From: an uncultured Pelagibacteraceae bacterium | Lineage (GTDB): Bacteria > Pseudomonadota > Alphaproteobacteria > Pelagibacterales > AG-422-B15 | Length of the DNA: 64,000 nucleotides | NCBI GenBank assembly: GCA_902571005.1 | Contig: CACGAG010000001.1 | Location: 40,449-104,448 of the forward strand | Reading direction: 5' to 3' | Shown here: positions 1-64,000 of the stretch, piece after piece | Layout of the letters: the number at the start of each line of letters is the position of its first letter | Numbering within the stretch: position 1 is the stretch's first letter | Notes under the pieces: model-generated | Told to the model about the DNA's origin: nothing | Database searches by the model: none | What the model saw: only the letters and a program-made list of their open reading frames with translations | Position numbers and translations under genes: made by a program

Positions 1-2
1 GG

Positions 3-578
3 CGAGCTGCCCAAATTGCACAACTTCACGAAGTTCCTGCAGTTGTAAGAAAACTAGATGATCAAGAAGCGTTGGAAATAGCAATTATAGAAAATGTACA
101 ACGTTCTGATCTATCACCAATTGAAGAAGCCGCTGGATATAAAAGATTAATTGAAAACTACGGACATACCCAAGAAGCACTTGCAGAAATTGTTGGTAAA
201 AGCAGAAGTCATATTGCAAATATAATTAGATTACTCGGCTTACCTCAGTCCATTCAAGATATGATTTCAGAGGGAAAAATTTCATCAGGACATGCTCGAG
301 CTATTATGAATAGTGCTTTTCCAGAACAACTAGCAGAAAAAATTGTTAGTGAAAATTTAAGCGTAAGAGCCGCAGAAGACCTTGCTAAACAGAGAAAGCC
401 TGGAGTTAAAAAAGTTAAATTAAAAGACCCAGATACTGTTGATTTAGAAAATAATTTGACAGCAAAGCTCGGATTAAGTGTATCGATTGATCATAAAGGA
501 AAAAAAGGCGGCTCAATTAAAATAGAATATAAGACACTTGATCAATTAGAATTAGTAACCGCTAAATTAAAAAACTAA
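3..578 (+). CDS. parB: ParB/Spo0J chromosome-partitioning protein, C-terminal part (5' end outside window)
   Basis: The frame is open from the window edge (RAAQIAQLHEVPAVVRKLDDQEALEIAIIENVQRSDLSPIEEA...), so the start at 72 in the ORF track is internal. ParB motifs are IENVQRxDL and the HTH 'GKSRSHIANIIRLLGLP'. Confidence 0.9.
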   Translation, partial: RAAQIAQLHEVPAVVRKLDDQEALEIAIIENVQRSDLSPIEEAAGYKRLIENYGHTQEALAEIVGKSRSHIANIIRLLGLPQSIQDMISEGKISSGHARAIMNSAFPEQLAEKIVSENLSVRAAEDLAKQRKPGVKKVKLKDPDTVDLENNLTAKLGLSVSIDHKGKKGGSIKIEYKTLDQLELVTAKLKN

Positions 579-1600
579 TTTTTAAAATATTGCCTTCCAT
601 CATTTGCAATTAATAAAATTGATTTTTCACAATTTACATTTGCTAATTTACTATTCAGTTTACATGCGACTTCAGTCTCTAATAGCTTGTTAAGGCTTGA
701 CTCCACACTAAGTAAGGGCCATTTCAGACAATGTTTTTGAAAACTGTCTTTATCTTTCCAGAAAACGGGTGGTTTCAGTGTCTTAATTGAACTATCAAAG
801 TTATTGCCTTTCTTCATTTCAATCTTGGTTTGTTGAATTCTTAATAAGTAATTTATTAGACTTCTGACGAGGCTAATTGGACTTGTTCCCTCTGATAAAA
901 GTTTATTTATTATTTTGGAACTCATAGATGGATTTCCAAACATAACATATTCATTCATTTTATTTAAATTTTGAGAACTTGAGTCATTGAGTAAAATTTT
1001 TACCTCCTCTAACTCAATATTTGAGTCAGAGTTTTTATAAAATAATTCAATTTTTTCGAGTTCACGTTTGCTTATCATCCGGTCATTACTTAGTGATTGA
1101 AGCAGATAATTTTTGATATCACGGTTTAGTTCAAGGCCATTCATTCTTGTAAACTCATCAATATTTTTCATTATTGAACGACCATCATCTTCATAACATG
1201 CTAGTGAAAAACAGTTTTTGTGCTCCTCAAAAAATTTTCTAATTTTTGAAGATTTACCTAAACTGCCTTCCCTTATAATGAGAACTGCTTGTTGAGGCGT
1301 CTTTAAAACAATCTCTTCAATTATGCTTAAGTGCTTGTCTTTTATTGCATCAGCTATCACGATTTTTTTTTTGAAGAACATTGATACTGACCTTATTATC
1401 GTCTCAAGGGAGCCAGGGTCATCATCTAAATTTTTGCCATTAAAACGAATTTCTTCGAAATCACCTTTAGATAAATAATTTTTTGCCAATTTTTCAATCT
1501 GATCTCTAACAAGCCCCTCATTTGGACCATATATCAAAAAATTTAAGAATTGAGTGTCATCCCTAACAATGTTTTGTAGCTGATGCTCCTTGATGATCAT
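575..1600 (-). CDS. holA: DNA polymerase III delta subunit
   Basis: 341 aa. Abuts lptE with a 0-nt gap in the conserved proteobacterial leuS-lptE-holA string. N-terminal 'FLIYGPNEGLV' is a clamp-loader-like segment. Confidence 0.8.
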   Translation of the reverse strand: MIIKEHQLQNIVRDDTQFLNFLIYGPNEGLVRDQIEKLAKNYLSKGDFEEIRFNGKNLDDDPGSLETIIRSVSMFFKKKIVIADAIKDKHLSIIEEIVLKTPQQAVLIIREGSLGKSSKIRKFFEEHKNCFSLACYEDDGRSIMKNIDEFTRMNGLELNRDIKNYLLQSLSNDRMISKRELEKIELFYKNSDSNIELEEVKILLNDSSSQNLNKMNEYVMFGNPSMSSKIINKLLSEGTSPISLVRSLINYLLRIQQTKIEMKKGNNFDSSIKTLKPPVFWKDKDSFQKHCLKWPLLSVESSLNKLLETEVACKLNSKLANVNCEKSILLIANDGRQYFKN

Positions 1601-2068
1601 CTATCTTGCAATGCTACTTTGGATTCTAGATGTCATTATTTTGATAGCATTTTTAGTTGCAATTTTGGTCATACTTTTTCTGGTGTCTTCATTAATGATT
1701 TCTGATGCAGTGACATCATATTGAGCAAAACCCCTAGTAGTCCCAGTAGAAATGGTTTGATTAATATCTATTTTTATCAGTTTGTAATCTATTTCTATTT
1801 CAATTCTATATTTTGCCACTGTTCCGTTTGTGTTTACAATTAGTGGAGTTAAATCTTCGTATATTTGCAGTAAAACTTTATATTTTAGGTTCTTACCTTC
1901 TAGAATATTGCTATTAACTTCTTCAATTATCTCTCTTGAAACTTTATTAGTAATTTCTACAGAGTAGCCATCTACGTTAACATCATCACTTGTAACTTTA
2001 TAAATTGGTTCAAAACCACAACCTAAGAATAATAAAAAAATTGTTAAAGTCGCTAACAGTTTACTCAT
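1601..2068 (-). CDS. lptE: LPS-assembly lipoprotein LptE
   Basis: 155 aa with a lipoprotein signal peptide and lipobox (LFLGC). Lies in the position between leuS and holA. Confidence 0.75.
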   Translation of the reverse strand: MSKLLATLTIFLLFLGCGFEPIYKVTSDDVNVDGYSVEITNKVSREIIEEVNSNILEGKNLKYKVLLQIYEDLTPLIVNTNGTVAKYRIEIEIDYKLIKIDINQTISTGTTRGFAQYDVTASEIINEDTRKSMTKIATKNAIKIMTSRIQSSIAR

Positions 2069-3771
2069 GGTTTTAACTCCAATAACATTTCAGATAAATA
2101 TTCCTCGTATTTTTTCCATGCTCCAATAGATTTATTGTTTATTGGTTTTCTGACTTGTTCGATGCTCGCTGTTCTGACTTGTCTTTTATTTTTATGAAAC
2201 TCTAAACATTGATCTTCCCATTCTAGCTCACAATAATCAATTAATTTTTTTGACACAGTTTCTTGATTGTTAACTAATTCTTCGTTGTCTAAAACAAAAA
2301 TATCATTTGCATTTTTTTTAAACCAAAATTTCATTAGGTCTTGATGCAGTTTATAATATGCAGCTAACATTTTCTGATTGTAGGAATATTGATGAGAGAC
2401 TTCCACAAATTTATGTGAGTATAATGAAAAACAGTTATCGACAGGATCCCTTTTACAGTAGATTACCTTTGCTTCAGGTACAATCAGTTTGATCAATCCA
2501 ATAAATATAAAATTATGTGGCATTTTATCACAAATATAGATGGAGTCGTTGCTATCTCGTTTGGATAGCTTATCGAGATATTGCTCCCTGGCGGTAATTA
2601 AATTTTCAGGGTTTTTAATAAAAGAATCAAGATTATTTATTTGATCTTCGGTTGGTTGAATTAAACGAATGTTAAGAACTTCGGCTAGATAATCCAACTC
2701 TCCCGCACCAGTAATTTTTGAATGAGAAGAAAGTATTTGTTCACATAGAGTCGTTCCTGACCTTGGCATTCCACATACAAAGATCGGTATTTGTTTATTA
2801 ATTTTGTCTTTAATTTCAAGATCAACTTTTTTTGAAAAAATACTTTGTAATTTTTTAAAAAAGTTTTTTTCGATTTCTAAATTGAATTTTTTGAGGGAAT
2901 ATTGAGCGTTATTTCCATTTATGAGATAAGATCCTGCTTTTTTATACTCACGTTGATTTTTAAAATATTCAAAAAAAGAATGGCATATCAGTGTTTTATC
3001 TTCAAAATTAAGTCTTTCTTCCGTCAAAAGCTGATCATAATATTTTATATGCTCTTCTTTCAGCTTGTTATTTTTATCCTTAGTGTAGCCTAACAAATAA
3101 GCAATATTTTTATAATCATTTTTGAAACCCTCAGAAGATATTTTGTTTGCTTTTTTAAACTCTCCTATCTCTCTGTACGCTGTTGACAAGTTGTGTTTAA
3201 AATTGTCATTGTCAGGAAAATTTTTATTTAATTCTTCTAGTATATCAATTGCTTCTTCAACCCGGTTATTAATAATTAGGGCTTTAGCACATTGATCTAA
3301 AGCTATCGGGTTACCTGGTTGTATCTTTATTGATAGCTGTGAATAATAAAGAGCATTTTTTGGGTCATTAATTTTATGGTAATAACCTGCTAAATTATTA
3401 ATTGTTGGTACATAGCTTGAATTAATTTTAAATGACTGACTTAAGCATTTATGTGCTAGTTCGTAATTTTTATTCTCCATGTGTATTGTTGCTAAATTAC
3501 TAAGGGCCTGAAATCCCTTTGGATTGACTTTCAATGCCTGGAGAAAATAATTATAAGCCTTTTCGTATTGTTCTAAATCTTGATAGAGAATACCTAAGTG
3601 TCTTATAGCCTCATAATTTGCGGGTTCGCTTGATAAAACTTTATTATATAAAGTTTCAGCTTTACTGTAATTTTTGTTCGTGTGGAGTCTTATACCCTCG
3701 AGCAAATCTTGGTTGACTGTCTGATTGAGTTTATTATTTTTTTTCTGTCTTCTTCGTTCGTGTCTATTCAT
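2065..3771 (-). CDS. TPR-repeat protein with C-terminal PAPS-type sulfotransferase domain
   Basis: The N-terminal half is tandem TPR-like units (e.g. [32 protein letters not shown]). The C-terminal half has the sulfotransferase 5'-PSB loop '[14 protein letters not shown]' and a 3'-PB-like '[14 protein letters not shown]'. It has 4-nt ATGA overlaps with leuS (3768-3771) and lptE (2065-2068). Confidence 0.8.
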
Positions 3772-6338
3772 TTTTCAACAACAATGTTAAGTATTTTATT
3801 TGGAACATAGATTGATTTTAATATATTTTTTCCCGATAAGGCGTCTGTTATGTTTTTGATATTTTTAATTTCTTTTTCAACCTCTTTTTCTGATGTATCT
3901 TTTGAAACAATAACTTCTCCACGCCGTTTACCATTTATCTGAATGACAACAGTTACCTCTTTATTTTCTAAATACTTTGTGTTTGTTGTTGGCCAAGGCT
4001 CGTCCATAATTGATTTATTTTTTCCAACTACTGACCAACATTCTTCAGCCAGGTGAGGAACCATTGGCTCGATTACTCTAATTAGGATGTGCAATGCCTC
4101 ATTCATTGCCTCCTTGCCTTCCTCATCTTCTATCTGAAATTTAGAAATTGCGTTAACTATCTCAAAAACTTTTGCAATTGAGACATTCATTTGAAATTTC
4201 TCAATGCTCTGAGTTATGGCATGAAGGTTTTGATGAATAATTCTTATAAAATCTAGCGATTTTCCCTGATATGTTTTGTCATTACTGTTTGTTGTTTGTT
4301 TAAGGTTTTTCCTATTATTTTGAACAATCGTCCAAATTTTCTGACAAATCTTCCAAGCCCCATTAATACCCGAGTCCGTCCAATTAATGTCTTTTTCAGG
4401 GGGACTGTCAGATAACATAAACCATCTTGCTGAATCGGCTCCATATGTACTTATTATTGATTCAGGATCAATTACGTTTTTCTTTGATTTCGACATCGAT
4501 TCAATTTCTCCCATAGTAACCTGTTTACCAGTGGATATTTGAAAATACTTAGAGTTTTTCTTCTCTACATCATCAGGATAAACCCAGGCATCAGACTCAT
4601 TTTGAAACGTGTGATGACAAACCATGCCTTGTGTAAATAGGCTATCAAAAGGCTCATCCATTCCTTTGATGCTGAGTGCTTTAGTAAAAAATCTAGAGTA
4701 CAATAAATGTAGAATAGCATGCTCAACACCGCCAACGTATTGATCGACTGGCATCCAATAATTAATTTCATCTAAGTTAAAGGGCTCTTTTGTCTCAAGC
4801 GGTGAACAAAATCTCAAAAAATACCATGCTGAGTCGACAAAAGTATCAAGCGTGTCTGTTTCTCTGATAGCATTCATTCCTGTTTCAGGACACTTTGTGA
4901 ATTTCCACTCTGGATGATTGTTAAGAGGATTACCGGGTATGCTTAAATCAATATCATCTGGCAATTCTAATGGCAGTTGGTCCTCAGGGACTTCAATTAC
5001 CTTACCGTCTTCTCTATACATAATTGGAATTGGGCATCCCCAATATCTTTGCCGAGAGACACCCCAATCGCGTAACCTAAAGTTCGTAGTTTTCTTTCCA
5101 ATATGAAGTTCTTCCACTCTTTTGATGATTTCTTTCTTAGCTTCTTCAATAGATAGACCATTTAAAAATTGAGAATTAATAAGTTTACCACTTCCAGTGT
5201 AAGCAGTTTTTTTATCAAGTTCGATATTGTCAGATGGATTTATCACTGGGATAATTTCTAAATTATATTTATTAGCAAAATCTAAGTCTCTTTGGTCATG
5301 CGCAGGACAACCATAAATAGCTCCAGATCCATAATCCATTAAGATGAAGTTTGCTATAAAGACTGGAAGTAATTTATTCTCAATAAAAGGATGTTTAATA
5401 AATAGCTCTGTCGGAACGCCAACTTTCTCGTTTTTGGCTATCGATTCTTCGCTTATTTTATGTGATCTTAATTCATTGACTTGATTATTAAGGGTTTCAC
5501 TTTGTTTTATTAACCTGTCCACAAAGGGATGAAAGGGAGACAAAGCACAAAAAGTAGCTCCAAAAATGGTGTCAGGACGAGTCGTAAATATTCTTAACTT
5601 TTCATTATTGAATTCATCTAATTTTGAAGAAATAACAAAATCAATTTCACATCCAAAAGATTTTCCAATCCAATTTTTTTGCATTATTCTGACTTTTTCT
5701 GGCCATCCAGACATATCATCCAAAGCTTTAAGAAGGCTTTCCGCATAGTCAGTAATTTTAAAAAACCATTGAGAAAGTTTCTTTTGTTCTACCTCAGCTC
5801 CTGATCGCCAACCTTTACCATCAATAACTTGTTCGTTTGCAAGCACCGTATTTTCAACTGGATCCCAGTTCACTAGCGACTCTTTTTTGTAAATTAAATT
5901 TTTTCGGTAAAATTTTAAAAAAAGTTTTTGTTGGTTTTGATAATAAAGTTTGTCACATGTTGCAATTTCTCTAGACCAATCAATTGAAAGACCCATTTGC
6001 TTTAATTGATTTTTCATCGTCTCAATATTTTCATAAGTCCAAGTTTTTGGAGAAGTTTTATTTTCTATTGCCGCATTTTCAGCTGGCAAGCCAAATGCGT
6101 CCCACCCCATTGGATGCATCACGTTAAATCCTTGAGCTCTTTTGTACCTTGCAATTACATCCCCCAATGTATAATTGCGGACGTGCCCCATGTGAATTTT
6201 TCCGGAAGGGTACGGAAACATTTCAAGTATGTAATATTTTTTTTTATTTTTATCTATCTTGCATTCAAATAACTTATTTTCAGACCAATAAGATTGCCAC
6301 TTCTTTTCAATAATTTTTGAATTATATTTTTCTGACAT
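3768..6338 (-). CDS. leuS: Leucine--tRNA ligase
   Basis: 856 aa. Class I aaRS motifs '[15 protein letters not shown]' (HIGH) and 'KMSKSKKN' (KMSKS). Full-length LeuS architecture. Confidence 0.97.
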
Positions 6339-6356
6339 GAATCACTATTTATGAAC

Positions 6357-6893
6357 TTAAAGCTCTGAAGCAATTGCTAATGATCTTGCTGAATTTAAAA
6401 TACTTTGTTTTATTTTTAAGCTTTGTTCTGAATTAATACCTTGATCAATCCACTTTTCACCATCTGAAGATTGCGTAAATAGCGATACCGTTACACTCTC
6501 ATCTGTCATTTCTTGATCAACGACTCGTATGTTTATTTTGATTCTACTTTGGCCATCATCTAGACTGTACCAGTCCGTAACAATAATCCCTGCTGTTGAG
6601 TCAACAGAGATCAAAGGCATAAATCCAACTTTATCTAATGCCACACTAAATGTTATTGAGTTAACTTCGAAGTTCGTGCCTGAACCAAGTCCCAGTGACC
6701 CAAGAATGCCCTGGCCGGAGTTCTCTATTATTGAACTTCCGCTTGGCAAACGAAGATCTCTATCTTCAGCTTTTTCCGTTAATACCTTTTCTTCCTGAGA
6801 TTTATAAGACTCAGGTTCATCCTGTAACCCTTGAATCTGGGCACAAGAATTAATAAAAATAAATAAAATTGCTAAAATTATAGGTTTTTTCAT
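6357..6893 (-). CDS. DUF3576-family lipoprotein
   Basis: Signal peptide plus lipobox (FINSC). The core 'VNSITFSVALDKVGFMPLISVDSTAGIIVTDWY...RIKINI' matches my memory of the alphaproteobacterial DUF3576 pattern. Not searched. Confidence 0.6.
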   Translation of the reverse strand: MKKPIILAILFIFINSCAQIQGLQDEPESYKSQEEKVLTEKAEDRDLRLPSGSSIIENSGQGILGSLGLGSGTNFEVNSITFSVALDKVGFMPLISVDSTAGIIVTDWYSLDDGQSRIKINIRVVDQEMTDESVTVSLFTQSSDGEKWIDQGINSEQSLKIKQSILNSARSLAIASEL

Positions 6894-6991
6894 TATTTTT
6901 TATTGAAATTGAATGTTTTGATCAATTATCATATTTTTAAACTAAAAGATTCAATTAATCCATTTTTCTTATTTTTTAAACAAAAATTGAT

Positions 6992-7036
6992 TGTGACATA
7001 AATATCACATATACACATAAAAATGTGATATTTATG
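6992..7036. promoter_or_regulatory. Inverted-repeat element in the divergent DUF3576/porin promoter region
   Basis: CATAAATATCACAT (6997-7010) is the exact reverse complement of ATGTGATATTTATG (7023-7036), with a 12-nt spacer. The same stretch contains TGTGA(6992-6996)-N8-TCACA(7005-7009) and a third TGTGA at 7024-7028. Confidence 0.4.
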
Positions 7037-7125
7037 AAATTATCTTTAAAAAAAACCACTATTTTTGATAAAAGAGTTACCAGTTAAATTTAACTATGAT
7101 CAATTATCATATGAAAGGAAATTTT

Positions 7126-8097
7126 ATGAATAGATCAAAAATAATCGGAGCAACCGCTTTAGCTTCAGTAATGGCTGCTGGTGCAGCTCATGCTGAAATG
7201 TCTATTAACGGTTATTTCGCTGGTACGTTGTCAGATAACGACGGTGGTGGATTAGCATCAACGTTTTCTACAAACTCTATATACGTATCTTACAGCGACT
7301 CTATGGATAACGGTATGGGCGTTGGCTTAACAATGTCTGTTACTGCTGCTGGCATCAAAACTGATGTCAACTTCGACACAGGTATGGGTACTGTCGGTTT
7401 AGGTATCGGTCAAGACTCTGCTGTGGACGGCATGGACTCAAACCCAGCATGTTTCTCACTAGTAAATTGCTGGAACGTTGCATTTAGTGGTAAAGGCGGC
7501 GGAACTGGAGTTTATGACGATGGTGACGCAGTATCCGGTAACTCAATTGCATACTCAAACTCAGTAGGTGGAGTATCTTTTAAAGTTACTAGAGGTATGG
7601 AAACTGATAGCGTTGCAGCTGTAGCTGGTGATGTAGATGGCCACACTCCTGGTGATGGAACATACACACTTGGTAACGCTGCTTCTACAGGCTATGACGC
7701 TACAATGTCATATGCTGCTAAAACATCAATCATGGGTGCATCAATCGCTGCTGGTGTGTCACAAATTGATTACAAAGGCTCTGCTACTGATAAGGATCCA
7801 AACTTCTTAACTGTTGGTTATTCAATAGCTGGCCTTAACTTAGGTTATGCAATGTATGACTCTGATGACGGTTCAGAAGAAACTCACATGGGTGTAGGTA
7901 CATCTGTAGCTGGTATGGACGTAGGTGTTCAGTTCGCTGACAGAGATTACACTACTGACACTGATTACATGAGAGTATCTGTTAATAAAGGAATGGGTGC
8001 CGCTTCTTTCGGTATCGATTATCTTGAAACAGATGAAGCTGGTGGAACAGCAAATGACACTGATCAGTGGACATTTAACTATGTAGTTGGATTCTAA
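7126..8097 (+). CDS. Outer-membrane porin-like beta-barrel protein
   Basis: Start moved to ATG 7126, which has an upstream GAAAGGAA RBS. Signal peptide is MNRSKIIGATALASVMAAGAAHA. Gly/Asp/Thr-rich with alternating beta-strand pattern and a C-terminal '...WTFNYVVGF' aromatic OMP signature. Confidence 0.7.
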   Translation: MNRSKIIGATALASVMAAGAAHAEMSINGYFAGTLSDNDGGGLASTFSTNSIYVSYSDSMDNGMGVGLTMSVTAAGIKTDVNFDTGMGTVGLGIGQDSAVDGMDSNPACFSLVNCWNVAFSGKGGGTGVYDDGDAVSGNSIAYSNSVGGVSFKVTRGMETDSVAAVAGDVDGHTPGDGTYTLGNAASTGYDATMSYAAKTSIMGASIAAGVSQIDYKGSATDKDPNFLTVGYSIAGLNLGYAMYDSDDGSEETHMGVGTSVAGMDVGVQFADRDYTTDTDYMRVSVNKGMGAASFGIDYLETDEAGGTANDTDQWTFNYVVGF

Positions 8098-8122
8098 TCA
8101 TCTAATTATTAGTTTAAGATTT

Positions 8123-8158
8123 AAAATGCCCTACATCTATTTGTAGGGCATTTTTTTT
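8123..8158 (+). terminator. Rho-independent terminator after the porin gene
   Basis: Perfect 13-bp stem AAAATGCCCTACA (8123-8135) / TGTAGGGCATTTT (8142-8154) with a 6-nt loop, running into a T8 tract that ends at the yggS start codon. Confidence 0.8.
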
Positions 8159-8812
8159 ATGAGTAGATATAAAAATTTTTTGAGCAGTTTAGAAGTATCT
8201 TTAAAAAGTACTAATAGAAATTCTCAAGACATTAAGCTGATAGCTGTTAGTAAAAAAAAGTCAGCCATAGAGATACAAAAAGTAATCGATGAGGGTCATC
8301 AATCATTTGGAGAAAATCAAATACAGGAAATTGAGGATAAGTGGCCTGGTTTAAAAAAAATTAATTCAAATATCAGTTTGCATTTTATTGGCAGTATACA
8401 AAGTAGAAAAGTTGAGCAAATTTACAAACATTGTGATGTTATTCATTCTATTGATCGAAAAAAAATAGTGAAAAAATTTGATGAGCTAGAAGCATTAGGA
8501 GATATCAAACGTAAATATTTCATACAAATTAATACAGGGAATGAATCACAAAAATCAGGAGTTTTATTGAATGAAGCAGATGAATTTATTTCAGATTGTA
8601 AATCCAACTACAATTTAAATATCGTTGGATTAATGTGTCTACCTCCTATTGATGAAGACCCTAGAAATCATTTTTCAAAGTTGGCAGATCTAGCAAAAAA
8701 ATTTAATTTAAATTGTTTAAGCATGGGTATGTCAGGAGATTATCAAGTTGCCTTAGAGTGCGGTGCCACTCACATAAGAATTGGCACCCATATTTTTGGT
8801 GAGCGAAGTTAA
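8159..8812 (+). CDS. yggS: YggS-family pyridoxal-phosphate homeostasis protein
   Basis: 217 aa. 'LIAVSKKKS...' (PLP lysine) and 'SFGENQIQE' motifs are typical of YggS/PROSC. Confidence 0.85.
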   Translation: MSRYKNFLSSLEVSLKSTNRNSQDIKLIAVSKKKSAIEIQKVIDEGHQSFGENQIQEIEDKWPGLKKINSNISLHFIGSIQSRKVEQIYKHCDVIHSIDRKKIVKKFDELEALGDIKRKYFIQINTGNESQKSGVLLNEADEFISDCKSNYNLNIVGLMCLPPIDEDPRNHFSKLADLAKKFNLNCLSMGMSGDYQVALECGATHIRIGTHIFGERS

Positions 8813-9303
8813 TCTTTTATAATCAGCGTTGTTGTTAAATCTATTTTCTTTGCTAATTCAATAATAACACCTCTTTCTATTGCAATGCATCCCTCGGTTC
8901 CCTCAAAATTTGGTTTGCTTATATGTAAAAATATAGCACTTCCTTTACCCGGTATAACAGGATCAGTGTTATAGTTAATTACAAACAGCAGATCATAAAG
9001 ACCGTCATCTCTAAATAATTTCTCAGCACTTGCATCAAAAGGAAATTGAATATGTTGATTGTATAATCTGCTTTTTGGATCATCGCACCAACCATCATTT
9101 CTTTCAATGGTTGCATAAGGTATTTTGAAAAACATTTCACCCAACCTGTCTTTTCTATAATAAATTTTTTGAAATTTAAATTCACCGACTGGTGTTTTAT
9201 GATCACCTTCAGTTTTATTTGTCGTTAGGCCAGCGCGTCCTATAGCACAAGTCACCTGGCCTAGTTCAGAATGGAGATAATTATTTTGTACCAATAACTT
9301 CAT
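8809..9303 (-). CDS. L,D-transpeptidase (YkuD-like) catalytic-domain protein, no signal peptide
   Basis: C-terminal 'GSAIFLHISKPNFEGTEGCIAIE' matches the YkuD His...Gly-x-Gly-Cys active-site motif. No N-terminal signal sequence is evident. Confidence 0.65.
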   Translation of the reverse strand: MKLLVQNNYLHSELGQVTCAIGRAGLTTNKTEGDHKTPVGEFKFQKIYYRKDRLGEMFFKIPYATIERNDGWCDDPKSRLYNQHIQFPFDASAEKLFRDDGLYDLLFVINYNTDPVIPGKGSAIFLHISKPNFEGTEGCIAIERGVIIELAKKIDLTTTLIIKD

Positions 9304-9328
9304 AATCTATATTATAATCATATAAGAA

Positions 9329-9988
9329 ATGGAAAAAAGAATAATCCCAATCATATTTGGAAATGATAAATTAAGACTTATTATTTCCGAAATAGTTGAG
9401 TCTAGAAAAAATTTTGGAAATTTAGATCTTCGACTCGCTAACAAAAATGATTTACATAAAAATAAGAAAAGTATTTTAATTACTGATAGCGAGTTTGTAG
9501 CGAAAGAATCATCTCATGTAATTAAATTTGACTCAATCTTTATTATTAATTGTAATGGTGAAACAATTGAAATGGATAAATTTAATAGTAGAATTATTGT
9601 TATAAGTATACCGATGCAAATAAGAGATTTATTTCAACAAGTCTCCATTAGCTTAGATCAAATTGACTCACAAATTGCTCGAAAACTAAATTTTAAAAAT
9701 TTCACCTATGATCCAAGCATGAGGACACTCTCTAATGATAATCTTTATTTAAAATTTACAGAGAAAGAGTCTCAAATTTTCAACAGCCTTATAGATGATG
9801 CTAATACACACATTTCAAAAAAAAACTTATTAAAGAAAGTTTGGAGTTATAACGACGATATCGATACGCATACACTTGAAACCCACATATATTCTCTAAG
9901 AAAAAAAATTGAGAAAAATCTTTTGCTTAAGGATCTAATTATTTTCGTAGATAACAAAGGCTACTTTTTAAATAAAGAAATATTATAG
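9329..9988 (+). CDS. OmpR/PhoB-type winged-helix transcriptional regulator with degenerate receiver-like N-terminus
   Basis: C-terminus 'LKFTEKESQIFNSLI...ISKKNLLKKVWSYNDDIDTHTLETHIYSLRKKIE...NKGYFL' fits the Trans_reg_C pattern. The N-terminal ~110 aa has CheY-like beta/alpha periodicity with 'ILITD' but lacks the DD pocket and the conserved Lys. Confidence 0.7.
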   Translation: MEKRIIPIIFGNDKLRLIISEIVESRKNFGNLDLRLANKNDLHKNKKSILITDSEFVAKESSHVIKFDSIFIINCNGETIEMDKFNSRIIVISIPMQIRDLFQQVSISLDQIDSQIARKLNFKNFTYDPSMRTLSNDNLYLKFTEKESQIFNSLIDDANTHISKKNLLKKVWSYNDDIDTHTLETHIYSLRKKIEKNLLLKDLIIFVDNKGYFLNKEIL

Positions 9989-9989
9989 A

Positions 9990-11348
9990 TTAAACATTAA
10001 GCAATAAATGTTCTCGCTCCCATGCACTGATAACATTTTGATATGCATCGTGCTCTGTTTGTTTGATTTCAGTAAAAAGTGTAACAAATTCCTTTCCCAA
10101 AGTTTCGGATAATTCATTACTCACTTTTAATCTTTTTAATGCATCTGGAAGGTATTTAGGAATATTATGCCTTCTTTCAAATGCATCACCTGCAGTGGGT
10201 TTTTCTGGTTCTGATTTTTCTTTTAATCCTAGATATCCACACGCAAGTGATGCCGCAAGAGCAAGATATGGATTTGTATCGGCACCAGGTATTCTATTTT
10301 CTATTCTTCTTGAATCAGGTGATGACGTGGGAACCCTAAAAGCAACAGTTCTATTTTCGATACCCCAGTGGGTATTAATTGGAGCAGAGGCATCAATGAC
10401 AAATCGTCTGTATGAATTAACATAGGGAGCAAATAAGAGCATTGCATCTGGTAAATATGTCTGAAGACCTCCTATGTAATGTAAAAATTCTTTTGAATTA
10501 TTTCCATCTTGATCACTAAAAAGATTTTTATTTGTCTTAGTTGAAACCAGATTTTGGTGAATATGCATTGAACTTCCAGGCTGACCCTGATACGGCTTTG
10601 CCATAAACGTTGCGTGTATACCGTGTTTTAATGCAACTTGTCTGACTGCTCTTTTAAACATGAACGCTTGGTCTGCAAGCGCTAGAGGATCACCATGATT
10701 TAGATTTATTTCTATTTGAGAAGGACCGGACTCATGCACAAGTGTATCCACCCCTATCTCCATTAGCTCGCAATAATCGTAAATATCGTCTGTTAAAGCA
10801 TCAAACTCATTGACGGCATCTATTCCAAAGACACGGCTGCCTGTTTCTCTTCGACCAGACTTTCCAACTGGTGTTTTTAAAGGTAAATCAGGATCAAGAT
10901 TTTGCTCACATAAATAAAACTCTAATTCAGGTGCAACAATTGCTTTTAAATTTTCCTCTTTTAATAATTCAATAATTTTAATTAAAACCTGGCGCGGCGC
11001 AATTTCTGATGCTTCACCGGTGCCATATTTAAGATCGCAAATAATTTGCGCTGTTGGTTCCTTGTTCCAAGGAATTTTTCTCAAAGTTGAAAGGTCAGGA
11101 GACATAAATAAATCTTCTTCGACATAATCAATCACTTCGCTCTCATAGACCCATTTACCAGAAACTGTTTGACCAAAAACTGAGTCAGCGAGTTTGAGAC
11201 TATGGTCTTCTATAGATTTCAAAAATCGTTGAACAGGAAGAATTTTTCCTTTTGATGATCCAGCCATATCAGGAAAAATACATTCTACTTCAGATATTTT
11301 GTTTGACCCAAGCCATTGCTTGAGTTCACTGTTTGAACTAACCGTCAT
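9990..11348 (-). CDS. Glutamine synthetase family protein, PuuA-like gamma-glutamyl-amine (polyamine/alkylamine) ligase
   Basis: 452 aa. Has 'ATFMAKPY', 'GSSMHIHQ', 'APYVNSYRRF', 'WGIENRTVAFRVP' and 'RIPGADTNPYL'. These motifs and the overall length resemble E. coli PuuA more than GlnA. Confidence 0.75.
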   Translation of the reverse strand: MTVSSNSELKQWLGSNKISEVECIFPDMAGSSKGKILPVQRFLKSIEDHSLKLADSVFGQTVSGKWVYESEVIDYVEEDLFMSPDLSTLRKIPWNKEPTAQIICDLKYGTGEASEIAPRQVLIKIIELLKEENLKAIVAPELEFYLCEQNLDPDLPLKTPVGKSGRRETGSRVFGIDAVNEFDALTDDIYDYCELMEIGVDTLVHESGPSQIEINLNHGDPLALADQAFMFKRAVRQVALKHGIHATFMAKPYQGQPGSSMHIHQNLVSTKTNKNLFSDQDGNNSKEFLHYIGGLQTYLPDAMLLFAPYVNSYRRFVIDASAPINTHWGIENRTVAFRVPTSSPDSRRIENRIPGADTNPYLALAASLACGYLGLKEKSEPEKPTAGDAFERRHNIPKYLPDALKRLKVSNELSETLGKEFVTLFTEIKQTEHDAYQNVISAWEREHLLLNV

Positions 11349-11383
11349 TGCTATTGAAATATTTTATAAAACCTGCCTGTGGT

Positions 11384-11953
11384 TTAATTATATTTAACCA
11401 CGAATAAATTCTGGCTTATAAATATATTTTTTTTTATTTTTGTAAACTTAAAAACAGTTTTATTGTCAAATTCATCATAAATTTCCCATTTTTTGAGATT
11501 TAAAGACTGTCGATCAAATACAAATTTGATTTGATTATCAGACTTGTCATCTTTAATTTTAAGCATCAGATGATAAAAATTATTTTCATCTGTCAGCGAT
11601 ATAATATCAAATTCATTCTTTATTAGGATATCTTCCGATAAAAGTTTCTTCAAAATACTGTCACCGATAGGAAAACTATCAATTTGATGACCTTCCTTAT
11701 CCACCACTACCATCAAACTTTTATTAGTTATAATATCTTCTTCTCTACCATTATATATAAACTTTGATTTGAAAGGCTTTAGAAAAAAAAATTGTCCATT
11801 AAAAATATTTCCCTCTTGATCAATTTGTTCAAATTGACCTGACATTGATTTTATTTCATTCCAATTATTTTCTATATCTTTAACAATTGGATTAGATAAA
11901 GAATTATTAACAACAAAAAAAAATAGGAGGATGGTTAAAATCGATGACTTCAT
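11384..11953 (-). CDS. lolA: LolA-like outer-membrane lipoprotein carrier protein
   Basis: 189 aa with a signal peptide. Lies immediately downstream of ftsK with a 1-nt overlap, matching the conserved ftsK-lolA arrangement. Sequence is weakly LolA-like. Confidence 0.65.
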   Translation of the reverse strand: MKSSILTILLFFFVVNNSLSNPIVKDIENNWNEIKSMSGQFEQIDQEGNIFNGQFFFLKPFKSKFIYNGREEDIITNKSLMVVVDKEGHQIDSFPIGDSILKKLLSEDILIKNEFDIISLTDENNFYHLMLKIKDDKSDNQIKFVFDRQSLNLKKWEIYDEFDNKTVFKFTKIKKNIFISQNLFVVKYN

Positions 11954-14229
11954 CAGGAATTAAATTTATCAAAATTAATTTCCCTCTTACCTACATGATT
12001 TGCAGCACTTATATATCCACTTTCTTCAAGTTGATCCATTATTCTTGCTGCACGATTATATCCAATTTGTAGTTTTCTTTGTAAAAGGCTCGTAGATGCT
12101 TTACCTTCTTTTTTTATAATATCTAGAGAGTCCTGAAGTAGAGTATCGTGATCACCTTCAGTGACTATTCCAAGATCATTATCAATTTCTTCTTCTTTTA
12201 ATATTTCTTCGTCATACTCAGGATTACCTTGTTTTTGAAGTGCGCGAACAATATTCTCGATCTCTTGATCAGATATAAACGGACCATGTATTCTTGAAGT
12301 AATTCCGCCAGCAGTCATCATTAACATATCGCCTTTGCCTAACAGTCTCTCAGCTCCCTCATCACCTAGAATGGTACGACTGTCAAACTTCGAACTTACT
12401 TGAAAACTAATTCTGCTTGGAAAATTAGCTTTAATAGTTCCTGTAATCACATCAACACTTGGTCTTTGAGTTGCCATAATTAAATGAATACCCGCGGCTC
12501 TTGCCATTTGTGATAGTCTTTGAATTGCGTGTTCAATTTCCTTTCCTGCAACCATCATCAAGTCGGCCATCTCGTCAACAACAACTACAATAAAAGGCAT
12601 CTTTTTATTTTCTATTTCAATTTGTGTAGTTGTTGGCTGTCCAGTTTCAGGGTTTATTCCAGATGGGATTGATCTCACTATCTTCTCTGACTTCTTGATA
12701 GCTTCAGCTATTCTCTGATTATAGTTTTCAATATTTCTTACACCTAACAATGACATTTTTTTGTATCGAGACTCCATTTCTCTAACAACCCATTTAAGTG
12801 CAACAATTGCTTTTTTTGGATCAGTTACAACAGGAGTGATTAAATGAGGAACACCTTCATATACTGACAATTCAAGCATTTTTGGATCAATCAATATGAA
12901 CTTGCAGTCTTCGGGCGAATGTTTGTATAGAATTGAAGTGATCATTACATTTATTCCTACAGATTTACCTGAACCTGTTGTCCCGGCGATAAGAAGGTGA
13001 GGCATATTTTCTAAATTAGCAAATTTAGCATTGCCACTAATGTCTTTGCCAAGAGCCAAAATTAAATTTTTATCATTGTTTACAAATTGTTCATTTTTAA
13101 AAAGTTCACTTAAATAAACAGGATTCTTAATGGTATTTGGTATTTCAATCCCAATGACATTTTTGCCTGGAATGATTGCAACACGTGCTGACATCGCACT
13201 CATGTTCCTTGCTATATCATCCGATAATGAAATTATTTTTGAGGCTTTAATGCCTGGTGCAGGTTGTAACTCATACATGGTGACTATTGGACCAGGTGAA
13301 ACTGCAATAATTTCTCCCTCAATCTTAAAATCAGTCAAAACATTTTTTAGCTTCTCAGCGTTTATTTTTAACTCTTCATGATTAACTGCATTATCTTTAC
13401 TTAATTCAGGTTTAGATAAAAAATTTATATCTGGCGCTTTATACGACTCCACATCAAAGACTATTTCGTCTTGTTGACTTACTGTTTCTTTATTAGCTAT
13501 CTCATTGCCATAAGTTGAAACGGGCTCATTTTTTAATGACTCGAAATCAATTTTAGGTTCAAGGCTTTTACTGCTAAAAGTGCTTTCAGAAGAGATTTTT
13601 TCAAACGGCTTTTTAAAGACTTTAGCATTAACCAGGCTCACGATTTGCTTAACATAAGAAACCAAGACATATATAAATTGCGATACTACTTTTAATAACT
13701 TACTCCATTCATGTAAATTTAAGCCCATTGTGAAGTAAAATGAAATTAGAAAAAGAATAAAAATGATTGTGACTAATAAATAATTTAGATAAACGTTTGT
13801 TACCAAGTTAGTTTCATAAATAAAAAAAAGTGATTGGGTCGCGATAAATCCATTTGATATCGGTAAGTCTACCGCTTCAAAAAAAAGAGCAAGCAAATAG
13901 ACTGTGATTGGTAACAATAAAAAATTAAGTGCGAACAGTTCTAAGTTTTTAGAAAAAAAAAGTTTGTACGCCCAGCTGGTCAGTATAATGCAAATGAGAA
14001 AGCTGCTATATCCAAAAAATTGTATTAGTACTTCAGATATGTTTGCTCCAATATATCCCCCAATATTTTTTATTTCATAGTTGTTTAGATTTAGAATACT
14101 TGGGTCAAAACCTGAATAACTTATTATTGATATGAGTATAAATGCACTTAATAATATTGACGCAACACCACTTATCTCAAGCAATCGATTGACTAAAAAA
14201 AGTTTAATAGAATCAGGTAAAAGCTTCAT
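11953..14229 (-). CDS. ftsK: DNA translocase FtsK
   Basis: 758 aa. N-terminal TM segments, Walker A 'GTTGSGKSV', 'ATQRPSVDVITG', and a C-terminal gamma wHTH 'LLQRKLQIGYNRAARIMDQLE'. Confidence 0.95.
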   Translation of the reverse strand: MKLLPDSIKLFLVNRLLEISGVASILLSAFILISIISYSGFDPSILNLNNYEIKNIGGYIGANISEVLIQFFGYSSFLICIILTSWAYKLFFSKNLELFALNFLLLPITVYLLALFFEAVDLPISNGFIATQSLFFIYETNLVTNVYLNYLLVTIIFILFLISFYFTMGLNLHEWSKLLKVVSQFIYVLVSYVKQIVSLVNAKVFKKPFEKISSESTFSSKSLEPKIDFESLKNEPVSTYGNEIANKETVSQQDEIVFDVESYKAPDINFLSKPELSKDNAVNHEELKINAEKLKNVLTDFKIEGEIIAVSPGPIVTMYELQPAPGIKASKIISLSDDIARNMSAMSARVAIIPGKNVIGIEIPNTIKNPVYLSELFKNEQFVNNDKNLILALGKDISGNAKFANLENMPHLLIAGTTGSGKSVGINVMITSILYKHSPEDCKFILIDPKMLELSVYEGVPHLITPVVTDPKKAIVALKWVVREMESRYKKMSLLGVRNIENYNQRIAEAIKKSEKIVRSIPSGINPETGQPTTTQIEIENKKMPFIVVVVDEMADLMMVAGKEIEHAIQRLSQMARAAGIHLIMATQRPSVDVITGTIKANFPSRISFQVSSKFDSRTILGDEGAERLLGKGDMLMMTAGGITSRIHGPFISDQEIENIVRALQKQGNPEYDEEILKEEEIDNDLGIVTEGDHDTLLQDSLDIIKKEGKASTSLLQRKLQIGYNRAARIMDQLEESGYISAANHVGKREINFDKFNS

Positions 14230-14335
14230 TATTCAACAAATAAAATAAAAATATTGAGATTCTATTAGTATTTGATTCATCTTGTTATTATATAGTCTCT
14301 TAAACAATTAACTGACTAAATTTTTCAAATAATAA

Positions 14336-15508
14336 ATGAAACATGAATTTGCTATATTTGGGTTCGGTATTTCAGCTAAAATTACATCATGCCTCTTAGC
14401 TAGAAATGGATTTTCAGTCTGTCTAATTTCAGATAAAGATCAAAAGCAAGAAATATCTAATACTAACCTTGTCACATTCCTATCTAGAGGTTCGCTTAAT
14501 TATCTTTCTTCCATGTTCCCAAACATAAAGCTATTTGTGGAACACCCTGAAATTGAATCTATACACTGTGAATTAAACAGCCTGAGAGGAAACAAACCTC
14601 AGTCCATAAAGTTTAATGATGGAGAAAAGCAAAATCTTGGAAAAATTGTAAAAAACATAGACTTAGACAAATACTTAGATCAAGAGATAGGCCAGTTAAG
14701 CAATATAAATATTATGCATGGAAGCTATCCCTCCATGGTTGAAAATAAAAAAGATGGAATTAAACTTAAACTTAATAACGGAGAAGAAATAGACACTGAT
14801 TTATTTATATTATCTTCAACAAAAAATAATATTACTGATCATATAAATGTTGATTTTATTAAAAAAGACTTAGAAAAAGATGCCTTGTCCATAAGTGTTG
14901 AAGGTGATATTAAAAATGCAAATTGTGCATTTCAAAAATTTACCTCCGATGGTCCTTTAGCTCTATTACCTTATTCAAAGAATGAAGCTTCCATTGTTTG
15001 GTCATTAAAAAGAGATTCAAAATTATTACACAAAAATGATGAAGAGCTTTTGCAAATTATCACTAAACACCTGAGTGAACAGGTTTCTTCAATTAAAATG
15101 ACAAGCAATGAAAAACATAAGCTTCAATTTGTCTATGCCAAAAATCTTGTATGCAAAAATACAGTATTGCTAGGAAATATTGCTCACAATATACATCCTA
15201 TTGCTGGCCAAGGACTTAATTTAAGCATTAAAGATATAGTTGTGTTTGTAAACCAGATTAAAAAATATAAATCTTTAGGCTATAAGCTGAATGATCAAAT
15301 GGTTTTGGATGAGTTTGAAACGAAAAGAAAAGTGGATAACACAGCCTATTCATTTGGTACATACTTACTTGATGATATATTTTCCAGTAATAACAACTTT
15401 ATAAATTTTACAGCCCGAAAAGGTTTGGGTTTAGTTGAAAAGACTAAAAATCTCAAACAGCTTTTTATTAGAAGTGCTACAGGTGAGGATTTTTATAAAG
15501 CTCTTTAA
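14336..15508 (+). CDS. UbiH/UbiF/COQ6-family FAD-dependent monooxygenase
   Basis: 390 aa. 'LLGNIAHNIHPIAGQGLNLSIKDI' matches the GDAAHxxHPxAGQGxNxGxxD motif. The N-terminal dinucleotide fold is degenerate. Confidence 0.75.
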   Translation: MKHEFAIFGFGISAKITSCLLARNGFSVCLISDKDQKQEISNTNLVTFLSRGSLNYLSSMFPNIKLFVEHPEIESIHCELNSLRGNKPQSIKFNDGEKQNLGKIVKNIDLDKYLDQEIGQLSNINIMHGSYPSMVENKKDGIKLKLNNGEEIDTDLFILSSTKNNITDHINVDFIKKDLEKDALSISVEGDIKNANCAFQKFTSDGPLALLPYSKNEASIVWSLKRDSKLLHKNDEELLQIITKHLSEQVSSIKMTSNEKHKLQFVYAKNLVCKNTVLLGNIAHNIHPIAGQGLNLSIKDIVVFVNQIKKYKSLGYKLNDQMVLDEFETKRKVDNTAYSFGTYLLDDIFSSNNNFINFTARKGLGLVEKTKNLKQLFIRSATGEDFYKAL

Positions 15509-16161
15509 TGGAGCTGATCGCTTTTTTCTCCAGAAAGATCGAAGATATAAGATTGATAGAGTGCCTCTAGTGCGTGGCCTCTCGTGATCAATGTTTTTGC
15601 TTCAAGTAGAAGTTGTTTTTCTTCAGGAGTGAAAGGAACTAATATTCCAGAATAATTTATTAATTGCTCAGTTGGAGTTTGTTTAATTATCTCCCAGTCA
15701 GCTAATATTTTTCTGTGTTCTAGATACCTTTTAACCAAAGCAAGAAGTTTTGACCGGTCAATGCTATCACTATTTTGACTCTCAGTATCAGTCTTAAAGC
15801 TATCGTAGTTAGCAAGAACCTGTCTGTAAGGAGTAGTTACATCCAATTCCTCATCAACTTCGAATCTTACAACACCAGATAATGTAATTAAATACCGACT
15901 GTCCTCTGCCTCATTAAATGAGGAAATGCGACCAACACATCCAACTTTTTTTAGAGATTTGTTTCCAGCCTCTTGATTTTGAGACGCAGGCTGTATCATG
16001 CCTAAGAGTCTCCCGGGGCTAGCAAGAGCATCATCTATCATTTGAACATAGCGTGGCTCAAAGATGTTTAAGGGTAACTGTGTCCCTGGAAAAAGTACTG
16101 CTCCAGTCAGAGGAAATATGGGGATTTTTCTTGATAGATCCTGAATGTTGATGTTTTTCAT
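15505..16161 (-). CDS. LON substrate-binding (Lon N-terminal) domain protein
   Basis: Start moved to ATG 16161 (MKNINIQDLSRKIPIFPLTGAVLFPGTQLPLNIFEPRY...), the canonical start of Lon-N domain proteins. The upstream 29 codons in the ORF track look non-coding. Confidence 0.7.
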   Translation of the reverse strand: MKNINIQDLSRKIPIFPLTGAVLFPGTQLPLNIFEPRYVQMIDDALASPGRLLGMIQPASQNQEAGNKSLKKVGCVGRISSFNEAEDSRYLITLSGVVRFEVDEELDVTTPYRQVLANYDSFKTDTESQNSDSIDRSKLLALVKRYLEHRKILADWEIIKQTPTEQLINYSGILVPFTPEEKQLLLEAKTLITRGHALEALYQSYIFDLSGEKSDQLH

Positions 16162-16252
16162 GTTATTACAAATAATACAATAGTTGTTATAAAAATGAAA
16201 TAATCCGCTTATCTTGAAAAACAAGGCTTTTTCTATTAGAACAAACAATATT

Positions 16253-16327
16253 GCGAGTGTAGCTCAGTGGTAGAGCGAAACGTTGCCAACGTTTAGGTCG
16301 AGGGTTCGACTCCCTTCACTCGCTCCA
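16253..16327 (+). tRNA. tRNA-Gly (anticodon GCC)
   Basis: Hand-folded cloverleaf: acceptor GCGAGTG/CACTCGC, D arm GCTC/GAGC, anticodon arm AAACG-TTGCCAA-CGTTT, T arm GAGGG-TTCGACT-CCCTT, encoded CCA. 75 nt. Confidence 0.93.
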
Positions 16328-16371
16328 AAATAAAAGATCACAACATAAGATAGTTTGTATAAACTCATCTT

Positions 16372-17715
16372 ATGAGAGCTTCAAAACTAGGTAGATATTC
16401 ATGGACAATGTTTGATTGGGCAAATCAGCCTTTCTATACGTTAATCATGACATTTGTTTTCTCTGTCTACTTTACAGATGTTTTTATCGCTGGTGATGAT
16501 GGTGCTCAAAAATTAACCCTCACGCAGACGATTTCAGGTCTAGCCATTGCTCTTTTAAGTCCTGTTCTTGGATCCATTACGGACATAAAAGGTAATAGAA
16601 AACTATTAATGGGAATAACATCTGCATTGTTTGTACTTGGTATGGCATTGCTTTGGTATTCACCTCCTGGCGCACCTGATGGTATTTGGCTCGTGATGTT
16701 TGGATTGATACTTGCTTCAGCAATGGTTGGGTTTTCTGAAGTCTTTAATAACTCAGTTCTAGCAACTATTGAAACTCCTGAGAACTCTGGTTGGTTAAGT
16801 GGTATGGGTTATGGGGTTGGTTATATCGCTGGTCTTATCGCATTAATTTTATTTTTAATAATATTAGTTTGGCCTGGAGGTGAAACTGAAAATCTGTACG
16901 GTTTGAATACAAATGAATATGAACATATAAGAATTGTAGGACCGCTATGCGCAATATGGTATGCGGTATTTATTGTTCCTTTATTTTTATTTACTCCAGA
17001 TCTTAAAAAAAGAGATGTTACTGTTATCAATTCAGTAAAGATTGGACTAACTAATTTCGTTAATACTTTTAAAGAAGCTAGAAAATATAAAAACATATTT
17101 ACGTTCTTAATAACAAGAATGTTTTATCAAGATGCTCTTAACGCTTTATTTGTAGTTGGTGGTGTTTACGCAAGTCTTGTCGTTGGGATGTCACTCACTC
17201 AAGTCTTAATACTTGGAATTATTTTAAATATCTTGTCAGGACCAAGTTCAATTTATGGAGGCTATTTAAATGATCTAATTGGTTCTAAAAATGTAATAAA
17301 TCTATCACTTTGGGGTTTATTAGTTTCAGGACTTTTAGGATTATCAATTGATAAGGATACAATATTTTATTTTTTTACGGTTAATGAATATTCGGCTAAC
17401 GTAGAAGAATTTACCTTGGGAATATTTAATTCTGTAAGTCAAGTTACATATATTTGTGTTGTCATTGGCATTTCAATTTTTTATGGCCCTGCTCAAACTG
17501 CATCACGAGCATTAATGGTTAAGCTTTCCCCAAAAGAAAAGATGACTGAATTTTTTGGCCTTTACGCCTTTGCTGGAAAGTCAACTGCTTGGCTTGTCCC
17601 AGGACTCATGTCACTAATACTTGCTTTCACTGATAGTCTTCAATATGCAATGATTTCTATAGTTCTATTTAATTTAATTGGTATCTTAGGGATGCATTTT
17701 GTCTCGGAAAAATGA
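16372..17715 (+). CDS. MFS transporter, UMF1/Atg22-like family
   Basis: 447 aa, about 12 TM segments. N-terminal 'WTMFDWANQPFYTLIMTFVFSVYF' is typical of the UMF1 family. Confidence 0.75.
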   Translation: MRASKLGRYSWTMFDWANQPFYTLIMTFVFSVYFTDVFIAGDDGAQKLTLTQTISGLAIALLSPVLGSITDIKGNRKLLMGITSALFVLGMALLWYSPPGAPDGIWLVMFGLILASAMVGFSEVFNNSVLATIETPENSGWLSGMGYGVGYIAGLIALILFLIILVWPGGETENLYGLNTNEYEHIRIVGPLCAIWYAVFIVPLFLFTPDLKKRDVTVINSVKIGLTNFVNTFKEARKYKNIFTFLITRMFYQDALNALFVVGGVYASLVVGMSLTQVLILGIILNILSGPSSIYGGYLNDLIGSKNVINLSLWGLLVSGLLGLSIDKDTIFYFFTVNEYSANVEEFTLGIFNSVSQVTYICVVIGISIFYGPAQTASRALMVKLSPKEKMTEFFGLYAFAGKSTAWLVPGLMSLILAFTDSLQYAMISIVLFNLIGILGMHFVSEK

Positions 17716-18209
17716 TTGTTGATTATTTAAATTTCATTTCGAAAAAAAAATCCCAAATCATAATATTCATTTTACTGAATATATGTGGTCTCATATTTTT
17801 TTTATTACCCCATGATATTTTTGCAAACATGTTGGATTTAAGGTTTTCTTATAATGAAGAAATTGTAAAACGAAGCTTTGTCTTGATTGGTGAAGATGGC
17901 AGACAATTATATTTTTTTTCTGCATTGATTATTGATACTATATATCCCTTATTATATGTGTCTTTATTTATTGGCGCTTACTTCAAATTATTTAAAAAAA
18001 ATGCTTTTCTGTTTATCTTCCCTTTGATGGCTGGGCTTTTTGATATATCAGAAAATATTCATGTAAGTTTACTTCTTTCAAATTTTCCAACATTTTCAAG
18101 TCAAAATATATTTTATTCCAGTACATCTACATCTATCAAATGGATAGCGATCGGAATTTCACTTACTGTGCTAATTTATGGTATTATAAAAAAACTAAGA
18201 TCAAGATAA
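17712..18209 (+). CDS. Hypothetical polytopic membrane protein
   Basis: 165 aa, about 4 hydrophobic segments. ATGA overlap with the MFS gene stop. No recognisable family. Confidence 0.5.
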   Translation: MIVDYLNFISKKKSQIIIFILLNICGLIFFLLPHDIFANMLDLRFSYNEEIVKRSFVLIGEDGRQLYFFSALIIDTIYPLLYVSLFIGAYFKLFKKNAFLFIFPLMAGLFDISENIHVSLLLSNFPTFSSQNIFYSSTSTSIKWIAIGISLTVLIYGIIKKLRSR

Positions 18210-18215
18210 TTAAAT

Positions 18216-18815
18216 TTGAATAACACTTTATCACGAATCATTTTTTTGGCACCTGTACTTACTGTAGTTATTTCTTATTTTTTTTCTTCACTTGGAGGTT
18301 ATGTTGAGTGGTGCTTTCCTCTTTTGGATGGATGCACTTCAATTAGCAAAGTAGGTAGATATGGCGTTTCTTTTTACCTATATAAAATATTCATTATCCC
18401 ATCTGTCATACTAATGATAATTTTCTGGCACCAAATAAATAAGTATTTTCACAAAAGTAATCTACTTTTGTTTCTTAGTGTTACTTCTTGTATTTTTTTA
18501 ATTATTTATCTATTTGCTCTTGGCTTTGAAGGAAAATTTTATAGATTTATGAGAGAGATAGGAATATTCGTATTTTTTATATTCTCGCCTGTAAGCCAAA
18601 CATTGTTAGTGTTTTCAATTTCTAATAACAAAATAAAATCAAAGTTATCTCTAAAAACACTTTTGTCTCTGTATTTCCTCTTTGTAGTGGGCTACTTACT
18701 TATTTTACCTCTTGATAACTCCAATTATGAAAATATGATTGAATGGAACTTCGCGCTTTTAATATTTTTATTTTTCCCTTTGTTTACAAGTTCGCTGAGG
18801 GAAACTAATGTCTGA
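18216..18815 (+). CDS. Hypothetical polytopic membrane protein (TTG start as given by ORF track)
   Basis: 199 aa, about 5-6 hydrophobic segments. The 3' end overlaps the convergent purH by 11 nt. No recognisable family. Confidence 0.45.
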   Translation: MNNTLSRIIFLAPVLTVVISYFFSSLGGYVEWCFPLLDGCTSISKVGRYGVSFYLYKIFIIPSVILMIIFWHQINKYFHKSNLLLFLSVTSCIFLIIYLFALGFEGKFYRFMREIGIFVFFIFSPVSQTLLVFSISNNKIKSKLSLKTLLSLYFLFVVGYLLILPLDNSNYENMIEWNFALLIFLFFPLFTSSLRETNV

Positions 18816-20370
18816 AATGACGAGTTCCAGTAAATACCATTGAAATTCCAGCATCATTGGCCGCTTTTATAACTTCATCATCTTTCATCGAGCCGCCTGG
18901 TTGTATAACCGCTTTAGCTCCAGACGAAATTGTTACTAGCAAGCCATCTGCAAATGGAAAGAATGCATCCGATGCAACTACTGAATTTTGGAGAGAGTTT
19001 TCATCAGATTTTTCCATTTCACTATTTTTTTGAGAGGCAATTTTAGCACTATCAACCCTGCTCATTTGTCCTGCGCCAATACCAATTGTTTTTTTATTTT
19101 TGACATAAATTATTGCATTTGATTTTACATGTTTACAAACTTTAAATGCGAATAACATATCCTCGATTTCTGCGTCACTCGGTTTTTTTTCTGTAACTAC
19201 TTTGAGATCAGATTTAGTTGTAATTGCCTCATCATTTGATTGAACTAGAATTCCTCCCTCAATACTTTTATAGTTTTGCGAATTATTATTTTTGCGAACT
19301 GACGATAAAGTAAGAACTCGTATATTGTTTTTTGACTTAAAAATTTCTTTAGCTTCATTACTTACATCTGGTGCGATAATAACTTCCGTAAATATTTTTA
19401 TAATTTCAGATGCTGTCTCTTTATCTATTGTTTGGTTAAGTGCAATGATACCTCCAAATGCACTGGTCGTATCACATGAAAATGCTTTCATATACGCTTC
19501 ACAAAGTGAACTCCCACTAGCAACACCACAAGGGTTCGCATGTTTAATAATTGCAACACTGGGGGTGTCCTCGTCAAATTCTTTAATTAATTGTAAAGCT
19601 GCGTCAGCATCATTAATATTATTATAACTCAGTTCTTTTCCTTGAAGTAACTTTGCATGTGGTATCCCTGATTGCTGCATGGATGACTTATAGAGACTTG
19701 CTGACTGATGAGGGTTTTCACCGTAGCGAAGTGTAGAAGATAATTTTGCAGCCGTTGAAAACTTATTAATAGGTTCGTCTGTATTTCTATGAAACCAATT
19801 ACTGATTAAAGAATCGTAGTAAGCGGTAGTCGAATATGTTTTTGCAGCAAGTGCCTTTCTAAACTTCAAAGTTGTTGAACCATTGTTTTCATTGAGCTCA
19901 TTAATGAAATCATCGTAATCGCCAACATCAGTTACTACTGTTACAAATTGATGATTTTTAGCGGCTGACCGCAACATTGCTGGCCCTCCAATATCAATAT
20001 TTTCTATGCAAATTTCTTCACTTTTTTCAGATTTTATAGTTTCTTCAAAGGGGTAAAGATTTACAATTATTAGGTCAATATCTTCTATGTCATGTTCCTT
20101 TTGAGACTGAACATGGTCTTCGTCATCTCTTTTTGAGAGCAAACCACCGTGCACTTTTGGGTGTAAAGTTTTAACTCGTCCGTCCATCATCTCCGGGAAA
20201 TTGGTTAAAGAAGATACATCCGTCACATCAACATCCATGTCTGCAATTGCTTTTGCAGTACCACCCGTTGAAACTATTCTAATATTATGTTCTTTGAGTG
20301 ATTGAACAACTTTTTCTAAACCTGATTTATCTGAAACAGAAATTAATGCGGTCTTAATTTTTATATCCAA
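18805..20370 (-). CDS. purH: Bifunctional AICAR transformylase / IMP cyclohydrolase
   Basis: 521 aa. N-terminal MGS-like 'ALISVSDKSGLEKVVQSLKEHNIRIVSTGGTAKAI' and C-terminal 'FTGTRHFRH'. Confidence 0.97.
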   Translation of the reverse strand: MDIKIKTALISVSDKSGLEKVVQSLKEHNIRIVSTGGTAKAIADMDVDVTDVSSLTNFPEMMDGRVKTLHPKVHGGLLSKRDDEDHVQSQKEHDIEDIDLIIVNLYPFEETIKSEKSEEICIENIDIGGPAMLRSAAKNHQFVTVVTDVGDYDDFINELNENNGSTTLKFRKALAAKTYSTTAYYDSLISNWFHRNTDEPINKFSTAAKLSSTLRYGENPHQSASLYKSSMQQSGIPHAKLLQGKELSYNNINDADAALQLIKEFDEDTPSVAIIKHANPCGVASGSSLCEAYMKAFSCDTTSAFGGIIALNQTIDKETASEIIKIFTEVIIAPDVSNEAKEIFKSKNNIRVLTLSSVRKNNNSQNYKSIEGGILVQSNDEAITTKSDLKVVTEKKPSDAEIEDMLFAFKVCKHVKSNAIIYVKNKKTIGIGAGQMSRVDSAKIASQKNSEMEKSDENSLQNSVVASDAFFPFADGLLVTISSGAKAVIQPGGSMKDDEVIKAANDAGISMVFTGTRHFRH

Positions 20371-20371
20371 T

Positions 20372-21028
20372 TTAATGGCCTCTTAGTTTTTCAATATTAT
20401 TTGCATATTCACTTGGGCCGCCTTTAAAAGTTGTGGTACCTGCAACAATCATATCAGCCCCAGCATCAATTACTGATTGAACATTTTCAAAATTAATTCC
20501 CCCATCAACTTCTAAATGAATTTCTCTACCAGATTTATTAATTTCTTCTCTAAGGTTTGATAATTTATCAAGAGCTGTTGGAATAAATTTCTGACCACCA
20601 AAACCTGGATGGACACTCATGACTAAAATGAGATCAAGTTTATCCATAAAAGGTTTTACCACTTCCCATTCAGTATCTGGGTTGATTGCAAGCCCAGCTT
20701 TTACATTTAGTGATTTAATTTTATTCAAACATGCGTCCGTGTCATCTTTTGCCTCTGGGTGAACTGAAACAATATCTGCTCCAGCTTCAACAAACTTCTC
20801 AATATAAGGCTGTACAGGATCGATCATCAAATGAACATCAAACGGTAATGAAGATTTATCTCTTATAGATTTTACAACATCTGGACCTATTGTGAGATTG
20901 GGAACAAAGTGTCCATCCATCACATCTACATGTATGTAGTCAGCCCCGGCTTGAGTGATATTTACAACTTCATCTCCTAATGATGAAAAGTCTGATGCTA
21001 GTATAGAAGGTGATATTTTAACCGACAT
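20372..21028 (-). CDS. rpe: Ribulose-phosphate 3-epimerase
   Basis: 218 aa. 'ISPSILASDF', 'HVDVMDGHFVPNLTIGP' and 'VMSVHPGFGGQKF'. Confidence 0.95.
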   Translation of the reverse strand: MSVKISPSILASDFSSLGDEVVNITQAGADYIHVDVMDGHFVPNLTIGPDVVKSIRDKSSLPFDVHLMIDPVQPYIEKFVEAGADIVSVHPEAKDDTDACLNKIKSLNVKAGLAINPDTEWEVVKPFMDKLDLILVMSVHPGFGGQKFIPTALDKLSNLREEINKSGREIHLEVDGGINFENVQSVIDAGADMIVAGTTTFKGGPSEYANNIEKLRGH

Positions 21029-21125
21029 TATTGTGAAGCATTATTTCTCTGTATAACAGAAAGGTTTGTTGTTTCCCACTGTTTTCATACTTTGATTAGC
21101 GATAAATAGAGATTACATTGTATAT

Positions 21126-21281
21126 ATGAACGATAAAAAAACAGAGGCTGTCGAGAACAAGGAAGACAAGAAAACTGACACCAAACTACCTAAAAAGAAA
21201 AAAGAAATAGGTGGCGCAGATGGTCCAGAACCAACCCGTTTTGGAGACTGGGAAAAAAAGGGAATTACCTCAGACTTTTAG
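21126..21281 (+). CDS. DUF1674 / SDHAF4-like small protein (51 aa, absent from ORF track)
   Basis: ATG 21126 to TAG 21279-21281 gives MNDKKTEAVENKEDKKTDTKLPKKKKEIGGADGPEPTRFGDWEKKGITSDF. The C-terminal 'GPEPTR(Y/F)GDWExKG...DF' is the signature of DUF1674/SDHAF4. Confidence 0.8.
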   Translation: MNDKKTEAVENKEDKKTDTKLPKKKKEIGGADGPEPTRFGDWEKKGITSDF

Positions 21282-21287
21282 AATATC

Positions 21288-21704
21288 TTAGAGCACTTGA
21301 TCAAATTTTGATGGCTTCCAATCCTTTGGGGCCAGTTCTAAATCTTCAAATTCAAAAGCGGGTGCGACTGTGCATCCAATTAAGCTATATGCTCCAGTAG
21401 ATTTCAAAGCAAACCAAGTTTCTTTTTCTACAGTGTACATAAAATTATTATTAGATCCTATCTCATTAACTTGGTATTCCTCACCGTCTTTTGATGTGTA
21501 TATGTTTAGAGGACTGCCTGAATAAAAATGTAAAGTTTCGGTTTTTGTTATTCTGTGCCAGTGGGAATTTTCGTGTTCTTCAAGTAAAAAATATATATGA
21601 GTGACGTCGTCATTTCTAAAAATCTCTACGTAATGACCCCCCTCAGGATGTGGAGTCATTTTGTGTTCTTCAATTAAGGCTTTGACAATATTTTTATCAA
21701 TCAC
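21288..21704 (-). CDS. Cupin-superfamily protein (DUF985-like)
   Basis: 138 aa. 'LIEEHKMTPHPEGGHYVEIFR' and 'HWHRITKTETLHFYSG' match the DUF985 cupin pattern. Confidence 0.7.
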   Translation of the reverse strand: MIDKNIVKALIEEHKMTPHPEGGHYVEIFRNDDVTHIYFLLEEHENSHWHRITKTETLHFYSGSPLNIYTSKDGEEYQVNEIGSNNNFMYTVEKETWFALKSTGAYSLIGCTVAPAFEFEDLELAPKDWKPSKFDQVL

Positions 21705-21710
21705 AAGAAA

Positions 21711-23651
21711 CTACTTGTTCATTCGATTTTCAACAAGATCATTAACCACAGCTGGTTCTGCTAATGTAGATGTATCACCTAAATTACTGTAATCATTTTC
21801 AGCAATCTTTCTTAAAATTCTTCTCATAATTTTTCCTGATCTGGTTTTTGGAAGTCCGGGTGCCCATTGAATTAAATCTGGTGATGCGATTGGACCAATT
21901 TCTTTACGAACCCATGCAACAAGTTCTTTATATAATTCGTCTGATGTTTCTTCACCTGCATTGAGCGTAACGTACGCATAGATACCTTGCCCTTTAATAT
22001 CATGAGGGTAACCAACAACCGCTGCTTCACTAACTTTAGGATGTGCAACGAGAGCAGACTCAACTTCTGCTGTTCCCATTCTGTGACCAGATACATTTAT
22101 AACATCATCCACTCTTCCAGTGATCCAGTAATAACCATCTTCATCTCTTCTGCAGCCATCACCAGTAAAATATTTTCCATCAAATTGTGAAAAATACGTT
22201 TCAATGAACCTTTTATGATCTCCGTAAACTGTTCTCATTTGTCCAGGCCATGAGTCCGCTAAACAAAGCGAACCCTCGCATGCACCTTCAAGAATTTTTC
22301 CTTCTGCATCTAAAATTTCTGGCTTTACTCCAAAGAAAGGTTTTGTTGCTGACCCTGGTTTTTGCGCAATGGCTCCTGGAAGAGGTGTTATTAAAATACC
22401 TCCAGTTTCAGTTTGCCACCATGTGTCAACAATCGGACATTTTTTGTCACCAACGACATTATAATACCACATCCACGCTTCTGGATTGATTGGCTCGCCG
22501 ACTGTCCCAAGTAGTTTTAGAGAGGACCTGCTGGTTTTTTTAACAGGATCTTCGCCTTCTCGCATTAATGCCCTAATTGCAGTTGGTGCAGTATAAAAAA
22601 TATTAATTTTGTGTTTATCGACTACTTCCCAAAATCTTGAGGCACTTGGATAGTTTGGGACACCTTCAAACATCACAGTGACAGCCCCATTTGCTAATGG
22701 ACCATATACAATGTAACTATGTCCTGTAACCCAACCTACATCTGCGGTGCACCAATAAACGTCACCCTCTTTATAATCAAAGACATATTGATGTGTCATG
22801 GAAGCATAAACCATATAACCACCAGTGGTGTGCATAACTCCTTTTGGTTTGCCAGTTGATCCAGATGTATACAATATAAAGAGAGGATCTTCTGCTGACA
22901 TTTCCTCAGGGGGACAATTATCAGATTCTTTTTCAGTTAGCTCATGATACCAAACATCTCTTTCATCAACCCAGGCAATATCCCCGCCAGTTCTTTTAAC
23001 AACAATACAATGACGTACACCACCTGAAATCGAAATGGCTTCATCCGTATTTTTCTTTAATGGAATTGCTTTACCGCCTCTTACTCCTTCATCTGCTGTG
23101 ATCACAATATCAGATTTACAGTCACTTATTCTTCCAGCTAACGAGTCTGGAGAAAAGCCTCCAAATACAACAGAATGAATTGCCCCAATTCTTGTACATG
23201 CTAGCATTGCGTAAGCCGCTTCAGGAATCATTGGCATATAAATAGTTACACGATCACCTTTTTTAACTCCAAGAGACTTCATGCCGTTAGCAAGTTTTGA
23301 TACCTCACTGTGTAATTCTTTATAAGATATGTGTTTTGAATCTGCTGGATCATCGCCCTCCCAAATGATTGCGGTTTGATCTCCTTTATCTTTTAAATGT
23401 CTATCAATACAGTTGCTTGATGCGTTGAGTGTACCGTCGTAGTACCACTTGATTGAGAAATTATCTTTATTGTAAGAAACATCTTTTACTTTTGTATACG
23501 GTTTAATCCAATCAATTCTTTTACCGTGCTCACTCCAGAATTCTTCATTGTTATTGAGAGAATTTTCATACCATTCATTATATTTATCTGCATTAATCTG
23601 TGCCTCTGCAGACCATTCACTGCTCACTTCAAACTTTTCATTTTCACTCAT
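21711..23651 (-). CDS. acs: Acetyl-CoA synthetase
   Basis: 646 aa. AMP-binding motif '[13 protein letters not shown]', 'WWQTETGG' and C-terminal '[16 protein letters not shown]'. Confidence 0.97.
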
Positions 23652-23663
23652 AAGGAAATTATT

Positions 23664-24080
23664 TTATTTGATACCGCCGAGATTGCAAATAATTGTCCAC
23701 GACTTTTTATCAATTGGCATAACCGAGAGGCGCGACTGTTTAACCAAGGCTAAGTGATTGAGTTTTGGATGCTCTTTTATTTGAGATAAGTTTACTTTGT
23801 TTTTAAGGGCCTTTACAGCTGCGACGGATACCATGCCAAAACGCTTTGATTTGTCTGTAGGATCAGGATGATATTTCTTAACGACTTTTACTATACCAAC
23901 AATATCCCTTTCTTTGACCGAGTGATAAAAAAAACAAAGATCTCCTTTCTCCATTTTTTTCATATTATTGGATGCTTGGTAGTTTCTGACGCCATCCCAG
24001 CCCTCACCTTTACTGCCGGCTTTCACCTGTTGTTCCCACGACCATGTTTCAGGTTCAGATTTCATTAACCAGTAGTTCAT
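23664..24080 (-). CDS. EVE (PUA-like) domain protein
   Basis: 138 aa. 'MNYWLMKSEPETWSW', 'WDGVRNYQASNNMKKMEKGDLCFFYHS' and 'IVGIVKV' form the canonical EVE/Thy28-like pattern. Confidence 0.85.
   Translation of the reverse strand: MNYWLMKSEPETWSWEQQVKAGSKGEGWDGVRNYQASNNMKKMEKGDLCFFYHSVKERDIVGIVKVVKKYHPDPTDKSKRFGMVSVAAVKALKNKVNLSQIKEHPKLNHLALVKQSRLSVMPIDKKSWTIICNLGGIK
24060..24080. repeat. Outer direct repeat, left copy (21 bp)
   Basis: TTTCATTAACCAGTAGTTCAT. On the minus strand this is ATGAACTACTGGTTAATGAAA, codons 1-7 of the EVE gene. Identical to 27493-27513. Confidence 0.9.
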
Positions 24081-24152
24081 CTAATTGTTTCTCCAATGTT
24101 TACGCCATTTTTGAATCATTGGACTTTCATTTTCCTTGGTTTTTTTAAAACA

Positions 24153-24177
24153 CGTACAACACAAAGTACTACACATT
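24153..24177. repeat. Inner direct repeat, left copy (25 nt, tandem GTACWACACA)
   Basis: CGTACAACACAAAGTACTACACATT. 23/25 identical to 27368-27392. Ends 2 nt before the hsdS-like stop codon. Confidence 0.8.
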
Positions 24178-24179
24178 TA

Positions 24180-25577
24180 TTAATTATAAAAATCTTTAAA
24201 ATTTATTTCCTCATCAATATATTTAATTATTTTTTCAGTTAAAGTTTTCTTTTTGGATAATAAATCAAAACTCTGTTTAACTTTTTTAGAAATAAAATCA
24301 TGAAACTTTTTATCAGACAGAGGAATCTCAAACTGTTTAATTCTATTCGCAAGGGTTGGAATAGTCGATTGAATTACAGTATTTTTTTTAAATTGTACTT
24401 CGCCTATAAATTCAGAAAGTAAACAACCAAAAATATAAAATTGTGAAATATCTGATTTATTTTTAATTTTTAAAGAACGTATGTGACTTTGAAAAACATA
24501 ATCAGTATTCGTGAGAATAGATGGAATTCCAACTTTTCCATCATTATTGATAATAAGATCATATTTATCGAATTTATTATTCTGTAATTTTTTAAAATTT
24601 TTATCACAGAAAAAATCAGGAATTAAATCAACTTGATTATTATATATGTCAGATGTTCTGATAAATGGTAAACTATCATCAGATTTTTCTGTATAAATTT
24701 CATAATTAATACTTCCAATCTCATCACCTTTTATTGGATCGATGTAATTATCTAATTTTACAATCTTATATTTTTTTTTAATATGAGCCTTAATTTTATC
24801 CCAAGTGGGATCAAAAAAAGTAGCATTCCATATATTTGAATCTTTCATATTATTAATTTCGGCAGAAAAAATATTAATTTTCTCGAATAGTTTGTCATCT
24901 AATTTAAAATAATCTCTAAAATTTTTCTTAGTTGCATCAATTGAATTTAAAAATTTTTTTTCAATTTTTATTATTTCTAAAAGAATATCAGCAAGAATTT
25001 TTTGTTTGTTCATCTTCAATAATGGTATTTTAAATTTTTTTAATTTATTCAATGAAACCAAACCTTGATTATTTCCTCCACTACTAGAGTATGTTTGGAT
25101 TTTTGAAAAAAAGGACATAAAGAAGCAAGTTAAATACTCTGGCAAGATTTTTGATGAATTCGTTTTTATATATGCAATATTTCTTGGAAGAGAGGTTGTA
25201 TATTTGACATAATCTTTAAAAATTGCTGTTAAACCAACGGTTCCAACTACAGATAAAAGTACAGTATCATTATCAAGAATTTTATTTTTAAATTTGTCGC
25301 TGTCCAATTTAGATAAAAATATATTATCTCTTACATCTATAATTCCATTTTTTAAATTATGTACATATAGGTACTTTATTTCACCATCTGTTATGGGTTT
25401 AACACCAGTATGAATTCCATCACTAACCAGTGGAAAATATTCAGTATTTCCAAGGTTTATAAATTTTATATTTGATTTATTTAAAAATTTATCTCTTGCT
25501 TTAAGAAAATGAAAATATCTAGGATTAAATCTTTTTTCCTGAATTATCGAATTCAAATCAATCTCGAAGTGATTCAT
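24180..25577 (-). CDS. Restriction-modification specificity subunit (HsdS-like, two target-recognition domains)
   Basis: 465 aa. Two halves each have a variable region followed by a conserved helical spacer ('LNKLKKFKIPLLKMNKQKILADILLEI...' and 'LANRIKQFEIPLSDKKFHDFISKKVKQSFDLL'). ATGA overlap with the upstream methylase gene. Confidence 0.8.
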   Translation of the reverse strand: MNHFEIDLNSIIQEKRFNPRYFHFLKARDKFLNKSNIKFINLGNTEYFPLVSDGIHTGVKPITDGEIKYLYVHNLKNGIIDVRDNIFLSKLDSDKFKNKILDNDTVLLSVVGTVGLTAIFKDYVKYTTSLPRNIAYIKTNSSKILPEYLTCFFMSFFSKIQTYSSSGGNNQGLVSLNKLKKFKIPLLKMNKQKILADILLEIIKIEKKFLNSIDATKKNFRDYFKLDDKLFEKINIFSAEINNMKDSNIWNATFFDPTWDKIKAHIKKKYKIVKLDNYIDPIKGDEIGSINYEIYTEKSDDSLPFIRTSDIYNNQVDLIPDFFCDKNFKKLQNNKFDKYDLIINNDGKVGIPSILTNTDYVFQSHIRSLKIKNKSDISQFYIFGCLLSEFIGEVQFKKNTVIQSTIPTLANRIKQFEIPLSDKKFHDFISKKVKQSFDLLSKKKTLTEKIIKYIDEEINFKDFYN

Positions 25578-27322
25578 TGCTTACTCCATTGTAAAAACTT
25601 CTTTGTAATTATTGGTAAATCATCTTCATCAATTAGATCACCCCTTCTATTGTGACCACAAAATTTTGCAATAGACATGAAAACTTTATAATTTTTTTTT
25701 GGATTACTTGTTTTTTTAAAAATAAGAACACTTGTTTTGGTTGTTGTATGTGGAGCAAATGCTTCTATAGGAATATCAATTATTGCTAGAAGTTGGCCAT
25801 GCCTAATTAAATAATCTCTTATATAAGACATTTTATCGTTACCAAAAATTCCGTCTGGCAAGACTATACCAAGTCTTCCACCTTCCTTAAGCAATTCAAA
25901 ACATCTTTCAATAAACAATATTTGTGGAACCTCATCTTTTTTTAATGAACCTCTAACAAATTTTCCAGCTTTATCTTTTTTTCTCATATATCCAAATTCA
26001 TACTGTGATAGTATTTCTTTATTGGAGATTTTCATTTTAGAACCAAAGGGTGGATTAGTAATAATTATATCAAATTTTTCAGGCTGAACTTCGATTTTTG
26101 TTTTTGATTGCCATTCGCTAAATTTAACTAAAGAGTTTTCACAAAACACTCCAGATCTCCCATCTCCCAAGAGTGCCATATATGCTTTTGCAACCTTACT
26201 TAAAAAATTATCTTTATCTATTCCTCTGATATTTTTAATAGCAATTTTTTGTTTCTCAGCCTCAATTTGTGACTCTGGCCATTTTAACATTGATCCATTT
26301 TTTTCTATTTTATTCCATTGGTATTTTAGGGTTTCTACAAGAAAACCACCACTACCACATGCTGGGTCTAAAACTAATTCATCTTCATTTGGATTTATCA
26401 TTTCTACAATCATTCTAATCACATTTCTTGGTGTAAAAAATTGCCCTTGCCCCCCTTTTAATGAAGGTCCAATAAATACTTCAAAAGCATCAGCAATTGC
26501 ATCTCTAGAAGAATCTGAAAGACTAAATCTTTGTATTTCTCCTACCACAAACGCTAAAGAAATTTTATCCAGAGTTATTTTGTCGTTTTTATCTATTACA
26601 TCATCAAATTTTTTTACAACCTCTTCAAAAATCTTCAAAATTCTATCTTTCACTACTTTTGGATCTTCATCAGTTCCCAATCTAAACTTTGGTGCATCCT
26701 CAGGTTTAGTAAATCTTTCATCATATATTTTACAAAAAATTAAATTAATCATTTGTTGAGCAAGAACTTCATCTCTTGTTGCTCCAACTACATTAGGTGC
26801 TAAAAAATTTCTAATTGTTTTAAATAGTGTTTTTAGATTTCTTGCTGGCTTTAGATCTTTTCTTTTAAAATTACCTATATCTTCTAGTCGTTCACCATAC
26901 TTAGGAAAAGCAGGTAATTCATTGTAGAAAACCTTACCTTTTGAATAAGTTTTGTGTAATATAAATTTTTCTTCACCATTAAACCAAATTCCAATACTCG
27001 CATCTGAAAATTTTAAATAATCTTTAAGTTGTTTTATGCCAGATTTTTTATCAGGTTGTTTGCATTCAACTACTATTTCTAAATCTTCGTCCTTTTTTTT
27101 TGAATTTTTAAATATAGCAATATCAACAGGGTAACTTGATTTTTCTGCTGATGGTCTTTCCCTTACCCTATATTGCGGTCTAGTTTGTATATTTGCTATA
27201 GGATAATCGTAATCTTCCACTAAAATTTTTGAAAATGGTTGGGTCGCCTCTCTTTCCTCTGGAGTATTTTTTACTTCAACACCACTGATAAAATCGATAA
27301 TTATTTTATCATTTTTTGCCAT
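25574..27322 (-). CDS. Fusion of N-terminal PD-(D/E)XK (HsdR_N-like) nuclease domain and gamma-class N6-adenine DNA methyltransferase
   Basis: 582 aa. N-terminus 'YPVDIAIFKNSKKKDEDLEIVVECKQP' gives D...E-x-K. SAM motif I 'VLDPACGSGGFLV' and catalytic motif IV 'IIITNPPFG'. 'GQFFTPRNVIRMIVEMI' is typical of the N6_Mtase/HsdM family. Confidence 0.85.
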   Translation of the reverse strand: MAKNDKIIIDFISGVEVKNTPEEREATQPFSKILVEDYDYPIANIQTRPQYRVRERPSAEKSSYPVDIAIFKNSKKKDEDLEIVVECKQPDKKSGIKQLKDYLKFSDASIGIWFNGEEKFILHKTYSKGKVFYNELPAFPKYGERLEDIGNFKRKDLKPARNLKTLFKTIRNFLAPNVVGATRDEVLAQQMINLIFCKIYDERFTKPEDAPKFRLGTDEDPKVVKDRILKIFEEVVKKFDDVIDKNDKITLDKISLAFVVGEIQRFSLSDSSRDAIADAFEVFIGPSLKGGQGQFFTPRNVIRMIVEMINPNEDELVLDPACGSGGFLVETLKYQWNKIEKNGSMLKWPESQIEAEKQKIAIKNIRGIDKDNFLSKVAKAYMALLGDGRSGVFCENSLVKFSEWQSKTKIEVQPEKFDIIITNPPFGSKMKISNKEILSQYEFGYMRKKDKAGKFVRGSLKKDEVPQILFIERCFELLKEGGRLGIVLPDGIFGNDKMSYIRDYLIRHGQLLAIIDIPIEAFAPHTTTKTSVLIFKKTSNPKKNYKVFMSIAKFCGHNRRGDLIDEDDLPIITKKFLQWSKQ

Positions 27323-27367
27323 ATATTTAATTCTAACAAATCAAATTAAATTTATCTAAGAAAAAGT

Positions 27368-27392
27368 CGTACTACACAACGTACTACACATT
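27368..27392. repeat. Inner direct repeat, right copy (25 nt)
   Basis: CGTACTACACAACGTACTACACATT, which is GTACTACACA twice with a 2-nt spacer. Lies 45 nt upstream of the methylase start codon. Confidence 0.8.
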
Positions 27393-27492
27393 CGCTGATT
27401 TTAAATAGCTTTAATCGACATTTTTAATTGTAAAGATAAGGTAAAGGTTAGTGGGAGTCGGTAGAGTCTTAACGATGTATCACAAGTGTTGG

Positions 27493-27513
27493 TTTCATTA
27501 ACCAGTAGTTCAT
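27493..27513. repeat. Outer direct repeat, right copy (21 bp); orphan 5' fragment of the EVE gene
   Basis: TTTCATTAACCAGTAGTTCAT, beginning 1 nt after the gpsA stop. On the minus strand it opens only MNYWLMKPTLVIHR* (27472-27513). Confidence 0.9.
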
Positions 27514-27514
27514 G

Positions 27515-28513
27515 TTATTCCTTTGTGATTGGTCTATTTAAAAGTTCTTGAATTGTAACATCAATATTTTTCTTACGGTACAAAACTTTGTAAATAGCGT
27601 CATTGATTGGCAAATCCAATTTTTTTTCAATAGATAGTTTTTTTAATGCCCTAACAGTGAATACTCCCTCAGCGACTGAAAATTTTTTTTCAATTATTTG
27701 ATTAAGCGTTTTACCTTTCGCAAGATCAATTCCTAAAGAAAAATTTCTAGACTCTTTTGATGAGCATGTGAGAAATAAATCTCCCATACCAGATAGTCCA
27801 GCGAGCGTACTTTTTTTTGCGTTCATGGATTGCGCTACAATTTTTATTTCTGCAAAACTTCTCGATATAATTGAAGCAACTGCGTTTTCTCCATATTTTT
27901 TTCCAAATACAATCCCGCTGGCAATTGCATAAATATTTTTTAGAGCGCCCGCTATTTGTGAACCAATAATGTCATCAGATAAATAAGGTCTCAATGTTGG
28001 AGACTTAATCAGTTGAGCAATTTTATTAGCAACTCTTCCACTTTTTGAAGCAACGACAGTAGCAGCTGGTAAACCTTTTGCAATCTCAGCTGCGAAATTT
28101 GGTCCTGATATGATAGCAATTTTATTTTTTGGAAACATAGAAGTAACTATCTCACTTGGTAATTTCAGACTATTCATTTCTATTCCCTTAGAGCAGCAAA
28201 CAAATATTGTACTAGTTTTAATATCTTTTTTTAATTTTAATAAATTGGTTGATAAGTATTGAACAGGTGAAACTAAAAATAATATTTCACATTTGACTAC
28301 ATCGAGAATTGATGTTGTACATTTTATTTTCTTACTTAATTTAATCTTTGGCAAATATCTTTTGTTTTCAGATATTTTATTAATATTATCACAAACACTT
28401 TTTTCCTTTGCCCATAAAATAACTTTTTCTTTTTTTGATATAATATTTGCTAATGCAGTTCCCCATGCACCTGCACCGATCACACCGACTTTATATTTAA
28501 TATTATCCTTCAA
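27515..28513 (-). CDS. gpsA: NAD(P)H-dependent glycerol-3-phosphate dehydrogenase
   Basis: 332 aa. 'VGVIGAGAWGTALA' Rossmann motif and 'GALKNIYAIASGI'. Confidence 0.93.
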   Translation of the reverse strand: MKDNIKYKVGVIGAGAWGTALANIISKKEKVILWAKEKSVCDNINKISENKRYLPKIKLSKKIKCTTSILDVVKCEILFLVSPVQYLSTNLLKLKKDIKTSTIFVCCSKGIEMNSLKLPSEIVTSMFPKNKIAIISGPNFAAEIAKGLPAATVVASKSGRVANKIAQLIKSPTLRPYLSDDIIGSQIAGALKNIYAIASGIVFGKKYGENAVASIISRSFAEIKIVAQSMNAKKSTLAGLSGMGDLFLTCSSKESRNFSLGIDLAKGKTLNQIIEKKFSVAEGVFTVRALKKLSIEKKLDLPINDAIYKVLYRKKNIDVTIQELLNRPITKE

Positions 28514-29585
28514 CGGCTCTCTTACCCTTCATAAAAATAGCATTCTTATCCAGAGGCCATCTTGGCCGGGGCCTAAAATTTAATTTATTAAATTTGTTTC
28601 TTTCAAATCTTTCAATTCCAGCTAATGCAATCATTGCACCGTTATCAGTACAATACTTGATCGACGGAAATAAAAATTCGCAATTTTCACTAGTTTCAAG
28701 TTGTTTCAGTGAATTACGAATACTTTTATTTGCAGCAACGCCTCCGGCGACAACAACTTTTAAATTTTTTTTAGATTTTACGATCCGTTTATATTCATTT
28801 ATTGCATTTTGAGTTTTGGTGAGAATAATTTTATTTATAGTTGCTTGAAATGATGCTGACATGTCTTTTTTAAACTTTTCTGTACACCTATTTTTAGCAA
28901 CAATATTTGCCACTGCAGACTTCAAGCCTGCAAATGAAAAATGTGCATTTTTTTCATGAATTAATGGCATAGGAAGTTCAAATTTATTTTCATTACCTAA
29001 AGCAGCATATTTTTCAATTTCGGGGCCACCTGGATAACCCAATTTAAGAAGACGGGCAGTTTTATCAAATGCTTCACCCAATGCGTCATCAATTGTTGTG
29101 CCAATTCGTTTGTAGCTATTAAAGTTTTTTATGATCGTGTATTCCGTATGACCCCCTGAAACTAACAACAACAGATAGGGGTATTCTATTTCTCTTTCTA
29201 GTTTAATTGAAAGAGCATGCCCCTCTAAATGATTTACGGCGATGAAAGGCTTATTTAAGTAATGAGCAAGTGTTTTTCCAGCTACAACTCCAACGAGAAG
29301 TCCACCTAGCAAACCAGGTCCGGCGGTTGCAGATATTGCATCAATTTTCTTAAACGTCATTTTTGCATCAGATAAAGCTTTGAGTACCAATTTATCAATT
29401 ATATCGGAATGCGCACGCGCCGCTAACTCTGGTACAACACCACCATAAAATTTATGAATATCAATTTGAGACTTCACTACATTCGACAGAACTCTGAATT
29501 TATTATCTATTTTCTCAACGATCGAGACTGAAGTCTCATCACAACTCGATTCAATTCCTAATACTCGTATTATTTTTTTTGTCAT
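28503..29585 (-). CDS. tsaD: tRNA N6-adenosine threonylcarbamoyltransferase
   Basis: 360 aa. 'VLGIESSCDETSVSIV', 'NHLEGHAL' and 'VVAGGVAANKSIR'. Confidence 0.95.
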   Translation of the reverse strand: MTKKIIRVLGIESSCDETSVSIVEKIDNKFRVLSNVVKSQIDIHKFYGGVVPELAARAHSDIIDKLVLKALSDAKMTFKKIDAISATAGPGLLGGLLVGVVAGKTLAHYLNKPFIAVNHLEGHALSIKLEREIEYPYLLLLVSGGHTEYTIIKNFNSYKRIGTTIDDALGEAFDKTARLLKLGYPGGPEIEKYAALGNENKFELPMPLIHEKNAHFSFAGLKSAVANIVAKNRCTEKFKKDMSASFQATINKIILTKTQNAINEYKRIVKSKKNLKVVVAGGVAANKSIRNSLKQLETSENCEFLFPSIKYCTDNGAMIALAGIERFERNKFNKLNFRPRPRWPLDKNAIFMKGKRAVEG

Positions 29586-29629
29586 ACTATTTAATAATGT
29601 ATCATATATACATTTAAGAATAATAATTT

Positions 29630-30592
29630 ATGTCAAATTTAAACAGAATTTTAGTTGGAATTAGAGATAGCAAATTATCAAGAACACAAACCAACATATT
29701 GCTGAATCAACTAGTAAGTGTTTCAAGAGAAATTACTAATGAGTCATTTGTTATAAAAACTATCAAAACAAAAGGAGACGTTCATAATGAAAAACGACTT
29801 GATCAGATTGGTGGTAAAGGTTTGTTTATCAAGGAAATTGAGGATCAAATATTAAAAAGTAAAGTAGATATTGGTGTTCACTCTATGAAGGATGTCCCAG
29901 CGGAGGATAGCTCAGATAAGCTTGATATTATATGTTGGTTCAAAAGAGAAAATCATCGCGAAGCGCTACTATCAAACTCCGGTCAGAAATTTTTTGACTT
30001 ACCTCCTGGATCAGTTATTGGAACGAGCTCTATTAGAAGAAGGGCCCAAATTCTAAATTTAAGACAAGATCTTAATATTAAATTGCTTAGAGGTAATGTA
30101 GATACGCGTATTAAAAAGCTTAGAGAAAATAATTATGATGCAATCATTTTAAGTTTTGCGGGACTAAAACGACTAGGTTTACTTGATCAAGTAACAGAGG
30201 AGCTGGATGAAGAAAATTTTCTTCCCGCGGCATGTCAAGGAACGATTGGAATACAGGCAAAGCGTGGCAACAATTTAAAAGATGTGTTTGCAATCATTAA
30301 TCATCATGAGACAGAAATCGCATCCCTCACTGAAAGAAAGGTCTTAAAAACTATAAAAGCTAATTGCAACAGTCCAATTTCAGTTTATTCGAAAATTAAA
30401 GATGACGTTATAGTTTTAAAATGTGAAATTTTTGATCACAATGGTTTAAAAATTTTTTCAAAAGATATATCTGATGTAAAAAATAAACACCTCAGTCTTG
30501 CTGATGAACTTTCACAGACCATACTTAAAGATGTGGGTCAAGAAAAAATAAATGAATTAAATAATATAAATGATTTTAATTATTCGTCCTAA
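29630..30592 (+). CDS. hemC: Hydroxymethylbilane synthase (porphobilinogen deaminase)
   Basis: 320 aa. 'GIRDSKLSRTQTN', 'GGKGLFIKEIE', 'TSSIRRRAQIL' and 'LPAACQGTIGIQ'. Confidence 0.93.
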   Translation: MSNLNRILVGIRDSKLSRTQTNILLNQLVSVSREITNESFVIKTIKTKGDVHNEKRLDQIGGKGLFIKEIEDQILKSKVDIGVHSMKDVPAEDSSDKLDIICWFKRENHREALLSNSGQKFFDLPPGSVIGTSSIRRRAQILNLRQDLNIKLLRGNVDTRIKKLRENNYDAIILSFAGLKRLGLLDQVTEELDEENFLPAACQGTIGIQAKRGNNLKDVFAIINHHETEIASLTERKVLKTIKANCNSPISVYSKIKDDVIVLKCEIFDHNGLKIFSKDISDVKNKHLSLADELSQTILKDVGQEKINELNNINDFNYSS

Positions 30593-31274
30593 AATTGATT
30601 TTGATATCATTGTTTCAGATCTTCAGAAATCAAAATATAAATTTCACAATGAGCCTTTTATGTATTTTAAAAAGCTTAGCCCTAAAATAAGATTCGATCC
30701 AAATTGTTTTTATTTAATTTCAAGTTTACAGGCCATAAAATTCTTAAAACTTAAAAAGAAATTTATTCAAAATGGAAATTTTTTGGTTATTGGACAAAAA
30801 GTAAAAAAAGGCATGCAATCAATAGGGGTTAAAAAAATTCATCATGTTTTTAAAGACAGTTATGATTTATTAAATTTTGTGAAGAAAGAAAAGTACGTAA
30901 ATCATATTCATCACTTAACAGGAACTGTTGCAAACGAAGTTTTAAATGAAATCAATAAAAAGAAATTAAAAAACTATAAATCAACAAAAGTTTATAAAGT
31001 TCTTTTTAAGAAAAAATTATCCAAACGCTTGAGAAAATTAATTGCTTCGGAAGAAATAGTATTTATGCTTCACTACTCCCTAAAAGTCTCAGAGGTGTTT
31101 TTTAAAAAAAATAGTCAAAATGAAAAGATTTGGTTTAAAAAGAAAATTTATCATTTGTGTATGAGCCCGCGGATTGCAAAAGGGCTTCAAAATTTGGGAG
31201 TTTCAAAAACATTGCTAAAAACATCAAAAAAACCCAACAATAAGTCTCTGTTGTTGCTTTTAAAACACATATAA
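30570..31274 (+). CDS. hemD: Uroporphyrinogen-III synthase (divergent)
   Basis: 234 aa, immediately after hemC with a 23-nt overlap as drawn. HemD-like landmarks are 'ILIIRP', 'FYLISSLQAIKFL', 'LVIGQKVKKGMQSIG' and 'LCMSPRIAKGLQNLG'. Low sequence conservation. Confidence 0.6.
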   Translation: MILIIRPKIDFDIIVSDLQKSKYKFHNEPFMYFKKLSPKIRFDPNCFYLISSLQAIKFLKLKKKFIQNGNFLVIGQKVKKGMQSIGVKKIHHVFKDSYDLLNFVKKEKYVNHIHHLTGTVANEVLNEINKKKLKNYKSTKVYKVLFKKKLSKRLRKLIASEEIVFMLHYSLKVSEVFFKKNSQNEKIWFKKKIYHLCMSPRIAKGLQNLGVSKTLLKTSKKPNNKSLLLLLKHI

Positions 31275-31520
31275 TAATGTACTAGAGAAACAGCGAAAAC
31301 ATTATTAATATTATAAAGTTGTTAAGTATCTGATTTTTAATAATAAAATTATTTTTAAAAGATTTTTAACAACTGATACAGTTTTAGAGAAAATACATAT
31401 AATAGCTTGACTAAATTTAATAAATTTAATCAAATACCTCTAATTAGGCTTACTTCAAAGCTATTAGTTACATTGAACAAAGTCTTTATGATTAGGATAT
31501 TTATTACGGGGGAAAGAAGT

Positions 31521-34502
31521 ATGATATCAACGATTAAAAAATTAAAATCAGCTCTACTTGGGTTGGTTGTTGTCATGTTTGTGCCATCAATTAGTGCTCA
31601 TGCATACGACTTAAACATGCCAGGATTTTCTGGTACTGTGAACACAACCGTCACATCCGGTTTCACAATGAGAACTGGTGAAAGAAATTGTTTGTTGCAA
31701 GACGGTATAAAATATAATGTCAATACTTCAGATTTGGGTGCTCCTCTTTTGGGCTTACTATCGGTCGAAACTGATTTAACGGCTGCTCAAGTTTTAACTG
31801 GTGGAAGCACTAACTATTTATTCAGTGATACTTGCTCAGGATTTCAGACTGATGCTTATGGCAACACATCTACAAACCGACTTCCATTCGGTTCTGTAAA
31901 TGCTGATGATGGTAACCTGAACTTTGATGATGGTGATATTGTTGATGCTACTCAAAAAGTATTTACAGAAATTACAGGCACAACTGATTCTGGTATCGGT
32001 GTAAACTTATCTTTTATAGGTTCATACAACCCCGTTTTGGACCTAACAACAGAGAGTTTTAAAAAGTTAACATCTGCCGCTGCTGATGAACTAGAAAGCG
32101 ATATTTCTGTACTTGATGCATACATCACTACCTCATTCGATGCTGGTGGTGACTTTGGATTTGTTGATGTTACTGCAGGTAACTTTGTAACAAGCTGGGG
32201 TGAAGCAACTTTCATTCCTGTGGGTCTAAACGGTTTTGTAACCAATGCATTGGATCTTACAAAACTAAGAGCACCCGGTGCATCCATTAGGGACTCATTG
32301 ATGCCGACTGAACAGATTTCAATTGCCTTTAGTGCTGGTGACTTTGGAGTAGAAGTTTACTCACAGTTTGACTCCGAGAAAGTTGCACTGGATCCAAAAG
32401 GTTCTTTCTTTGGAAGTGATGTCGCAGGAACTGGTGGAGATCGTATAATGGCAAGCGGACCGTATGAAAGTGAATTTGGTCATGAAGCGTCATGTCCAGG
32501 CTACGCAGTAATTCTTGCTGGACAAACTTGTAATAAAGCTCTTCACGACTCTACTTTAGCTACTGCAACAAGATCAGCTTACAATGATGCTTATAATTTA
32601 AGAAATGGTTTATCTACAGCTACTGCTACACAATGGACATATTGGACAGGTGTTGGTGCAGGCGTGGACCATGGTGGAGCATTCCAATCTTTAGTAGGAG
32701 CTCCTCCCGCACCACAATTTACAGTTGTTGAAGATACACTTGCTGCATTCACAACTAGCGGTGCAGCTAATGTTGCTGCTTTGAGCACTGTATACGGTGG
32801 GATAGATGAAACAGATTATACGAAAGCCGCAGCTGTTGAATTAAGAATGCATGAACAAAAATATGCTGCTGCAAGAGACGATGGACAGTGGGGTATTCGT
32901 GCATCTACATATGTAGATAACATTGGTTCAGGTATTGACCTTGGTTTCTACTATGCAAATTACCATTCTAAAACGCCTTATATTCAGATGATGGGTAAAA
33001 CAGGTGTTCTTGCTGGTGATATTATTGGAGCATTCACTGCAGTCAGCACTGACTTCCTAGGTCAAGACTCAACTAATGCAAATGAAATAGATAATGCTTT
33101 TCACATAGCAGGAACTGAAGGCGTAGGAGCTGTAGGAGCTCTTGCTGTTGGTTCATTGATGGTTCCTTATGTTAATGGAGCTTATGGTTCAGCTGTATGT
33201 GGTGGTCTTGGAGCTGCCCTTGCGAACTCAACTGTAAGTGTTGGAAATACTATTGATGATGAAGTATCAAAGCAAGTCTATCAAAACCTTACTTATAAAA
33301 AGGTAATTGACGGCGTTGGTAAAGTTCACAATCCAGCAACTTGTAATGCAGCCAATACATTAGGTGGAACTGAATATATGCCAATATTCTTGAGCTTGAC
33401 ACCTACTTTAGCTGCAGCTGTGACTCCTTTGAACTACGCGGAGTACCAGTTCATTTATCCTGAGGATAACCAAATTTTTGGATTAAGTTTCAGTACAACT
33501 GTAGGTGGAACTGTTGTTCAAGGTGAAGTGTCTTACCGACCTGACTTCCCACTTGCAACATCTGCAGGAGATCAGATCAATCAGATCGCTGACGCATCTG
33601 GAACTACTTTAGCGTTGACAGCATTTGGTCATGATACTTATGCATTATCGCCTGCTAATATTACGCCAGGTGTTGCTCTACCTGCAACGGTGAATGCATT
33701 AGCTACCGCTTCTGCAATATCAAAAGACTTTGGCACTCTATTAAAGGCTGCAAAAAGATCATCTTTACCAGTGATCGATCCAACATTAGTTAAGGTATAT
33801 GATGCTACTAGTTATTACCGTTCAAATGCGTTCATTAACTATGACGTGTATTCAGTTGATTTAGGTACGACCACATCATTCAGTGCGTCACACCCTTTAA
33901 CAAAAAATCTTGGAGCAGACTCAGCTTACTTCTTAACTGAACTTGCAATGGTCCAAATTGATTCAATGGATAATATCAATAACGGCTTTGTTGCTCGAAA
34001 CGGCTTTAACGAAGGTTCTGGAGAACATTTATGTCTTGGAATTTTTAACGGCCTGACATCTGCTGAAATTGCAGCGGTCAATGCTCAATCTGGACAACAG
34101 GCAATTGATTATGATTTATCAAGTCAAGGCGGTGTAACTAACCTAGGTGCCTCTATCGTTGATGCAGTATTTGGTAACGGTAGTTATTGTGAAGGCCAAA
34201 TGGGTGCTGATAAAACATCTTACAGTTATAGATTAGTTGGTGGTGCAACCTACAATAACTTTAACAATAGTACATGGTCAATCACACCAAACTTTGTTTG
34301 GTCTCATGATCCAAAAGGTTATGGGCCAAGTTCATTAGGTGGATTTGTCGACGGTAGACAAAGCCTATCTCTAGGACTTACTGCGAGCAAAGGTGATGCT
34401 ATCTCAGCTGCTATCAACTACGTTGAGCAAATGGGTGATGAAAAAGCTAACTTAAGAAATGATATGGATTATATGTCTGCGTCACTTTCTTACTCATTTT
34501 AA
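31521..34502 (+). CDS. DUF1302-family outer-membrane protein (unusually long)
   Basis: Start moved to ATG 31521, preceded by a GGGGGAAAGAAG RBS. Signal peptide is ...VVMFVPSISAHA. Family landmarks are 'GNFVTSWGEATFIPVGLN', 'DDGQWGIRASTY...GFYYANYHSKTPY', 'YPEDNQIFGLSFSTTVGGTVVQGEVSYRPDFPL' and 'WSHDPKGYGPSSLGGFVDGRQSLSLGL'. C-terminal '...SLSYSF'. Confidence 0.8.
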   Translation: MISTIKKLKSALLGLVVVMFVPSISAHAYDLNMPGFSGTVNTTVTSGFTMRTGERNCLLQDGIKYNVNTSDLGAPLLGLLSVETDLTAAQVLTGGSTNYLFSDTCSGFQTDAYGNTSTNRLPFGSVNADDGNLNFDDGDIVDATQKVFTEITGTTDSGIGVNLSFIGSYNPVLDLTTESFKKLTSAAADELESDISVLDAYITTSFDAGGDFGFVDVTAGNFVTSWGEATFIPVGLNGFVTNALDLTKLRAPGASIRDSLMPTEQISIAFSAGDFGVEVYSQFDSEKVALDPKGSFFGSDVAGTGGDRIMASGPYESEFGHEASCPGYAVILAGQTCNKALHDSTLATATRSAYNDAYNLRNGLSTATATQWTYWTGVGAGVDHGGAFQSLVGAPPAPQFTVVEDTLAAFTTSGAANVAALSTVYGGIDETDYTKAAAVELRMHEQKYAAARDDGQWGIRASTYVDNIGSGIDLGFYYANYHSKTPYIQMMGKTGVLAGDIIGAFTAVSTDFLGQDSTNANEIDNAFHIAGTEGVGAVGALAVGSLMVPYVNGAYGSAVCGGLGAALANSTVSVGNTIDDEVSKQVYQNLTYKKVIDGVGKVHNPATCNAANTLGGTEYMPIFLSLTPTLAAAVTPLNYAEYQFIYPEDNQIFGLSFSTTVGGTVVQGEVSYRPDFPLATSAGDQINQIADASGTTLALTAFGHDTYALSPANITPGVALPATVNALATASAISKDFGTLLKAAKRSSLPVIDPTLVKVYDATSYYRSNAFINYDVYSVDLGTTTSFSASHPLTKNLGADSAYFLTELAMVQIDSMDNINNGFVARNGFNEGSGEHLCLGIFNGLTSAEIAAVNAQSGQQAIDYDLSSQGGVTNLGASIVDAVFGNGSYCEGQMGADKTSYSYRLVGGATYNNFNNSTWSITPNFVWSHDPKGYGPSSLGGFVDGRQSLSLGLTASKGDAISAAINYVEQMGDEKANLRNDMDYMSASLSYSF

Positions 34503-34522
34503 TTTAGGGAGAGGAACCAAAA

Positions 34523-35740
34523 ATGAATAAAATGAATATAAAAAAATTAATTATCACACTGGTTGCTGCTTTGGGTATATCTGCAACATCAGTTATTGCA
34601 GATGGACACAAGTACACAGTAGATAGTTCTAATTACACATCATACACAGATAAGTTGTCACCGGGACAGCTGACTATGTTCTCTGCGTATCCAGACACTT
34701 ACAAAATTCACGTGCATGAAACTGGCGCAGATTGTCAGATACCAACTGAAATTAAAGCCATATCACAGACGAATGGAACTATGGTGAACGATAATGAAGG
34801 TCTTGAACTTCCTAATATGGGTCAGCTTCCTTTCCCAAACCCTACAGAAGCTCAGCACTACATCTGGAATATGCGACTAAATTCGAGTAATGTTTCCTCT
34901 GTTTTCCGTGTAGCAACATCTACAAATGTTCAAGCAGACGGATCTATCATCATTGGTCAACAGGAAACAAACATTGTATTCCCAAGGAATCCAAACACTG
35001 TTTCTCAATATGCCGACAAAAATATTTACGCAATGTTCATGCAGAAAAACTTAGGACCACCAAGATCAGCTGGAACTACAACTCTTGTGCATGACTTTAT
35101 TGACAGTTACGTGCAGCCTCGTAAAGCGTGGCAGTACAACCCTGCAACAAGACGTGTGAGAAGAGCACCTGACATTACTTATGACACAGTGCTTCTTGCT
35201 GGTGGCGGTATTGTTGTTGTGGATCAGTACGGTGGTTTTAATGGTGCGCAAGATAAATATGATTGGACTTACGAAGGTAAGAAAACAATGATTGTTCCTG
35301 CATCCAATGATGCGCTTGCAGATAATGCAATTGAAACCACTCATGGTCAAAATCATTTAAATCCTGATTACGTGCGTTACGAAGAAAGAGATGTCCATGT
35401 TGTACATGCACAATTAAAGCCAGGTCAAAGACACCTTTATGCTTCAAGAACATTCTATATTATGGATGATGATTTTTATAATCTTTCAATCATGGATGCC
35501 TATGACGACAATGGTGAACTTATGAGACACCAAATAGGTACAATGGTTACTGGTATCGAAGGAACAGAAGCTAATGAGTGTAATATTCAAGGTGAGTTTA
35601 CATTTGACTTTGCAACCAGAACATACACAGGTAACAACCAACTAGGGTCTGGATTTAGTACAGTTCCTACTGTTTACAATGGTGAAGAAAAGCCTGCTAG
35701 TTTCTTTACCCCAGACGGTCTAAGACGTTACGCTAGATAG
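34523..35740 (+). CDS. DUF1329-family (LolA-like fold) periplasmic/outer-membrane-associated protein
   Basis: 405 aa with a signal peptide. Partnered directly with DUF1302 (20-nt gap), as is typical for this pair. 'LSPGQLTMFSAYPDTYKIHVHET' and 'YDWTYEGKKTMIVPASND' fit the family as I remember it. Confidence 0.75.
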   Translation: MNKMNIKKLIITLVAALGISATSVIADGHKYTVDSSNYTSYTDKLSPGQLTMFSAYPDTYKIHVHETGADCQIPTEIKAISQTNGTMVNDNEGLELPNMGQLPFPNPTEAQHYIWNMRLNSSNVSSVFRVATSTNVQADGSIIIGQQETNIVFPRNPNTVSQYADKNIYAMFMQKNLGPPRSAGTTTLVHDFIDSYVQPRKAWQYNPATRRVRRAPDITYDTVLLAGGGIVVVDQYGGFNGAQDKYDWTYEGKKTMIVPASNDALADNAIETTHGQNHLNPDYVRYEERDVHVVHAQLKPGQRHLYASRTFYIMDDDFYNLSIMDAYDDNGELMRHQIGTMVTGIEGTEANECNIQGEFTFDFATRTYTGNNQLGSGFSTVPTVYNGEEKPASFFTPDGLRRYAR

Positions 35741-35770
35741 AGGTACTTTACCTTTATATATCTTTAATTT

Positions 35771-35810
35771 AAAACCCGACTTGAAAATTTTAGGTCGGGT
35801 TTTAATTTTT
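35771..35810 (+). terminator. Rho-independent terminator after the DUF1302/DUF1329 pair
   Basis: 10-bp stem AAAACCCGAC (35771-35780) / GTCGGGTTTT (35794-35803) with a 13-nt loop, followed by a T-rich tail. Confidence 0.65.
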
Positions 35811-35820
35811 AATTTGGGCT

Positions 35821-36951
35821 ATGAAAACTAAATTCATCATTATAATCATTAATTTGTTATTCTTAACAAATCTTTCTTTTTCTTCGCAATTCAATTTTGG
35901 AACTGAATTTGCCGCAAAATCTCCCAATGCACATAAAGCACTAATCAATGCGTTAGAGAAATCTGGAGATAGAATATTTGGCGTTGGAGTTCACGGAATC
36001 ATTATTTATTCAGACGATGAAGGAGAGACATGGACTCAAGCCGATCAAGTCCCATTTACAAAAACATTAACTGACATAAGTTGTCCAACGCAAAATAAAT
36101 GCTGGGCCACAGGTCATGATGCCACTATCCTTCACTCATATGATGCAGGCAAAACGTGGCAAATACAGTATCAGGATGTGGAATTTGATGCTCCATTTCT
36201 TTCAATTCATATGTACGATGATTACGAAGGTGTAGCGATAGGTGCGTTTGCATTATCGCTTAGAACGGCAAACGGTGGAATTAGTTGGGATTATTTATTT
36301 ATTGATGATGATGAATTCCAACCTCACCTCAATTACACATACGGAGATAACCAAGCATGGAGAAAGTCAGCTCAAAATGAAGGCTACGCTGTTGGAGAGC
36401 TTGGCAAATATTATGTAACAGACGATCGCGGATTGAATTGGCTTGCAATTGAAACTGGTTATTTTGGTTCGTATTGGTCGGGCATAAAAGTAGATGAGGG
36501 ACAATCATTACTGTTAGGTATGTCAGGTAAAATTACACTCGCTACCTTATATGAATTAAATGATCCGGTTCCACCAGATAAAGAAACAGCGATTGCATGT
36601 TATGAGTCAGGGTATTATCGTGGCGATTGTAAAGTTTATGCTTTTGACGATTTATTCATTGGTACAAAAAATAGTTTAACTAATGCCAATTTATTAGATG
36701 ACGGAAGAATTGTTCTAAGTGGCAACGGCGGTGTTATAAGTGTTATTGATATAGTAAGGGAAAAAAATATAAAGACGTGTGTTCGTTCAGACCGTTTAAG
36801 TAATACTTCTGTTATTCCATTAAGCATTGATACTTTTCTAATTGCGGGAGAAAATGGTATGCGTAAACATAGTATGCAAGAATGCTATCAAAATTTTGTA
36901 TCAGAAGACTCAACTTCTCAGGATACATTTTACGAAATAAGCATTAATTAA
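35821..36951 (+). CDS. BNR/Asp-box repeat, Ycf48-like beta-propeller protein
   Basis: 376 aa with a signal peptide. Four clear Asp-boxes: 'SDDEGETW', 'SYDAGKTW', 'TANGGISW' and 'TDDRGLNW'. Confidence 0.8.
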   Translation: MKTKFIIIIINLLFLTNLSFSSQFNFGTEFAAKSPNAHKALINALEKSGDRIFGVGVHGIIIYSDDEGETWTQADQVPFTKTLTDISCPTQNKCWATGHDATILHSYDAGKTWQIQYQDVEFDAPFLSIHMYDDYEGVAIGAFALSLRTANGGISWDYLFIDDDEFQPHLNYTYGDNQAWRKSAQNEGYAVGELGKYYVTDDRGLNWLAIETGYFGSYWSGIKVDEGQSLLLGMSGKITLATLYELNDPVPPDKETAIACYESGYYRGDCKVYAFDDLFIGTKNSLTNANLLDDGRIVLSGNGGVISVIDIVREKNIKTCVRSDRLSNTSVIPLSIDTFLIAGENGMRKHSMQECYQNFVSEDSTSQDTFYEISIN

Positions 36952-37721
36952 TGTCGCGTGTAGAAGGTAAGGTTGCAATTATTACGGGAGCCGCCTCTGG
37001 ATTAGGTTATGCTGCGGCAGTGAAATTAATGAGTGAAGGCGCTAAAGTCATGCTCTCAGACATCAATGAGGAAATGCTAAGCACAATGCCTGAGAGACTC
37101 AAGGATTTTAGCGAGACCCAATTTGGCACATTTGTTCATGATGTTACAAATGAGCAGGCTTGGATGGATTTGATAGAAAAAACGGAAAATGAATTTGGTA
37201 AAATCAATATTCTTATTAATAGTGCTGGGATTTCACTCGGCGCTGATATTGTTTCAACTGAATTTGATGTATGGAAAAAAGTTCATCAGGTAAACTTAGA
37301 TAGTGTCTTTTTGGGATGTAAATATGCTATTCCAGTAATGAGTAAATCTGGACAGGGTTCAATTATAAACATTTCATCTATTTCTGGAATTGTTGCTGGT
37401 TGGAATACAGCTGCTTATAATTCCTCAAAAGCAGGTGTTCGCTTATTAAGTAAATCAGTAGCATTGTATTGCGCTAAAAAAGGATTCGATGTTCGCTGCA
37501 ATTCAGTTCATCCGGCATTTGTAAATACACCAATTCTTGATCCAATAAAGCAAGCATTTGGTGCTGAAGAAGCAGTAGCGAAGCTGTCTCGTCAAATACC
37601 AATGAACAAAATTGGTGACACTGATGATGTTTCTTACGCAATTTTATACTTAGCCTCAGATGAATCGAAATTTATGACAGGGACAGAAATTGTTCTTGAT
37701 GGCGGTCTCAGCGCAATGTAA
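36951..37721 (+). CDS. Short-chain dehydrogenase/reductase (classical SDR)
   Basis: 256 aa. 'ITGAASGLG' cofactor motif, 'NSAG', and catalytic 'YNSSKAG'. TAATG overlap with the BNR gene. Confidence 0.88.
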   Translation: MSRVEGKVAIITGAASGLGYAAAVKLMSEGAKVMLSDINEEMLSTMPERLKDFSETQFGTFVHDVTNEQAWMDLIEKTENEFGKINILINSAGISLGADIVSTEFDVWKKVHQVNLDSVFLGCKYAIPVMSKSGQGSIINISSISGIVAGWNTAAYNSSKAGVRLLSKSVALYCAKKGFDVRCNSVHPAFVNTPILDPIKQAFGAEEAVAKLSRQIPMNKIGDTDDVSYAILYLASDESKFMTGTEIVLDGGLSAM

Positions 37722-37737
37722 CTTCGTTCTTGTAACG

Positions 37738-38433
37738 ATGAAGTCAAAAAAAGCATTAATGATTGTCCACCAGCCTCGATCGAGCACAGGTGATGTAGGA
37801 TTAAAATTACGTGACAGAGGTTATGAATTGGATGTTCGCCGTCCAGTCATTGGTGAAAAACTACCCGACTCAATGAACGACCATGATGTTGCAGTCATTT
37901 ATGGCGGGCCACCAAGCGCCAATGATAATTTAGATTATATCAAACTTGAAATTGATTGGATCACAGTTGCTTTAGAGTCAAAAAAACCTCTGCTTGGTAT
38001 ATGTCTTGGAGCTCAAATGCTAGCAAAAAATTTGGGTGGAACCGTTCAACGTGCCAAGGATCAGCAATTTGAAATTGGATTTTATGATTTACAGCCAACA
38101 GGAGACGGTCATAAAATATTTCAAAATCAAAAAACATTTTTTCAATGGCATAAAGAGGGCTTTAAAGTTCCAAAAGAATGTGATGTTCTCGCTTACGGTG
38201 AAACTTTTCCGCAGCAAGCATTTAGGTATAAAAATGCAATGGGTATTCAATTTCACCCTGAAGTAAATCTTAAAATGCATTTGCGATGGCTGTATTATGC
38301 GGGTTATATGCTAAGAGAAAAAGGAGCTCAAAAACGTCAATATCAAATGGATCAAAGACTTAGTCATGGTAAAAAAATCAATATGTGGTTAGACTCTTTT
38401 TTAGATAATTATTTTCTTATAGATAAATCATGA
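37738..38433 (+). CDS. Class I glutamine amidotransferase (GuaA-N-like stand-alone domain)
   Basis: Start moved to ATG 37738 (MKSKKALMIVHQ...). Nucleophile elbow 'LLGICLGAQML' and 'MGIQFHPEV' His/Glu. Confidence 0.8.
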   Translation: MKSKKALMIVHQPRSSTGDVGLKLRDRGYELDVRRPVIGEKLPDSMNDHDVAVIYGGPPSANDNLDYIKLEIDWITVALESKKPLLGICLGAQMLAKNLGGTVQRAKDQQFEIGFYDLQPTGDGHKIFQNQKTFFQWHKEGFKVPKECDVLAYGETFPQQAFRYKNAMGIQFHPEVNLKMHLRWLYYAGYMLREKGAQKRQYQMDQRLSHGKKINMWLDSFLDNYFLIDKS

Positions 38434-38723
38434 ACTCACTCATAATTCTCTTTGACCAAATTATAAATCTTTACACCTGGGTCTTGATCATTAATGTGAT
38501 ATTCAGTTGGTTAATTGCAATGAGTATTTTTAATACTCAGAATAGAATTATTATTGCAATTTATTTTGGAACAAAACGACTAACTGATCCTCTTCTTAAT
38601 CCAATAAGAAATTTTCTTCCAAATCTAGGAGGGATTGATATATCGCCGGTAGTCCTAATTCTGATACTTTACTTTATAAGAAACTTACTTTACGAGTATT
38701 TCTACTTAGGAATTCCTATTTAA
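38430..38723 (+). CDS. YggT-family membrane protein
   Basis: 97 aa, 2-3 TM segments. '[28 protein letters not shown]' is the YggT signature. Confidence 0.8.
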
Positions 38724-38725
38724 AT

Positions 38726-39610
38726 ATGTCAGATGCAAAAATTATCGATGGAAAAGTAATTGCGGCTGATCTTAGAGCTGAAACAGCCATCAAAGTCAAA
38801 GATTTTAAAAATAAATTTAACAAAACACCAACTCTTGCTGTTGTACTTGTAGGTGAAGATCCAGCAAGCCAAGTTTATGTTAATACAAAGTCTAAAATGG
38901 CCAAAGAGATAGGAATGGATGTCGAAGATCACTTTCTCGATGTCACAGTGTCTGAAGAAAAGCTTTTGGAATTAGTTGATAAGCTTAATAATGATCAAAA
39001 AGTAAATGGAATTCTTGTCCAATTGCCACTTCCATCACACATTGACTCAAGGGCTATTATTGACGCAATTGATCCAGTAAAAGACGCTGATGGTTTTCAT
39101 GCTATAAATGTTGGCAGAAATTCAATTGGGGGCGACTTACTGAGCAAAACCTTTACCCCTTGCACACCTCTTGGATGTTATTTAATGCTTAAGAAAAGTA
39201 TTCCTGATTTAAAAGGGATGCATGCTGTAATAATTGGACGATCTAATATTGTTGGTAAACCAATGGCACAACTACTCCTTGAGGAATCATGCACTGTTAC
39301 AATTGTTCATTCTAAAACCAAAAATATTGAAGAGATTACAAAACAAGCTGACATTGTTGTTGCTGCAGTTGGAAGGCCTTTAATGGTTAAAAAAGATTGG
39401 ATCAAAGAAGGAGCTGTCGTGATTGATGTTGGCATTAATCGAGTAGACCATCCAGATAAACCAGGCAAAACAAAGCTTGTTGGAGATGTTGATTACGATG
39501 ATGTATTCAGTCTTGTGTCAGCAATTACACCCGTCCCTGGTGGTGTAGGTCCGATGACAATTGCATGTTTGTTAAAAAATACCGTTGATGCTGCATTTAG
39601 ACAGCAGTAG
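38726..39610 (+). CDS. folD: Bifunctional methylenetetrahydrofolate dehydrogenase/cyclohydrolase
   Basis: 294 aa. '[16 protein letters not shown]', 'GILVQLPLP', '[15 protein letters not shown]' and '[10 protein letters not shown]'. Confidence 0.96.
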
Positions 39611-39611
39611 C

Positions 39612-40820
39612 TTATTTTTTTTCTCTTAATCTAAGAGCATTTAATTTTATAAATCCTTCAGCATCTTTTTGAGAATATACTTGATCCGATTCAAATGTTG
39701 CAAGATTTGGATTGTATAGGCTTAAAGACGATTCCCTTCCTGTAATCATTGTATTACCTTTAAAGAGTTTTAGTCTTACTTTACCCTCCACTTTTTCTTG
39801 TGATTTATCAATCATTGATTGCATCATCTCTCTTTCAGGTGAGAACCAATAACCGTTATAGACAAGCTCGGCATATTTAGGTGCTAATTCATCTTTCATA
39901 TGTGCAGCCTCTTTATCAAGCGTAATACTTTCTATTGCTCTATGTGCGTGATAGAGAATGGTTCCCCCAGGAGTTTCATAAATTCCTCTAGATTTCATGC
40001 CAATGTATCTATTTTCAACAAGATCAACTCGTCCAATTCCATGTTTTCCACCAAGCTCATTAAGAGATTTTAATATTTCAAATGGTGTTAAAGCCTTTCC
40101 GTTGAGTGCGCAGGCGTCACCTTTTTTAAATTCAATCGTTATTTCTTCTGCTTTATCAGGCGCCTCTTCAGGTGAAACACTTCTGGTGTAAACATAATCA
40201 GGCGCTTCGATCCATGGATCTTCAAGAACTTTTCCTTCTGCTGAAGAGTGCAAAATATTTTCATCAATACTGAATGGTTGTTCCCCTCTTTTATCTTTCG
40301 CTATTTCAATCCCGTGCTTATCAGCATATTCGACAAGTGATGTTCTTGATGATAAATCCCACTCTCTCCAAGGACTGATTATTTTTATATCAGGCTTATG
40401 ATAATAGTATCCAAGCTCAAATCTTATTTGATCGTTTCCTTTTCCTGTTGCACCATGGGATACCGCATCGGCTTTAATCTGATTTGCAATTTCTATTTGT
40501 TTTTTTGCAATTAGAGGTCTTGCGATAGAAGTACCGAGTAAGTAGTAGCCCTCATAAAGTGGATTAGCTCTAAACATTGGGAAGACATAATCACTTACAA
40601 ATTCTTCTTTTAGGTCTTCGATAAATATTTCTTTTGTTCCTTGCTTTTCAGCCTTTGCTTTTACTAAATCATAGTCTTCATCTTGACCTAGATTTGCTGT
40701 AAAAGTTGCCACTTCACATTGATACGTTTCTTTCAGCCACCTTAAAATTACTGATGTGTCTAAACCGCCTGAGTATGCAAGAACAACCTTATTTATTTTA
40801 TCCATTCGCTCTGAGTTCAC
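39612..40820 (-). CDS. argG: Argininosuccinate synthase
   Basis: 402 aa. '[12 protein letters not shown]' and '[14 protein letters not shown]'. The true start may be the Met five codons downstream (40805). Either start overlaps the end of rlmN. Confidence 0.95.
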
Positions 40821-41895
40821 TTTTTCTAATTTTTATACTAGAGGATTTTAACTGACCACACGCAGCCATAATATCTTGTCCCCTTGTTTTTCTAACTGGG
40901 CTTGCATAGCCTGCATTTTTAATTATGTCACTAAATTTTTTGATTTCTTCCTTACTAGAACATTCGTAAGGCGAATTAGGCCAAGGATTAAAAGGTATAA
41001 GATTTATTTTTGCAGGAATTCCAGAAATTAGCTTAACAAGTTTATGGGCGTCATGCGCAGTATCATTTACTCCCTTTAACATGACATATTCAAAAGTTAT
41101 TCGTTTAGAATTTTTTGATCGAGGATATTCTCTACACGCTTTTATAAGATCCTTAAGAGGAAATTTCTTATTTATAGGAACAATATCATTTCTCAACTCA
41201 TCGTTTGTTGCGTGCAAAGAAATTGCCAATCTTGAGTCAACTTCGTTACCCCATTTAATAATTTCAGGAACAATGCCTGAAGTACTTAGGGTAATTCTCT
41301 TAGTAGATAACTGAATGCCTTCTCTGTCTCCCATAATTTCAGCAGCATTTTTAACATTTTCATAATTATAGAGAGGCTCTCCCATTCCCATAAATACAAT
41401 ATTTGAAATTTTACGATCTTTTCCATTCGGCCAATCTGAAAGATTATCCTTTGCCAAAAGAAGCTGTGAAATAATTTCACTTGAAGTTAAATTTCGAACC
41501 AGTTTTTGAGTTCCAGTAAAACAAAACTTACAGTTAAGTGTGCAACCAACTTGTGATGAAACACATAACGTTCCCCGATTTTCTTCAGGGATAAAAACCA
41601 TTTCAATAAGGTTGCCATCATTTAATTCCAAGAGCCATTTTTGTGTTCCATCTTTTGATATTTGATGTGTTTTAACTTTTGGTCTTTGAATAATAAAATG
41701 ATCTTTTAGTTTTTTTCTAAGATCTTTTGAAACTGTTGTCATTTTGTCAAAATCAGTTTCACCTCTAAAATAAAGCCAATGCCAAAGTTGTTTGGATCTG
41801 AATTTTTCTTTAGCCTGTATTAAATCTTTATTAATTAAAGTTTCAGATATTTCTTTAAGACTTAAACCAATTAAGTCGATTTTATCTTCTGTCAT
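40798..41895 (-). CDS. rlmN: Dual-specificity 23S rRNA A2503 / tRNA A37 C2-methyltransferase (radical SAM)
   Basis: 365 aa. '[18 protein letters not shown]' (CxxxCxxC), 'FMGMGEPL' and C-terminal 'DIMAACGQL'. Confidence 0.93.
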
Positions 41896-41901
41896 TGTAT
41901 T

Positions 41902-42420
41902 TTAAGAGCAGGCTTTATCGATTGCTGCTAATGCTTTTGTGAATCCGATTAAAGAATATGTATCTGTAATTTTTGTTCCACGGCTTGAGGTGCTTTTAAC
42001 TTTCACGCGCGCTCCATTTTTCATATCCTTAATGAGTTGTTTGCCGTTCTCTCCATCTGCTAACCAAGCTCTTGATTCAACTGTAAAAAATTTATACTTA
42101 CTACTACCAATACTTACTTCGACCATACTCTTAGGTTTGAAAGTAAAACCTGTATCCACACTTGGTTCATGAAAAGTCTTATCATCTTTGAAATTCGTGA
42201 TCATCAGAGCGTGCTCGCCACGATTAAGATCGGACGGGTTCGTCGCTATCGGCTCTGATATGATATAGCAAATCTTTGCTGTACCATCTTTAAACTCTTT
42301 AGCTTGCCATGCGCCACTTTTGCCAAATGAGCCCAGATGTACGACATCAATTACTGCAAAAGCACTTATTGAACTCAACAGTAAAATTGATAGAATAAGT
42401 TTGAAATTTATTAATTTCAT
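41902..42420 (-). CDS. Invasion-associated locus B (IalB) family periplasmic protein
   Basis: 172 aa with a signal peptide. Size and pattern ('GAWQAKEF...CYIISEP', C-terminal 'GFTKALAAIDKAC') resemble the alphaproteobacterial IalB family. From memory. Confidence 0.6.
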   Translation of the reverse strand: MKLINFKLILSILLLSSISAFAVIDVVHLGSFGKSGAWQAKEFKDGTAKICYIISEPIATNPSDLNRGEHALMITNFKDDKTFHEPSVDTGFTFKPKSMVEVSIGSSKYKFFTVESRAWLADGENGKQLIKDMKNGARVKVKSTSSRGTKITDTYSLIGFTKALAAIDKACS

Positions 42421-42450
42421 AATCGCTAATTTATATCGAGATTCACAATT

Positions 42451-43467
42451 ATGAAAGCAATTGTTTGTAAAGAATTTGGCCCACCAAGCTCGCTAGTTTA
42501 CGAAGATGTTGAGTTACCTGAACTTAAAAAAAGTCAAATACAGATAGATGTACACTCTGCTGGAGTCAATTTTCCAGACACTTTAATTATTCAAGATAAA
42601 TATCAAGTTAAACCTCCTCTACCTTTTTCGCCAGGTGGTGAAATCTCAGGAGTCATTAGTGCAACAGGTGAAAGCGTTTCTGATTGGAAAGTTGGTGATG
42701 AGGTAGTTGCGATGATAGGCTTTGGTGGTTTTAGGGAACAAGTAATAACAAGTCCATCCAATATATTCCGGAAACCAAGCAGCATGGACTTTACCACCGC
42801 TTCATGTTTTACATTAACTTACGGAACATCACACTATGCTCTAAAAAATCGTGGTCAACTTAAGGAGGGTGAAAATTTACTTGTCCTAGGAGCTGCGGGT
42901 GGTGTTGGTATATCAGCTGTTGAAATTGGAAAAGCAATGGGCGCAAGAGTAATTGCTGGTGCATCTTCTGATGAAAAATTAGAAGTATGCAAAGAGTATG
43001 GAGCTGATGAGGTTATTAATTATGGCAACTATGATTTAACTAATCGAGATCATGTGAAAGAATTTAGAGCAGAAATTTCAAAAGCAACTGATGGTAAAGG
43101 ACCAGATGTGATTTACGACCCGGTTGGGGCAGATTTCACTGAGCCCGCTTTACGAAGTATTGCATGGAATGGAAGATTTTTGGTAATAGGTTGGGCTGCG
43201 GGCTATATTCCAAAAATACCAATGAATCTATACCTAATTAAGGGCTGTTCTGCTGTTGGTGTATTTTGGGGTCAATTTACAGCTTTAGAGCCACAGGAGC
43301 ATTTAGCCAATATGAACCAACTTACTGGTTGGTATGAAGAGGGAAAATTAAAAGCCCCAGTAACTGAAGTGTTGCCGCTTGAAAAGGGTCAACAGGCTTT
43401 GGAGACCATCCTAGCTCGTAAGGCTACTGGAAAAATTGCACTAACAACATCTTTTTATAAATCGTAG
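42451..43467 (+). CDS. NADPH:quinone oxidoreductase (MDR/zeta-crystallin family)
   Basis: 338 aa. 'VHSAGVNFPD' and 'LVLGAAGGVGISAVEIGKAMGARVIA' cofactor motif. Confidence 0.85.
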   Translation: MKAIVCKEFGPPSSLVYEDVELPELKKSQIQIDVHSAGVNFPDTLIIQDKYQVKPPLPFSPGGEISGVISATGESVSDWKVGDEVVAMIGFGGFREQVITSPSNIFRKPSSMDFTTASCFTLTYGTSHYALKNRGQLKEGENLLVLGAAGGVGISAVEIGKAMGARVIAGASSDEKLEVCKEYGADEVINYGNYDLTNRDHVKEFRAEISKATDGKGPDVIYDPVGADFTEPALRSIAWNGRFLVIGWAAGYIPKIPMNLYLIKGCSAVGVFWGQFTALEPQEHLANMNQLTGWYEEGKLKAPVTEVLPLEKGQQALETILARKATGKIALTTSFYKS

Positions 43468-43497
43468 GTATCTAACGTAGACACACTGGTTTACTAA

Positions 43498-46400
43498 ATG
43501 ACACATCAAAATAATTATAGAATAAGCAAAGTTATATTTTTCTCATTTTTATTTATTTTTTTATTTCTTATTTCTAGTGCAAATGCAGCTGACAGGTTTT
43601 GGGTTGCTAGTGGGAGTGGAGATAAGATTTGGTGGGATAATAATAACTGGTCCAATCAATCGGGGGGTACCCCAGGAGCAAACCCACCGTCAGGTTCCGA
43701 TAGAGCTTATTTTGATGCCAATAGTACACTGGATGTTAACGTAACCACTAATGTCACAGTTAACAAATTAATTATGCGACGTGGATACACTGGTACAATA
43801 AATATCAATATACCGAGTGGACAATTCAATGCTAAACAAGGGGTTGTTCACAGTGGGGGGACTATAATAGTTTCAGATGGAGAGCTTAGATCTGGAAAAG
43901 CATATACGTTAGGCGCTGGCGGTTATGGTCCTACACTCACTTTTACAGGCAATACTAGTAAATTCAGATTAAATCACAATTTTGTAATGTATAACGGATC
44001 TACATTTACTGCTCCTGGAGCTGGTGCCTCTCGTTTTATTTTAAAAGGTGGCTTTCGGCTTAATGGGGGAACATTTTATCATAATGACGGCACACTAAGG
44101 ATGAACCCTAGATACGACGGTCCGGGTGAAAGTGCTTTAGGTGCAGGAATTACAATCTCTGGTGGTCCTGGTCCTAACAAAAATTTTTATAATTTAACTA
44201 AAGGCGTTAATAAAAACGTAACTCTTTACAGCGATATTGAAGTGGAAAATAAATTACAGGTTGTTGGAACAGGAAGGCTCAGGGCTAATGGACACGATAT
44301 AACCGTTGGTGGTGATTGGGATATGCAAAATAGCACAAATTTTGTACCAAGCACTGGACAAGTTATTTTTAATGGATCCTCAGCGCAAACTATTGATATG
44401 CCCGATAATTTTAGCAATTTAACTATAGCCAATACTGCCGGGGTTGTATCGTTAATAGGAAATAGTCAATTAAGAGTTAGTGGAACACTTACCATAAACA
44501 ATGAAGCTAATTTTGACATTAATGGTAAAAATTTAAGAAAAAATGCATCAAATACTAACCCAGTTACGCTTGTCAATAACGGTAACTTGCAACTTCAAGG
44601 AAATGAAACCGTTTATATTACACCAGACACTGATAGTGGAACTGTAACCTATGATGGTTCCGGGGCTACTGGCTTAGCAGCGGGTAACAGTTATTTTAAT
44701 TTAGTTTTTAATCAATCAGGTACATCGACACTTGATGCTAATTTAGATGTTAATGGCGACCTCACCATAACAAGTGGAACATTAGATGCGAGCACTAGTA
44801 ACCATGATATTGCTGTGGGAGGCGACTGGACAAATAATGGTAGTTTTATATCTCGCTCAGGAACAGTAACTTTTGATAATAATTCAAATGTATTTTCTGG
44901 AGGCACTGGCGCAAGTAATGATTTTAATGATGTTGTTTTAAGTGGTTCAGCAGGCAGCCAATCAGATAATATGAAAGTTAATGGAGATTTTACTATATCT
45001 TCTTCTGGTACTTGGTCAACGAACTGTAACACACTCACAGTTGATGGAAATCAGGATGCAGGAATTGGTACAATAGCAAACTCGCTCACTCCAGATGTTG
45101 ACTCATTTATCCCAGCGAATGGAAACTCAACACATGCTGCAGGAGATAATATAACAATTAATTTTAATACAGGATTAAGAAAAGCTAGTGACGACAGTGA
45201 TTTAACTAATTCTAATATCGATGCCCATATTACACTAAAAGATACAAACTCAAGTGGAGCAGATATTTCTTTTGATGCAACAATTGATGCTTCTGATCAA
45301 GTCGTTACTATTAATCCTGACGCTAATTTTAACAGCTCTCAAGTTGTGTATGTTGCTGTTACTGATAACACTCTTGAAAACGCTTGCAATACAGCTTTGC
45401 CTGCCCACTCTGCAACATTTACAGTAGCTGATACTGAAGGTCCTACATTAAGCTCATCGAACCCTGCTGATGGGGCTACTACTATGGGAGTCAATTCAAA
45501 TATAGTACTCACATTTAATGAGTCTGTAACTGCTATCGCAACTAAAAATATTACAATTTATTCAGGAGACACTCTAATTGAAACTATTGATGCAACAGAC
45601 CCAAAAGTAACAGGTTCTGGATCAACAGAAATTACAATTAATCCTGCTACTACTTTAGATGAAAAAACTGATTATTATATTAAAATTGATTCAGGGTCAT
45701 TTGAAGATAGCTCGGGCAATCCTTATGCTGGAATATTAAATAATACTGACTTAAATTTTACAACTGCTGATACGACAGCCCCTGTTGTAACAATCACTCC
45801 ATCAAACGGCCAAACAGGAATCGGAATGAACACCAACATTACGATCGAATTTGATGAAGCAATTAGAAAATCTGATGATAGTGAAATAACTGATACAAGC
45901 GTGGATGATCACATCATTCTCAAAGAAACAGATTCTAGTGGAGCAAATATTTCTTTTGATGCAACAATTAATACCGCTAAAACAATCATAACGATTGATC
46001 CAACAAGTGATTTTTCAAGTTCACAAACAATATATGCAGCCATTAAAGCCGAAGTTGAAGATTCTTCAGATAACGCAATAAGTCTATCTGAAACATCATT
46101 TACAACTGCTACGCCCACTAATCCTCCAACAGTTTCTATAAGCGCTGAAGCAGGCGTTCCTGTGAATACTAATATAACAATTGAATTCGACAAATCAGTC
46201 AGGTTGCTAAGTGATGAGGAATTATTAGATACCAATGTTGGCAGCTTAATATCTCTTAAAGATACGGATGTTAATGGTAATAATATTAGCTTTGTTGCAA
46301 CAGTTAACTCCGCTAAAACAAAAATCACCATCAATCCAGTAGGTAATTTTACAAGTGGGCAAACAATTTATGCTGCAATTGGAGCAACCGTTGAAGATTT

Positions 46401-49400
46401 TTTCGACAACGCTATTAGTGCTGCATCAGCAACATTTACGGTTGCAGACAATCTACCACCTACATATGTATTTAACCCTCCAGATACTGAAATAAATGTT
46501 GCAGTAAGTTCAAATCTGACAATTACTTTTAATGAAGCTGTAAGAAATATTAATGATACAGCTTTAACCGATAGCAATGTGGACAGTTTAATAACATTAA
46601 AAGATACCGACGCAAATGGATCGAATATTGCATTTAACGCAACAATTGATGCAGATAAGAAAATTATAACAATAAACCCAACTAGTAATTTTTCTAGTGA
46701 GCAAGAAGTCTATTTAGCAATCGGTGCAACAGTTGAAGATTCTTCAGATAATGCAATAACTTCAGGAAGTTCATCATTCACGGCAGTTGATTCAAATCCT
46801 CCTGATGTGGAATTCTTTCCAACCAACTCATCAACTGGTGTAGCAGTTAACTCTGATGTGACCATTTCTTTTTCTGAACCTATTAGAAACACAGACGATA
46901 CACCCGTTACCGACTCAAATGTTGATGCTTTAATCACATTGAAACAAACTAATTCTTCTGGGTCAGATATATCGTTCTCAGCTGTTATTGACGATGCAAA
47001 ACAAATGATAACAATTACCCCATCAAGTGAGTTTTCAAGTGAGCAAGTTGTCTATGTGGCAATCGGTACAACTGTTGAGGATGAATGGGATAATGCAATA
47101 AGTGCGTCTTCGTCGACATTTACTACGGCAGATGCAACTGCACCAAGTGTAAACTTTGATCCTGAGGATACCGCAACTGGAATTCCCATTGAATCTAATG
47201 TCACACTTACATTTTCTGAAGCTATTAGAAACGTCGATGATACGGCTATTACAAATTCTAATGTTGGTGACTTAATCACTCTTGAATATGCATATGATGG
47301 TATACCTATTGCTTTTTCAGCCACTATTGATGCGACAAAAAAAGTAATCACTATTAATCCTGATAGTGATTTTATAAGTGGTGAAGTTGTATTTGTGTCA
47401 ATTGAGTCTGTAGAAGATAATTCAGGAAATGCAATGAGTTCCACATCTGGTACCTTCAGTGTTACGGATGTCACTCCTCCAGTTGTTGCCTTCAGCCCTG
47501 CAAACTTAGCGACCAATGTATCTGTTGATACAGACATCTACATATCATTTGATGAAGAAATAAGGCTTATTGATAACTCCGATATAAATAATATCAATGT
47601 CGATAATCTTATAACGCTAAAAGATACTAATTCTAGCGGAACCGACATATCTTTTGATGCAACGATTAATGCCAATAATAAACTAATAACAATCGATCTA
47701 ACGAACGATTTATCGAGTGAGCAGATTGTATATGTTGGTATTGGTTCAACAGTTGAGGACTCTTATGATAATGCCATCTCAAATTCATTTGCAATATTTA
47801 CTGTAGGAGATTCTCTTCCACCGACGGTAAGTATTGATGCTGTTATTACAGCATCTATTGCTACTAATTCTGATATTACATTTACTTTTAGTGAGCCTGT
47901 TCGAAATCTTGACGACACTGAAATAACTAATTTAAACGTTGGAAGCTTAATTACTCTTAAAGATACCGATGCCAATGGTACAGATCTTTCATTTACCGCT
48001 TCAATAAATTCAGCTAAGACTGTGATAACAATTGATCCAACAAATAATTTTACAAGCGGTCAAATAATTTATGCCGCTATTGGTGCAACAGTAGAAGATT
48101 TTAATAATAACGTCATACCCGCCACCAGCAAAACTTTTACAGCAGAGTACTTAGTCGAAGATTTAACAAACCCTATGAGTGATAAGGATTTTGTTGGACT
48201 TCTGAAAGCTCAAGCTGAAACAGCAAAAAGATTTATTCAACAAACTACTTCTTCAATCTTTAAACGTATAGAGTGGTTAAGAAGAAACAAAGATAAAAGT
48301 GAGTTATCCCATCAGGGAGTAAGTATTAATTTTAGTAACTCAGATCTGAATGGAATTTCAAACGCACTGCAATTTTCAAAACTCATTAATCAATCTGGAG
48401 ATTTATTTTCAAACAATTGGTCCGTATGGAGTGAGGGAAATATTTCCGTCGGTGAGATTGACTCTGATGGTATTTCTTCACTTAGAGATATTACAACAAA
48501 CGGCATAACTCTAGGAATAGACAATAAAATTGATGATAATCATATTTTGGGAGCTGCATTTAGAGTCGGCAAAGATGATGTTAATGTTGGATCCTCAGGC
48601 CATTCTTTGGATACTGATGCGTATAGTTTATCCTTTTACGCAACTGCTCCACACAATGATCAAACATACATTGATATAAATGTTGGACTTGGATTATTAG
48701 AAATGGATCTTTCTCGATCTCACGCGTCTGGAACTATATTAGGCAATAGAGATGGAAAGCAATTGTATGGCTCTATAGTTTATAGTGCAGAGCTTGAGAA
48801 AAATGATATTAATTTATCGCCTTATGGCAGAATTGATGGAGGTTATACTAAGTTATCCAGCTTTAGCGAAAAAGGAACAATTGCTGCCTTAAGATATGAC
48901 GAACAAACAATTAAAACAGCCATTATCTCTCTTGGAATATTAGCTGACGACGAAATAAAATTTAATGACTTAAATCTTAACACATACGGTCGACTTGAAT
49001 ACGGAAGAGATGTCAGCTCTTCTTCAAATGCCAGTGTTTCTTACATAGCCTTGCCTAATACAATTTATTCTCTCAAGGTTGAAGATGAGAAATCTAGTAA
49101 TATTAGAGCTGCACTTGGAACAGATATAGAAACCCCGAGCGAATGGTTTTATCAATTAGATTATGAGCTTAACTACAGACCAGGTTCTTCACAAATGAAT
49201 AGCTTTAGCGTTTCGGCTTCTTACGAGCTAGATTTAGAAAGTATGATAAACTTATCTTTAAATAGTGAGCCATCGTCATATTCAACAGCAAGAATTGAGC
49301 TTGATTCAAGATTGATGAATGGATGGTTTTTAAATGGATCTTACGAATTCATAGATCGATATGATCTAAGTAATGAAAATTCAATAAGTCTAAAAGCTGT

Positions 49401-49413
49401 AAGATATTTTTAA
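43498..49413 (+). CDS. Giant autotransporter-type surface protein: signal peptide, beta-helix-like N-region, 9 tandem Ig-like repeats, C-terminal beta-barrel
   Basis: 1971 aa. Signal peptide ...FLISSANA. N-terminal 'RFWVASGSGDKIWWDNNNWSNQSGG'. Repeats occupy aa ~533-1551. The C-terminal ~280 aa show the autotransporter barrel pattern ('WSVWSEGNISVGE', 'GITLGIDNKI...GAAFRVG', terminal '...SLKAVRYF'). Confidence 0.85.
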   Translation: MTHQNNYRISKVIFFSFLFIFLFLISSANAADRFWVASGSGDKIWWDNNNWSNQSGGTPGANPPSGSDRAYFDANSTLDVNVTTNVTVNKLIMRRGYTGTININIPSGQFNAKQGVVHSGGTIIVSDGELRSGKAYTLGAGGYGPTLTFTGNTSKFRLNHNFVMYNGSTFTAPGAGASRFILKGGFRLNGGTFYHNDGTLRMNPRYDGPGESALGAGITISGGPGPNKNFYNLTKGVNKNVTLYSDIEVENKLQVVGTGRLRANGHDITVGGDWDMQNSTNFVPSTGQVIFNGSSAQTIDMPDNFSNLTIANTAGVVSLIGNSQLRVSGTLTINNEANFDINGKNLRKNASNTNPVTLVNNGNLQLQGNETVYITPDTDSGTVTYDGSGATGLAAGNSYFNLVFNQSGTSTLDANLDVNGDLTITSGTLDASTSNHDIAVGGDWTNNGSFISRSGTVTFDNNSNVFSGGTGASNDFNDVVLSGSAGSQSDNMKVNGDFTISSSGTWSTNCNTLTVDGNQDAGIGTIANSLTPDVDSFIPANGNSTHAAGDNITINFNTGLRKASDDSDLTNSNIDAHITLKDTNSSGADISFDATIDASDQVVTINPDANFNSSQVVYVAVTDNTLENACNTALPAHSATFTVADTEGPTLSSSNPADGATTMGVNSNIVLTFNESVTAIATKNITIYSGDTLIETIDATDPKVTGSGSTEITINPATTLDEKTDYYIKIDSGSFEDSSGNPYAGILNNTDLNFTTADTTAPVVTITPSNGQTGIGMNTNITIEFDEAIRKSDDSEITDTSVDDHIILKETDSSGANISFDATINTAKTIITIDPTSDFSSSQTIYAAIKAEVEDSSDNAISLSETSFTTATPTNPPTVSISAEAGVPVNTNITIEFDKSVRLLSDEELLDTNVGSLISLKDTDVNGNNISFVATVNSAKTKITINPVGNFTSGQTIYAAIGATVEDFFDNAISAASATFTVADNLPPTYVFNPPDTEINVAVSSNLTITFNEAVRNINDTALTDSNVDSLITLKDTDANGSNIAFNATIDADKKIITINPTSNFSSEQEVYLAIGATVEDSSDNAITSGSSSFTAVDSNPPDVEFFPTNSSTGVAVNSDVTISFSEPIRNTDDTPVTDSNVDALITLKQTNSSGSDISFSAVIDDAKQMITITPSSEFSSEQVVYVAIGTTVEDEWDNAISASSSTFTTADATAPSVNFDPEDTATGIPIESNVTLTFSEAIRNVDDTAITNSNVGDLITLEYAYDGIPIAFSATIDATKKVITINPDSDFISGEVVFVSIESVEDNSGNAMSSTSGTFSVTDVTPPVVAFSPANLATNVSVDTDIYISFDEEIRLIDNSDINNINVDNLITLKDTNSSGTDISFDATINANNKLITIDLTNDLSSEQIVYVGIGSTVEDSYDNAISNSFAIFTVGDSLPPTVSIDAVITASIATNSDITFTFSEPVRNLDDTEITNLNVGSLITLKDTDANGTDLSFTASINSAKTVITIDPTNNFTSGQIIYAAIGATVEDFNNNVIPATSKTFTAEYLVEDLTNPMSDKDFVGLLKAQAETAKRFIQQTTSSIFKRIEWLRRNKDKSELSHQGVSINFSNSDLNGISNALQFSKLINQSGDLFSNNWSVWSEGNISVGEIDSDGISSLRDITTNGITLGIDNKIDDNHILGAAFRVGKDDVNVGSSGHSLDTDAYSLSFYATAPHNDQTYIDINVGLGLLEMDLSRSHASGTILGNRDGKQLYGSIVYSAELEKNDINLSPYGRIDGGYTKLSSFSEKGTIAALRYDEQTIKTAIISLGILADDEIKFNDLNLNTYGRLEYGRDVSSSSNASVSYIALPNTIYSLKVEDEKSSNIRAALGTDIETPSEWFYQLDYELNYRPGSSQMNSFSVSASYELDLESMINLSLNSEPSSYSTARIELDSRLMNGWFLNGSYEFIDRYDLSNENSISLKAVRYF
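45094..48150 (+). repeat. Nine tandem ~113-aa (~340-nt) Ig-like (SbsA/Big_5-like) coding repeats inside the autotransporter gene
   Basis: Recurrent block '...N(V/I)(D/G)xLITLKDT(D/N)xxG(S/T)(D/N)ISF(D/T)ATI(N/D)xxKxxITI(N/D)PTxxFSSxQx(V/I)Y(A/V)AIGATVEDxxDNAI...FT(V/T)AD...PP'. Unit 2 (aa ~650-760) is a divergent subtype. The units are diverged at DNA level. Confidence 0.85.
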
Positions 49414-49434
49414 TTAATTATCTATGGTGTCCAC

Positions 49435-49719
49435 TTACTGTTTTTGATTCATTTCTCTGGCCATATCCAAGTCCAGATTTGTCACTCCACCAGCGTCGTG
49501 AGTTGATAAAGTAACTTCGACAGTACTGTAGACATTAAACCATTCTGGATGATGATCTTTTTTTTCTGCATAGATTGCCATTGATGTCATCCAACCAAAA
49601 GCTTCTTGAAAGTCACTAAACTTAAATGTTTTAGTAATAGCACTTCGACCTTTGACTAATTTCCAACCAGGGAGTCTTTTTAATTTTTTTGTAAGTTCAG
49701 TTTTGGAGATTTTTTTCAT
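49435..49719 (-). CDS. phhB: 4a-hydroxytetrahydrobiopterin (pterin-4a-carbinolamine) dehydratase
   Basis: 94 aa. 'WKLV...[32 protein letters not shown]' is the PCD signature. Confidence 0.88.
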
Positions 49720-50774
49720 TACGGCGCTGGATTTGGAATTTCTTTATGAATACCTCTTATTTCATTTAAAATTTCTTTTGTTATATCAAGATCAACACTG
49801 TCTATACAAGTTTTTAATTGTTCCATTGTAGTCGCTCCAATAATTGTAGATGTAACAAAGGGTTGAATGTTACAAAATTGAATAGCAAGTTGAGCAGGAT
49901 CAATTTCGTATTTTTTTGCAAGATTAAAATACATTTCAATTGCGCGCTGTGTTTTATCTCCTTTATATCTCATCATTAAAGGACCGTCGCCAAAGAGTGC
50001 CAGTCTTGAACCTTGAGGCATCTGTCCACCTAAATATTTTCCAGTTAATGTTCCTTGCGCTAAAGGCGAGTAAGCAAGCAAGCCTACTTGTTCATGGATT
50101 GCTACTTCAGATAAGCCAATTTCAAAACCTCTATTAACAAGGTTATACGCATTCTGAATTGATGCCACACGTGGTAGAGATTTGGTTTCTGCAAGCTCTA
50201 AATATTTCATCGTTCCCCATGGCGTTTCGTTAGATAAGCCAATCTGCCTGACTTTGCCTTGCTTAACTAATTCGCCAAGAGCCTCAAGGGTTTCCTCCAA
50301 AGGAATGGAGTCTGATGTATCCATATGTTTGTACTCAAGCCTGCCTGAAAATGCTGCAAAAGGTCTATCAGGCCAATGAACTTGATACAGATCGATATAA
50401 TCTGTTTGAAGTCTTTTGAGACTTTGCTCAACTGCGTAGAAAATATGTTCTTTGGACAACCGAGGTATTTCCTCATTTTCTCTTAGCCATGACATCCCGG
50501 AGCGACCAGCCACTTTAGTTGCAAGAACAACCTTATCTCTGTTGCCTCTCGCTTTGAACCAAGTACCAATATATTTTTCTGTTAAGCCCTGTGTCTCAGC
50601 CTTTGTTGGGACTGCATAAATTTCAGCAGTATCAATAAAATTAACTTCATGATCTAGCGCGTAATCTAATTGATCATGAGCATCCGCTTCAGTATTTTGC
50701 TCTCCCCAAGTCATTGTTCCTAAACAAATTAAACTTACATCTATATCAGATCTTCCGAGCTTTCTGTATTCCAT
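49719..50774 (-). CDS. tas: NADP(H)-dependent aldo-keto reductase, Tas-like
   Basis: 351 aa, collinear with E. coli Tas as I remember it: '[22 protein letters not shown]', '[20 protein letters not shown]' and C-terminal 'IPNPAP'. Confidence 0.85.
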
Positions 50775-51784
50775 TATTTTTTAATCAATCCTAGTCTTTC
50801 TAATTGTTGAGCTGTTTGAATTATTCCTTCATCAGCACTTTCGAAATTAAATTTTAGAATATTTTTAGCATTTTCTGAATTAGTAAATTTTGTTTTACCA
50901 ACAAATCCAGAAATTGCCCCAACTTCTTTACTGAACATGCCTAGCAGTTTCATCAGGAAGTTTGGCGCTTTTAGTGATGGCGCTTTTGTATATCCATTTT
51001 CTCTTAGAAGCTTATTCATATCTGACATCCACATGCATTTTTCAGCCAGAATAAATCTTTTACCATTTGCGTTTGGATTAGTCATTGCTTCAACATGAGC
51101 CCGAGCAGTATCTTTTACAGTTACCCAACCAAAATGCATTTGAGGAATTATTGGATAAGATCCATCAAGCATTCTTTGGATAAAGATATTTGAGGTACCA
51201 ATATCATCTGATAATGATGGCCCAACAACCAAAGTAGGGTTTATTGAAACTGCTTCTATTTTTTTACTCTCGCCTAGGCTTTCAAGATGTGACCACATTG
51301 CTTTTTCTGCTATGGCCTTACTTTTGTTATAGGCACCAATATTCTTCGTATGATCAGTCCAATGTGTCTCGTCAAAAACTTCTTTATCATGACCGTAACC
51401 AATAGCTGAAAATGAAGAAGTCATTATAAACCGCTTGACATCATTTTTAATCGAGCTTTTTAAAGCCCTAAGCAGACCTTGTTTTGCGGGTCTGATTATT
51501 TCATTTTCGTCATCAGGCGCTGTGTCAGTCAATGGAGAGGCAACGTGTATAACGTAAGTGCATCCAGATACAGCTGAGTCCCACCCCTCATCTTCCATGA
51601 GATCAAGTTTACAGAATTCTAAATTATTTTTTGCATCAACTTCATTAGCTATTGCTTGTCTTACTTCAGCTTCACGATTTTCAGAACGTAATGATGTTTT
51701 AACTGAATAACCTTTTTTGAGTAATTCAGCTATGCAATGCTGGGCAATGTAACCTGATCCTCCCGTAACTAAAACTTTTTCCAT
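50774..51784 (-). CDS. NAD(P)-dependent extended-SDR reductase (dihydroflavonol/cinnamoyl-CoA/aldehyde reductase-like), copy 1
   Basis: 336 aa. 'VLVTGGSGYIAQH' and 'YNKSKAIAEK' (YxxxK). Confidence 0.8.
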   Translation of the reverse strand: MEKVLVTGGSGYIAQHCIAELLKKGYSVKTSLRSENREAEVRQAIANEVDAKNNLEFCKLDLMEDEGWDSAVSGCTYVIHVASPLTDTAPDDENEIIRPAKQGLLRALKSSIKNDVKRFIMTSSFSAIGYGHDKEVFDETHWTDHTKNIGAYNKSKAIAEKAMWSHLESLGESKKIEAVSINPTLVVGPSLSDDIGTSNIFIQRMLDGSYPIIPQMHFGWVTVKDTARAHVEAMTNPNANGKRFILAEKCMWMSDMNKLLRENGYTKAPSLKAPNFLMKLLGMFSKEVGAISGFVGKTKFTNSENAKNILKFNFESADEGIIQTAQQLERLGLIKK

Positions 51785-51811
51785 TAATTATCCTTATAAA
51801 AATTTTTAGAT

Positions 51812-52831
51812 TTACCTATTATCCATCACATCCTGTATTGATTTTCCCATATCAATTATGGTTTTTTCAAATGGAATAGGTGTCCATGAAAATACATCTA
51901 CTGTTTGCGAGTTATTCATAGTTATTTTCTGATTTAAAAATGTCTTCATGGTCTTCATTTCAGCACTAAATAATGCAAGAAACTTTACTACAAAGTCTGG
52001 AAGAGTTTTGGTTGTAACCTTTGGAAAACCATTAGCGCTTAATGTTTTAGCAATATCAAGTAAGGGAACTGACTCATTTGATGTGCAAGCAAAACGCTTC
52101 CCATTAGACTTGGTATTTCTAATTGCTTCAACTTGAAGTTTGGCTATATCCCTAACATCGACATAATTCATATATACGTTTGGAACCGCTGGAATCTCTC
52201 TTGTAAGAAAACGCTTAATGGTATCAGTAGATGTCCCGCCAATGTCATCACTCAATGAGGGACCTAAAACAAAGGATGGATTAATAACAGTCATATCAAA
52301 TATTTTTTCAGTTTGCGACTCTATAAAATCCCATGCAGCTTTTTCAGCTATTGTTTTACTTTTCACATAAGGTGTTACATTTTTTCCTTCAATATTAGTC
52401 CAATCATTGTGATCAAACACCTTATCTGGATTATCGTGACCATATTGTATTGCTGCAACTGACGAAGTGAGTATCAATTTTTTAATATTTGTTTTTTTTG
52501 CTGCTTCAAGTGCTCTAATAGTGCCTTCTTTCGCAGGGATAATAACATCATTTTCATTTTTTGGTTCTTTAAAGGGAAATGGAGAGGCAACGTGTAGAAC
52601 ATAGCTACATCCAATCATTGCATCATTCCAGCCTTCATCTTTATTTAGATCAAGCTGACAAAATTCGAGATTATTTTTAGCATCAACCTCCTTAGCGATT
52701 GCTTTTCTTACTTCTGCTTCTCTATTAACCTTTCTAAGTGAACCTCTTACAGCGTAACCGTTTTTAAGTAGTTCTGAAATGCAATGCAGTGCGATATATC
52801 CTGAGGCACCTGTGACTAGAACCTTTTCCAT
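51812..52831 (-). CDS. NAD(P)-dependent extended-SDR reductase, copy 2 (tandem paralog)
   Basis: 339 aa. 'VLVTGASGYIALH' and 'YVKSKTIAEK'. The N-terminal ~90 aa are nearly collinear with copy 1 (MEKVLVTG.SGYIA.HCI.ELLK.GY.V..SLR..NREAEVR.AIA.EVDAKNNLEFC.LDL..DEGW...). Confidence 0.8.
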   Translation of the reverse strand: MEKVLVTGASGYIALHCISELLKNGYAVRGSLRKVNREAEVRKAIAKEVDAKNNLEFCQLDLNKDEGWNDAMIGCSYVLHVASPFPFKEPKNENDVIIPAKEGTIRALEAAKKTNIKKLILTSSVAAIQYGHDNPDKVFDHNDWTNIEGKNVTPYVKSKTIAEKAAWDFIESQTEKIFDMTVINPSFVLGPSLSDDIGGTSTDTIKRFLTREIPAVPNVYMNYVDVRDIAKLQVEAIRNTKSNGKRFACTSNESVPLLDIAKTLSANGFPKVTTKTLPDFVVKFLALFSAEMKTMKTFLNQKITMNNSQTVDVFSWTPIPFEKTIIDMGKSIQDVMDNR

Positions 52832-52951
52832 TTACTTTCCTATCTTATTGAATTTATTTAACAATTTCTTCATAAATTTATACTTGTATTGATTTAACAA
52901 GTAATTATGTATTAAAATACAGTTAACAAATAATACAAGAGGTTTTTCTAT

Positions 52952-53686
52952 ATGGAATATCAAACTAGAGCTCAATCATCACCTGCAATAGATGCTGGCT
53001 TAAGACAATACATGCTAAGTGTTTACAATTACATGGCATCAGGTTTAGCTTTAACAGGATTAGTTGCATACATGCTATTTCAGGCAACAGCTGTAATGGG
53101 TCCATCGGGAGAAATTATAGGTCTCACAAACTTAGGTGTTACTCTCTATACAGGTCCAATGATGTGGGTAGTTGCGTTAGCACCTCTTGGAATTGTTATG
53201 TATATGAGTTTTGGAATAAGAGGAATGTCTGCTTCACGAGCACAGACAATGTTTTGGGTATTTGCATTTTTAATGGGTTTATCACTCTCAACAATCTTTT
53301 TAACTTATACAGGTGCAAGTATAGCGCGTGTATTTTTTATAACTGCAAGTACATTTGGCGCAATGAGTATATATGGTTATACAACAAAAAGGGATCTAAC
53401 TAATTTTGGATCGTTTTTATTTATGGGACTGATTGGAATCATAATTGCATCAATTGTAAATATATTCATGCAGTCACCTGCATTATATTATGGTATATCT
53501 ATTTTAGGTGTTTTGATTTTTGTTGGCTTAACAGCTTACGATACTCAAAAAATTAAGAATATGTATATGGCATATGACAGTGGCGAGGTTGCGGCTAAAA
53601 AAGCCATCATGGGCGCATTAACACTTTATCTTGATTTTATAAATCTATTTATAATGTTACTGAGACTTTTTGGTCAAAGAAGATAA
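52952..53686 (+). CDS. Bax inhibitor-1/YccA family membrane protein
   Basis: 244 aa, 7 TM segments. 'LRQYMLSVYNYMASGLALTG', 'YGYTTKRDL' and 'TAYDTQKIK'. Confidence 0.88.
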   Translation: MEYQTRAQSSPAIDAGLRQYMLSVYNYMASGLALTGLVAYMLFQATAVMGPSGEIIGLTNLGVTLYTGPMMWVVALAPLGIVMYMSFGIRGMSASRAQTMFWVFAFLMGLSLSTIFLTYTGASIARVFFITASTFGAMSIYGYTTKRDLTNFGSFLFMGLIGIIIASIVNIFMQSPALYYGISILGVLIFVGLTAYDTQKIKNMYMAYDSGEVAAKKAIMGALTLYLDFINLFIMLLRLFGQRR

Positions 53687-53688
53687 AA

Positions 53689-54042
53689 TCAGGCTATACG
53701 TTTTACAGAAACTTTAAGATATTTTGTAATATCTGATAGATATTCACTTTCCTTGATTTTTTTATTATTAAAATCGATTAATGTGAATGTTACATGCTTT
53801 CCTTTATTTTTATTTTTAATTATTCTTAAAAAAGCATTTTCGAAAGTACTGCGATAAATTGAAAAAACTGCATTGTATTTTCCATGATCAATTGCATAGT
53901 CTTTCCAATGTCCTTGACTGACTTTTTGAGCGTAAACAGAAAGTATGAGATTAAGTTCAGTCTTATGAAAGCTAGTAAACTTATTTTTTGATCGATTAGA
54001 GCTCTTAAAGGATAAATCAGGACTAATGTAATGTATTGTCAT
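53689..54042 (-). CDS. DUF2794-family protein
   Basis: 117 aa. 'FHKTELNLILSVYAQKVSQGHWKDYAIDHGKYNAVFSIYR' matches the alphaproteobacterial DUF2794 pattern as I remember it. Confidence 0.65.
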   Translation of the reverse strand: MTIHYISPDLSFKSSNRSKNKFTSFHKTELNLILSVYAQKVSQGHWKDYAIDHGKYNAVFSIYRSTFENAFLRIIKNKNKGKHVTFTLIDFNNKKIKESEYLSDITKYLKVSVKRIA

Positions 54043-54123
54043 TGTTATCTCATGTTACCTTGGAAAATGTAAAAAAAACATTGAAAATAGGGAAAAATTT
54101 CACGATAACACCATCTAAATTGC

Positions 54124-54151
54124 CTTGATTTTCGATGAATAATTCCAATAT
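54124..54151 (+). promoter_or_regulatory. Candidate RpoH (sigma-32)-type heat-shock promoter upstream of htpG
   Basis: CTTG (54124-54127), N17, then CCAATAT (54145-54151), compared with the alphaproteobacterial RpoH consensus CTTG-N17/18-CYTATNT (one mismatch). Lies about 20 nt upstream of the htpG ATG. Low information content in AT-rich DNA. Confidence 0.3.
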
Positions 54152-54171
54152 AGTTTCTGAGAATAAAAATT

Positions 54172-56055
54172 ATGCCTAAATCAGAAAAATTAGAGTTTCA
54201 AACAGAGGTCAGTCAATTACTTAAATTGATGATAAATTCTGTTTATTCAGAAAAAGAAGTGTTTGTAAGGGAGCTTGTATCTAATGCTTCTGATGCATGT
54301 GATAAGTTAAGATACTTATCAAACACTAAAGAAAAACTTATAAAGGATGATCCTAATTTCAAAATTCAAATCACTATTGATAAAAAAAATAATCTAATCA
54401 CAATTTCCGATAACGGAATTGGAATGAATAAAAAGGATCTTGTTTCTAACCTCGGGACAATCGCACGCTCTGGTACTGCACAATTTTTAAAAGAACTGTC
54501 TGCATCTAAAACAAAAGACCTTTCACTCATTGGTCAATTTGGTGTAGGTTTTTACTCTGCTTTTATGGTTGCTTCACAAACTAAAGTTACTACACGCAAA
54601 GCTGGAGAAAATAAACTTTGGATCTGGACGTCTGATGGAGAAAGCAGCTTTACCATTGAGGAGAGTGAAGACTCAAATCTTCTAGAATCAAATAGAGGAA
54701 CTTCAATTGAACTTACTTTAACGAAGGAATCTAAAGAGTATTTAGACAAGGACAGAATTGAGAATATAATTAAAAGATATTCAGATCATATAAGTATTCC
54801 AATTTATGTGTGTGATGGCTCTGAAAAAAAAGATGAAAAAATTGAGTCTGTTAATTCTGCGTCAGCTATTTGGACGCGACCTAAAAATAAAATTACTGAG
54901 GAACAATATAAAGAGTTCTATAATCACGCAGGACAGATGTTCGATGATCCTTGGATGACATCTCATTATAAGGCTGAAGGAAAAATTGAATATACTGTAT
55001 TAAATTTTATTCCATCAACTAAACCTTTTGATCTTTATGATCCAGCAAGAGAAAACAGGCTTAAACTTTATGTTAAAAGAGTATTTATCACAGACAATTG
55101 TCCAGAACTTATTCCTCCTTATCTTCGTTTTCTAAGAGGTATCATTGACTCGGAAGACCTTCCATTAAACATAAGTCGCGAAATGCTTCAAAACAACCCA
55201 GTCGTTACGAAAATAAGATCATCGTTAGTTAAAAGAACAATTTCTGATCTCAAAAAAAAGATTGATAAAGACAGGGAGTCATATGAAAAATTCTGGGAAA
55301 ATTTTGGTCCAGTACTAAAAGAGGGAATTTATGAGGACTTTGAGAGAAAAGACTCAATTCTAGAAATATCATTATTTAAGAATTCAAAATCAAAGGAACT
55401 CATCACACTAAATGAATACATAGAGTCAATGGGTAAAAAACAAAAGGATATTTACTTTATGACCGGTGATAGTTATGAAAATATAATCAATAATCCGAGT
55501 TTAGAGGGCTATAAGTCAAGAGACATTAATGTACTTATATTGGATGACCCTGTAGACAGCTTTTGGACTTCATCAACTCCATTATATCAAGAGAAGAGTT
55601 TTAAATCTGTTACAAGGGGAATGGATGACCTGAATAAAATTGATGGAGAAAAAAAAGATGATAAAAATGAAAAATCTGTTGAGCCACTGATTAATCTACT
55701 AAAAGAAAAATTAAAGGAAAAAGTTAAAGACGTTAGAGTGTCCTCAAGACTTACAGATAGCCCTGTATGTCTTGTAAGTGATGAAGGCGCAATGGATCCT
55801 CAGCTTGAAAAAATACTTCAGCAGCATAATCAGCTCAATCAGGGACTTTCCCTTAAAGTTTTGGAAATCAATCCTCAACATAAACTCATAAAAAAACTTG
55901 CTAAAATGAGTAAAGATAAAGCATCAATTAGTGAAGTAGAGAATATTTCAATTTTACTTTACGAACAATCTAAGATTCTTGATGGTGAAAAGCCATCAGA
56001 TCCTGTTGAATTTTCAAAAAAACTTATTGAAACCATCACTACATCGATAAATTAA
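54172..56055 (+). CDS. htpG: Molecular chaperone HtpG (Hsp90)
   Basis: 627 aa. 'FQTEVSQLLKLMINSVYSEKEVFVRELVSNASDA', 'IGQFGVGFYSAFMVA' and 'FLRGIIDSEDLPLNISRE'. Confidence 0.97.
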   Translation: MPKSEKLEFQTEVSQLLKLMINSVYSEKEVFVRELVSNASDACDKLRYLSNTKEKLIKDDPNFKIQITIDKKNNLITISDNGIGMNKKDLVSNLGTIARSGTAQFLKELSASKTKDLSLIGQFGVGFYSAFMVASQTKVTTRKAGENKLWIWTSDGESSFTIEESEDSNLLESNRGTSIELTLTKESKEYLDKDRIENIIKRYSDHISIPIYVCDGSEKKDEKIESVNSASAIWTRPKNKITEEQYKEFYNHAGQMFDDPWMTSHYKAEGKIEYTVLNFIPSTKPFDLYDPARENRLKLYVKRVFITDNCPELIPPYLRFLRGIIDSEDLPLNISREMLQNNPVVTKIRSSLVKRTISDLKKKIDKDRESYEKFWENFGPVLKEGIYEDFERKDSILEISLFKNSKSKELITLNEYIESMGKKQKDIYFMTGDSYENIINNPSLEGYKSRDINVLILDDPVDSFWTSSTPLYQEKSFKSVTRGMDDLNKIDGEKKDDKNEKSVEPLINLLKEKLKEKVKDVRVSSRLTDSPVCLVSDEGAMDPQLEKILQQHNQLNQGLSLKVLEINPQHKLIKKLAKMSKDKASISEVENISILLYEQSKILDGEKPSDPVEFSKKLIETITTSIN

Positions 56056-56126
56056 TTCTAAAATTAAGACTCCAATCCATAAAATAAAATCGCTATAATA
56101 TCTCAAAAATAAAAAAAGGAATATTC

Positions 56127-56750
56127 ATGAAGTCACTAATAAAATTCTTATCAATAAAATTGATCGCAATATTTTTTGTATTTAACGTTAATGCTCAGGA
56201 GTTTAACGACCTTGAGACTTATTCTGGCAGTATAGCAGGAGCCTACAATATTGCCAATCTTCCATTGCTTCCAGGAAATTGGAAGGTGGATGACTTAGAA
56301 AAATCTGGCAGTGTACAATCAGGTAATTTTTATGTGTATGCTACTCTAGTGCCCTCAGATGTTGATGAGGACGTGAGAAGATATAATGATATCATTACAT
56401 ATGCATTATTAGGTTCAAAGTCGGAGGAAACATCTTACAGAAAAACTTTTTTTGGATGTGAAGGCGGATTTAATGCTCAAGAAGGTTCAATAGTAAATAT
56501 CAACACTCGCGGTTCTGGAAATTTTGAAGAAACCTGTGCGGTTGATCAACCTGATTTTGGAAATATGAATTTTTTCTTTACAGATTGCAGCAATGTTTGT
56601 GTTGAAGTGGGTATTAATCTTGAGCGTGAAAAATACAAAAATGACCGTAAAAGTTTTGAAGCGATGACAACACAAATATTTGAAACTATAAGAAAAACAG
56701 TTGGTGGTCAGCCAGTTTCGATGGACTTTATGTCAAGTTATATAAATTGA
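56127..56750 (+). CDS. Hypothetical secreted protein
   Basis: 207 aa. Signal peptide ...FVFNVNAQE and 4 Cys in the mature part. No recognisable family. Confidence 0.5.
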   Translation: MKSLIKFLSIKLIAIFFVFNVNAQEFNDLETYSGSIAGAYNIANLPLLPGNWKVDDLEKSGSVQSGNFYVYATLVPSDVDEDVRRYNDIITYALLGSKSEETSYRKTFFGCEGGFNAQEGSIVNINTRGSGNFEETCAVDQPDFGNMNFFFTDCSNVCVEVGINLEREKYKNDRKSFEAMTTQIFETIRKTVGGQPVSMDFMSSYIN

Positions 56751-56752
56751 AC

Positions 56753-59440
56753 CTATTGATTGGAAATATTTTTGTAAACATACTGAAGTATTCCTCCTGT
56801 TTTTAAATAGTCTATTTCTGTTGAGGTGTTTACTAAAAGCCTTAAGCGATGTGTCTTATTTTTTCCATTTGAATAAATAATAAGCATTTTAACATCCATC
56901 CCAGGTGATATATTATTTGATAAACCGGTAATGGTTATTCTTTCGTCACCTTTAAGACCTAGAGATAGTCTGTTTTCTTTTTCCATGAACTGAAATGGAA
57001 GTACCCCCATGCCAATAAGATTTGATCTGTGAATCCGTTCAAATGACTCTGCTATTACTGCTTTAACTCCTAGTAGCTTCGTTCCTTTTGCTGCCCAATC
57101 TCTTGAGGAACCCATTCCATAGTCTTTTCCAGCAAATATAACAAGAGGCGTATTAGATTTTTGGTATTTTACTGAGGCATCGTAAATCGTCATTTGCTTA
57201 TTAGAAGGGTGGTGAATTGTAATTCCCCCTTCAATATTTTCTACCATTTCATTTTTTATCCTAATATTTGAAAATGTACCCCGCATCATGACTTCATGAT
57301 TTCCACGTCGAGCACCAAAGGAATTAAAATCTGCTTTATTAATTCTATTTTTAGTTAAATACATTCCAGCTGGTCCATCTTCTTTTATGGATCCCGCAGG
57401 ACTTATATGGTCCGTAGTTACAGAGTCTCCAAAGAGTGCTAAAATTTGAGCATTCTTTACATTATTTATATTATTCTTCTCAAAATCTAAATTTTCAAAA
57501 TATGGCGGGTGTTGAACGTAGGTTGATTTCTTATTCCATTTATAAGTTAACCCACTTGGCGATTTAACTGAGTTCCATTTTTTATCACCCTTAAATACAT
57601 TTTTGTATCTTTTCTTATACAAATTTGAATTAATAATCTTATTAATTATTGATTTTATCTCTTTTGATTTTGGCCATATATCCTTTAGGTAAATTTCTTT
57701 GTTGTTTTTCCCAATACCAATTGGTTCCTTTGTCAGGTTTATTTTTGTTGATCCTGCCAATGCATACGCAACTACAAGTGGTGGCGATGCCAAATAGTTT
57801 GCCTTTACAAATGGATTAATTCTTCCCTCAAAGTTTCTGTTACCTGATAAAACGCCGCTTACAATTAAATCATTATTTGTAATTGCCTCCGCAATATTTT
57901 CATCTAAAGGACCAGAATTACCAATACACGTCGTACATCCAAATCCAACTAAGTTAAACCCTAGCTTATCAAGATGTTTCTGAAGTCCAGACTTTTCGAG
58001 GTAATCAGTTACAACCTTAGAGCCTGGTGCAAGTGAAGTTTTTACCCAAGGTTTAGTTTTAAGACCTAATTCATATGCTTTCTTTGCTAAAATTCCAGCA
58101 CCTATCATGACACTTGGATTAGATGTGTTAGTACAGCTCGTAATTGCAGCAATTGCAACATGACCATGATCAATTTCGAATTTCTCATTTTTTACAGAAG
58201 ACGAATTTTCAACTTTGTCATTACCAAATTCCTTCTCGAATGAACTAACAAATTGATCTGCAACATTTGATAATAAGATTTTATCTTGTGGTCTTTTTGG
58301 CCCAGCTAAACTTGGTTCTATACTTGATAAGTCTAATTCCATTGTCTCTGAATAAACTCTTTTATTTTTTTTATAATCCTCCCAAAGTCCCTGAGCTTTA
58401 GAGTATTTTTCGACAAGTTTAATCTCATCCAAAGGTCGTCCGCTAACTTTTAAAAAATTTATTGTTTCTTGGTCAATTGGAAAGAAACCGCATGTTGCAC
58501 CATATTCTGGTGCCATATTTGATATGGTAGCTCTATCAGGAACAGACATCTCTCTAAGTCCTTTACCATAGAACTCCACAAATTTTCCAACTACGCCTTT
58601 TTTTCTTAACTGTTCAGTGATCGTTAACACCATATCAGTAGCTGTAATACCCTCTTTAATTTTACCTTTTATTTCAAATCCTATAACTTCAGGAACAACC
58701 ATAGAGATTGGTTGCCCTAACATTGCTGCCTCTGCCTCGATTCCACCAACTCCCCATCCAAGAACAGATAAGCCGTTAATCATAGTGGTATGACTATCGG
58801 TTCCAACAACAGTATCAGGATAAGCTAAGGTTATATTTTTATTTTTTATTTTTCTTTTTTCAAACCAAACAGTTTTAGCCAGGTATTCTAGGTTTACTTG
58901 ATGACAGATGCCTGTACCAGGTGGAACTACTCTAAAATTATTGAAAGATTTTTGTCCCCATCTCAAAAATTCATATCTTTCAATATTTCTTTTATACTCA
59001 AGATCAACATTTGCTTTGTGGGCAGTTGCTGAGCCATACTTATCAACCATTACAGAGTGATCTATTACTAGATCAACCGGTGATAAAGGATTAACTTTTT
59101 TAGGATCTCCATTTTCATTTTTTATCGCTGCCCTCATTGATGCAAGATCAACCACTGCTGGAACACCTGTAAAATCTTGCATAAGAACACGTGCAGGCCT
59201 AAAATTGATTTCTTTATTTACTTTTTTATTAGACTTCCACTTTTCAAATTCTTTTATATCGCCTAATTCTACTGTTGATCCATCCTCATTTCTGATCAAG
59301 TTTTCTAACAGAATTTTTATTGAGAACGGAAGTGAGGATATGTTTTTAAGACCATTTTTTTCGGCTGCTTTAAAACTGAAATAGGTATAGGATTTTTTTC
59401 CTATTTTTAGTGTTTTTTTTGTCTTAAAGCTGTCGTACAT
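56753..59440 (-). CDS. acnA: Aconitate hydratase A
   Basis: 895 aa. 'MQDFTGVPAVVDLA', 'VVGTDSHTTMINGL', Fe-S ligand regions 'ITSCTNTSNP' and 'GCTTCIGNSG', and 'GKDYGMGSSRDWAAKG'. Confidence 0.97.
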   Translation of the reverse strand: MYDSFKTKKTLKIGKKSYTYFSFKAAEKNGLKNISSLPFSIKILLENLIRNEDGSTVELGDIKEFEKWKSNKKVNKEINFRPARVLMQDFTGVPAVVDLASMRAAIKNENGDPKKVNPLSPVDLVIDHSVMVDKYGSATAHKANVDLEYKRNIERYEFLRWGQKSFNNFRVVPPGTGICHQVNLEYLAKTVWFEKRKIKNKNITLAYPDTVVGTDSHTTMINGLSVLGWGVGGIEAEAAMLGQPISMVVPEVIGFEIKGKIKEGITATDMVLTITEQLRKKGVVGKFVEFYGKGLREMSVPDRATISNMAPEYGATCGFFPIDQETINFLKVSGRPLDEIKLVEKYSKAQGLWEDYKKNKRVYSETMELDLSSIEPSLAGPKRPQDKILLSNVADQFVSSFEKEFGNDKVENSSSVKNEKFEIDHGHVAIAAITSCTNTSNPSVMIGAGILAKKAYELGLKTKPWVKTSLAPGSKVVTDYLEKSGLQKHLDKLGFNLVGFGCTTCIGNSGPLDENIAEAITNNDLIVSGVLSGNRNFEGRINPFVKANYLASPPLVVAYALAGSTKINLTKEPIGIGKNNKEIYLKDIWPKSKEIKSIINKIINSNLYKKRYKNVFKGDKKWNSVKSPSGLTYKWNKKSTYVQHPPYFENLDFEKNNINNVKNAQILALFGDSVTTDHISPAGSIKEDGPAGMYLTKNRINKADFNSFGARRGNHEVMMRGTFSNIRIKNEMVENIEGGITIHHPSNKQMTIYDASVKYQKSNTPLVIFAGKDYGMGSSRDWAAKGTKLLGVKAVIAESFERIHRSNLIGMGVLPFQFMEKENRLSLGLKGDERITITGLSNNISPGMDVKMLIIYSNGKNKTHRLRLLVNTSTEIDYLKTGGILQYVYKNISNQ

Positions 59441-59499
59441 AGAGGTTTACTGCTGCTATATTTAGACTAATTTAACAAGCTATCAACATAAAGTTTATA

Positions 59500-60099
59500 A
59501 TGAACGAACTAAAAACTGAAAATTTGAGCTGTAAAAGAGGAGAAAACGCTGTTCTCAATAATGTTAATTTTTCTATTAAATCCGGTGAAACATTAGTTGT
59601 GAAAGGGCGAAATGGATCTGGCAAAACGACCCTTTTAAGAATTCTATCCAATTTTATTACATCTTACGAGGGCAAGGTAATGTTCAATGGTATAAGTATA
59701 AGTGAAGATAGTTTATACAATAGTAAATTTAACCTGATTGGTCAAAAGAACTCTTTAAAAGAAAATCTTTCTATAAAAAAAAATTTTGATTTATGGGATA
59801 TTCTTTTTAATGAAGCTCTTGATCATGTAAAGCTACTCAAACATAACAATTTGTACCATTTAATTAATAGAGATGTTGGCTCCTTAAGTGATGGTCAAAA
59901 AAAGTGCATTTCCCTCCACAGACTTAATTATAAAAAATATGAATTATGGTTTTTAGATGAACCATTTGTTTATCTTGATGAGGTCAACACACACTTACTT
60001 ATAGAAAAAATTAATCAATTTAATGAAAATATGGGAATAGTTATACTTACTTCTAATATAAATTTACCAAAAAATTTTCATAAGGAAATTAATATTTAA
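59500..60099 (+). CDS. ccmA: Heme exporter ATP-binding protein CcmA
   Basis: 199 aa. Walker A 'GRNGSGKTT', signature 'LSDGQKK', Walker B 'LWFLDEP'. First gene of the ccm string. Confidence 0.85.
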   Translation: MNELKTENLSCKRGENAVLNNVNFSIKSGETLVVKGRNGSGKTTLLRILSNFITSYEGKVMFNGISISEDSLYNSKFNLIGQKNSLKENLSIKKNFDLWDILFNEALDHVKLLKHNNLYHLINRDVGSLSDGQKKCISLHRLNYKKYELWFLDEPFVYLDEVNTHLLIEKINQFNENMGIVILTSNINLPKNFHKEINI

Positions 60100-60100
60100 T

Positions 60101-60724
60101 ATGCCTAACCTAATTAAAAGAGATCTATTATTATCTTTTTATTCAAGTGCTAATTTCTTTTTTACAGTATCTTTTTTTATCCTTGTTCTAATATTGATAC
60201 CATTTGCATTTGGCACTCAGACAGATCAACTCAAGAATTTATTTAAAGGTGTAGTTTGGATCGCACTAGCTTTATCAATCATTATTACAGTTGATAGAAT
60301 TTATAATACTGATTATGAGGATGGTAATTTAGATATTATTATGCAGAAAAATAAGACGATTGAGTATTTAATAATCAGTAAATATATAACACATTGGTTT
60401 ATTTATTGCCTTCCGCTTTTAGTAATTCTGCCTGTATTGAGTTTTCTATTTTATTTGGATTATCTAGAGACCGTGCAAATATTTATAAACTTATTCATAG
60501 GCTCATTTGGTATGGTTTTCATTGCAAATTTCGTGAGCGCGCTAACGCTTGGCGCCAGAAGAACAATCTTCTTGAAAGCAATTATAATGATACCACTATT
60601 TGTACCTTTTATTATTTTTGGTTCTGATGCTGGTTCTTGGCCAATTTTGTTAGCATTATCAATGCTCTCTTTTGTTATCTCTATATATGTAACTGCATAT
60701 GGTCTGCGTCTTTATGGAGAGTAG
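60101..60724 (+). CDS. ccmB: Heme exporter permease CcmB
   Basis: 207 aa, about 6 TM segments, 1-nt gap after ccmA. Confidence 0.8.
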   Translation: MPNLIKRDLLLSFYSSANFFFTVSFFILVLILIPFAFGTQTDQLKNLFKGVVWIALALSIIITVDRIYNTDYEDGNLDIIMQKNKTIEYLIISKYITHWFIYCLPLLVILPVLSFLFYLDYLETVQIFINLFIGSFGMVFIANFVSALTLGARRTIFLKAIIMIPLFVPFIIFGSDAGSWPILLALSMLSFVISIYVTAYGLRLYGE

Positions 60725-60758
60725 GCAATACTTCAAGTCAATATATATATATTAGAAA

Positions 60759-61463
60759 ATGTATATTAAAATTAAAAATAAGCATATTGAACTTATCAAG
60801 TCTGCTAATCCATACCTGATTTTTGCAACAATTTTTGCATTTGTTATAGGCTTATATTATTCACTTTTTCAATCTCCTCCAGATTATATTCAAGGAGATT
60901 CGATGAGGATTATGTATATACATGTTCCCTCAGCATGGTTTGCACTCATGACTTATTCAATTTTAGCTGGTTCATGTGTTCTTTGGTTCATAACCCGAAA
61001 CCCCCTTTTTAATGTTGTTGCGAGATCAATTGCTCAAGTAGGAATGGTGTTTACTTTAATGTCATTGATAACTGGAAGTATATGGGGCAAGCCTACATGG
61101 GGTGTATGGTGGGTATGGGATGCGAGATTAACTTCTATGTTAATATTATTTTTTCTTTACATCGCTTATATTTTTCTTTGGCAGGCAATATCAAACAAGG
61201 AACTTGCATCAAAAATATCAGCAGCACTAGCAATAATTGGTTTTATCAATATACCAATAATTAAATTTTCAGTTGATTGGTGGAATACTTTGCATCAACC
61301 TGCTTCAATTTCAAAACTTTCTGCACCAAGTATTGATGTAAGTATGCTAATTCCATTATTTATAATGACAGGTGCCTGTTTTTTATTTTTAGTAACAGTA
61401 TCACTAATTAGATTCAGACTTGTTCTGATTGAAAATAAAATGTTAAGGACCAGCAGCTTATGA
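60759..61463 (+). CDS. ccmC: Heme exporter protein CcmC
   Basis: 234 aa. Trp-rich motif 'WGKPTWGVWWVWDARLTS' and conserved His in 'MYIHVPSAW'. Confidence 0.92.
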   Translation: MYIKIKNKHIELIKSANPYLIFATIFAFVIGLYYSLFQSPPDYIQGDSMRIMYIHVPSAWFALMTYSILAGSCVLWFITRNPLFNVVARSIAQVGMVFTLMSLITGSIWGKPTWGVWWVWDARLTSMLILFFLYIAYIFLWQAISNKELASKISAALAIIGFINIPIIKFSVDWWNTLHQPASISKLSAPSIDVSMLIPLFIMTGACFLFLVTVSLIRFRLVLIENKMLRTSSL

Positions 61464-61615
61464 ATGAATTATTAGATATGGGCGGATACGCAATCTTTGT
61501 TTGGTCCTCATATGGTATTTTTTTCTTTTCCTTAATTATATTTTTTTTAATCAATATATTAAATTTAAGAAAATACGAAAAAATTTTTAATAAAATAAAA
61601 AACAAAATTGAGTAG
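61460..61615 (+). CDS. ccmD: Heme exporter protein CcmD (51 aa, absent from ORF track)
   Basis: ATG 61460 overlaps the ccmC TGA (ATGA). Product is MNELLDMGGYAIFVWSSYGIFFFSLIIFFLINILNLRKYEKIFNKIKNKIE. 'MGGYAxFVWxSYGI' plus a single TM segment is the CcmD signature. Lies between ccmC and ccmE. Confidence 0.8.
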   Translation: MNELLDMGGYAIFVWSSYGIFFFSLIIFFLINILNLRKYEKIFNKIKNKIE

Positions 61616-62045
61616 TTTAGTAAAAAGCAGATTAATTAAATTTCTCTTAAGTTTAATTATTGTTTCAATCGCAGTATTGATAATTATTTTTAACTTAAGA
61701 GATAATATTATTTATTTTTATGGCCCGACTGAACTTTTAAAAAATTCAGATAAACAAGGTCAAATAATGAGGTTGGGAGGACTTGTATCAGTAGACTCTT
61801 TTCAAAACGAAGCTGATAGTATTTTTTATTTCAGTATTACTGATGGCGATAACGAGATTGATGTGAAATATGAGGGTATTCTGCCAAATTTATTTGCTGA
61901 GGACAAGGGAGTTGTAGTTGAGGGGGTTTATATGAATGATGGTAGATTTATTGCAAACAAAGTCTTAGCTAAGCATGATGAAAACTATATGCCTCCTGAA
62001 GTCATAGAAACACTTAAAAAATCTGGCAAATGGCAGGGTGAATGA
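61608..62045 (+). CDS. ccmE: Cytochrome c-type biogenesis heme chaperone CcmE
   Basis: 145 aa. TTG start, with no in-frame ATG before the TM anchor. 'NIIYFYGPTEL' and heme-binding 'LAKHDENYMPPEV'. Confidence 0.9.
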   Translation: MSSLVKSRLIKFLLSLIIVSIAVLIIIFNLRDNIIYFYGPTELLKNSDKQGQIMRLGGLVSVDSFQNEADSIFYFSITDGDNEIDVKYEGILPNLFAEDKGVVVEGVYMNDGRFIANKVLAKHDENYMPPEVIETLKKSGKWQGE

Positions 62046-63943
62046 GTTTATATATTTTTTATATTTCAAATTTTTTACTACTTCTTTGTCTAACTGCATC
62101 ACTAATGCAGTCTAGTAAAATTATAAATAATAAAATATTCACTAGACCTGGTGTTATTGTGCTGGCGTATGTACAGTTAATTTCAATACTATTGTCATTT
62201 TTAATTCTAATTTATCTTTTTCTCACTTCAGATTTTAATTTTGATTTAGTTTATTTCAATTCTCATTCAGAAAAACCACTTATATATAAATTCTCTGGCG
62301 TTTGGGGAAATCATGAAGGAAGTATGCTTTTATGGATACTAATTTTGGTCTTGTTTAATTTTTTATTTGCCCTTTCGAGAAGAATTTCAGAACGGTTTAA
62401 AGAGATAACAGTTGCGATACAGAGTATTATGATCTTTGGATTTGTCGCATTTTTATTTCTTTTATCAAATCCATTTGCATTAAATCAAAATAATTTTTTT
62501 GACGGGATTGGTTTAAATCCTATTTTACAGGATCCACTCCTAGCAATTCATCCACCGGTGTTGTATGTAGGCTATGTTGGTTTTTCTCTGGTATTTAGCT
62601 TAGCAATCGCAGGGTTGATTACTAAAGAAGTCGATCAGAAATGGGCTACAATTGTTAAACCTTGGGTTTTTTCTGCATGGGCGTTTCTTACAGCTGGGAT
62701 AGCTCTAGGTTCATTTTGGGCTTATTACGAACTCGGTTGGGGAGGTTATTGGTTTTGGGATCCAGTTGAGAATGCATCGCTAATGCCTTGGATTGCCGCA
62801 ACTGCATTAATTCACTGTGTATTGATACTTCAGAAAAGAAATGTAATGCAATCTTGGACTATTATTTTAGCCATACTTACATTTTCATTGAGTTTAGTTG
62901 GAACATTTCTTGTCCGATCTGGAATTCTAAATTCAGTTCATACCTTCGCTAGTGATCCAGAAAGAGGTCTATTTATTTTATTATTTATTTTTCTTATACT
63001 TGTCTTTTCTTTTAGTTTATTTGCATACAACTCTGAAAAAATTAATAAGACAAGTAGTATGGGTTTGATCAGCAGGGGTACAGGAATACAGGTAAATAAC
63101 TGGCTTTTGATAACTATTTTAACGATTGTTTTCTTAGGAACTATGTACCCTCTTGCAACTGATTTATTACTCAATAAGAGCTTAACTGTTGGGCCAAAAT
63201 ATTACTCAACGACTATAGCCCCCATTATAATTCTTTTTCTTTTTTTTATGTTTATATCTCCACGTTTGGGATGGACTGACACAAAACTCTATAAAATAAT
63301 AATTCAATTGCGATATCTCATTATTACATCATTAACTATAACATTGATAATCAGCCTATATTTTGAACTATTTAATTTGACTGAAATCTTAATTATCTTC
63401 TTTAGTTTACTTTTAATAATTTCTTCTGTGACAGCTAGTATAAACTTTAATAAGCAAAATATTTTAGTAAGGACCAACTTAGGCCAAAATCTTGCACATG
63501 CTGGATTTGGTATATTGATGATGGCAGTTGTAAGTAATGCTGTGTATTCTGAGGAGAGAATTTATAACGCTAAAGTTGGAGATAATTTACAATTGCAAAA
63601 ATATATTTTTAGTTTTGATAAAATAGAGCAAGTTGAGGAAAGCAATTATAATTCACTTAAAGCATATTTTCTGATGAAAAAAGATGGTAAGTTAATAGAT
63701 ACGTTTACTCCTGAAATCAGATTTTATTCAAACCCACCTACAATTACTTCAGAAGCAAGTATTTTGCACAAGTTTTTTTCAGATATTTACCTTGTCATGA
63801 ATGTTCCTCAAGATCAGCAGTCAATAAGTGTCAGAATGCATATAAAACCTTTCATGACAATACTTTGGTTAGGTACATTGATGATAATCATTGGGGGGAT
63901 TATATCTGCTTTTATAAGGATCGGACGTTTCAATGAAAAGTAA
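62042..63943 (+). CDS. ccmF: Cytochrome c heme lyase subunit CcmF
   Basis: 633 aa, polytopic. Trp-rich 'WGGYWFWDPVENASLMPW'. ATGA overlap with ccmE. Confidence 0.93.
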   Translation: MSLYIFYISNFLLLLCLTASLMQSSKIINNKIFTRPGVIVLAYVQLISILLSFLILIYLFLTSDFNFDLVYFNSHSEKPLIYKFSGVWGNHEGSMLLWILILVLFNFLFALSRRISERFKEITVAIQSIMIFGFVAFLFLLSNPFALNQNNFFDGIGLNPILQDPLLAIHPPVLYVGYVGFSLVFSLAIAGLITKEVDQKWATIVKPWVFSAWAFLTAGIALGSFWAYYELGWGGYWFWDPVENASLMPWIAATALIHCVLILQKRNVMQSWTIILAILTFSLSLVGTFLVRSGILNSVHTFASDPERGLFILLFIFLILVFSFSLFAYNSEKINKTSSMGLISRGTGIQVNNWLLITILTIVFLGTMYPLATDLLLNKSLTVGPKYYSTTIAPIIILFLFFMFISPRLGWTDTKLYKIIIQLRYLIITSLTITLIISLYFELFNLTEILIIFFSLLLIISSVTASINFNKQNILVRTNLGQNLAHAGFGILMMAVVSNAVYSEERIYNAKVGDNLQLQKYIFSFDKIEQVEESNYNSLKAYFLMKKDGKLIDTFTPEIRFYSNPPTITSEASILHKFFSDIYLVMNVPQDQQSISVRMHIKPFMTILWLGTLMIIIGGIISAFIRIGRFNEK

Positions 63944-64000
63944 TCATTTAAAATTTTTACCTTTAGTCTCAATAATACTATTGAGTATATTCTTATTTTT
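63933..64000 (+). CDS. Probable thiol:disulfide interchange protein CcmG/DsbE, first 22 codons (3' end outside window)
   Basis: ATG 63933 overlaps the end of ccmF. MKSNHLKFLPLVSIILLSIFLF looks like an N-terminal membrane anchor. The call rests on position after ccmF only. Confidence 0.35.
   Translation, partial: MKSNHLKFLPLVSIILLSIFLF

What the first reader, a model, noticed from the sequence alone, without database searches (positions are those of the whole stretch)
24060..27513. R-M cassette inserted at the 5' end of an EVE-domain gene, bounded by a perfect 21-bp direct repeat, with no recombinase
- **Outer repeat.** TTTCATTAACCAGTAGTTCAT occurs at 24060-24080 and again at 27493-27513. It is 21/21 identical in the same orientation, and the neighbouring bases differ on both sides.
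- **What the repeat encodes.** On the minus strand it is ATGAACTACTGGTTAATGAAA, codons 1-7 (MNYWLMK) of the EVE-domain gene.
- **Right copy.** It starts 1 nt after the gpsA stop (ACAAAGGAATAA-C-ATGAAC...) and opens only a 14-codon dead-end frame (MNYWLMKPTLVIHR*).
- **Content.** The ~3.4 kb in between encodes only the specificity subunit and the nuclease-methylase fusion. By eye it is clearly more AT-rich than acs or gpsA.
- **Interpretation.** The simplest reading is an ancestral, translationally coupled gpsA-EVE junction into which a defence cassette was placed. The first 21 nt of the EVE gene were duplicated (or shared as an att core), so the EVE gene is regenerated with a new upstream region.
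- **Open question.** There is no integrase, transposase, tRNA or terminal inverted repeat anywhere nearby. The insertion or exchange mechanism is therefore unexplained by what is encoded here. That is unusual for a streamlined genome that otherwise shows no mobile DNA in 64 kb.
Basis: partly seen in the sequence, partly recalled or inferred. Interest (0 to 1): 0.78.

Follow-up and report, generated by a model that had tools for sequence, protein, structure and literature searches.

The report
Restriction cassette in SAR11 insertion hotspot
A 3.4-kb restriction-modification cassette has been inserted at the start codon of a conserved SAR11 gene, at a site where many relatives carry other accessory genes, and the one transfer that can be traced used the host's homologous recombination, not an enzyme encoded by the cassette.

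Summary
**Observation:** confirmed. The 21-mer occurs only at 24060-24080 and 27493-27513.

**Empty site:** 18 close relatives have gpsA directly followed by EVE. One shows the predicted junction with a single synonymous difference.

**Cargo:** a BsaXI/BcgI-like Type IIB R-M system (nuclease-methylase fusion plus S subunit). It is the lowest-GC 3.4-kb stretch of the window.

**Traced transfer:** a second genome (L179) carries the same insert. It is ~100% identical to the window from 27574 to 23287, which runs past both repeats into gpsA, EVE and acs. Outside that tract identity is ~92%. So here the cassette moved by homologous recombination in flanking core genes.

**Second lineage:** a 98.9%-identical copy sits at the EVE start of a different Pelagibacter lineage. 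Its flanks differ, and its own perfect repeat matches that lineage's EVE start.

**Scaffold:** the genes lie in a non-coding scaffold (right arm, inner ~55-nt repeat "X", left arm supplying EVE's ribosome-binding site). Unrelated cargo in other genomes shares it, sometimes in tandem.

**Hotspot:** the tsaD/gpsA|EVE junction was occupied in about 30 of 87 loci sampled.

**Open:** no recombinase, terminal inverted repeat or phage relative was found. How a naive site is first invaded is inferred, not shown.

**Closest known:** R-M "insertion with target duplication".

The parts
27515..28513 (-). gpsA, the upstream core gene. In empty-site relatives its stop lies 1-5 nt before the EVE ATG.
   Evidence: Pfam NAD_Gly3P_dh_N and _C. 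Junctions in L001-L010 and L086-L095.
27493..27513 (-). Right copy of the 21-nt repeat (DR_R), a pseudo-start of EVE.
27469..27513 (-). Dead-end 14-codon frame MNYWLMKPTLVIHR* opened by DR_R. Related frames occur in other elements, for example MTKSYWLMKPTLVVLR* in L052.
   Evidence: Read directly from the sequence.
27415..27492 (-). Outer right arm. It is non-coding and pyrimidine-rich (core AAGACTCTACCGACTCCCAC). Elements with unrelated cargo share it.
   Evidence: Found in L081, L082, L109, L131, L052, L054 and L165. Identity to the window over the 130 nt after the right repeat is 62-95%.
27362..27414 (-). Inner repeat X, right copy. Its core at 27369-27390 is TGTGTAGTAC twice with a 12-nt period, followed by CGAC and a T-run.
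   Evidence: the repeat finder family D2. nhmmer X model E 3.7e-11.
25574..27322 (-). Restriction-methylase fusion: N-terminal HSDR_N_2 nuclease domain plus gamma-type N6-adenine methylase.
   Evidence: Pfam. PADLOC MTase_II, E 1e-96. Best solved relative is RM.BsaXI (8w0p), E 9e-31.
24180..25577 (-). Specificity (S) subunit with two target-recognition domains. Its start overlaps the RM stop.
   Evidence: Pfam Methylase_S. PADLOC Specificity_I, two stretches.
24147..24199 (-). Inner repeat X, left copy (core 24154-24175). It overlaps the S stop codon.
24081..24146 (-). Left arm. It supplies GGAG and a 12-codon upstream frame MIQKWRKHWRNN* (24081-24119) whose TAG abuts the EVE ATG.
   Evidence: Homologous left arms lie upstream of EVE in L008, L052-L054, L081, L098, L109, L131, L157 and L183. 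The left arm plus X is more conserved than 4-fold sites of EVE.
24060..24080 (-). Left copy of the 21-nt repeat (DR_L), the working start of EVE.
23664..24080 (-). EVE-domain gene, the target. Its protein is identical to that of many genomes with the empty site.
   Evidence: Pfam EVE. An exact-protein look-up returned 10 long contigs, all with the empty site.
23287..27574 (.). Tract essentially identical to a second genome (L179): 2 differences in ~4.29 kb, against 7.5% in the flanks. This is the segment actually exchanged by homologous recombination.

Best explanation
**What it is.** The segment is an accessory Type IIB-like restriction-modification cassette. It occupies a recurrent insertion hotspot, the first codons of the EVE gene of Pelagibacterales. 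The two genes sit inside a non-coding scaffold: pseudo-EVE start, right arm, X repeat, cargo, X repeat, then a left arm with a ribosome-binding site for EVE. Unrelated cargo in other genomes uses the same scaffold. The cassette encodes nothing for its own movement.

**How it moves.**
1. *Shown.* Within its own clade it moves as part of a ~4.3-kb tract. The crossovers lie in the flanking core genes gpsA and acs, so this is host homologous recombination.
2. *Inferred from mosaic divergence.* Cargo is swapped between scaffolds by crossovers in the arms or in X.
3. *Inferred.* A naive gpsA|EVE site was first invaded from the tsaD|EVE clade. The only homology available was the 21 nt of EVE start present at both ends of the incoming element (up to 32 nt on the EVE side). 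This could be a Campbell-type single crossover of a circle or two crossovers within that short stretch. Either way two perfect copies of the 21-mer result.

**Why the gene survives.** Homology between donor and recipient begins exactly at the ATG. The duplication therefore begins there, and EVE stays intact.
For: - **Empty sites.** 18 relatives have the empty site, and the window with the insert removed aligns colinearly with them.
- **Traced transfer.** Window versus L179 shows 2 differences across 27574-23287. Flanks differ at 7.5%. The tract overruns both repeats.
- **Second lineage.** L081 and L082 carry the same cassette at 98.9% identity at another lineage's EVE start, with non-homologous flanks.
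- **Mosaic divergence versus L081.** The interior differs at 0.69% (23 of 3336). The outer right arm differs at 9% (7 of 76). Each repeat copy differs at 3 of 21.
- **Arm and cargo disagree.** The window's outer right arm matches L109 (different cargo) better than L081 (same cargo), including an identical 54-nt block.
- **Variable duplication length, fixed start.** EVE 5' duplications all begin at the ATG but have different lengths: 21 nt (window), 24 nt (L183), 58 and 99 nt (L097).
- **Hotspot.** Of 63 tsaD-type loci, 30 are tight, 6 have short spacers and 27 are occupied. Of 24 gpsA-type loci, 21 are empty and 3 are occupied, counting the window and L179.
- **No mobility function found.** There is no tyrosine-recombinase motif in the window or in the Pelagibacter loci fetched up to that call (L001-L175). 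No integrase family is among the cargo families listed. No integrase family is listed for the neighbours of L180-L189.
Against: - Step 3 was not observed. 21 nt is at or below the usual minimum for RecA-dependent exchange.
- In L081 both repeat copies carry three lineage-specific bases. Short-homology crossover explains this only if the crossovers sat at the very edges, or if only the cargo was swapped into a scaffold already resident in that lineage.
- The arms and X are more conserved than neutral sites. X consists of tandem 12-nt subrepeats on both sides of the cargo. That is what binding sites for a dedicated recombinase would look like.
- No scaffold without cargo was found.
- No circular form was found.
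Confidence: 0.6

Rival explanations
1. The element is a non-autonomous integrative element, like a cis-mobilisable element or a decayed island. It would be moved by a site-specific (tyrosine) recombinase encoded elsewhere, in the genome or on a phage or satellite. The EVE start would be attB. Left arm plus core plus right arm would be attP. The X subrepeats would be arm-type binding sites, and the conserved TTGATT an IHF-like site.
For: - The target is the end of a conserved gene, and the element restores that gene.
- Conserved arms of 65-130 nt lie on both sides, each with tandem 12-nt subrepeats.
- Tandem arrays occur with left arm|pseudo-start|right arm between two cargos (L109).
- A 76%-identical RM+S cassette is flanked by its own X-like pair and by partial tRNA-Ser or tRNA-Gln copies (L083, L084).
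- The left arm plus X is more conserved than 4-fold sites of EVE.
- Pelagiphage integrases with 11-46-bp cores exist (10.1101/410191).
Against: - No recombinase was seen in about 35 occupied sites, and the window and the loci fetched before one search have no tyrosine-recombinase motif.
- No phage or IMG/VR sequence carries the arms.
- A fixed crossover predicts chimeric repeats. Instead, window and L081 each have two identical host-type copies that differ from each other at positions 6, 16 and 18, although the cargo is 99.3% identical.
- Duplication lengths vary: 21, 24, 58 and 99 nt.
- At least five different X variants would each need a matching enzyme.
- The traced transfer did not use the repeats.
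Confidence: 0.25
2. The insertion involved a true target duplication, made either by a staggered break (the R-M 'insertion with long target duplication' model, in which DNA breakage by the R-M system itself is invoked) or by a transposase acting in trans.
For: - Both repeat copies are host-type in two lineages.
- The insert contains R-M genes only. An empty site exists. The repeat spans a translation start, as noted for many cases in PMC2853133.
- Two other R-M or defence sets sit at the same site (L052, L148).
Against: - The same scaffold and the same repeat junction (AAA|CCAA) are shared by elements whose cargo is not R-M: an AsnC regulator with a DHDPS-like gene, an FkbM methyltransferase, and a small membrane protein. 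The junction is therefore inherited, not remade at each insertion.
- There are no terminal inverted repeats and no transposase.
- The duplication always starts exactly at the ATG while its other end varies. Random staggered cuts would not do this.
Confidence: 0.1
3. The cassette is ancestral at this site, and the relatives have lost it by deletion between the 21-bp repeats.
For: Deletion between direct repeats is easy. It would leave exactly the observed empty junction.
Against: - The cassette is the lowest-GC segment of the window.
- It is 98.9% identical to a copy in a lineage whose EVE start differs and whose visible flanks are not homologous.
- It is ~100% identical between two genomes that differ by 7.5% around it.
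- The empty state is found in 21 of 24 gpsA-type loci, including diverged ones.
- The repeats are still perfect.
Confidence: 0.03

Closest known systems
R-M 'insertion with long target duplication' (Nobusato et al. 2000; Furuta, Abe & Kobayashi 2010, PMC2853133)
   Same: - The insert holds R-M genes only and is under 20 kb.
- It has flanking direct repeats made of target sequence.
- Relatives show an empty site with one repeat copy.
- No mobility gene is present.
- The repeat spans a translation start, so the target gene survives.
- The mechanism is unknown in the literature too.
   Different: - The repeat is 21 bp (27 bp in L081). This is below the 30-bp threshold those authors used.
- The repeat junction and the flanking non-coding arms are shared with non-R-M cargo, so the R-M genes are passengers.
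- One transfer is shown here to be ordinary homologous recombination of a larger tract.
Scattered small genomic islands of Pelagibacter (bioRxiv 10.64898/2026.04.03.716430) and flexible islands exchanged through flanking homology
   Same: It is a low-GC, few-gene island on a conserved backbone. R-M systems are enriched in such islands, and transposases and phage genes are almost absent.
   Different: That work does not mention this locus (text search for tsaD). Nor does it mention direct repeats. It favours deposition of cargo by prophages. Here a specific hotspot, a shared scaffold and a recombination tract are defined.
Integrase-less att-flanked elements (cis-mobilisable elements) and tandem tycheposon arrays in Prochlorococcus (10.1101/2020.12.28.424599)
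   Same: - Cargo lies between direct repeats of a conserved gene's end.
- Later arrivals push earlier ones outward, with a partial target copy between units (compare L109 and L084).
   Different: - The target is a protein gene's 5' end, not a tRNA.
- No recombinase-bearing partner is known.
- The repeat pattern does not fit a fixed crossover.
Integron cassette arrays
   Same: Unrelated, mostly promoter-proximal cargo is stacked at one site next to a fixed gene. A short repeated element bounds each cargo.
   Different: - X is a direct tandem repeat, not an imperfect palindrome like attC.
- There is no IntI.
- X flanks the cargo on both sides.
BcgI/BsaXI-type (Type IIB) restriction-modification enzymes
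   Same: It has a nuclease-methylase fusion plus a separate two-TRD specificity subunit. The best solved relative is RM.BsaXI.
   Different: Only sequence-level similarity was tested. The recognition site and cleavage on both sides of it are untested. The matches to MADS MAD2 and MAD5 fall below the NCBIfam cut-offs.

Membership tests
R-M insertion with long target duplication (Furuta 2010 criteria) | Both R and M functions lie inside the insert | tested here: met
   RM fusion plus S subunit.
R-M insertion with long target duplication (Furuta 2010 criteria) | Insert shorter than 20 kb with no other mobile-element genes | tested here: met
   3.4 kb containing two genes only.
R-M insertion with long target duplication (Furuta 2010 criteria) | Target duplication longer than 30 bp | tested here: not met
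   21 bp in the window and 27 bp in L081. Other inserts at the same site have 58 and 99 nt.
R-M insertion with long target duplication (Furuta 2010 criteria) | A related genome has the empty site with a single copy of the repeat | tested here: met
   L001-L006, L009, L010 and L086-L095.
Site-specific integrative element (integrase/att) | Recombinase gene inside or next to the element | tested here: not met
   No tyrosine-recombinase motif in the window or in loci L001-L175. None among the listed cargo families or the Pfam-annotated neighbours. The motif scan and the top-25 family list are not exhaustive.
Site-specific integrative element (integrase/att) | attL and attR are chimeras of host and element sequence around a fixed crossover | tested here: not met
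   Window and L081 each have two identical host-type copies. They differ from each other at 3 positions that span 13 nt.
Site-specific integrative element (integrase/att) | Conserved arms with repeated binding motifs flanking the core | tested here: inconclusive
   Arms and X subrepeats exist and are conserved. Protein binding was not tested.
Site-specific integrative element (integrase/att) | A recombinase acting in trans | not testable with these tools
No phage or IMG/VR match to the arms was found.
DNA transposon / insertion sequence | Terminal inverted repeats and a transposase | tested here: not met
   No terminal inverted repeat among the reported pairs. No transposase domain.
Integron cassette | A palindromic attC site and a nearby IntI | tested here: not met
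   X is a direct tandem repeat. No integrase was found.
Island exchanged by homologous recombination of flanks | The tract of near-identity between carriers extends beyond the insert into core genes | tested here: met
   The tract 27574-23287 contrasts with 7.5% divergence outside it.
Type IIB R-M (BcgI/BsaXI-like) | Nuclease-methylase fusion plus a separate S subunit with two TRDs | tested here: met
   Pfam HSDR_N_2 + N6_Mtase. Methylase_S and PADLOC Specificity_I with two stretches. PDB 8w0p RM.BsaXI, E 9e-31.
Type IIB R-M (BcgI/BsaXI-like) | Cleavage on both sides of a bipartite site | not testable with these tools
   Biochemical property.
MADS defence system | Scores above the NCBIfam cut-offs for MAD2 and MAD5, with the further MADS genes present | tested here: not met
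   MAD2 scored 418 bits against a cut-off of 720. MAD5 scored 93 against 400. Only two genes are present.
Xer-dependent element (IMEX / dif module) | 28-bp dif-like sites at the boundaries | not tested
   Compared by eye only.

The most novel reading that the evidence does not exclude
The right arm, X repeats and left arm may define a previously undescribed gene-capture platform of SAR11. It would be a recombinase-less or trans-mobilised cassette system anchored on the start codon of the EVE gene, with related copies at tRNA genes. X would be the exchange site for cargo, and units would accrete in tandem. In function it would parallel integrons or tycheposons, but with different sites and an unknown enzyme.
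Probability: 0.25. Interest if true: 0.8.

Novelty: new variant of a known kind. Interest (0 to 1): 0.55.

Why it matters
SAR11 genomes have almost no classical mobile elements, yet their pangenome is open. How they gain genes is unresolved.

This locus gives a concrete, repeatedly used entry point:
- Empty, singly occupied and multiply occupied alleles all exist.
- One transfer is demonstrably homologous recombination.
- A conserved non-coding scaffold may or may not be a recombination site.

That makes the question testable by PCR or long reads in natural populations and in cultures. The locus also shows that a defence system can cross between deeply diverged SAR11 lineages at about 99% identity.

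Tried and rejected
- **Right arm as a fossil tRNA.** An 11-nt match to a D-loop was noticed by eye. cmscan at E up to 10 gave no tRNA hit. Dropped.
- **Left arm as a preQ1 riboswitch.** 16 bits against a gathering score of 39, E = 8. Not significant.
- **Phage or satellite attP.**
  - blastn of the natural left arm|start|right arm junction (L109) against 50,697 phage records gave no match.
  - The whole cassette against phages matched only an unrelated methylase gene segment.
  - Three IMG/VR pattern scans gave two chance hits, in a GC-rich contig and inside a coding region, and otherwise nothing.
- **Tyrosine-recombinase box II motif.** A six-frame scan of the window and loci L001-L175 hit only a non-Pelagibacter locus.
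- **X as the recognition site of the R-M enzyme.** Rejected, because X also flanks non-R-M cargo.
- **X as a terminator.** No terminator-like sites were found, and promoter-like sites were not above shuffled expectation.
- **dif/Xer likeness of the 21-mer and X.** Nothing convincing by eye.
- **Chimeric assembly as the explanation for L081.** Rejected. Its repeat differs from the window's at 3 positions in both copies. Two samples give the same right junction.
- **Exact empty site of the L081 lineage.** Not found. L126 shows only that the same EVE start variant exists natively.

Full report
**1. Observation**

- The 21-mer TTTCATTAACCAGTAGTTCAT is present exactly twice in the window, at 24060-24080 and 27493-27513. 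No third copy appears even with three mismatches, and none of 100 shuffles gave two matches.
- On the minus strand it is ATGAACTACTGGTTAATGAAA, the first seven codons of the EVE-domain gene 23664-24080.
- The right copy begins one base after the gpsA stop. It opens a 14-codon dead-end frame, MNYWLMKPTLVIHR*.
- Between the copies lie a 582-aa HSDR_N_2 + N6_Mtase fusion and a 465-aa two-domain specificity subunit.
- The best solved relative of the fusion is RM.BsaXI, a Type IIB enzyme (E 9e-31). Matches to the MADS proteins MAD2 and MAD5 are far below their cut-offs.
- The insert has 27.1% GC, the lowest of any 3.4-kb stretch of the window (mean 33.8%, sd 2.6). Its tetranucleotide distance from the window average is in the top 3.6%.
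- The only tRNA in 64 kb is at 16253.
- No long terminal inverted repeats exist.

**2.

Read in the direction of transcription, the insert is layered:
1. gpsA;
2. DR_R, 21 nt;
3. the outer right arm (27492-27415), with the pyrimidine-rich core AAGACTCTACCGACTCCCAC;
4. inner repeat X (27414-27362), whose core is TGTGTAGTAC twice with a 12-nt period, then CGAC and a T-run;
5. the RM gene;
6. the S gene;
7. a second copy of X (24199-24147), overlapping the S stop;
8. the left arm (24146-24081), which ends GGAGAAACAATTAG directly on the EVE ATG;
9. DR_L and EVE.

The two X copies are 79% identical over 53 nt. The left arm contains a 12-codon frame, MIQKWRKHWRNN*, whose stop abuts the EVE start.

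**3. Empty sites**

- A scan of species-representative genomes with the EVE protein returned ten close Pelagibacteraceae single-cell genomes. Eight of them have gpsA followed by EVE after 1-5 bases.
- L003 reads acaaaggaataacATGAACTACTGGTTAATGAAATCAGAACC.
- A look-up of the exact EVE protein found it in 181 blocks of the assembly collection. All ten long contigs shown have the empty site.
- The window with the insert removed aligns colinearly with these genomes at 91-98% identity, with no anomaly at the junction.
- The insertion is therefore real, derived and rare in its clade.

**4. How it travels inside the clade (shown)**

- The exact S protein is also encoded on NCBI contig CACIHI010000009.1 (L179), in the same order gpsA-RM-S-EVE.
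- L179 is a different genome. Around the locus it differs from the window at 7.5% of positions.
- From 27574 to 23287, however, the two differ at only 2 of about 4290 positions.
- The identical tract overruns the right repeat by 61 nt, into gpsA. It overruns the left repeat by about 770 nt, through the whole of EVE and into acs.
- The unit exchanged between these genomes was therefore a homologous-recombination tract with crossovers in core genes. It was not the repeat-bounded segment.

**5. The same cassette in another lineage**

- The RM protein has a 99%-identical relative on two Tara scaffolds.
- L081 matches the window at 98.9% from 27519 to 24049. Its flanks are not homologous to the window's. 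Upstream is a TPR gene on the other strand, and downstream is a different EVE gene (MKYWLLKSEPDVWSIDQQ).
- There the cassette is bounded by its own perfect repeat, ATGAAGTACTGGTTATTAAAA. With the preceding AATTAG the repeat is 27 nt. It differs from the window's 21-mer at positions 6, 16 and 18, in both copies.
- L126 shows that this variant is a native EVE start in a lineage lacking the cassette.
- Divergence between window and L081 is uneven:

| Segment | Differences | Rate |
|---|---|---|
| Interior | 23 of 3336 | 0.69% |
| Outer right arm | 7 of 76 | 9% |
| Each repeat copy | 3 of 21 | 14% |

- In the outer right arm the window is closer to L109, which carries different cargo. A 54-nt block is identical between them.
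- The elements are therefore mosaics. Cargo and outer scaffold have different histories.

**6. A family with shared scaffold and other cargo**

The same pseudo-start|right arm junction (AAA|CCAA), X and left arm occur with unrelated cargo:

| Locus | Cargo |
|---|---|
| L052 (Ca. Pelagibacter sp. Uisw_090) | Dcm methylase + NgoFVII-type endonuclease |
| L054, and in decayed form L053 | AsnC regulator + DHDPS-like gene |
| L131 | FkbM-type methyltransferase |
| L109 | small membrane protein |
| L165 | 7-kb metabolic block |

- L183 has a 256-aa ORF behind a 24-nt repeat, with a different junction to its right arm.
- Within each element the two X copies resemble each other more than they resemble X copies of other elements. 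The core variants include TGTGTAGTAC, TGTATAGTAC, ACATGTCAC, TATGGTAC and GGGGTAC.
- L109 shows a tandem arrangement: older cargo, X, left arm, pseudo-start, right arm, X, cargo, X, left arm, EVE.
- L097 has two further inserts bounded by 58-nt and 99-nt copies of the EVE 5' end.
- All these duplications start exactly at the ATG. Their other ends vary.
- A 76%-identical RM+S pair (L083, L084, L178) is flanked by its own X-like pair and by partial tRNA-Ser or tRNA-Gln copies.
- Left arm plus X is 56-72% identical between lineages whose EVE 4-fold sites are only 29-55% identical. The scaffold is either constrained or recently exchanged.

**7. A hotspot**

Among loci where the upstream gene is visible:

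| Junction type | Tight or empty | Short spacer (53-101 nt) | Occupied |
|---|---|---|---|
| tsaD|EVE (63 loci) | 30 (2-23 nt) | 6 | 27 (0.7-8.6 kb inserts) |
| gpsA|EVE (24 loci) | 21 | - | 3 (window, L179, L007) |

- Cargo is typical SAR11 flexible content: glycosyltransferases, epimerases, FkbM methyltransferases, sulfotransferase-TPR proteins and 2OG oxygenases.
- There are three different R-M or defence sets, counting L148 with two Dcm methylases, an HNH nuclease and a Z1 protein.
- One exact EVE protein of the tsaD clade (P0180) occurs with the tight junction in 8 of 10 long contigs. The other two carry inserts.

**8. Search for a mobility function**

- No tyrosine-recombinase box II motif occurs in the window or in the Pelagibacter loci fetched by then.
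- No integrase family is among the families listed for 86 cargo ORFs.
- No integrase family is listed for the neighbours of L180-L189.
- These screens are not exhaustive, and whole genomes of carriers could not be read.
- The arms have no match in 50,697 phage records or in IMG/VR.
- They have no Rfam match of any weight.

**9. Mechanism**

- *Shown.* The segment is an insertion into a formerly tight gpsA|EVE junction. It spreads within the clade by homologous recombination of a larger tract.
- *Inferred from the mosaic pattern.* Cargo moves between scaffolds by crossovers in the arms or in X.
- *Inferred.* The first entry into a naive gpsA|EVE site used the only homology available, the 21 nt of EVE start that the incoming element carries at both ends. 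It could be a single crossover of a circularised element or two crossovers inside that stretch. Either way two perfect copies result. This reading also explains why every duplication begins at the ATG: that is where donor and recipient become homologous.
- *Weakness.* The homology is very short. The L081 repeats fit only with edge crossovers, or with cargo swapped into a scaffold already resident there.
- *Main rival.* A recombinase acting in trans on att-like arms. It explains the conserved arms, the X subrepeats, the tandem arrays and the tRNA-associated relatives. It is contradicted by the host-type repeats in two lineages, the variable duplication lengths, the many X variants and the absence of any enzyme or phage partner.
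- *Other rivals.* An R-M-driven or transposase-driven target duplication is unlikely, because the same junction is shared by non-R-M cargo. Ancestral presence followed by loss in relatives is excluded by composition and by the identity patterns.

**10. Comparison with what is known**

- The closest described phenomenon is the insertion of R-M genes with target duplication and no mobility gene (PMC2853133). Those authors note that the repeats often span a translation start or stop, and the mechanism is unknown.
- Three of their four criteria are met. The repeat-length criterion (over 30 bp) is not.
- A recent study of 135 complete Pelagibacter genomes describes thousands of small low-GC islands enriched in R-M systems and almost devoid of transposases. 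A text search of that paper found no mention of tsaD or of direct repeats.
- Cis-mobilisable elements, tycheposon arrays and integrons are functional analogies only. Their defining enzymes or sites were not found.

**11. Verdict**

- The puzzle of "no recombinase" is largely resolved for spread within the clade.
- It remains open for the founding event and for the role of the scaffold.
- I file this as a new variant of a known kind, of moderate interest.

Noticed in passing
window 24081-24119 (-); also L098, L109, L053, L054, L131, L052, L008, L183: A conserved 8-12-codon upstream frame sits in the left arm: MIQKWRKHWRNN* in the window and M[FI]KK[VI]SKHWRNN* elsewhere. Its TAG stop lies directly on the EVE ATG. 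It could be a leader peptide or the remnant of a former gene end.
   Followed up: partly
L097 (Ga0222670_1002677) 2784-4870: Three copies of the EVE 5' end (58 nt, 99 nt and the full gene) separate two methyltransferase genes downstream of tsaD. These are serial insertions with long, variable duplications that all start at the ATG.
   Followed up: partly
L109 (MDTG01405461.1) 1440-2200: Tandem units are present. The left arm of an older unit is followed directly by a pseudo-EVE start, a right arm, X, a 109-aa membrane-protein ORF, X, a left arm and the real EVE.
   Followed up: partly
L083 2500-6011; L084 1080-1520; L178 1-160: A 76%-identical RM+S pair is flanked by its own X-like repeat, AGTGTGGCGTAT[T/G]TGTGCC, and by partial tRNA-Ser or tRNA-Gln copies. 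No integrase is on the contigs. The host organism was not identified.
   Followed up: partly
L007 (AG-900-K14) 9391-10014: A 193-aa signal-peptide ORF lies between gpsA and EVE. The EVE N-terminus there reads MTRSYYLMK. It resembles the pseudo-start MTKSYWLMK at the right end of the L052 element. This may be the scar of a recombination between repeat copies.
   Followed up: no
window 21704-21711 and the same interval in L001, L006, L007, L094: There is a second variable spot just downstream. acs and the cupin_5 gene are 6-17 nt apart in the window, L002, L003 and L004. They are 1.0-2.4 kb apart in L001, L006 and L007, and about 0.8 kb apart in L094.
   Followed up: no
L052 7836-9903; L148 817-6819: Two other restriction or defence sets occupy the same position next to EVE: a Dcm methylase with an NgoFVII-type endonuclease, and two Dcm methylases with an HNH nuclease and a Z1-domain protein. 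EVE domains are readers of modified bases (from general knowledge, not tested here), so the neighbourhood may not be accidental. Most cargo at the site is not defence-related.
   Followed up: no
window 24130-24160 (-): A weak preQ1-I riboswitch-like match lies in the left arm: 16 bits against a gathering score of 39, E = 8. Not significant.
   Followed up: yes
window 29600-30600 versus L179: The hemC side of the locus is only 67-79% identical between the window and L179. The rest of the flanks are 84-97% identical. This suggests another recombination boundary or a divergent allele.
   Followed up: no
L095 3980-4395 and 8001-8417; L119 69-133 and 483-537: One nanopore contig carries gpsA-EVE-acs twice, 4 kb apart. 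One 1.1-kb contig has EVE starts in both orientations. Both are probably assembly artefacts.
   Followed up: no

What the first reader, a model, noticed from the sequence alone, without database searches (positions are those of the whole stretch)
24153..27392. Second, inner pair of 25-nt direct repeats made of a tandem GTAC(A/T)ACACA decamer hugging the two R-M genes
- **The repeat.** CGTACAACACAAAGTACTACACATT (24153-24177) and CGTACTACACAACGTACTACACATT (27368-27392) are 23/25 identical and in direct orientation.
- **Internal structure.** Each is itself two copies of GTACWACACA separated by 2 nt.
- **Position.** The left copy ends 2 nt before the S-gene stop codon. The right copy lies 45 nt upstream of the methylase start. 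The pair therefore brackets exactly the two-gene unit and nests inside the 21-bp outer repeat (order DR1-DR2-[genes]-DR2'-DR1').
- **Possible roles.** A short tandem protein-binding-like motif at both cassette ends is what a recombination site served in trans would look like. It could also be a shared operator or terminator module of a family of exchangeable cassettes. I know of no described site with this sequence.
Basis: seen in the sequence. Interest (0 to 1): 0.62.

Follow-up and report, generated by a model that had tools for sequence, protein, structure and literature searches.

The report
Integrase arm sites flanking SAR11 island
The two 25-nt repeats are real. They are most likely accessory binding sites for a site-specific integrase, sitting in the left and right attachment sites of a 3.4-kb integrase-less restriction-modification island inserted in the first codons of a conserved SAR11 (Pelagibacter) gene, a spot where dozens of different gene cargos are found in the ocean.

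Summary
**Observation:** confirmed. The four exact decamers are the only ones in 64 kb (0.16 expected).

**What it is:**
- The window is a Pelagibacteraceae (SAR11) chromosome.
- Ten conspecific loci have gpsA abutting the EVE-domain gene, with no decamer. The window carries a 3,433-bp insertion there, bounded by a 21-bp duplication of EVE codons 1-7.
- In about 130 SAR11 loci the motif sits at a fixed distance from that core: 73 nt on one side, 102 nt on the other. It always marks the line between conserved arms and variable cargo, with 22-32 cargo types.
- In relatives the same module lies directly upstream of a divergent 551-563 aa tyrosine integrase. That integrase belongs to ~8.5-kb satellite-like elements (SSB, primase, RusA-like).
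- A ~240-bp [motif-73-core-102-motif] junction occurs in tandem arrays and in one circularly permuted contig.

**Best reading (0.68):** the repeats are lambda-style arm-type integrase sites in attL/attR of an integrase-less cargo island that is mobilised in trans. Strand exchange more likely occurs in the outer 21-bp repeat.

**Not shown:** protein binding, the exact crossover point, and any mobility of this particular copy.

**Novelty:** a new member of a known kind.

The parts
24153..24177 (-). Inner repeat, EVE-proximal copy ('M(P)'). The 22-mer core is 24154-24175, which reads TGTGTAGTAC-TT-TGTGTTGTAC on the coding (minus) strand. It starts 2 nt after the S-gene stop.
   Evidence: It is the same kind of site as 56 'P-type' sites in SAR11 loci.
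27368..27392 (-). Inner repeat, distal copy ('M(D)'). The 22-mer core is 27369-27390, which reads TGTGTAGTAC-GT-TGTGTAGTAC on the minus strand. It lies 45 nt upstream of the 582-aa gene. In relatives this position lies 25-45 nt upstream of an integrase gene.
24081..24153 (-). P-arm: a 73-nt conserved non-coding arm between M(P) and the EVE start codon. It ends in GGAGAAACAATTAG-ATG and so supplies the ribosome-binding site for EVE.
   Evidence: The distance is 73 nt in 39/58 sites and 71-74 nt in 53/58. The arm is 93-99% identical between loci whose EVE coding DNA is about 70% identical and whose cargo differs.
24060..24080 (-). Outer repeat, proximal copy (core). It is EVE codons 1-7, ATGAACTACTGGTTAATGAAA, and is the functional start of the EVE gene.
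27391..27492 (-). D-arm: a 102-nt conserved non-coding arm between the distal core and M(D).
   Evidence: The distance is 102 nt in 27/38 sites and 101-103 nt in 35/38. The arm is conserved across loci with different cargo and different upstream host genes.
27493..27513 (-). Outer repeat, distal copy (core). It duplicates EVE codons 1-7 one nucleotide after the gpsA stop. It opens a 14-codon ORF, MNYWLMKPTLVIHR* (27469-27513).
   Evidence: In other hosts this copy carries host-specific EVE N-terminal variants joined to the same D-arm.
24081..27513 (-). The whole inserted unit, 3,433 bp, relative to conspecific empty sites. Because of the 21-bp duplication it can equally be written 24060-27492.
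   Evidence: - Ten conspecific loci have gpsA-TAA-(C/A/-)-ATG-EVE and no decamers.
- Empty-site contigs occur in metagenome runs, where cassette depth is about 10 against 300-500 for the flanks.
- A ~99% identical unit sits in L059, with identity collapsing at the cores.
- GC is 0.25-0.30 against about 0.35-0.41 in the neighbouring kilobases.
25574..27322 (-). Cargo gene 1: a 582-aa fusion of an N-terminal HSDR_N_2 (nuclease-type) domain and an N6-adenine DNA methyltransferase.
   Evidence: Pfam PF13588, PF02384 and PF07669. The best NCBIfam match is MADS2, at 418 bits, below its cut-off of 720.
24180..25577 (-). Cargo gene 2: a 465-aa specificity (S) subunit.
   Evidence: Pfam PF01420. NCBIfam matches MADS5 and the type I S subunit, both below cut-off.
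23664..24080 (-). The target gene: an EVE-domain protein of 138 aa.
   Evidence: PF01878, E 2.6e-47.
27515..28513 (-). The upstream host gene gpsA. Its stop codon abuts the EVE start in empty sites.

Best explanation
**What the repeats are.** The two 25-nt repeats are the arm-type (accessory) binding sites of a lambda-style attachment module. That module is used by a family of large, divergent tyrosine integrases carried on small satellite-like elements of SAR11.

**The module.** The free or junction form is about 240 bp: [tandem decamers]-73 nt-[21-bp core = EVE codons 1-7]-102 nt-[tandem decamers]. When present, the integrase gene starts 25-45 nt after the second decamer pair.

**Integration.** Recombination with the chromosomal EVE start (attB) splits the module.
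- One decamer pair plus the 102-nt arm ends up next to gpsA. This is the attR-like side.
- The other pair plus the 73-nt arm ends up in front of EVE. This is the attL-like side, and the arm supplies a new ribosome-binding site.
- The 21-bp core is present at both ends.

This is exactly the nested order DR1-DR2-[genes]-DR2'-DR1' seen in the window.

**The window's element.** It carries only a two-gene R-M-like cargo and no integrase. It could be excised and re-integrated only by an integrase supplied in trans by a related element, or exchanged by homologous recombination through the conserved arms.

**Shown:**
- the anatomy;
- the insertion relative to empty sites;
- the fixed spacing of motif and core;
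- the position of the motif at the conserved/variable boundary;
- the link to integrase genes;
- tandem arrays and a circularly permuted contig.

**Inferred:**
- that the integrase N-terminal domain binds the decamers;
- that strand exchange is inside the 21-bp core;
- that this copy is still mobilisable.
For: 1. **Insertion against an empty site.** Ten loci encoding the identical EVE protein have gpsA directly abutting EVE. None has a decamer within 12.4 kb. Empty-site contigs also occur in metagenome runs, where the cassette has depth of about 10 against 300-500 for the flanks.
2. **Same unit in a distant host.** L059 is a different lineage (EVE 69% and tsaD 52% aa identity, no gpsA). It shares ~99% identical DNA from core to core. 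Divergence is 0.6% in the cargo and 2.7% in arms plus motifs, then jumps to 19% in the cores and 39-58% beyond them.
3. **Fixed spacing.** The distance from motif to ATG is 73 nt in 39/58 sites. The distance from core to motif is 102 nt in 27/38 sites.
4. **Boundary position.** Of 149 motif sites, 64 share one right flank (the P-arm) but have 32 different left-flank clusters. Another 39 share one left flank (the D-arm) but have 22 different right-flank clusters. Cargo types include R-M, an autotransporter, an EEP nuclease and type ISP.
5. **Link to an integrase.** The motif lies directly upstream of 551-563 aa proteins in L195, L176, L255, L218, L221, L198 and L190.
   - These match PHROG_1 'integrase' at E 1.4e-15, and PF00589 at E 7e-4, below threshold.
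   - They are followed by gp2.5-like SSB, a DUF5906 primase and a RusA-like protein.
   - The far end of such elements again ends in a motif plus P-arm (L195, L228).
6. **Junction module in arrays.** A ~240-bp junction [M-73-core-102-M], homologous to the junction predicted from the window, occurs inside arrays in L184, L195, L215 and L234. L215 is a seamless circular permutation.
7. **Host-specific distal cores.** Distal cores carry host-specific EVE N-terminal variants behind different upstream genes, all joined to the same D-arm at ...AAA|CC....
8. **Two integrase subfamilies, one motif.** They are 43% identical and have different arms and targets, yet share the decamer. They are most alike in the N-terminal ~80 residues (about 58%, my count on the alignment) and in the catalytic C-terminus (about 67%).
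9. **Known model.** The lambda att site is 240 bp, with arm-type sites bound by the Int N-terminal domain (PMC4880445).
Against: - **No binding test.** Pfam finds no arm-binding domain in the integrases.
- **No integrase in the window.** The window has no integrase homologue, so current mobility is unproven.
- **The crossover point is unresolved, and the data are awkward for a simple conservative exchange.**
   - Both window cores equal the naive host core.
   - Both L059 cores differ from the window's at 4/21 positions although the arms are 97% identical.
   - Association of the core halves with arm or host is weak.
   - This could mean that cargo plus arms were swapped into pre-existing modules by homologous recombination.
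- **Events at the motif itself exist.** L251 is cassette-motif-cassette, L233 is a cargo-less element, and L145 has five decamers.
- **L215 is ambiguous.** Its circular permutation could reflect a tandem duplicate rather than a circle.
- **Not seen in virus collections.** The integrase family was not found in GenBank phages or in IMG/VR with the searches possible.
Confidence: 0.68

Rival explanations
1. Integron-like reading. The tandem decamer is itself the crossover site, analogous to attC or attI. Cassettes are cut and joined exactly at the motif by a recombinase acting in trans. The 196-nt stretch between two motifs in arrays is then just another small 'cassette'.
For: - The motif sits exactly at the conserved/variable boundary.
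- L251 joins two different cassettes through a single motif. The switch of parentage falls inside the second decamer.
- L233 has two motifs 66 nt apart with no cargo.
- All cassettes share one orientation.
Against: - Conspecific empty sites lack the motif and both arms entirely, so there is no resident 'attI'.
- The unit shared with L059 extends through both arms to the 21-bp cores.
- The fixed 73/102-nt spacing to the core is unexplained by this reading.
- No hairpin potential: z-scores run from -0.64 to +0.57.
- No integron integrase lies next to the array.
- L251-type joints are equally explained by deletion between two direct 22-bp repeats.
Confidence: 0.12
2. Regulatory or other protein-binding role carried by the element. 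The decamer pair would be an operator for a repressor or excisionase controlling int or cargo and EVE transcription, or an iteron-type replication site of the satellite, rather than an integrase arm site.
For: - The distal pair lies 25-45 nt upstream of the first gene of the element, which is int or the R-M gene.
- Weak promoter-like matches flank it: 27427->27398 and 27358->27330 on the minus strand.
- The proximal pair precedes the EVE leader.
- Direct repeats with a 12-bp period are typical of many DNA-binding proteins.
Against: - The promoter-like count does not exceed shuffles: 27 against 23.6.
- The motif is retained on integrase-less, replication-less cargo units of many kinds.
- The proximal copy follows the last cargo gene and has no element gene downstream.
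- Constant spacing to the recombination core on both sides points to a role in the recombination complex. An Xis/RDF site, however, would also fit that.
Confidence: 0.12
3. Passive homology. The repeats and arms have no protein partner any more. They persist as conserved flanks that let SAR11's very active homologous recombination swap cargo between resident modules.
For: - The arms are 93-99% identical across hosts and cargos.
- The cores stay host-like while the arms and cargo are shared.
- The window has no integrase.
Against: - A passive flank does not explain first insertions into naive sites.
- It does not explain exact decamer conservation with free spacer letters (logo).
- It does not explain the rigid spacing, or the same decamer next to two integrase subfamilies that have unrelated arms.
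Confidence: 0.08

Closest known systems
Attachment sites of heterobivalent tyrosine integrases (phage lambda Int type: a core flanked by arm-type sites, att site of about 240 bp)
   Same: - Two-level architecture: a short core duplicated at both ends of the integrated element, plus repeated ~10-bp motifs in both arms at fixed distances.
- The whole module is about 240 bp.
- The module lies next to the int gene.
- After integration each junction keeps one arm (PMC4880445).
   Different: - The sequence is unrelated.
- Each arm has the same tandem pair, in the same orientation.
- The target is the first 7 codons of a protein-coding gene rather than an intergenic site or a tRNA.
- The integrases are 551-563 aa and so divergent that Pfam barely detects them.
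- Binding and accessory factors are untested.
- The window's element has no integrase.
Marine phage satellites / virion-encapsidated integrative mobile elements (VEIMEs) reported in Pelagibacter (PMC9618062)
   Same: The integrase-bearing relatives (L195, L255, L218) are ~8.5-kb units with a tyrosine integrase, SSB, a primase and a RusA-like protein, integrated in SAR11 chromosomes.
   Different: - No structural or packaging gene or helper phage was identified here.
- The paper's main text, as searched, gives no att site, EVE target or decamer. Its supplements were not available.
- The window's unit has none of the satellite genes.
Integrase-less, att-flanked islands and tandem accretion at one site (cis-mobilisable elements of streptococcal ICEs; tycheposon arrays in Prochlorococcus; recalled from my own knowledge, not tested)
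   Same: - Cargo-only units are bounded by functional-looking att sites.
- Several units sit in tandem at one hot spot.
- Decay series of integrase genes occur (int remnants in L234 and L146).
   Different: The host, target gene and integrase family differ. Units can be as small as ~1.6 kb (L215).
Integron cassette arrays
   Same: There is one chromosomal hot spot. Cassettes are co-oriented and mostly promoter-poor. A repeated site sits at each cassette boundary. The enzyme can act in trans.
   Different: There is no IntI. There is no attC-like folded site. Empty sites have no platform. A 196-nt arm-core-arm segment lies between cassettes.

Membership tests
att module of a heterobivalent (arm-site-using) tyrosine integrase | A tyrosine recombinase is genetically associated with the site. 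| tested here: met
   - Met in relatives, not in the window.
- The motif lies 25-45 nt upstream of 551-563 aa ORFs in 7 loci.
- These match PHROG_1 integrase at E 1.4e-15 and PF00589 at E 7e-4, below the gathering score.
- R...(K/H)xxR...H...Y-like motifs (TGLRREE, KMLRKT, TRHK, LEGLY) were read by eye.
- The window has no homologue.
att module of a heterobivalent (arm-site-using) tyrosine integrase | A short core sequence shared by element and target is duplicated at both ends of the integrated element, and an empty attB exists. | tested here: met
   There is a 21/21 duplication. Ten conspecific empty sites carry a single copy. Empty-site contigs occur in metagenomes.
att module of a heterobivalent (arm-site-using) tyrosine integrase | A repeated motif, distinct from the core, lies in both arms at a defined distance from the core. 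| tested here: met
   Tandem decamers lie 73 nt from the core (39/58 sites) and 102 nt from it (27/38 sites). The ~240-bp junction form is seen in arrays.
att module of a heterobivalent (arm-site-using) tyrosine integrase | The integrase N-terminal domain binds the arm motif. The crossover maps to the core. | not testable with these tools
   - No arm-binding Pfam domain was found.
- Sequence comparisons leave the crossover position unresolved.
att module of a heterobivalent (arm-site-using) tyrosine integrase | An excised circular form carries the rejoined module. | tested here: inconclusive
   L215 (1,574 nt) is a seamless circular permutation carrying cargo plus the full module. A tandem duplicate would assemble the same way. 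No go-back joints at the att sites were seen for the window's own cassette, but only assembled contigs of the runs were available.
Integron (attC/attI with IntI) | attC sites are imperfect inverted repeats that fold as single strands. | tested here: not met
   Both motif regions were folded as DNA on both strands. Z-scores ran from -0.64 to +0.57. The motif is a direct repeat.
Integron (attC/attI with IntI) | A resident platform (intI plus attI) lies next to the array. | tested here: not met
   The flanking genes are tsaD, gpsA, EVE and acs. Empty sites carry no platform sequence.
Transposon with target-site duplication | A transposase and terminal inverted repeats, with a short target-site duplication. 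| tested here: not met
   The unit has no transposase domain. There are no terminal inverted repeats at its ends. A 21-bp duplication at one fixed target in all hosts is unlike transposition.
Phage satellite / VEIME | An integrase plus replication genes (primase or helicase) in a 5-25 kb integrative unit. | tested here: not met
   Not met for the window's unit, which holds only the R-M-like gene and the S gene. Met for the related units L195, L255 and L218.
Type I-like / type IIG-like restriction-modification (the cargo) | An N6-adenine methyltransferase domain, a specificity subunit and a nuclease part. | tested here: inconclusive
   - PF02384 and PF01420 are present.
- There is an N-terminal HSDR_N_2 domain but no HsdR motor subunit.
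- The MADS2 and MADS5 models match below their cut-offs.
- Activity and recognition site are unknown.

The most novel reading that the evidence does not exclude
SAR11 is usually described as nearly free of mobile elements. On this reading it has a cassette-capture hot spot at the start of its EVE-domain gene.
- A family of integrase-less mini-elements, some as small as ~1.6 kb, each carries a complete ~240-bp attachment module plus defence or surface genes.
- They are excised as circles and re-inserted, in tandem arrays, by the integrase of co-resident satellite-like elements. They are hitchhikers on hitchhikers.
- This would give an integron-like flow of dozens of cargo types through the most abundant marine bacterium.
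Probability: 0.35. Interest if true: 0.72.

Novelty: new member of a known kind. Interest (0 to 1): 0.55.

Why it matters
- **Gene flow in SAR11.** SAR11 genomic islands have been reported to lack canonical mobile elements apart from tRNA-linked cassettes (PMC11796062). Here a protein-coding gene start is a precise, population-wide integration hot spot.
   - It has a recognisable ~240-bp signature and at least 22-32 different cargos.
   - It is linked to a previously uncharacterised large tyrosine integrase on satellite-like elements.
- **A searchable marker.** The decamer pair can be used to find laterally moving defence and surface genes in marine metagenomes. Many contigs break at or near the motif, which suggests, though it was not tested, that short-read assemblies fragment at this variable boundary.
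- **A compact system to reconstitute.** The attP/attB/integrase set could be rebuilt in the laboratory.
- **Ordinary in principle.** Integrases with arm sites, and integrase-less att-flanked islands, are well known.

Tried and rejected
- **Chance repeat.** Rejected.
- **Terminator, attC-like hairpin or structured RNA.** There are no terminator-like sites, no folding signal and no Rfam family in the region.
- **tRNA-linked island.** The only tRNA lies 8 kb away, at 16253-16327.
- **'Landing pad' resident in all genomes.** Rejected, because conspecific empty sites lack both arms and motif.
- **Arms more diverged than cargo, read as proof of separate histories.** Arms show 2.7% divergence against 0.6% in the cargo. 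The 2.7% is close to my rough estimate of synonymous divergence in the cargo (about 14 silent changes over ~750 sites, roughly 2%). The comparison is not decisive.
- **Genome-collection scan too permissive.** Most of its 119 hits are unrelated tandem repeats in other phyla. Only the 9 Pelagibacteraceae or Alphaproteobacteria loci were useful. That scan could not be repeated.
- **IMG/VR.** The motif scan gave no SAR11-type site. The integrase scan gave nothing, and GenBank phages gave nothing.
- **Searches that failed.**
   - The PDB sequence search found nothing.
   - The exact-protein look-up of the 582-aa gene found no record.
- **Literature.** No paper in the library contains the decamer in a relevant context. 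'Pelagibacter, resolved' and the VEIME paper do not mention this site in their main text, as searched.

Full report
**1.
- The two 25-mers are at 24153-24177 and 27368-27392. They are 23/25 identical and in direct orientation. Each is two GTACWACACA decamers with a 2-nt spacer.
- The left copy ends 2 nt before the stop codon of the 465-aa S gene. The right copy lies 45 nt upstream of the ATG of the 582-aa gene.
- An outer 21-bp perfect repeat brackets them at 24060-24080 and 27493-27513.
- Exact decamers occur four times in the 64 kb, only at these two sites. Shuffles give 0.16, and 0 of 100 reach 4.

**2. Gene context.** All genes here are on the minus strand.
- acs: 21711-23651.
- An EVE-domain gene: 23664-24080.
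- The S subunit: 24180-25577.
- A fusion of an HSDR_N_2 domain with an N6-adenine methyltransferase: 25574-27322.
- gpsA: 27515-28513.
- tsaD: 28503-29585.

The outer repeat is the first seven codons of EVE (ATGAACTACTGGTTAATGAAA), duplicated one nucleotide after the gpsA stop. GC falls to 0.25-0.30 across the two cargo genes. No RNA family and no tRNA lies nearby.

**3. It is an insertion.**
- I looked up contigs encoding exactly the window's EVE protein. This returned ten loci: long-read contigs of up to 1.4 Mb and a single-cell genome. In all ten, gpsA ends one to two bases before the EVE start.
- Their junction reads ...GGAATAA(C/A/-)ATGAACTACTGGTTAATGAAATC... None has a decamer within 12.4 kb.
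- The window therefore equals the naive site plus 3,433 bp.
- In marine metagenome runs the flanks have depth 300-500 and the cassette about 10. One contig joins 24080 to 27515. Other contigs run from the distal core straight into the EVE body.

**4. The same unit sits in a distant host.** L059 is a Pelagibacteraceae single-cell genome. Its EVE is 69% and its tsaD 52% identical at the protein level, and it has no gpsA at this spot.
- It carries the same unit.
- Divergence is 0.6% in the cargo and 2.7% in the arms plus motifs. It is 19% in each 21-bp core and 39-58% outside.
- The shared segment is therefore bounded by the outer repeat, not the inner one.

**5. The motif is a family feature of one SAR11 locus.**
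- The genome scan found nine Pelagibacteraceae or Alphaproteobacteria loci.
- The metagenome scan reached its limit at 120 marine contigs.
- Read on the coding strand, the motif is TGTGTWGTAC-NN-TGTGTWGTAC. It appears in two contexts.
   - 'D-type' sites have a conserved upstream arm, with the cargo starting downstream.
   - 'P-type' sites follow the stop codon of the last cargo gene. Downstream comes a conserved 73-nt leader and then the EVE ATG.
- Of 149 sites with enough flank, 64 share one right flank and have 32 left-flank clusters. Another 39 share one left flank and have 22 right-flank clusters.
- Cargo includes:
   - the R-M-like pair;
   - a 669-aa autotransporter with a lectin domain;
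   - an endonuclease/exonuclease/phosphatase protein with two unknown proteins;
   - a type ISP enzyme;
   - a SHOCT-domain protein;
   - several sets of unknown proteins.
- Many contigs break at or near the motif.

**6. Spacing is rigid.** The distance from motif end to ATG is 73 nt in 39 of 58 sites, and 71-74 nt in 53. The distance from core end to motif start is 102 nt in 27 of 38 sites, and 101-103 nt in 35. This holds although the arm sequences themselves range from 60 to 100% identity. Within the decamers nearly every position is fixed, except the W and the spacer.

**7. Arrays and a circle-like contig.**
- In L184, L195, L215 and L234 a P-type motif is followed 210-219 nt later by a D-type motif. 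The window predicts 218 nt.
- The segment between them aligns with the junction predicted from the window: P-arm, EVE codons 1-7, then D-arm.
- Units therefore sit in tandem, each with its own arms.
- L215 is a 1,574-nt contig whose end runs seamlessly into its start. It contains two small genes plus the complete module. This is either an excised circle or a tandem duplicate.

**8. The enzyme.**
- In L195, L176 and L255 the D-type motif is followed within 25-45 nt by a 562-563 aa ORF.
- It matches PHROG_1 'integrase' at E 1.4e-15.
- A 551-aa relative, 43% identical, sits behind the same decamer pair in L218, L221 and L198. Its arm is unrelated and its chromosomal neighbourhood is different. 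It reaches PF00589 at E 7e-4, below Pfam's threshold.
- A third variant, L190, shows two motif pairs 208 nt apart and then the integrase gene.
- Downstream genes are a gp2.5-like SSB, a DUF5906 primase and a RusA-like resolvase.
- The far end of such ~8.5-kb units again carries a motif plus P-arm (L195, L228).
- These units resemble the integrase- and primase-bearing marine phage satellites reported in Pelagibacter (PMC9618062).
- Remnants of the integrase gene occur behind the motif in L234 and L146.
- The window itself has no homologue.

**9. Which side is host and which is element.**
- Distal cores differ from host to host. Examples are MSKKLWLMK, MGKSYFLLK and MKKQYWLLK. They follow different upstream genes, but all join the same D-arm at ...AAA|CCAACACTTGT.... 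This is what a site-specific insertion into each host's own EVE start would leave.
- The crossover point inside the core is not resolved.
   - Both window cores equal the naive host core.
   - Both L059 cores differ from the window's at 4 of 21 positions.
   - Codon 2 tracks the arm only weakly, and positions 16-21 track the EVE body only weakly.
- Cargo plus arms may also be exchanged between resident modules by homologous recombination.
- Events at the motif itself exist:
   - L251 joins two cassettes through one motif;
   - L233 has 66 nt between its two motifs;
   - L145 has five decamers.

**10. Interpretation.**
- A core duplicated at both ends, identical ~10-bp repeats at fixed distances in both arms, a total of about 240 bp, and a position next to int: this is the architecture of lambda-type att sites. 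There the integrase N-terminal domain binds arm-type sites while its C-terminal domains act at the core (PMC4880445).
- The two integrase subfamilies share the decamer but not the arms or the target. They are most alike in the N-terminal ~80 residues and in the catalytic end. That fits a shared arm-site specificity, but it is only suggestive.
- Binding, directionality factors and present-day mobility remain inferred.

**11. Rivals.**
- An integron-like crossover at the motif explains L251. It does not explain the empty sites, the arm-inclusive shared unit or the spacing. The motif also does not fold.
- A regulatory, RDF or iteron role cannot be excluded without footprinting. It fits the cargo-only units less well.
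- Passive homology does not explain first insertions, or the same decamer next to two integrase subfamilies.

**12. Novelty and limits.**
- I found no description of this site, this target or this decamer.
- Supplements of the satellite paper were not readable.
- The principle is well known, so I rate this a new member of a known kind. It is of moderate interest because of the organism and the breadth of cargo.

Noticed in passing
window 27469-27513 (minus strand): The distal duplication of the EVE start opens a 14-codon ORF, MNYWLMKPTLVIHR*. Its sequence is kept in a peptide-like way across divergent D-arm families (PTLVIHR, PTLLILR, TLLVILT, TISTIH). This may reflect core-type integrase sites rather than coding.
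   Followed up: partly
window 25574-27322 and 24180-25577: The cargo best matches the MAD2 methyltransferase (418 bits, cut-off 720) and the MAD5 S subunit (93 bits, cut-off 400) of the methylation-associated defence system. Only these two genes are present. The methyltransferase has an N-terminal HSDR_N_2 nuclease-type domain, and there is no motor subunit.
   Followed up: partly
window 27514: The single base between the gpsA stop and the EVE-type ATG is polymorphic in natural populations. It is C, A or absent in conspecific loci. It is left out in part of the depth in two metagenome runs.
   Followed up: no
L215:1-1574: This 1,574-nt Tara contig is a seamless circular permutation. It holds two small unknown genes plus the full ~240-bp module. 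It is the smallest unit seen and may be an excised circle.
   Followed up: partly
L145:3546-3603; L154:1015-1048: The 12-nt unit can expand. L145 has five tandem decamers. L154, L230 and L238 have a third, degenerate decamer.
   Followed up: no
L218:1300-3095; L146:700-900; L190:700-960: A second integrase subfamily (551 aa) uses the same decamer pair with an unrelated arm and another chromosomal neighbourhood. In L146 this is downstream of an msrB-like gene, identified by eye only. In L146 the integrase gene is deleted after its first codons. L190 shows a third variant, with a TGTGCTGTAC version of the motif.
   Followed up: partly
L269:1980-2395 and 6001-6417: One long-read contig carries two gpsA-EVE-acs copies about 4 kb apart. 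The first EVE copy is called as 126 aa. This may be a local duplication or an assembly artefact in the noisy, pilon-polished contig.
   Followed up: no
L111:3411-5591; L225:2538-4517; L155:1143-2987: Some SAR11 lineages carry a TPR plus GT41 glycosyltransferase gene between tsaD and the EVE site. It is in the opposite orientation in L111 and L225, and co-oriented with EVE in L155. Only the proximal motif is detectable there.
   Followed up: no
window 16253-16327: The only tRNA in the window is tRNA-Gly (GCC). It is not associated with the island.
   Followed up: no

What the first reader, a model, noticed from the sequence alone, without database searches (positions are those of the whole stretch)
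24180..27322. Nuclease-methyltransferase fusion plus separate two-TRD S subunit and no HsdR: candidate two-subunit Type IIB (BcgI-like) enzyme
- **Fusion protein.** The 582-aa protein carries an N-terminal PD-(D/E)XK motif (VD...EIVVECK, HsdR_N-like). It is fused to a complete gamma-class N6-adenine methyltransferase (VLDPACGSGG, ITNPPFG).
- **Specificity subunit.** It overlaps by ATGA a 465-aa HsdS-like protein with two target-recognition halves.
- **What is missing.** There is no SF2 helicase/translocase (HsdR) gene in the cassette or anywhere in the window.
- **Comparison with known systems.** BcgI-type Type IIB systems combine cleavage and methylation in subunit A and use an HsdS-like subunit B. 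Classical Type I systems need HsdR.
- **Inference.** This is either a compact IIB-like restriction enzyme or an M+S-only (orphan) system. In a minimal genome, either one is a notable investment.
Basis: partly seen in the sequence, partly recalled or inferred. Interest (0 to 1): 0.6.

Follow-up and report, generated by a model that had tools for sequence, protein, structure and literature searches.

The report
Mobile BcgI-like restriction cassette in SAR11
A two-gene restriction-modification module (a nuclease-methylase fusion plus a DNA-recognition subunit, with no motor subunit) was inserted very recently as a 3.4-kb cassette into a tiny marine SAR11 genome; the enzyme type is already known, but the recombinase-free "slot" that carries it is less ordinary.

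Summary
A 582-aa protein (25574-27322, minus strand) joins an HSDR_N_2 PD-(D/E)XK domain to a gamma-class N6-adenine methyltransferase. It overlaps (ATGA) a 465-aa two-TRD HsdS-like gene. The 1.26-Mb genome has no HsdR.

The Type IIB (BcgI-like) reading is the best explanation (about 0.7).
- The closest solved structure by sequence and fold is RM.BsaXI.
- D67, E86-x-K88 and Q98xxxY102 are essentially invariant in 80 species genomes from many phyla.
- The nuclease domain has the lowest dN/dS of the protein.
- No helicase or other third gene is conserved next to the pair anywhere.
- True MADS MAD2 proteins sit in multi-gene operons and have lost these residues, which gives a natural contrast.

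The pair belongs to a very large, mobile family annotated only as "N-6 DNA methylase", so it is a new member of a known kind.

The context is more unusual. The genes lie in a 3,412-nt element inserted at the start codon of an EVE-domain gene, with a perfect 21-nt duplication. The element is 99.2% identical in a SAR11 genome of another family. Its conserved frame holds other cargo, including two other R-M systems, in other SAR11 genomes. It encodes no recombinase. Cleavage and methylation remain untested.

The parts
25574..27322 (-). RM subunit, 582 aa: nuclease, helical connector, gamma-class N6-adenine methyltransferase and a C-terminal helix
   Evidence: ORF. Pfam HSDR_N_2 plus N6_Mtase. AF2 model with pLDDT 85.4. 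Best PDB relative is RM.BsaXI by sequence (E 9e-31) and by fold (E 1e-25 over 657 columns).
26903..27322 (-). N-terminal PD-(D/E)XK (RecB/HsdR-type) nuclease domain, residues 1-140, with E22/E23, D67, E86-C-K88 and Q98xxxY102
   Evidence: These residues are invariant in A1 and in 78-80 of 80 species genomes. The domain model has pLDDT 91.8 and alpha-beta-beta-beta-alpha-beta topology. dN/dS is 0.028 against the 85% relative, the lowest of the three regions. Fold hits are restriction-endonuclease-like folds but weak (best E 0.025).
26513..26902 (-). Multi-helical connector, residues about 141-270
   Evidence: Helices 164-263 in the model. This region is aligned to BsaXI from residue 162. BsaXI and BcgI RM subunits are described as R, helical connector and M (PMC11997821).
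25574..26512 (-). Gamma-class m6A methyltransferase (motif I DPACGSGGF, motif IV NPPFG) and a lone C-terminal helix at residues 568-581
   Evidence: Pfam N6_Mtase. Invariant motifs. Helix H568-581. BcgI and BaeI RM subunits have a lone C-terminal helical tail (text; Table S2).
24180..25577 (-). S subunit, 465 aa, with two target-recognition halves
   Evidence: Two Methylase_S stretches. Full-length matches to Specificity_I and mad5 models. Colinear with the S partners of homologs at 29-42% identity.
27493..27513 (-). Upstream copy of the 21-nt direct repeat, a pseudo-start of the EVE gene (ATGAACTACTGGTTAATGAAA)
   Evidence: Perfect repeat. The empty site in 9 relatives aligns without gaps when one copy is removed.
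27415..27492 (-). 78-nt frame spacer, conserved 77-97% in 13 of 401 Pelagibacterales genomes
27362..27414 (-). Inner direct repeat R (tandem TGTGTAGTACG units), where frame conservation ends and cargo begins
24147..24199 (-). Inner direct repeat L, 79% identical to R, overlapping the S stop codon
24081..24146 (-). 66-nt frame linker that supplies a GGAG ribosome-binding site (and a 12-codon mini-ORF) in front of the EVE gene
   Evidence: Sequence. 86-89% conserved in L066.
24060..24080 (-). Downstream copy of the 21-nt repeat, the true first 7 codons of the EVE gene
23664..24080 (-). EVE-domain gene (138 aa), a core SAR11 gene and the insertion target, not part of the R-M system
   Evidence: Present in 39 of 41 relatives regardless of the cassette. 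Not adjacent to the family outside SAR11.

Best explanation
The two genes most likely encode a self-sufficient, ATP-independent restriction-modification enzyme of the BcgI/BaeI/BsaXI design (Type IIB, also filed under Type IIG).

Inferred mechanism:

1. Two RM subunits assemble on one two-TRD S subunit through the C-terminal helix of RM and the conserved regions of S.
2. S reads a bipartite site.
3. Each RM methylates the adenine of its half-site with AdoMet, which protects host DNA.
4. On unmethylated DNA, the N-terminal PD-(D/E)XK domain (D67, E86, K88, helped by E22/E23 and Q98/Y102) cuts at a fixed distance, reaching the DNA across the helical connector. By analogy this occurs on both sides of the site and after two complexes come together.

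What is shown: the domain architecture, intact and strongly constrained catalytic motifs, full-length homology to BsaXI, the absence of any translocase or other conserved partner, and recent horizontal spread.

What is inferred: (RM)2S stoichiometry, nuclease activity, double-sided cleavage and the recognition sequence.

The genes travel inside a 3,412-nt element that inserted at the start codon of the EVE-domain gene with a 21-nt duplication. They probably rely on transcription reading through from gpsA.
For: Architecture: Pfam HSDR_N_2 plus N6_Mtase, and a two-TRD S.

Homology: RM.BsaXI is the top PDB hit by sequence (9e-31). By fold it is the top hit over the whole length (1e-25, 657 columns), whereas Type I HsdM structures cover only the methylase. 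BsaXI's essential nuclease residues E73, D90, E105 and K107 form the same E...D...ExK pattern (PMC11997821). The RM subunits of BcgI (637 aa) and BaeI (626 aa) have the same R-connector-M-tail layout.

Catalytic residues are conserved: D 78/78, E 79/79, K 79/79, Q 78/79 and Y 80/80 across 80 species genomes of Bacteria and Archaea.

Selection: nuclease-domain dN/dS is 0.028, against 0.061 for the connector and 0.098 for the methylase.

Autonomy:
- 49 of 50 split-form loci have S directly downstream, and 30 loci have a fused R-M-S form.
- None of the 20 nearest large flanking ORFs is an HsdR.
- Four detailed neighbourhoods show only the pair.
- The own genome lacks HsdR or Res.

Natural contrast: MAD2 proteins in MADS operons, which have a NERD-kinase, MAD7 and a giant protein, have lost E86, Q98 and Y102 in 20 of 20 sequences.

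Selfish or defence behaviour:
- Clean insertion.
- 99.8-100% identity to G005 against flanks of 88-95%.
- 99.2% identity to G375 although its tsaD is only 53% identical.
- The same slot carries complete Type II R-M systems in other genomes.
Against: - No biochemical, methylome or expression data exist.
- The isolated nuclease domain finds no significant PDB match by sequence, and only weak fold matches (best E 0.025, none at or below 1e-3).
- I could not compare directly with BcgI or BaeI sequences, and no REBASE search was available.
- The S subunit (465 aa) has Type I size and is larger than BcgI's B subunit.
- MAD2 shows that this domain can persist without catalytic residues, so it also has some non-catalytic role.
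- C-protein-like HTH genes are rare next to the family (about 4 of 80 loci).
- Marine SMRT surveys detected no bipartite m6A motifs in pelagic MAGs (PMC8919816), although cassette carriers are rare (2 of 61 relatives).
Confidence: 0.7

Rival explanations
1. Solitary M2S methyltransferase. The pair only methylates a bipartite site, for an epigenetic or anti-restriction role. The N-terminal domain would serve DNA binding or regulation and would not cut DNA.
For: Every public annotation calls the protein 'N-6 DNA methylase' or 'subunit M'. MAD2 keeps the same domain without catalytic residues, so a non-catalytic role exists. Most marine methylases are orphans (PMC9516812). Fold matches of the isolated domain are weak.
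Against: The complete D...ExK...QxxxY set is near-invariant across phyla. The domain has the lowest dN/dS of the protein. The residues decay exactly where other effectors exist. The full length is homologous to an active Type IIB enzyme. The cassette behaves like a mobile R-M unit and shares its slot with complete R-M systems.
Confidence: 0.17
2. Fragment or variant of a multi-gene MADS-type system. RM and S would be the MAD2/MAD5 module, and restriction would need other, unlinked effectors.
For: The best curated family hits are MADS2 (418 bits) and MADS5 (93 bits), and PADLOC mad2 and mad5 models also match. In MADS, MAD2 plus MAD5 methylate a bipartite site while other genes restrict (preprint 10.1101/2023.03.30.534895).
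Against: Both scores are far below the cutoffs of 720 and 400. The element is a clean two-gene insertion between housekeeping genes. Neither the four detailed neighbourhoods nor any of the 20 large flanking ORFs that were scanned showed a MADS partner. True MAD2 proteins differ in that they have lost the catalytic residues.
Confidence: 0.05
3. Classical Type I system whose hsdR lies in the unassembled part of the genome or was recently lost.
For: The assembly is 91% complete in 23 contigs. M and S have Type I-like size and fold.
Against: Type I HsdM has no N-terminal nuclease domain. No member of the family has an adjacent hsdR: four neighbourhoods were examined in full and the 20 nearest large ORFs in the 80 loci were scanned. 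The identical element in G005 and G375 is also only two genes. All SF2 helicases in the genome are housekeeping proteins.
Confidence: 0.03

Closest known systems
BcgI and BaeI (Type IIB / multimeric Type IIG; organisation 2 R~gammaM + S1~S2; Loenen et al. 2014, PMC3874165)
   Same: A two-gene system. The RM subunit has an N-terminal PD-(D/E)XK nuclease, a helical connector, a gamma-class m6A methylase and a lone C-terminal helix (637 and 626 aa, against 582 aa here). There is a separate two-TRD S subunit and no translocase.
   Different: This S subunit (465 aa) has Type I size. Cleavage geometry, the need for two sites and AdoMet dependence are unknown for this family.
BsaXI (Type IIB; PDB 8w0p, 8w2p, 8w2q; PMC11997821)
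   Same: Best solved relative by sequence (E 9e-31 over residues 162-539) and by fold (E 1e-25 over the full length). It forms an (RM)2S assembly. Its essential residues E73, D90, E105 and K107 have the same pattern as E22/23, D67, E86 and K88.
   Different: BsaXI RM is 916 aa and has 'knob' and 'paddle' insertions that take part in cleavage. The protein here lacks both. Overall identity is about 20%.
HaeIV (single-chain 2 R~gammaM~[TRD], Type IIB/IIG)
   Same: The fused members of this same family (807-901 aa: HSDR_N_2, N6_Mtase and one Methylase_S domain) have the HaeIV organisation listed in PMC3874165.
   Different: The window holds the split form. Relatedness to HaeIV itself was not tested here. 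It is only a lead from an earlier AI note.
MADS MAD2/MAD5 (methylation-associated defence system of Pseudomonas aeruginosa)
   Same: The nearest curated family models. They are homologous over the whole RM length, including the N-terminal domain, and pair with an S subunit. MAD2 plus MAD5 methylate a bipartite site.
   Different: Scores are far below cutoff. MADS is an operon of about eight genes with other effectors. MAD2 has lost E86, Q98 and Y102, while this family keeps them and stands alone.
Type I HsdM/HsdS (EcoKI, EcoR124I)
   Same: The methylase fold, the expected M2S assembly logic, and a two-TRD S with conserved regions. The D...ExK...QxxxY nuclease motif set is the one known from HsdR (established knowledge of EcoR124I HsdR).
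   Different: The nuclease is fused to M instead of to a helicase, and there is no HsdR or ATP-driven translocation.

Membership tests
Type IIB (BcgI-like) RM+S restriction-modification enzymes | One polypeptide carries both a PD-(D/E)XK nuclease domain and a gamma-class N6-adenine methyltransferase | tested here: met
   Pfam HSDR_N_2 plus N6_Mtase. Motifs are invariant. Model topology fits.
Type IIB (BcgI-like) RM+S restriction-modification enzymes | A separate HsdS-like subunit with two TRDs, encoded next to RM | tested here: met
   ATGA-overlapped 465-aa S with two Methylase_S stretches. An S gene lies directly downstream in 49 of 50 split-form loci.
Type IIB (BcgI-like) RM+S restriction-modification enzymes | No ATP-dependent translocase subunit | tested here: met
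   No HsdR or Res in the genome and none next to family members.
Type IIB (BcgI-like) RM+S restriction-modification enzymes | Homology to a biochemically characterized Type IIB enzyme | tested here: met
   RM.BsaXI is the top PDB hit by sequence (9e-31) and by fold (1e-25 over the full length). The nuclease domain alone gives only weak matches.
Type IIB (BcgI-like) RM+S restriction-modification enzymes | Cleaves both strands on both sides of a bipartite site, excising a short fragment, and methylates both half-sites | not testable with these tools
   Needs enzyme assays and a methylome.
Type I R-M system | HsdR subunit (nuclease plus SF2 translocase) that works with M2S | tested here: not met
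   TIGR00348 gives no hit above 15 bits. All ResIII hits are RecG, UvrB, Mfd, PriA, FtsY or Ffh.
MADS (MAD2/MAD5 equivalogs) | Scores above the curated NCBIfam cutoffs for MAD2 (720 bits) and MAD5 (400 bits) | tested here: not met
   417.9 and 92.7 bits.
MADS (MAD2/MAD5 equivalogs) | Embedded in a multi-gene mad operon (kinase/NERD, MAD3/4, MAD7/8) | tested here: not met
   A two-gene insertion between gpsA and the EVE gene. True MAD2 loci L136 and L137 have NERD-kinase, MAD7 and a giant gene. A whole-genome search for MAD7 could not be run because the family is not in the tool's library.
Orphan (solitary) DNA methyltransferase | No cognate nuclease activity, so the nuclease motifs should be degenerate or absent | tested here: not met
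   D67, E86, K88, Q98 and Y102 are intact and near-invariant. dN/dS is 0.028. Activity itself was not tested.

The most novel reading that the evidence does not exclude
The R-M genes may be cargo of an undescribed, recombinase-free cassette carrier of SAR11. The carrier is a conserved frame made of a 78-nt spacer, an inner repeat, the cargo, a second inner repeat and a 66-nt linker.

- It sits exactly at the start codon of the core EVE-domain gene with a 21-nt duplication.
- It occurs in two Pelagibacterales families.
- It is more conserved than the surrounding core genes.
- It exchanges cargo at the tandem-decamer inner repeats. Cargo seen so far: this RM+S, a divergent RM'+S', two m5C Type II systems, surface autotransporters and unknown small genes.

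This could be a site-specific mechanism that uses a host or trans-acting recombinase, or a Campbell-type circle that recombines at the 21-mer. The alternative is plain homologous recombination in a hypervariable spot.

A related idea: MADS may have evolved from such an autonomous Type IIB-like RM+S module by inactivating its nuclease and recruiting other effectors.
Probability: 0.3. Interest if true: 0.65.

Novelty: new member of a known kind. Interest (0 to 1): 0.4.

Why it matters
- **Annotation.** A very large family is labelled only as a methylase although it carries an intact, strongly constrained nuclease. The family has about 7,000 clusters at 90% identity, occurs in at least 584 species genomes, and is found on plasmids and in prophages. 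Counts of 'orphan' methylases and of complete R-M systems, especially in marine surveys, are probably biased by this.
- **SAR11 biology.** These streamlined genomes are thought to carry few defences. Here a complete restriction system moved almost unchanged between two SAR11 families and between two species of one genus. That points to active exchange of defence genes and gives a concrete locus, the gpsA/tsaD-EVE junction, to follow in populations.
- **Evolution of defence systems.** The contrast between nuclease-intact stand-alone pairs and nuclease-dead MAD2 in MADS operons suggests how a multi-gene system could be built on a Type IIB-like core.
- **Tools.** Type IIB enzymes are useful reagents (2b-RAD), and this family is a large untapped source of specificities.

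Tried and rejected
- C-protein argument. Two of the first four neighbourhoods had a small HTH gene, but a seeded search found such genes in only about 4 of 80 loci. I dropped it as evidence.
- Promoter and terminator scan of the cassette: no more sites than in shuffles.
- Rfam and tRNA scans of the frame: nothing.
- The N-terminal domain against PDB, as a single sequence and as a profile: no significant hit. The domain-only fold search gave only weak restriction-endonuclease-like hits.
- The first dN/dS calculation for L105 and L106 was wrong because an indel shifted the codon register. I redid it with a protein-guided codon alignment.
- Contexts of P0244 and P0191: the contigs were too short. 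This was solved with the homologs P0273 and P0283. The context of the MAD2-like proteins that keep the motif (P0191, P0235) remains unknown.
- EVE protein as a system partner: rejected. It is a core gene in 39 of 41 relatives, and outside SAR11 it is absent next to family members.
- Inner repeats as Xer/dif-like sites: by eye there is no inverted-arm symmetry. This was not tested further.
- PF26611 (MAD7) is not in the genome-search library.
- No motif-depletion analysis was attempted, because the cassette arrived too recently for avoidance to evolve.
Full report
**1. Observation**

The first, 25574..27322 (minus strand), encodes 582 aa. The second, 24180..25577 (minus strand), encodes 465 aa. 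They overlap in an ATGA.

Pfam finds HSDR_N_2 at residues 26-137 (46 bits, above the cutoff of 25) and N6_Mtase at residues 272-579 (132 bits). The second protein has two Methylase_S stretches and matches two-TRD Type I specificity models over its full length. The quoted motifs are present: PVD67, E86-C-K88, DPACGSGGF 319-327 and NPPFG 423-427. In addition, a Q98xxxY102 motif follows the ExK. The D...ExK...QxxxY set is the nuclease motif set known from HsdR and RecB-type nucleases (established knowledge).

**2. No translocase**

The window lies in a 1.26-Mb assembly of 23 contigs that is 91% complete. It belongs to a Pelagibacterales (SAR11) lineage: its relatives in the same order include named Pelagibacteraceae single-cell genomes.

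- The hsdR model TIGR00348 gives only a 15-bit hit.
- The six ResIII hits are RecG, UvrB, Mfd, PriA, FtsY and Ffh.
- This is the only N6_Mtase gene in the genome.

**3. What the pair is related to**

The best curated family models are the MADS proteins MAD2 (418 bits, cutoff 720) and MAD5 (93 bits, cutoff 400). The pair is therefore related to them but is not a member.

Among solved structures, the best sequence match is the Type IIB enzyme RM.BsaXI (E 9e-31, residues 162-539). An AlphaFold model built on 30 homologs (pLDDT 85, pTM 0.77) again finds BsaXI first (E 1e-25), aligned over 657 columns, which is the whole protein. Type I HsdM structures cover only the methylase part.

The model shows four parts:
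- an N-terminal alpha-beta-beta-beta-alpha-beta domain;
- a helical connector;
- the methylase;
- a lone C-terminal helix (residues 568-581).

This is the layout described for the RM subunits of BcgI (637 aa) and BaeI (626 aa) (PMC11997821; PMC3874165). In BsaXI, mutagenesis showed that E73, D90, E105 and K107 are essential for cleavage. The protein here has the same pattern.

**4. Is the nuclease likely to be active?**

Direct comparisons of the isolated domain are weak.
- It has no significant PDB sequence match.
- Its own model (pLDDT 91.8) finds restriction-endonuclease-like folds first (3ijm, 9y1l, BpuSI, DrdV, EcoR124I HsdR), but with E-values of 0.025 or worse.

The evolutionary evidence is strong.

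| Measure | Result |
|---|---|
| D67 conserved in 80 species genomes | 78/78 |
| E86 conserved | 79/79 |
| K88 conserved | 79/79 |
| Q98 conserved | 78/79 |
| Y102 conserved | 80/80 |
| dN/dS, nuclease domain (vs 85% relative) | 0.028 |
| dN/dS, connector | 0.061 |
| dN/dS, methylase | 0.098 |

The 80 genomes come from many bacterial phyla and several archaeal lineages.

A natural control exists. Proteins that pass or approach the MAD2 cutoff belong to a clade that sits in operons of the form MAD2, S, NERD-protein kinase, MAD7 and a giant protein (loci L136 and L137). In 20 of 20 such sequences the glutamate of the ExK motif is replaced by V, S, A, I or M, and the QxxxY motif is gone. The homologous domain therefore decays where other effectors are present. 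It stays invariant where it is the only candidate nuclease. This is inference, not proof, but it is the best computational discriminator available.

**5. The family and its autonomy**

- The protein has about 7,000 relatives at E <= 1e-10 among 90%-identity clusters. Many share 55-63% identity over the full length across Firmicutes, Bacteroidota, Cyanobacteria, Actinobacteria, Methanobacterium and DPANN archaea.
- Among 50%-identity representatives there are 886 clusters at E <= 1e-30.
- At least 584 species genomes encode a relative.
- Of 80 loci examined, 50 have the split form, and 49 of those have an S gene directly downstream (47 overlapping or within 14 nt). The other 30 have a fused protein of 807-901 aa that carries one Methylase_S domain, which is the HaeIV-type organisation.
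- The 20 nearest large flanking ORFs are unrelated genes: PutA, PBP1, a TonB receptor, ThiC, RecG, GmrSD, an SF1 helicase and others. None is an HsdR.
- Four neighbourhoods examined in detail show only the pair, one of them inside an integrative element.
- The family also occurs on 21 plasmids and in a few prophages, always annotated as 'N-6 DNA methylase'.

The absence of HsdR is thus a property of the family and not a loss in a minimal genome.

**6. How the cassette arrived**

The genes lie in a low-GC element (27.1% against a genome average of 33.1%). A perfect 21-nt direct repeat bounds it (24060-24080 and 27493-27513). This repeat equals the first seven codons of the downstream EVE-domain gene.

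Joining the two flanks with one repeat copy gives a sequence that aligns without gaps over about 767 nt to nine cassette-free relatives at 89-93% identity. The event was therefore a clean 3,433-bp insertion between the gpsA stop codon and the EVE start codon.

- Only 2 of 61 relatives carry the RM gene.
- The second carrier, G005, is 88-95% identical in the flanks but 99.8-100% identical from about 23,500 to 27,500.
- G375 (the single-cell genome AG-917-E05) belongs to another family. Its tsaD is 53% identical and its EVE 69% identical at protein level, and its upstream neighbour is tsaD instead of gpsA. It still carries the same element.
- In G375, identity begins exactly at 27513 and is 99.2% down to 24081. 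It then falls to about 72% inside the EVE gene.

**7. A frame with exchangeable cargo**

Inside the 21-mers lie a 78-nt spacer, a 53-nt inner repeat made of tandem TGTGTAGTACG units, the cargo, a second inner repeat (79% identical to the first), and a 66-nt linker that supplies the ribosome-binding site for the EVE gene. The decamer GTAC[AT]ACAC[AT] occurs only 7 times in the genome, and 4 of those are in these repeats.

The frame's upstream segment occurs in 13 of 401 Pelagibacterales genomes, in two families, at 77-97% identity. Conservation stops exactly at the inner repeats. The cargo differs between genomes:

| Genome or locus | Cargo |
|---|---|
| G000 (this window), G005, G375 | This RM+S pair |
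| AG-910-L19 (L066) | Divergent RM'+S' (56% and 28% identity) plus a 134-aa ORF |
| G269 (L126) | C5 methylase plus an unknown 405-aa protein |
| G194 (L132) | C5 methylase plus an NgoFVII-type PLD endonuclease |
| G227, G300 (L129, L133) | Autotransporter-like proteins (Pfam-confirmed for L129, with a lectin domain) |
| G221 (L127) | EEP-family nuclease plus two unknown ORFs |
| G166, G345 (L125, L128) | Small genes of unknown function |
| G079 (L130) | Four ORFs, not scanned against family models |

No recombinase, tRNA or known RNA family lies in the frame. In most genomes the pseudo-start copy of the 21-mer has diverged from the true EVE start, and in one it contains a stop codon. Here the two copies are identical, which fits a recent arrival. 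Whether the cargo moves by site-specific recombination or by homologous recombination between frames is open.

**8. Comparison with what is known**

[quoted passage not shown] BsaXI is its nearest solved relative.

- It is not a Type I system, because it has no HsdR.
- It is not a MADS member: scores are below cutoff, there is no operon, and the nuclease is intact.
- Its S subunit has Type I size.

The defining biochemical feature of Type IIB, double-sided cleavage, could not be tested. Marine methylome surveys report no bipartite motifs and very few S genes in pelagic MAGs (PMC8919816), which fits the rarity of carriers.

Earlier AI notes in this scan called relatives of this family BcgI/BsaXI/HaeIV-like ordinary mobile R-M enzymes. 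That agrees with my reading but is not independent evidence.

**9. Verdict**

- The Type IIB-like interpretation is supported at about 0.7.
- Novelty: a new member of a known kind, from a large, under-annotated family.
- The more unusual points are the very recent transfer between SAR11 families, the recombinase-free frame with exchangeable and R-M-rich cargo at the EVE start codon, and the contrast between nuclease-intact pairs and nuclease-dead MAD2.
- Interest: 0.4.

Noticed in passing
window 24081-24199 and 27362-27513; loci L066, L124-L133: A conserved 'frame' (21-nt pseudo-EVE start, 78-nt spacer, inner repeat, cargo, inner repeat, 66-nt linker) occurs in 13 of 401 Pelagibacterales genomes in two families. 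It holds at least seven different cargos, and four of the cargo types are R-M systems. No recombinase is encoded.
   Followed up: partly
L066:6550-6954; L126 (2185-2520) and L132 (1811-2218) in oriented coordinates: A small ORF of 111-135 aa (MQLELFDYRRD...), with no Pfam hit for the one copy tested (L066), sits just after the upstream inner repeat in three different R-M cargos (RM'+S' and two m5C systems). It is absent from this window's element. It could be a regulator or a frame-associated gene.
   Followed up: partly
proteins P0244, P0271-P0384; loci L136 and L137: True MADS MAD2 methyltransferases keep the HSDR_N_2-like N-terminal domain but have lost the ExK glutamate and the QxxxY motif in 20 of 20 sequences. 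Their operons read MAD2, S, NERD-kinase, MAD7 and a giant protein. This suggests that MADS was built on a nuclease-inactivated Type IIB-like core.
   Followed up: partly
L105:2538-2737 and 5855-6011; L106:1305-1504: The 76%-identical marine relatives of the cassette lie next to tRNA genes. In L105 the tRNA 3' end is duplicated on both sides. These cassettes are bracketed by their own short direct repeats (GTGTGGCGTATNTGTGCC), so they are a different vehicle with a similar layout.
   Followed up: no
window 24084-24122 (minus strand): The 66-nt linker contains a 12-codon mini-ORF (MIQKWRKHWRNN*) whose stop codon abuts the EVE ATG. It is conserved in L066 (MIQKWRKDWRNN*). It may couple translation of the EVE gene after the insertion.
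   Followed up: no
L009 (G020), L010 (G053), L011 (G035): Three other SAR11 genomes encode proteins of 809-823 aa whose methylase part is 33-34% identical to this RM. They may be a different single-chain R-M enzyme in the clade.
   Followed up: no
L052:4967-12952: In a Bacteroides MAG the RM+S pair is flanked by a GmrSD Type IV nuclease and an SF1 (AAA_30/UvrD_C_2) helicase protein, which is a typical defence island.
   Followed up: no
plasmid and phage records H1-H14: Homologs on Spiroplasma citri plasmids, other plasmids and a few prophages are annotated only as 'N-6 DNA methylase' or 'type I ... methyltransferase'. Standard annotation does not flag the nuclease domain.
   Followed up: no
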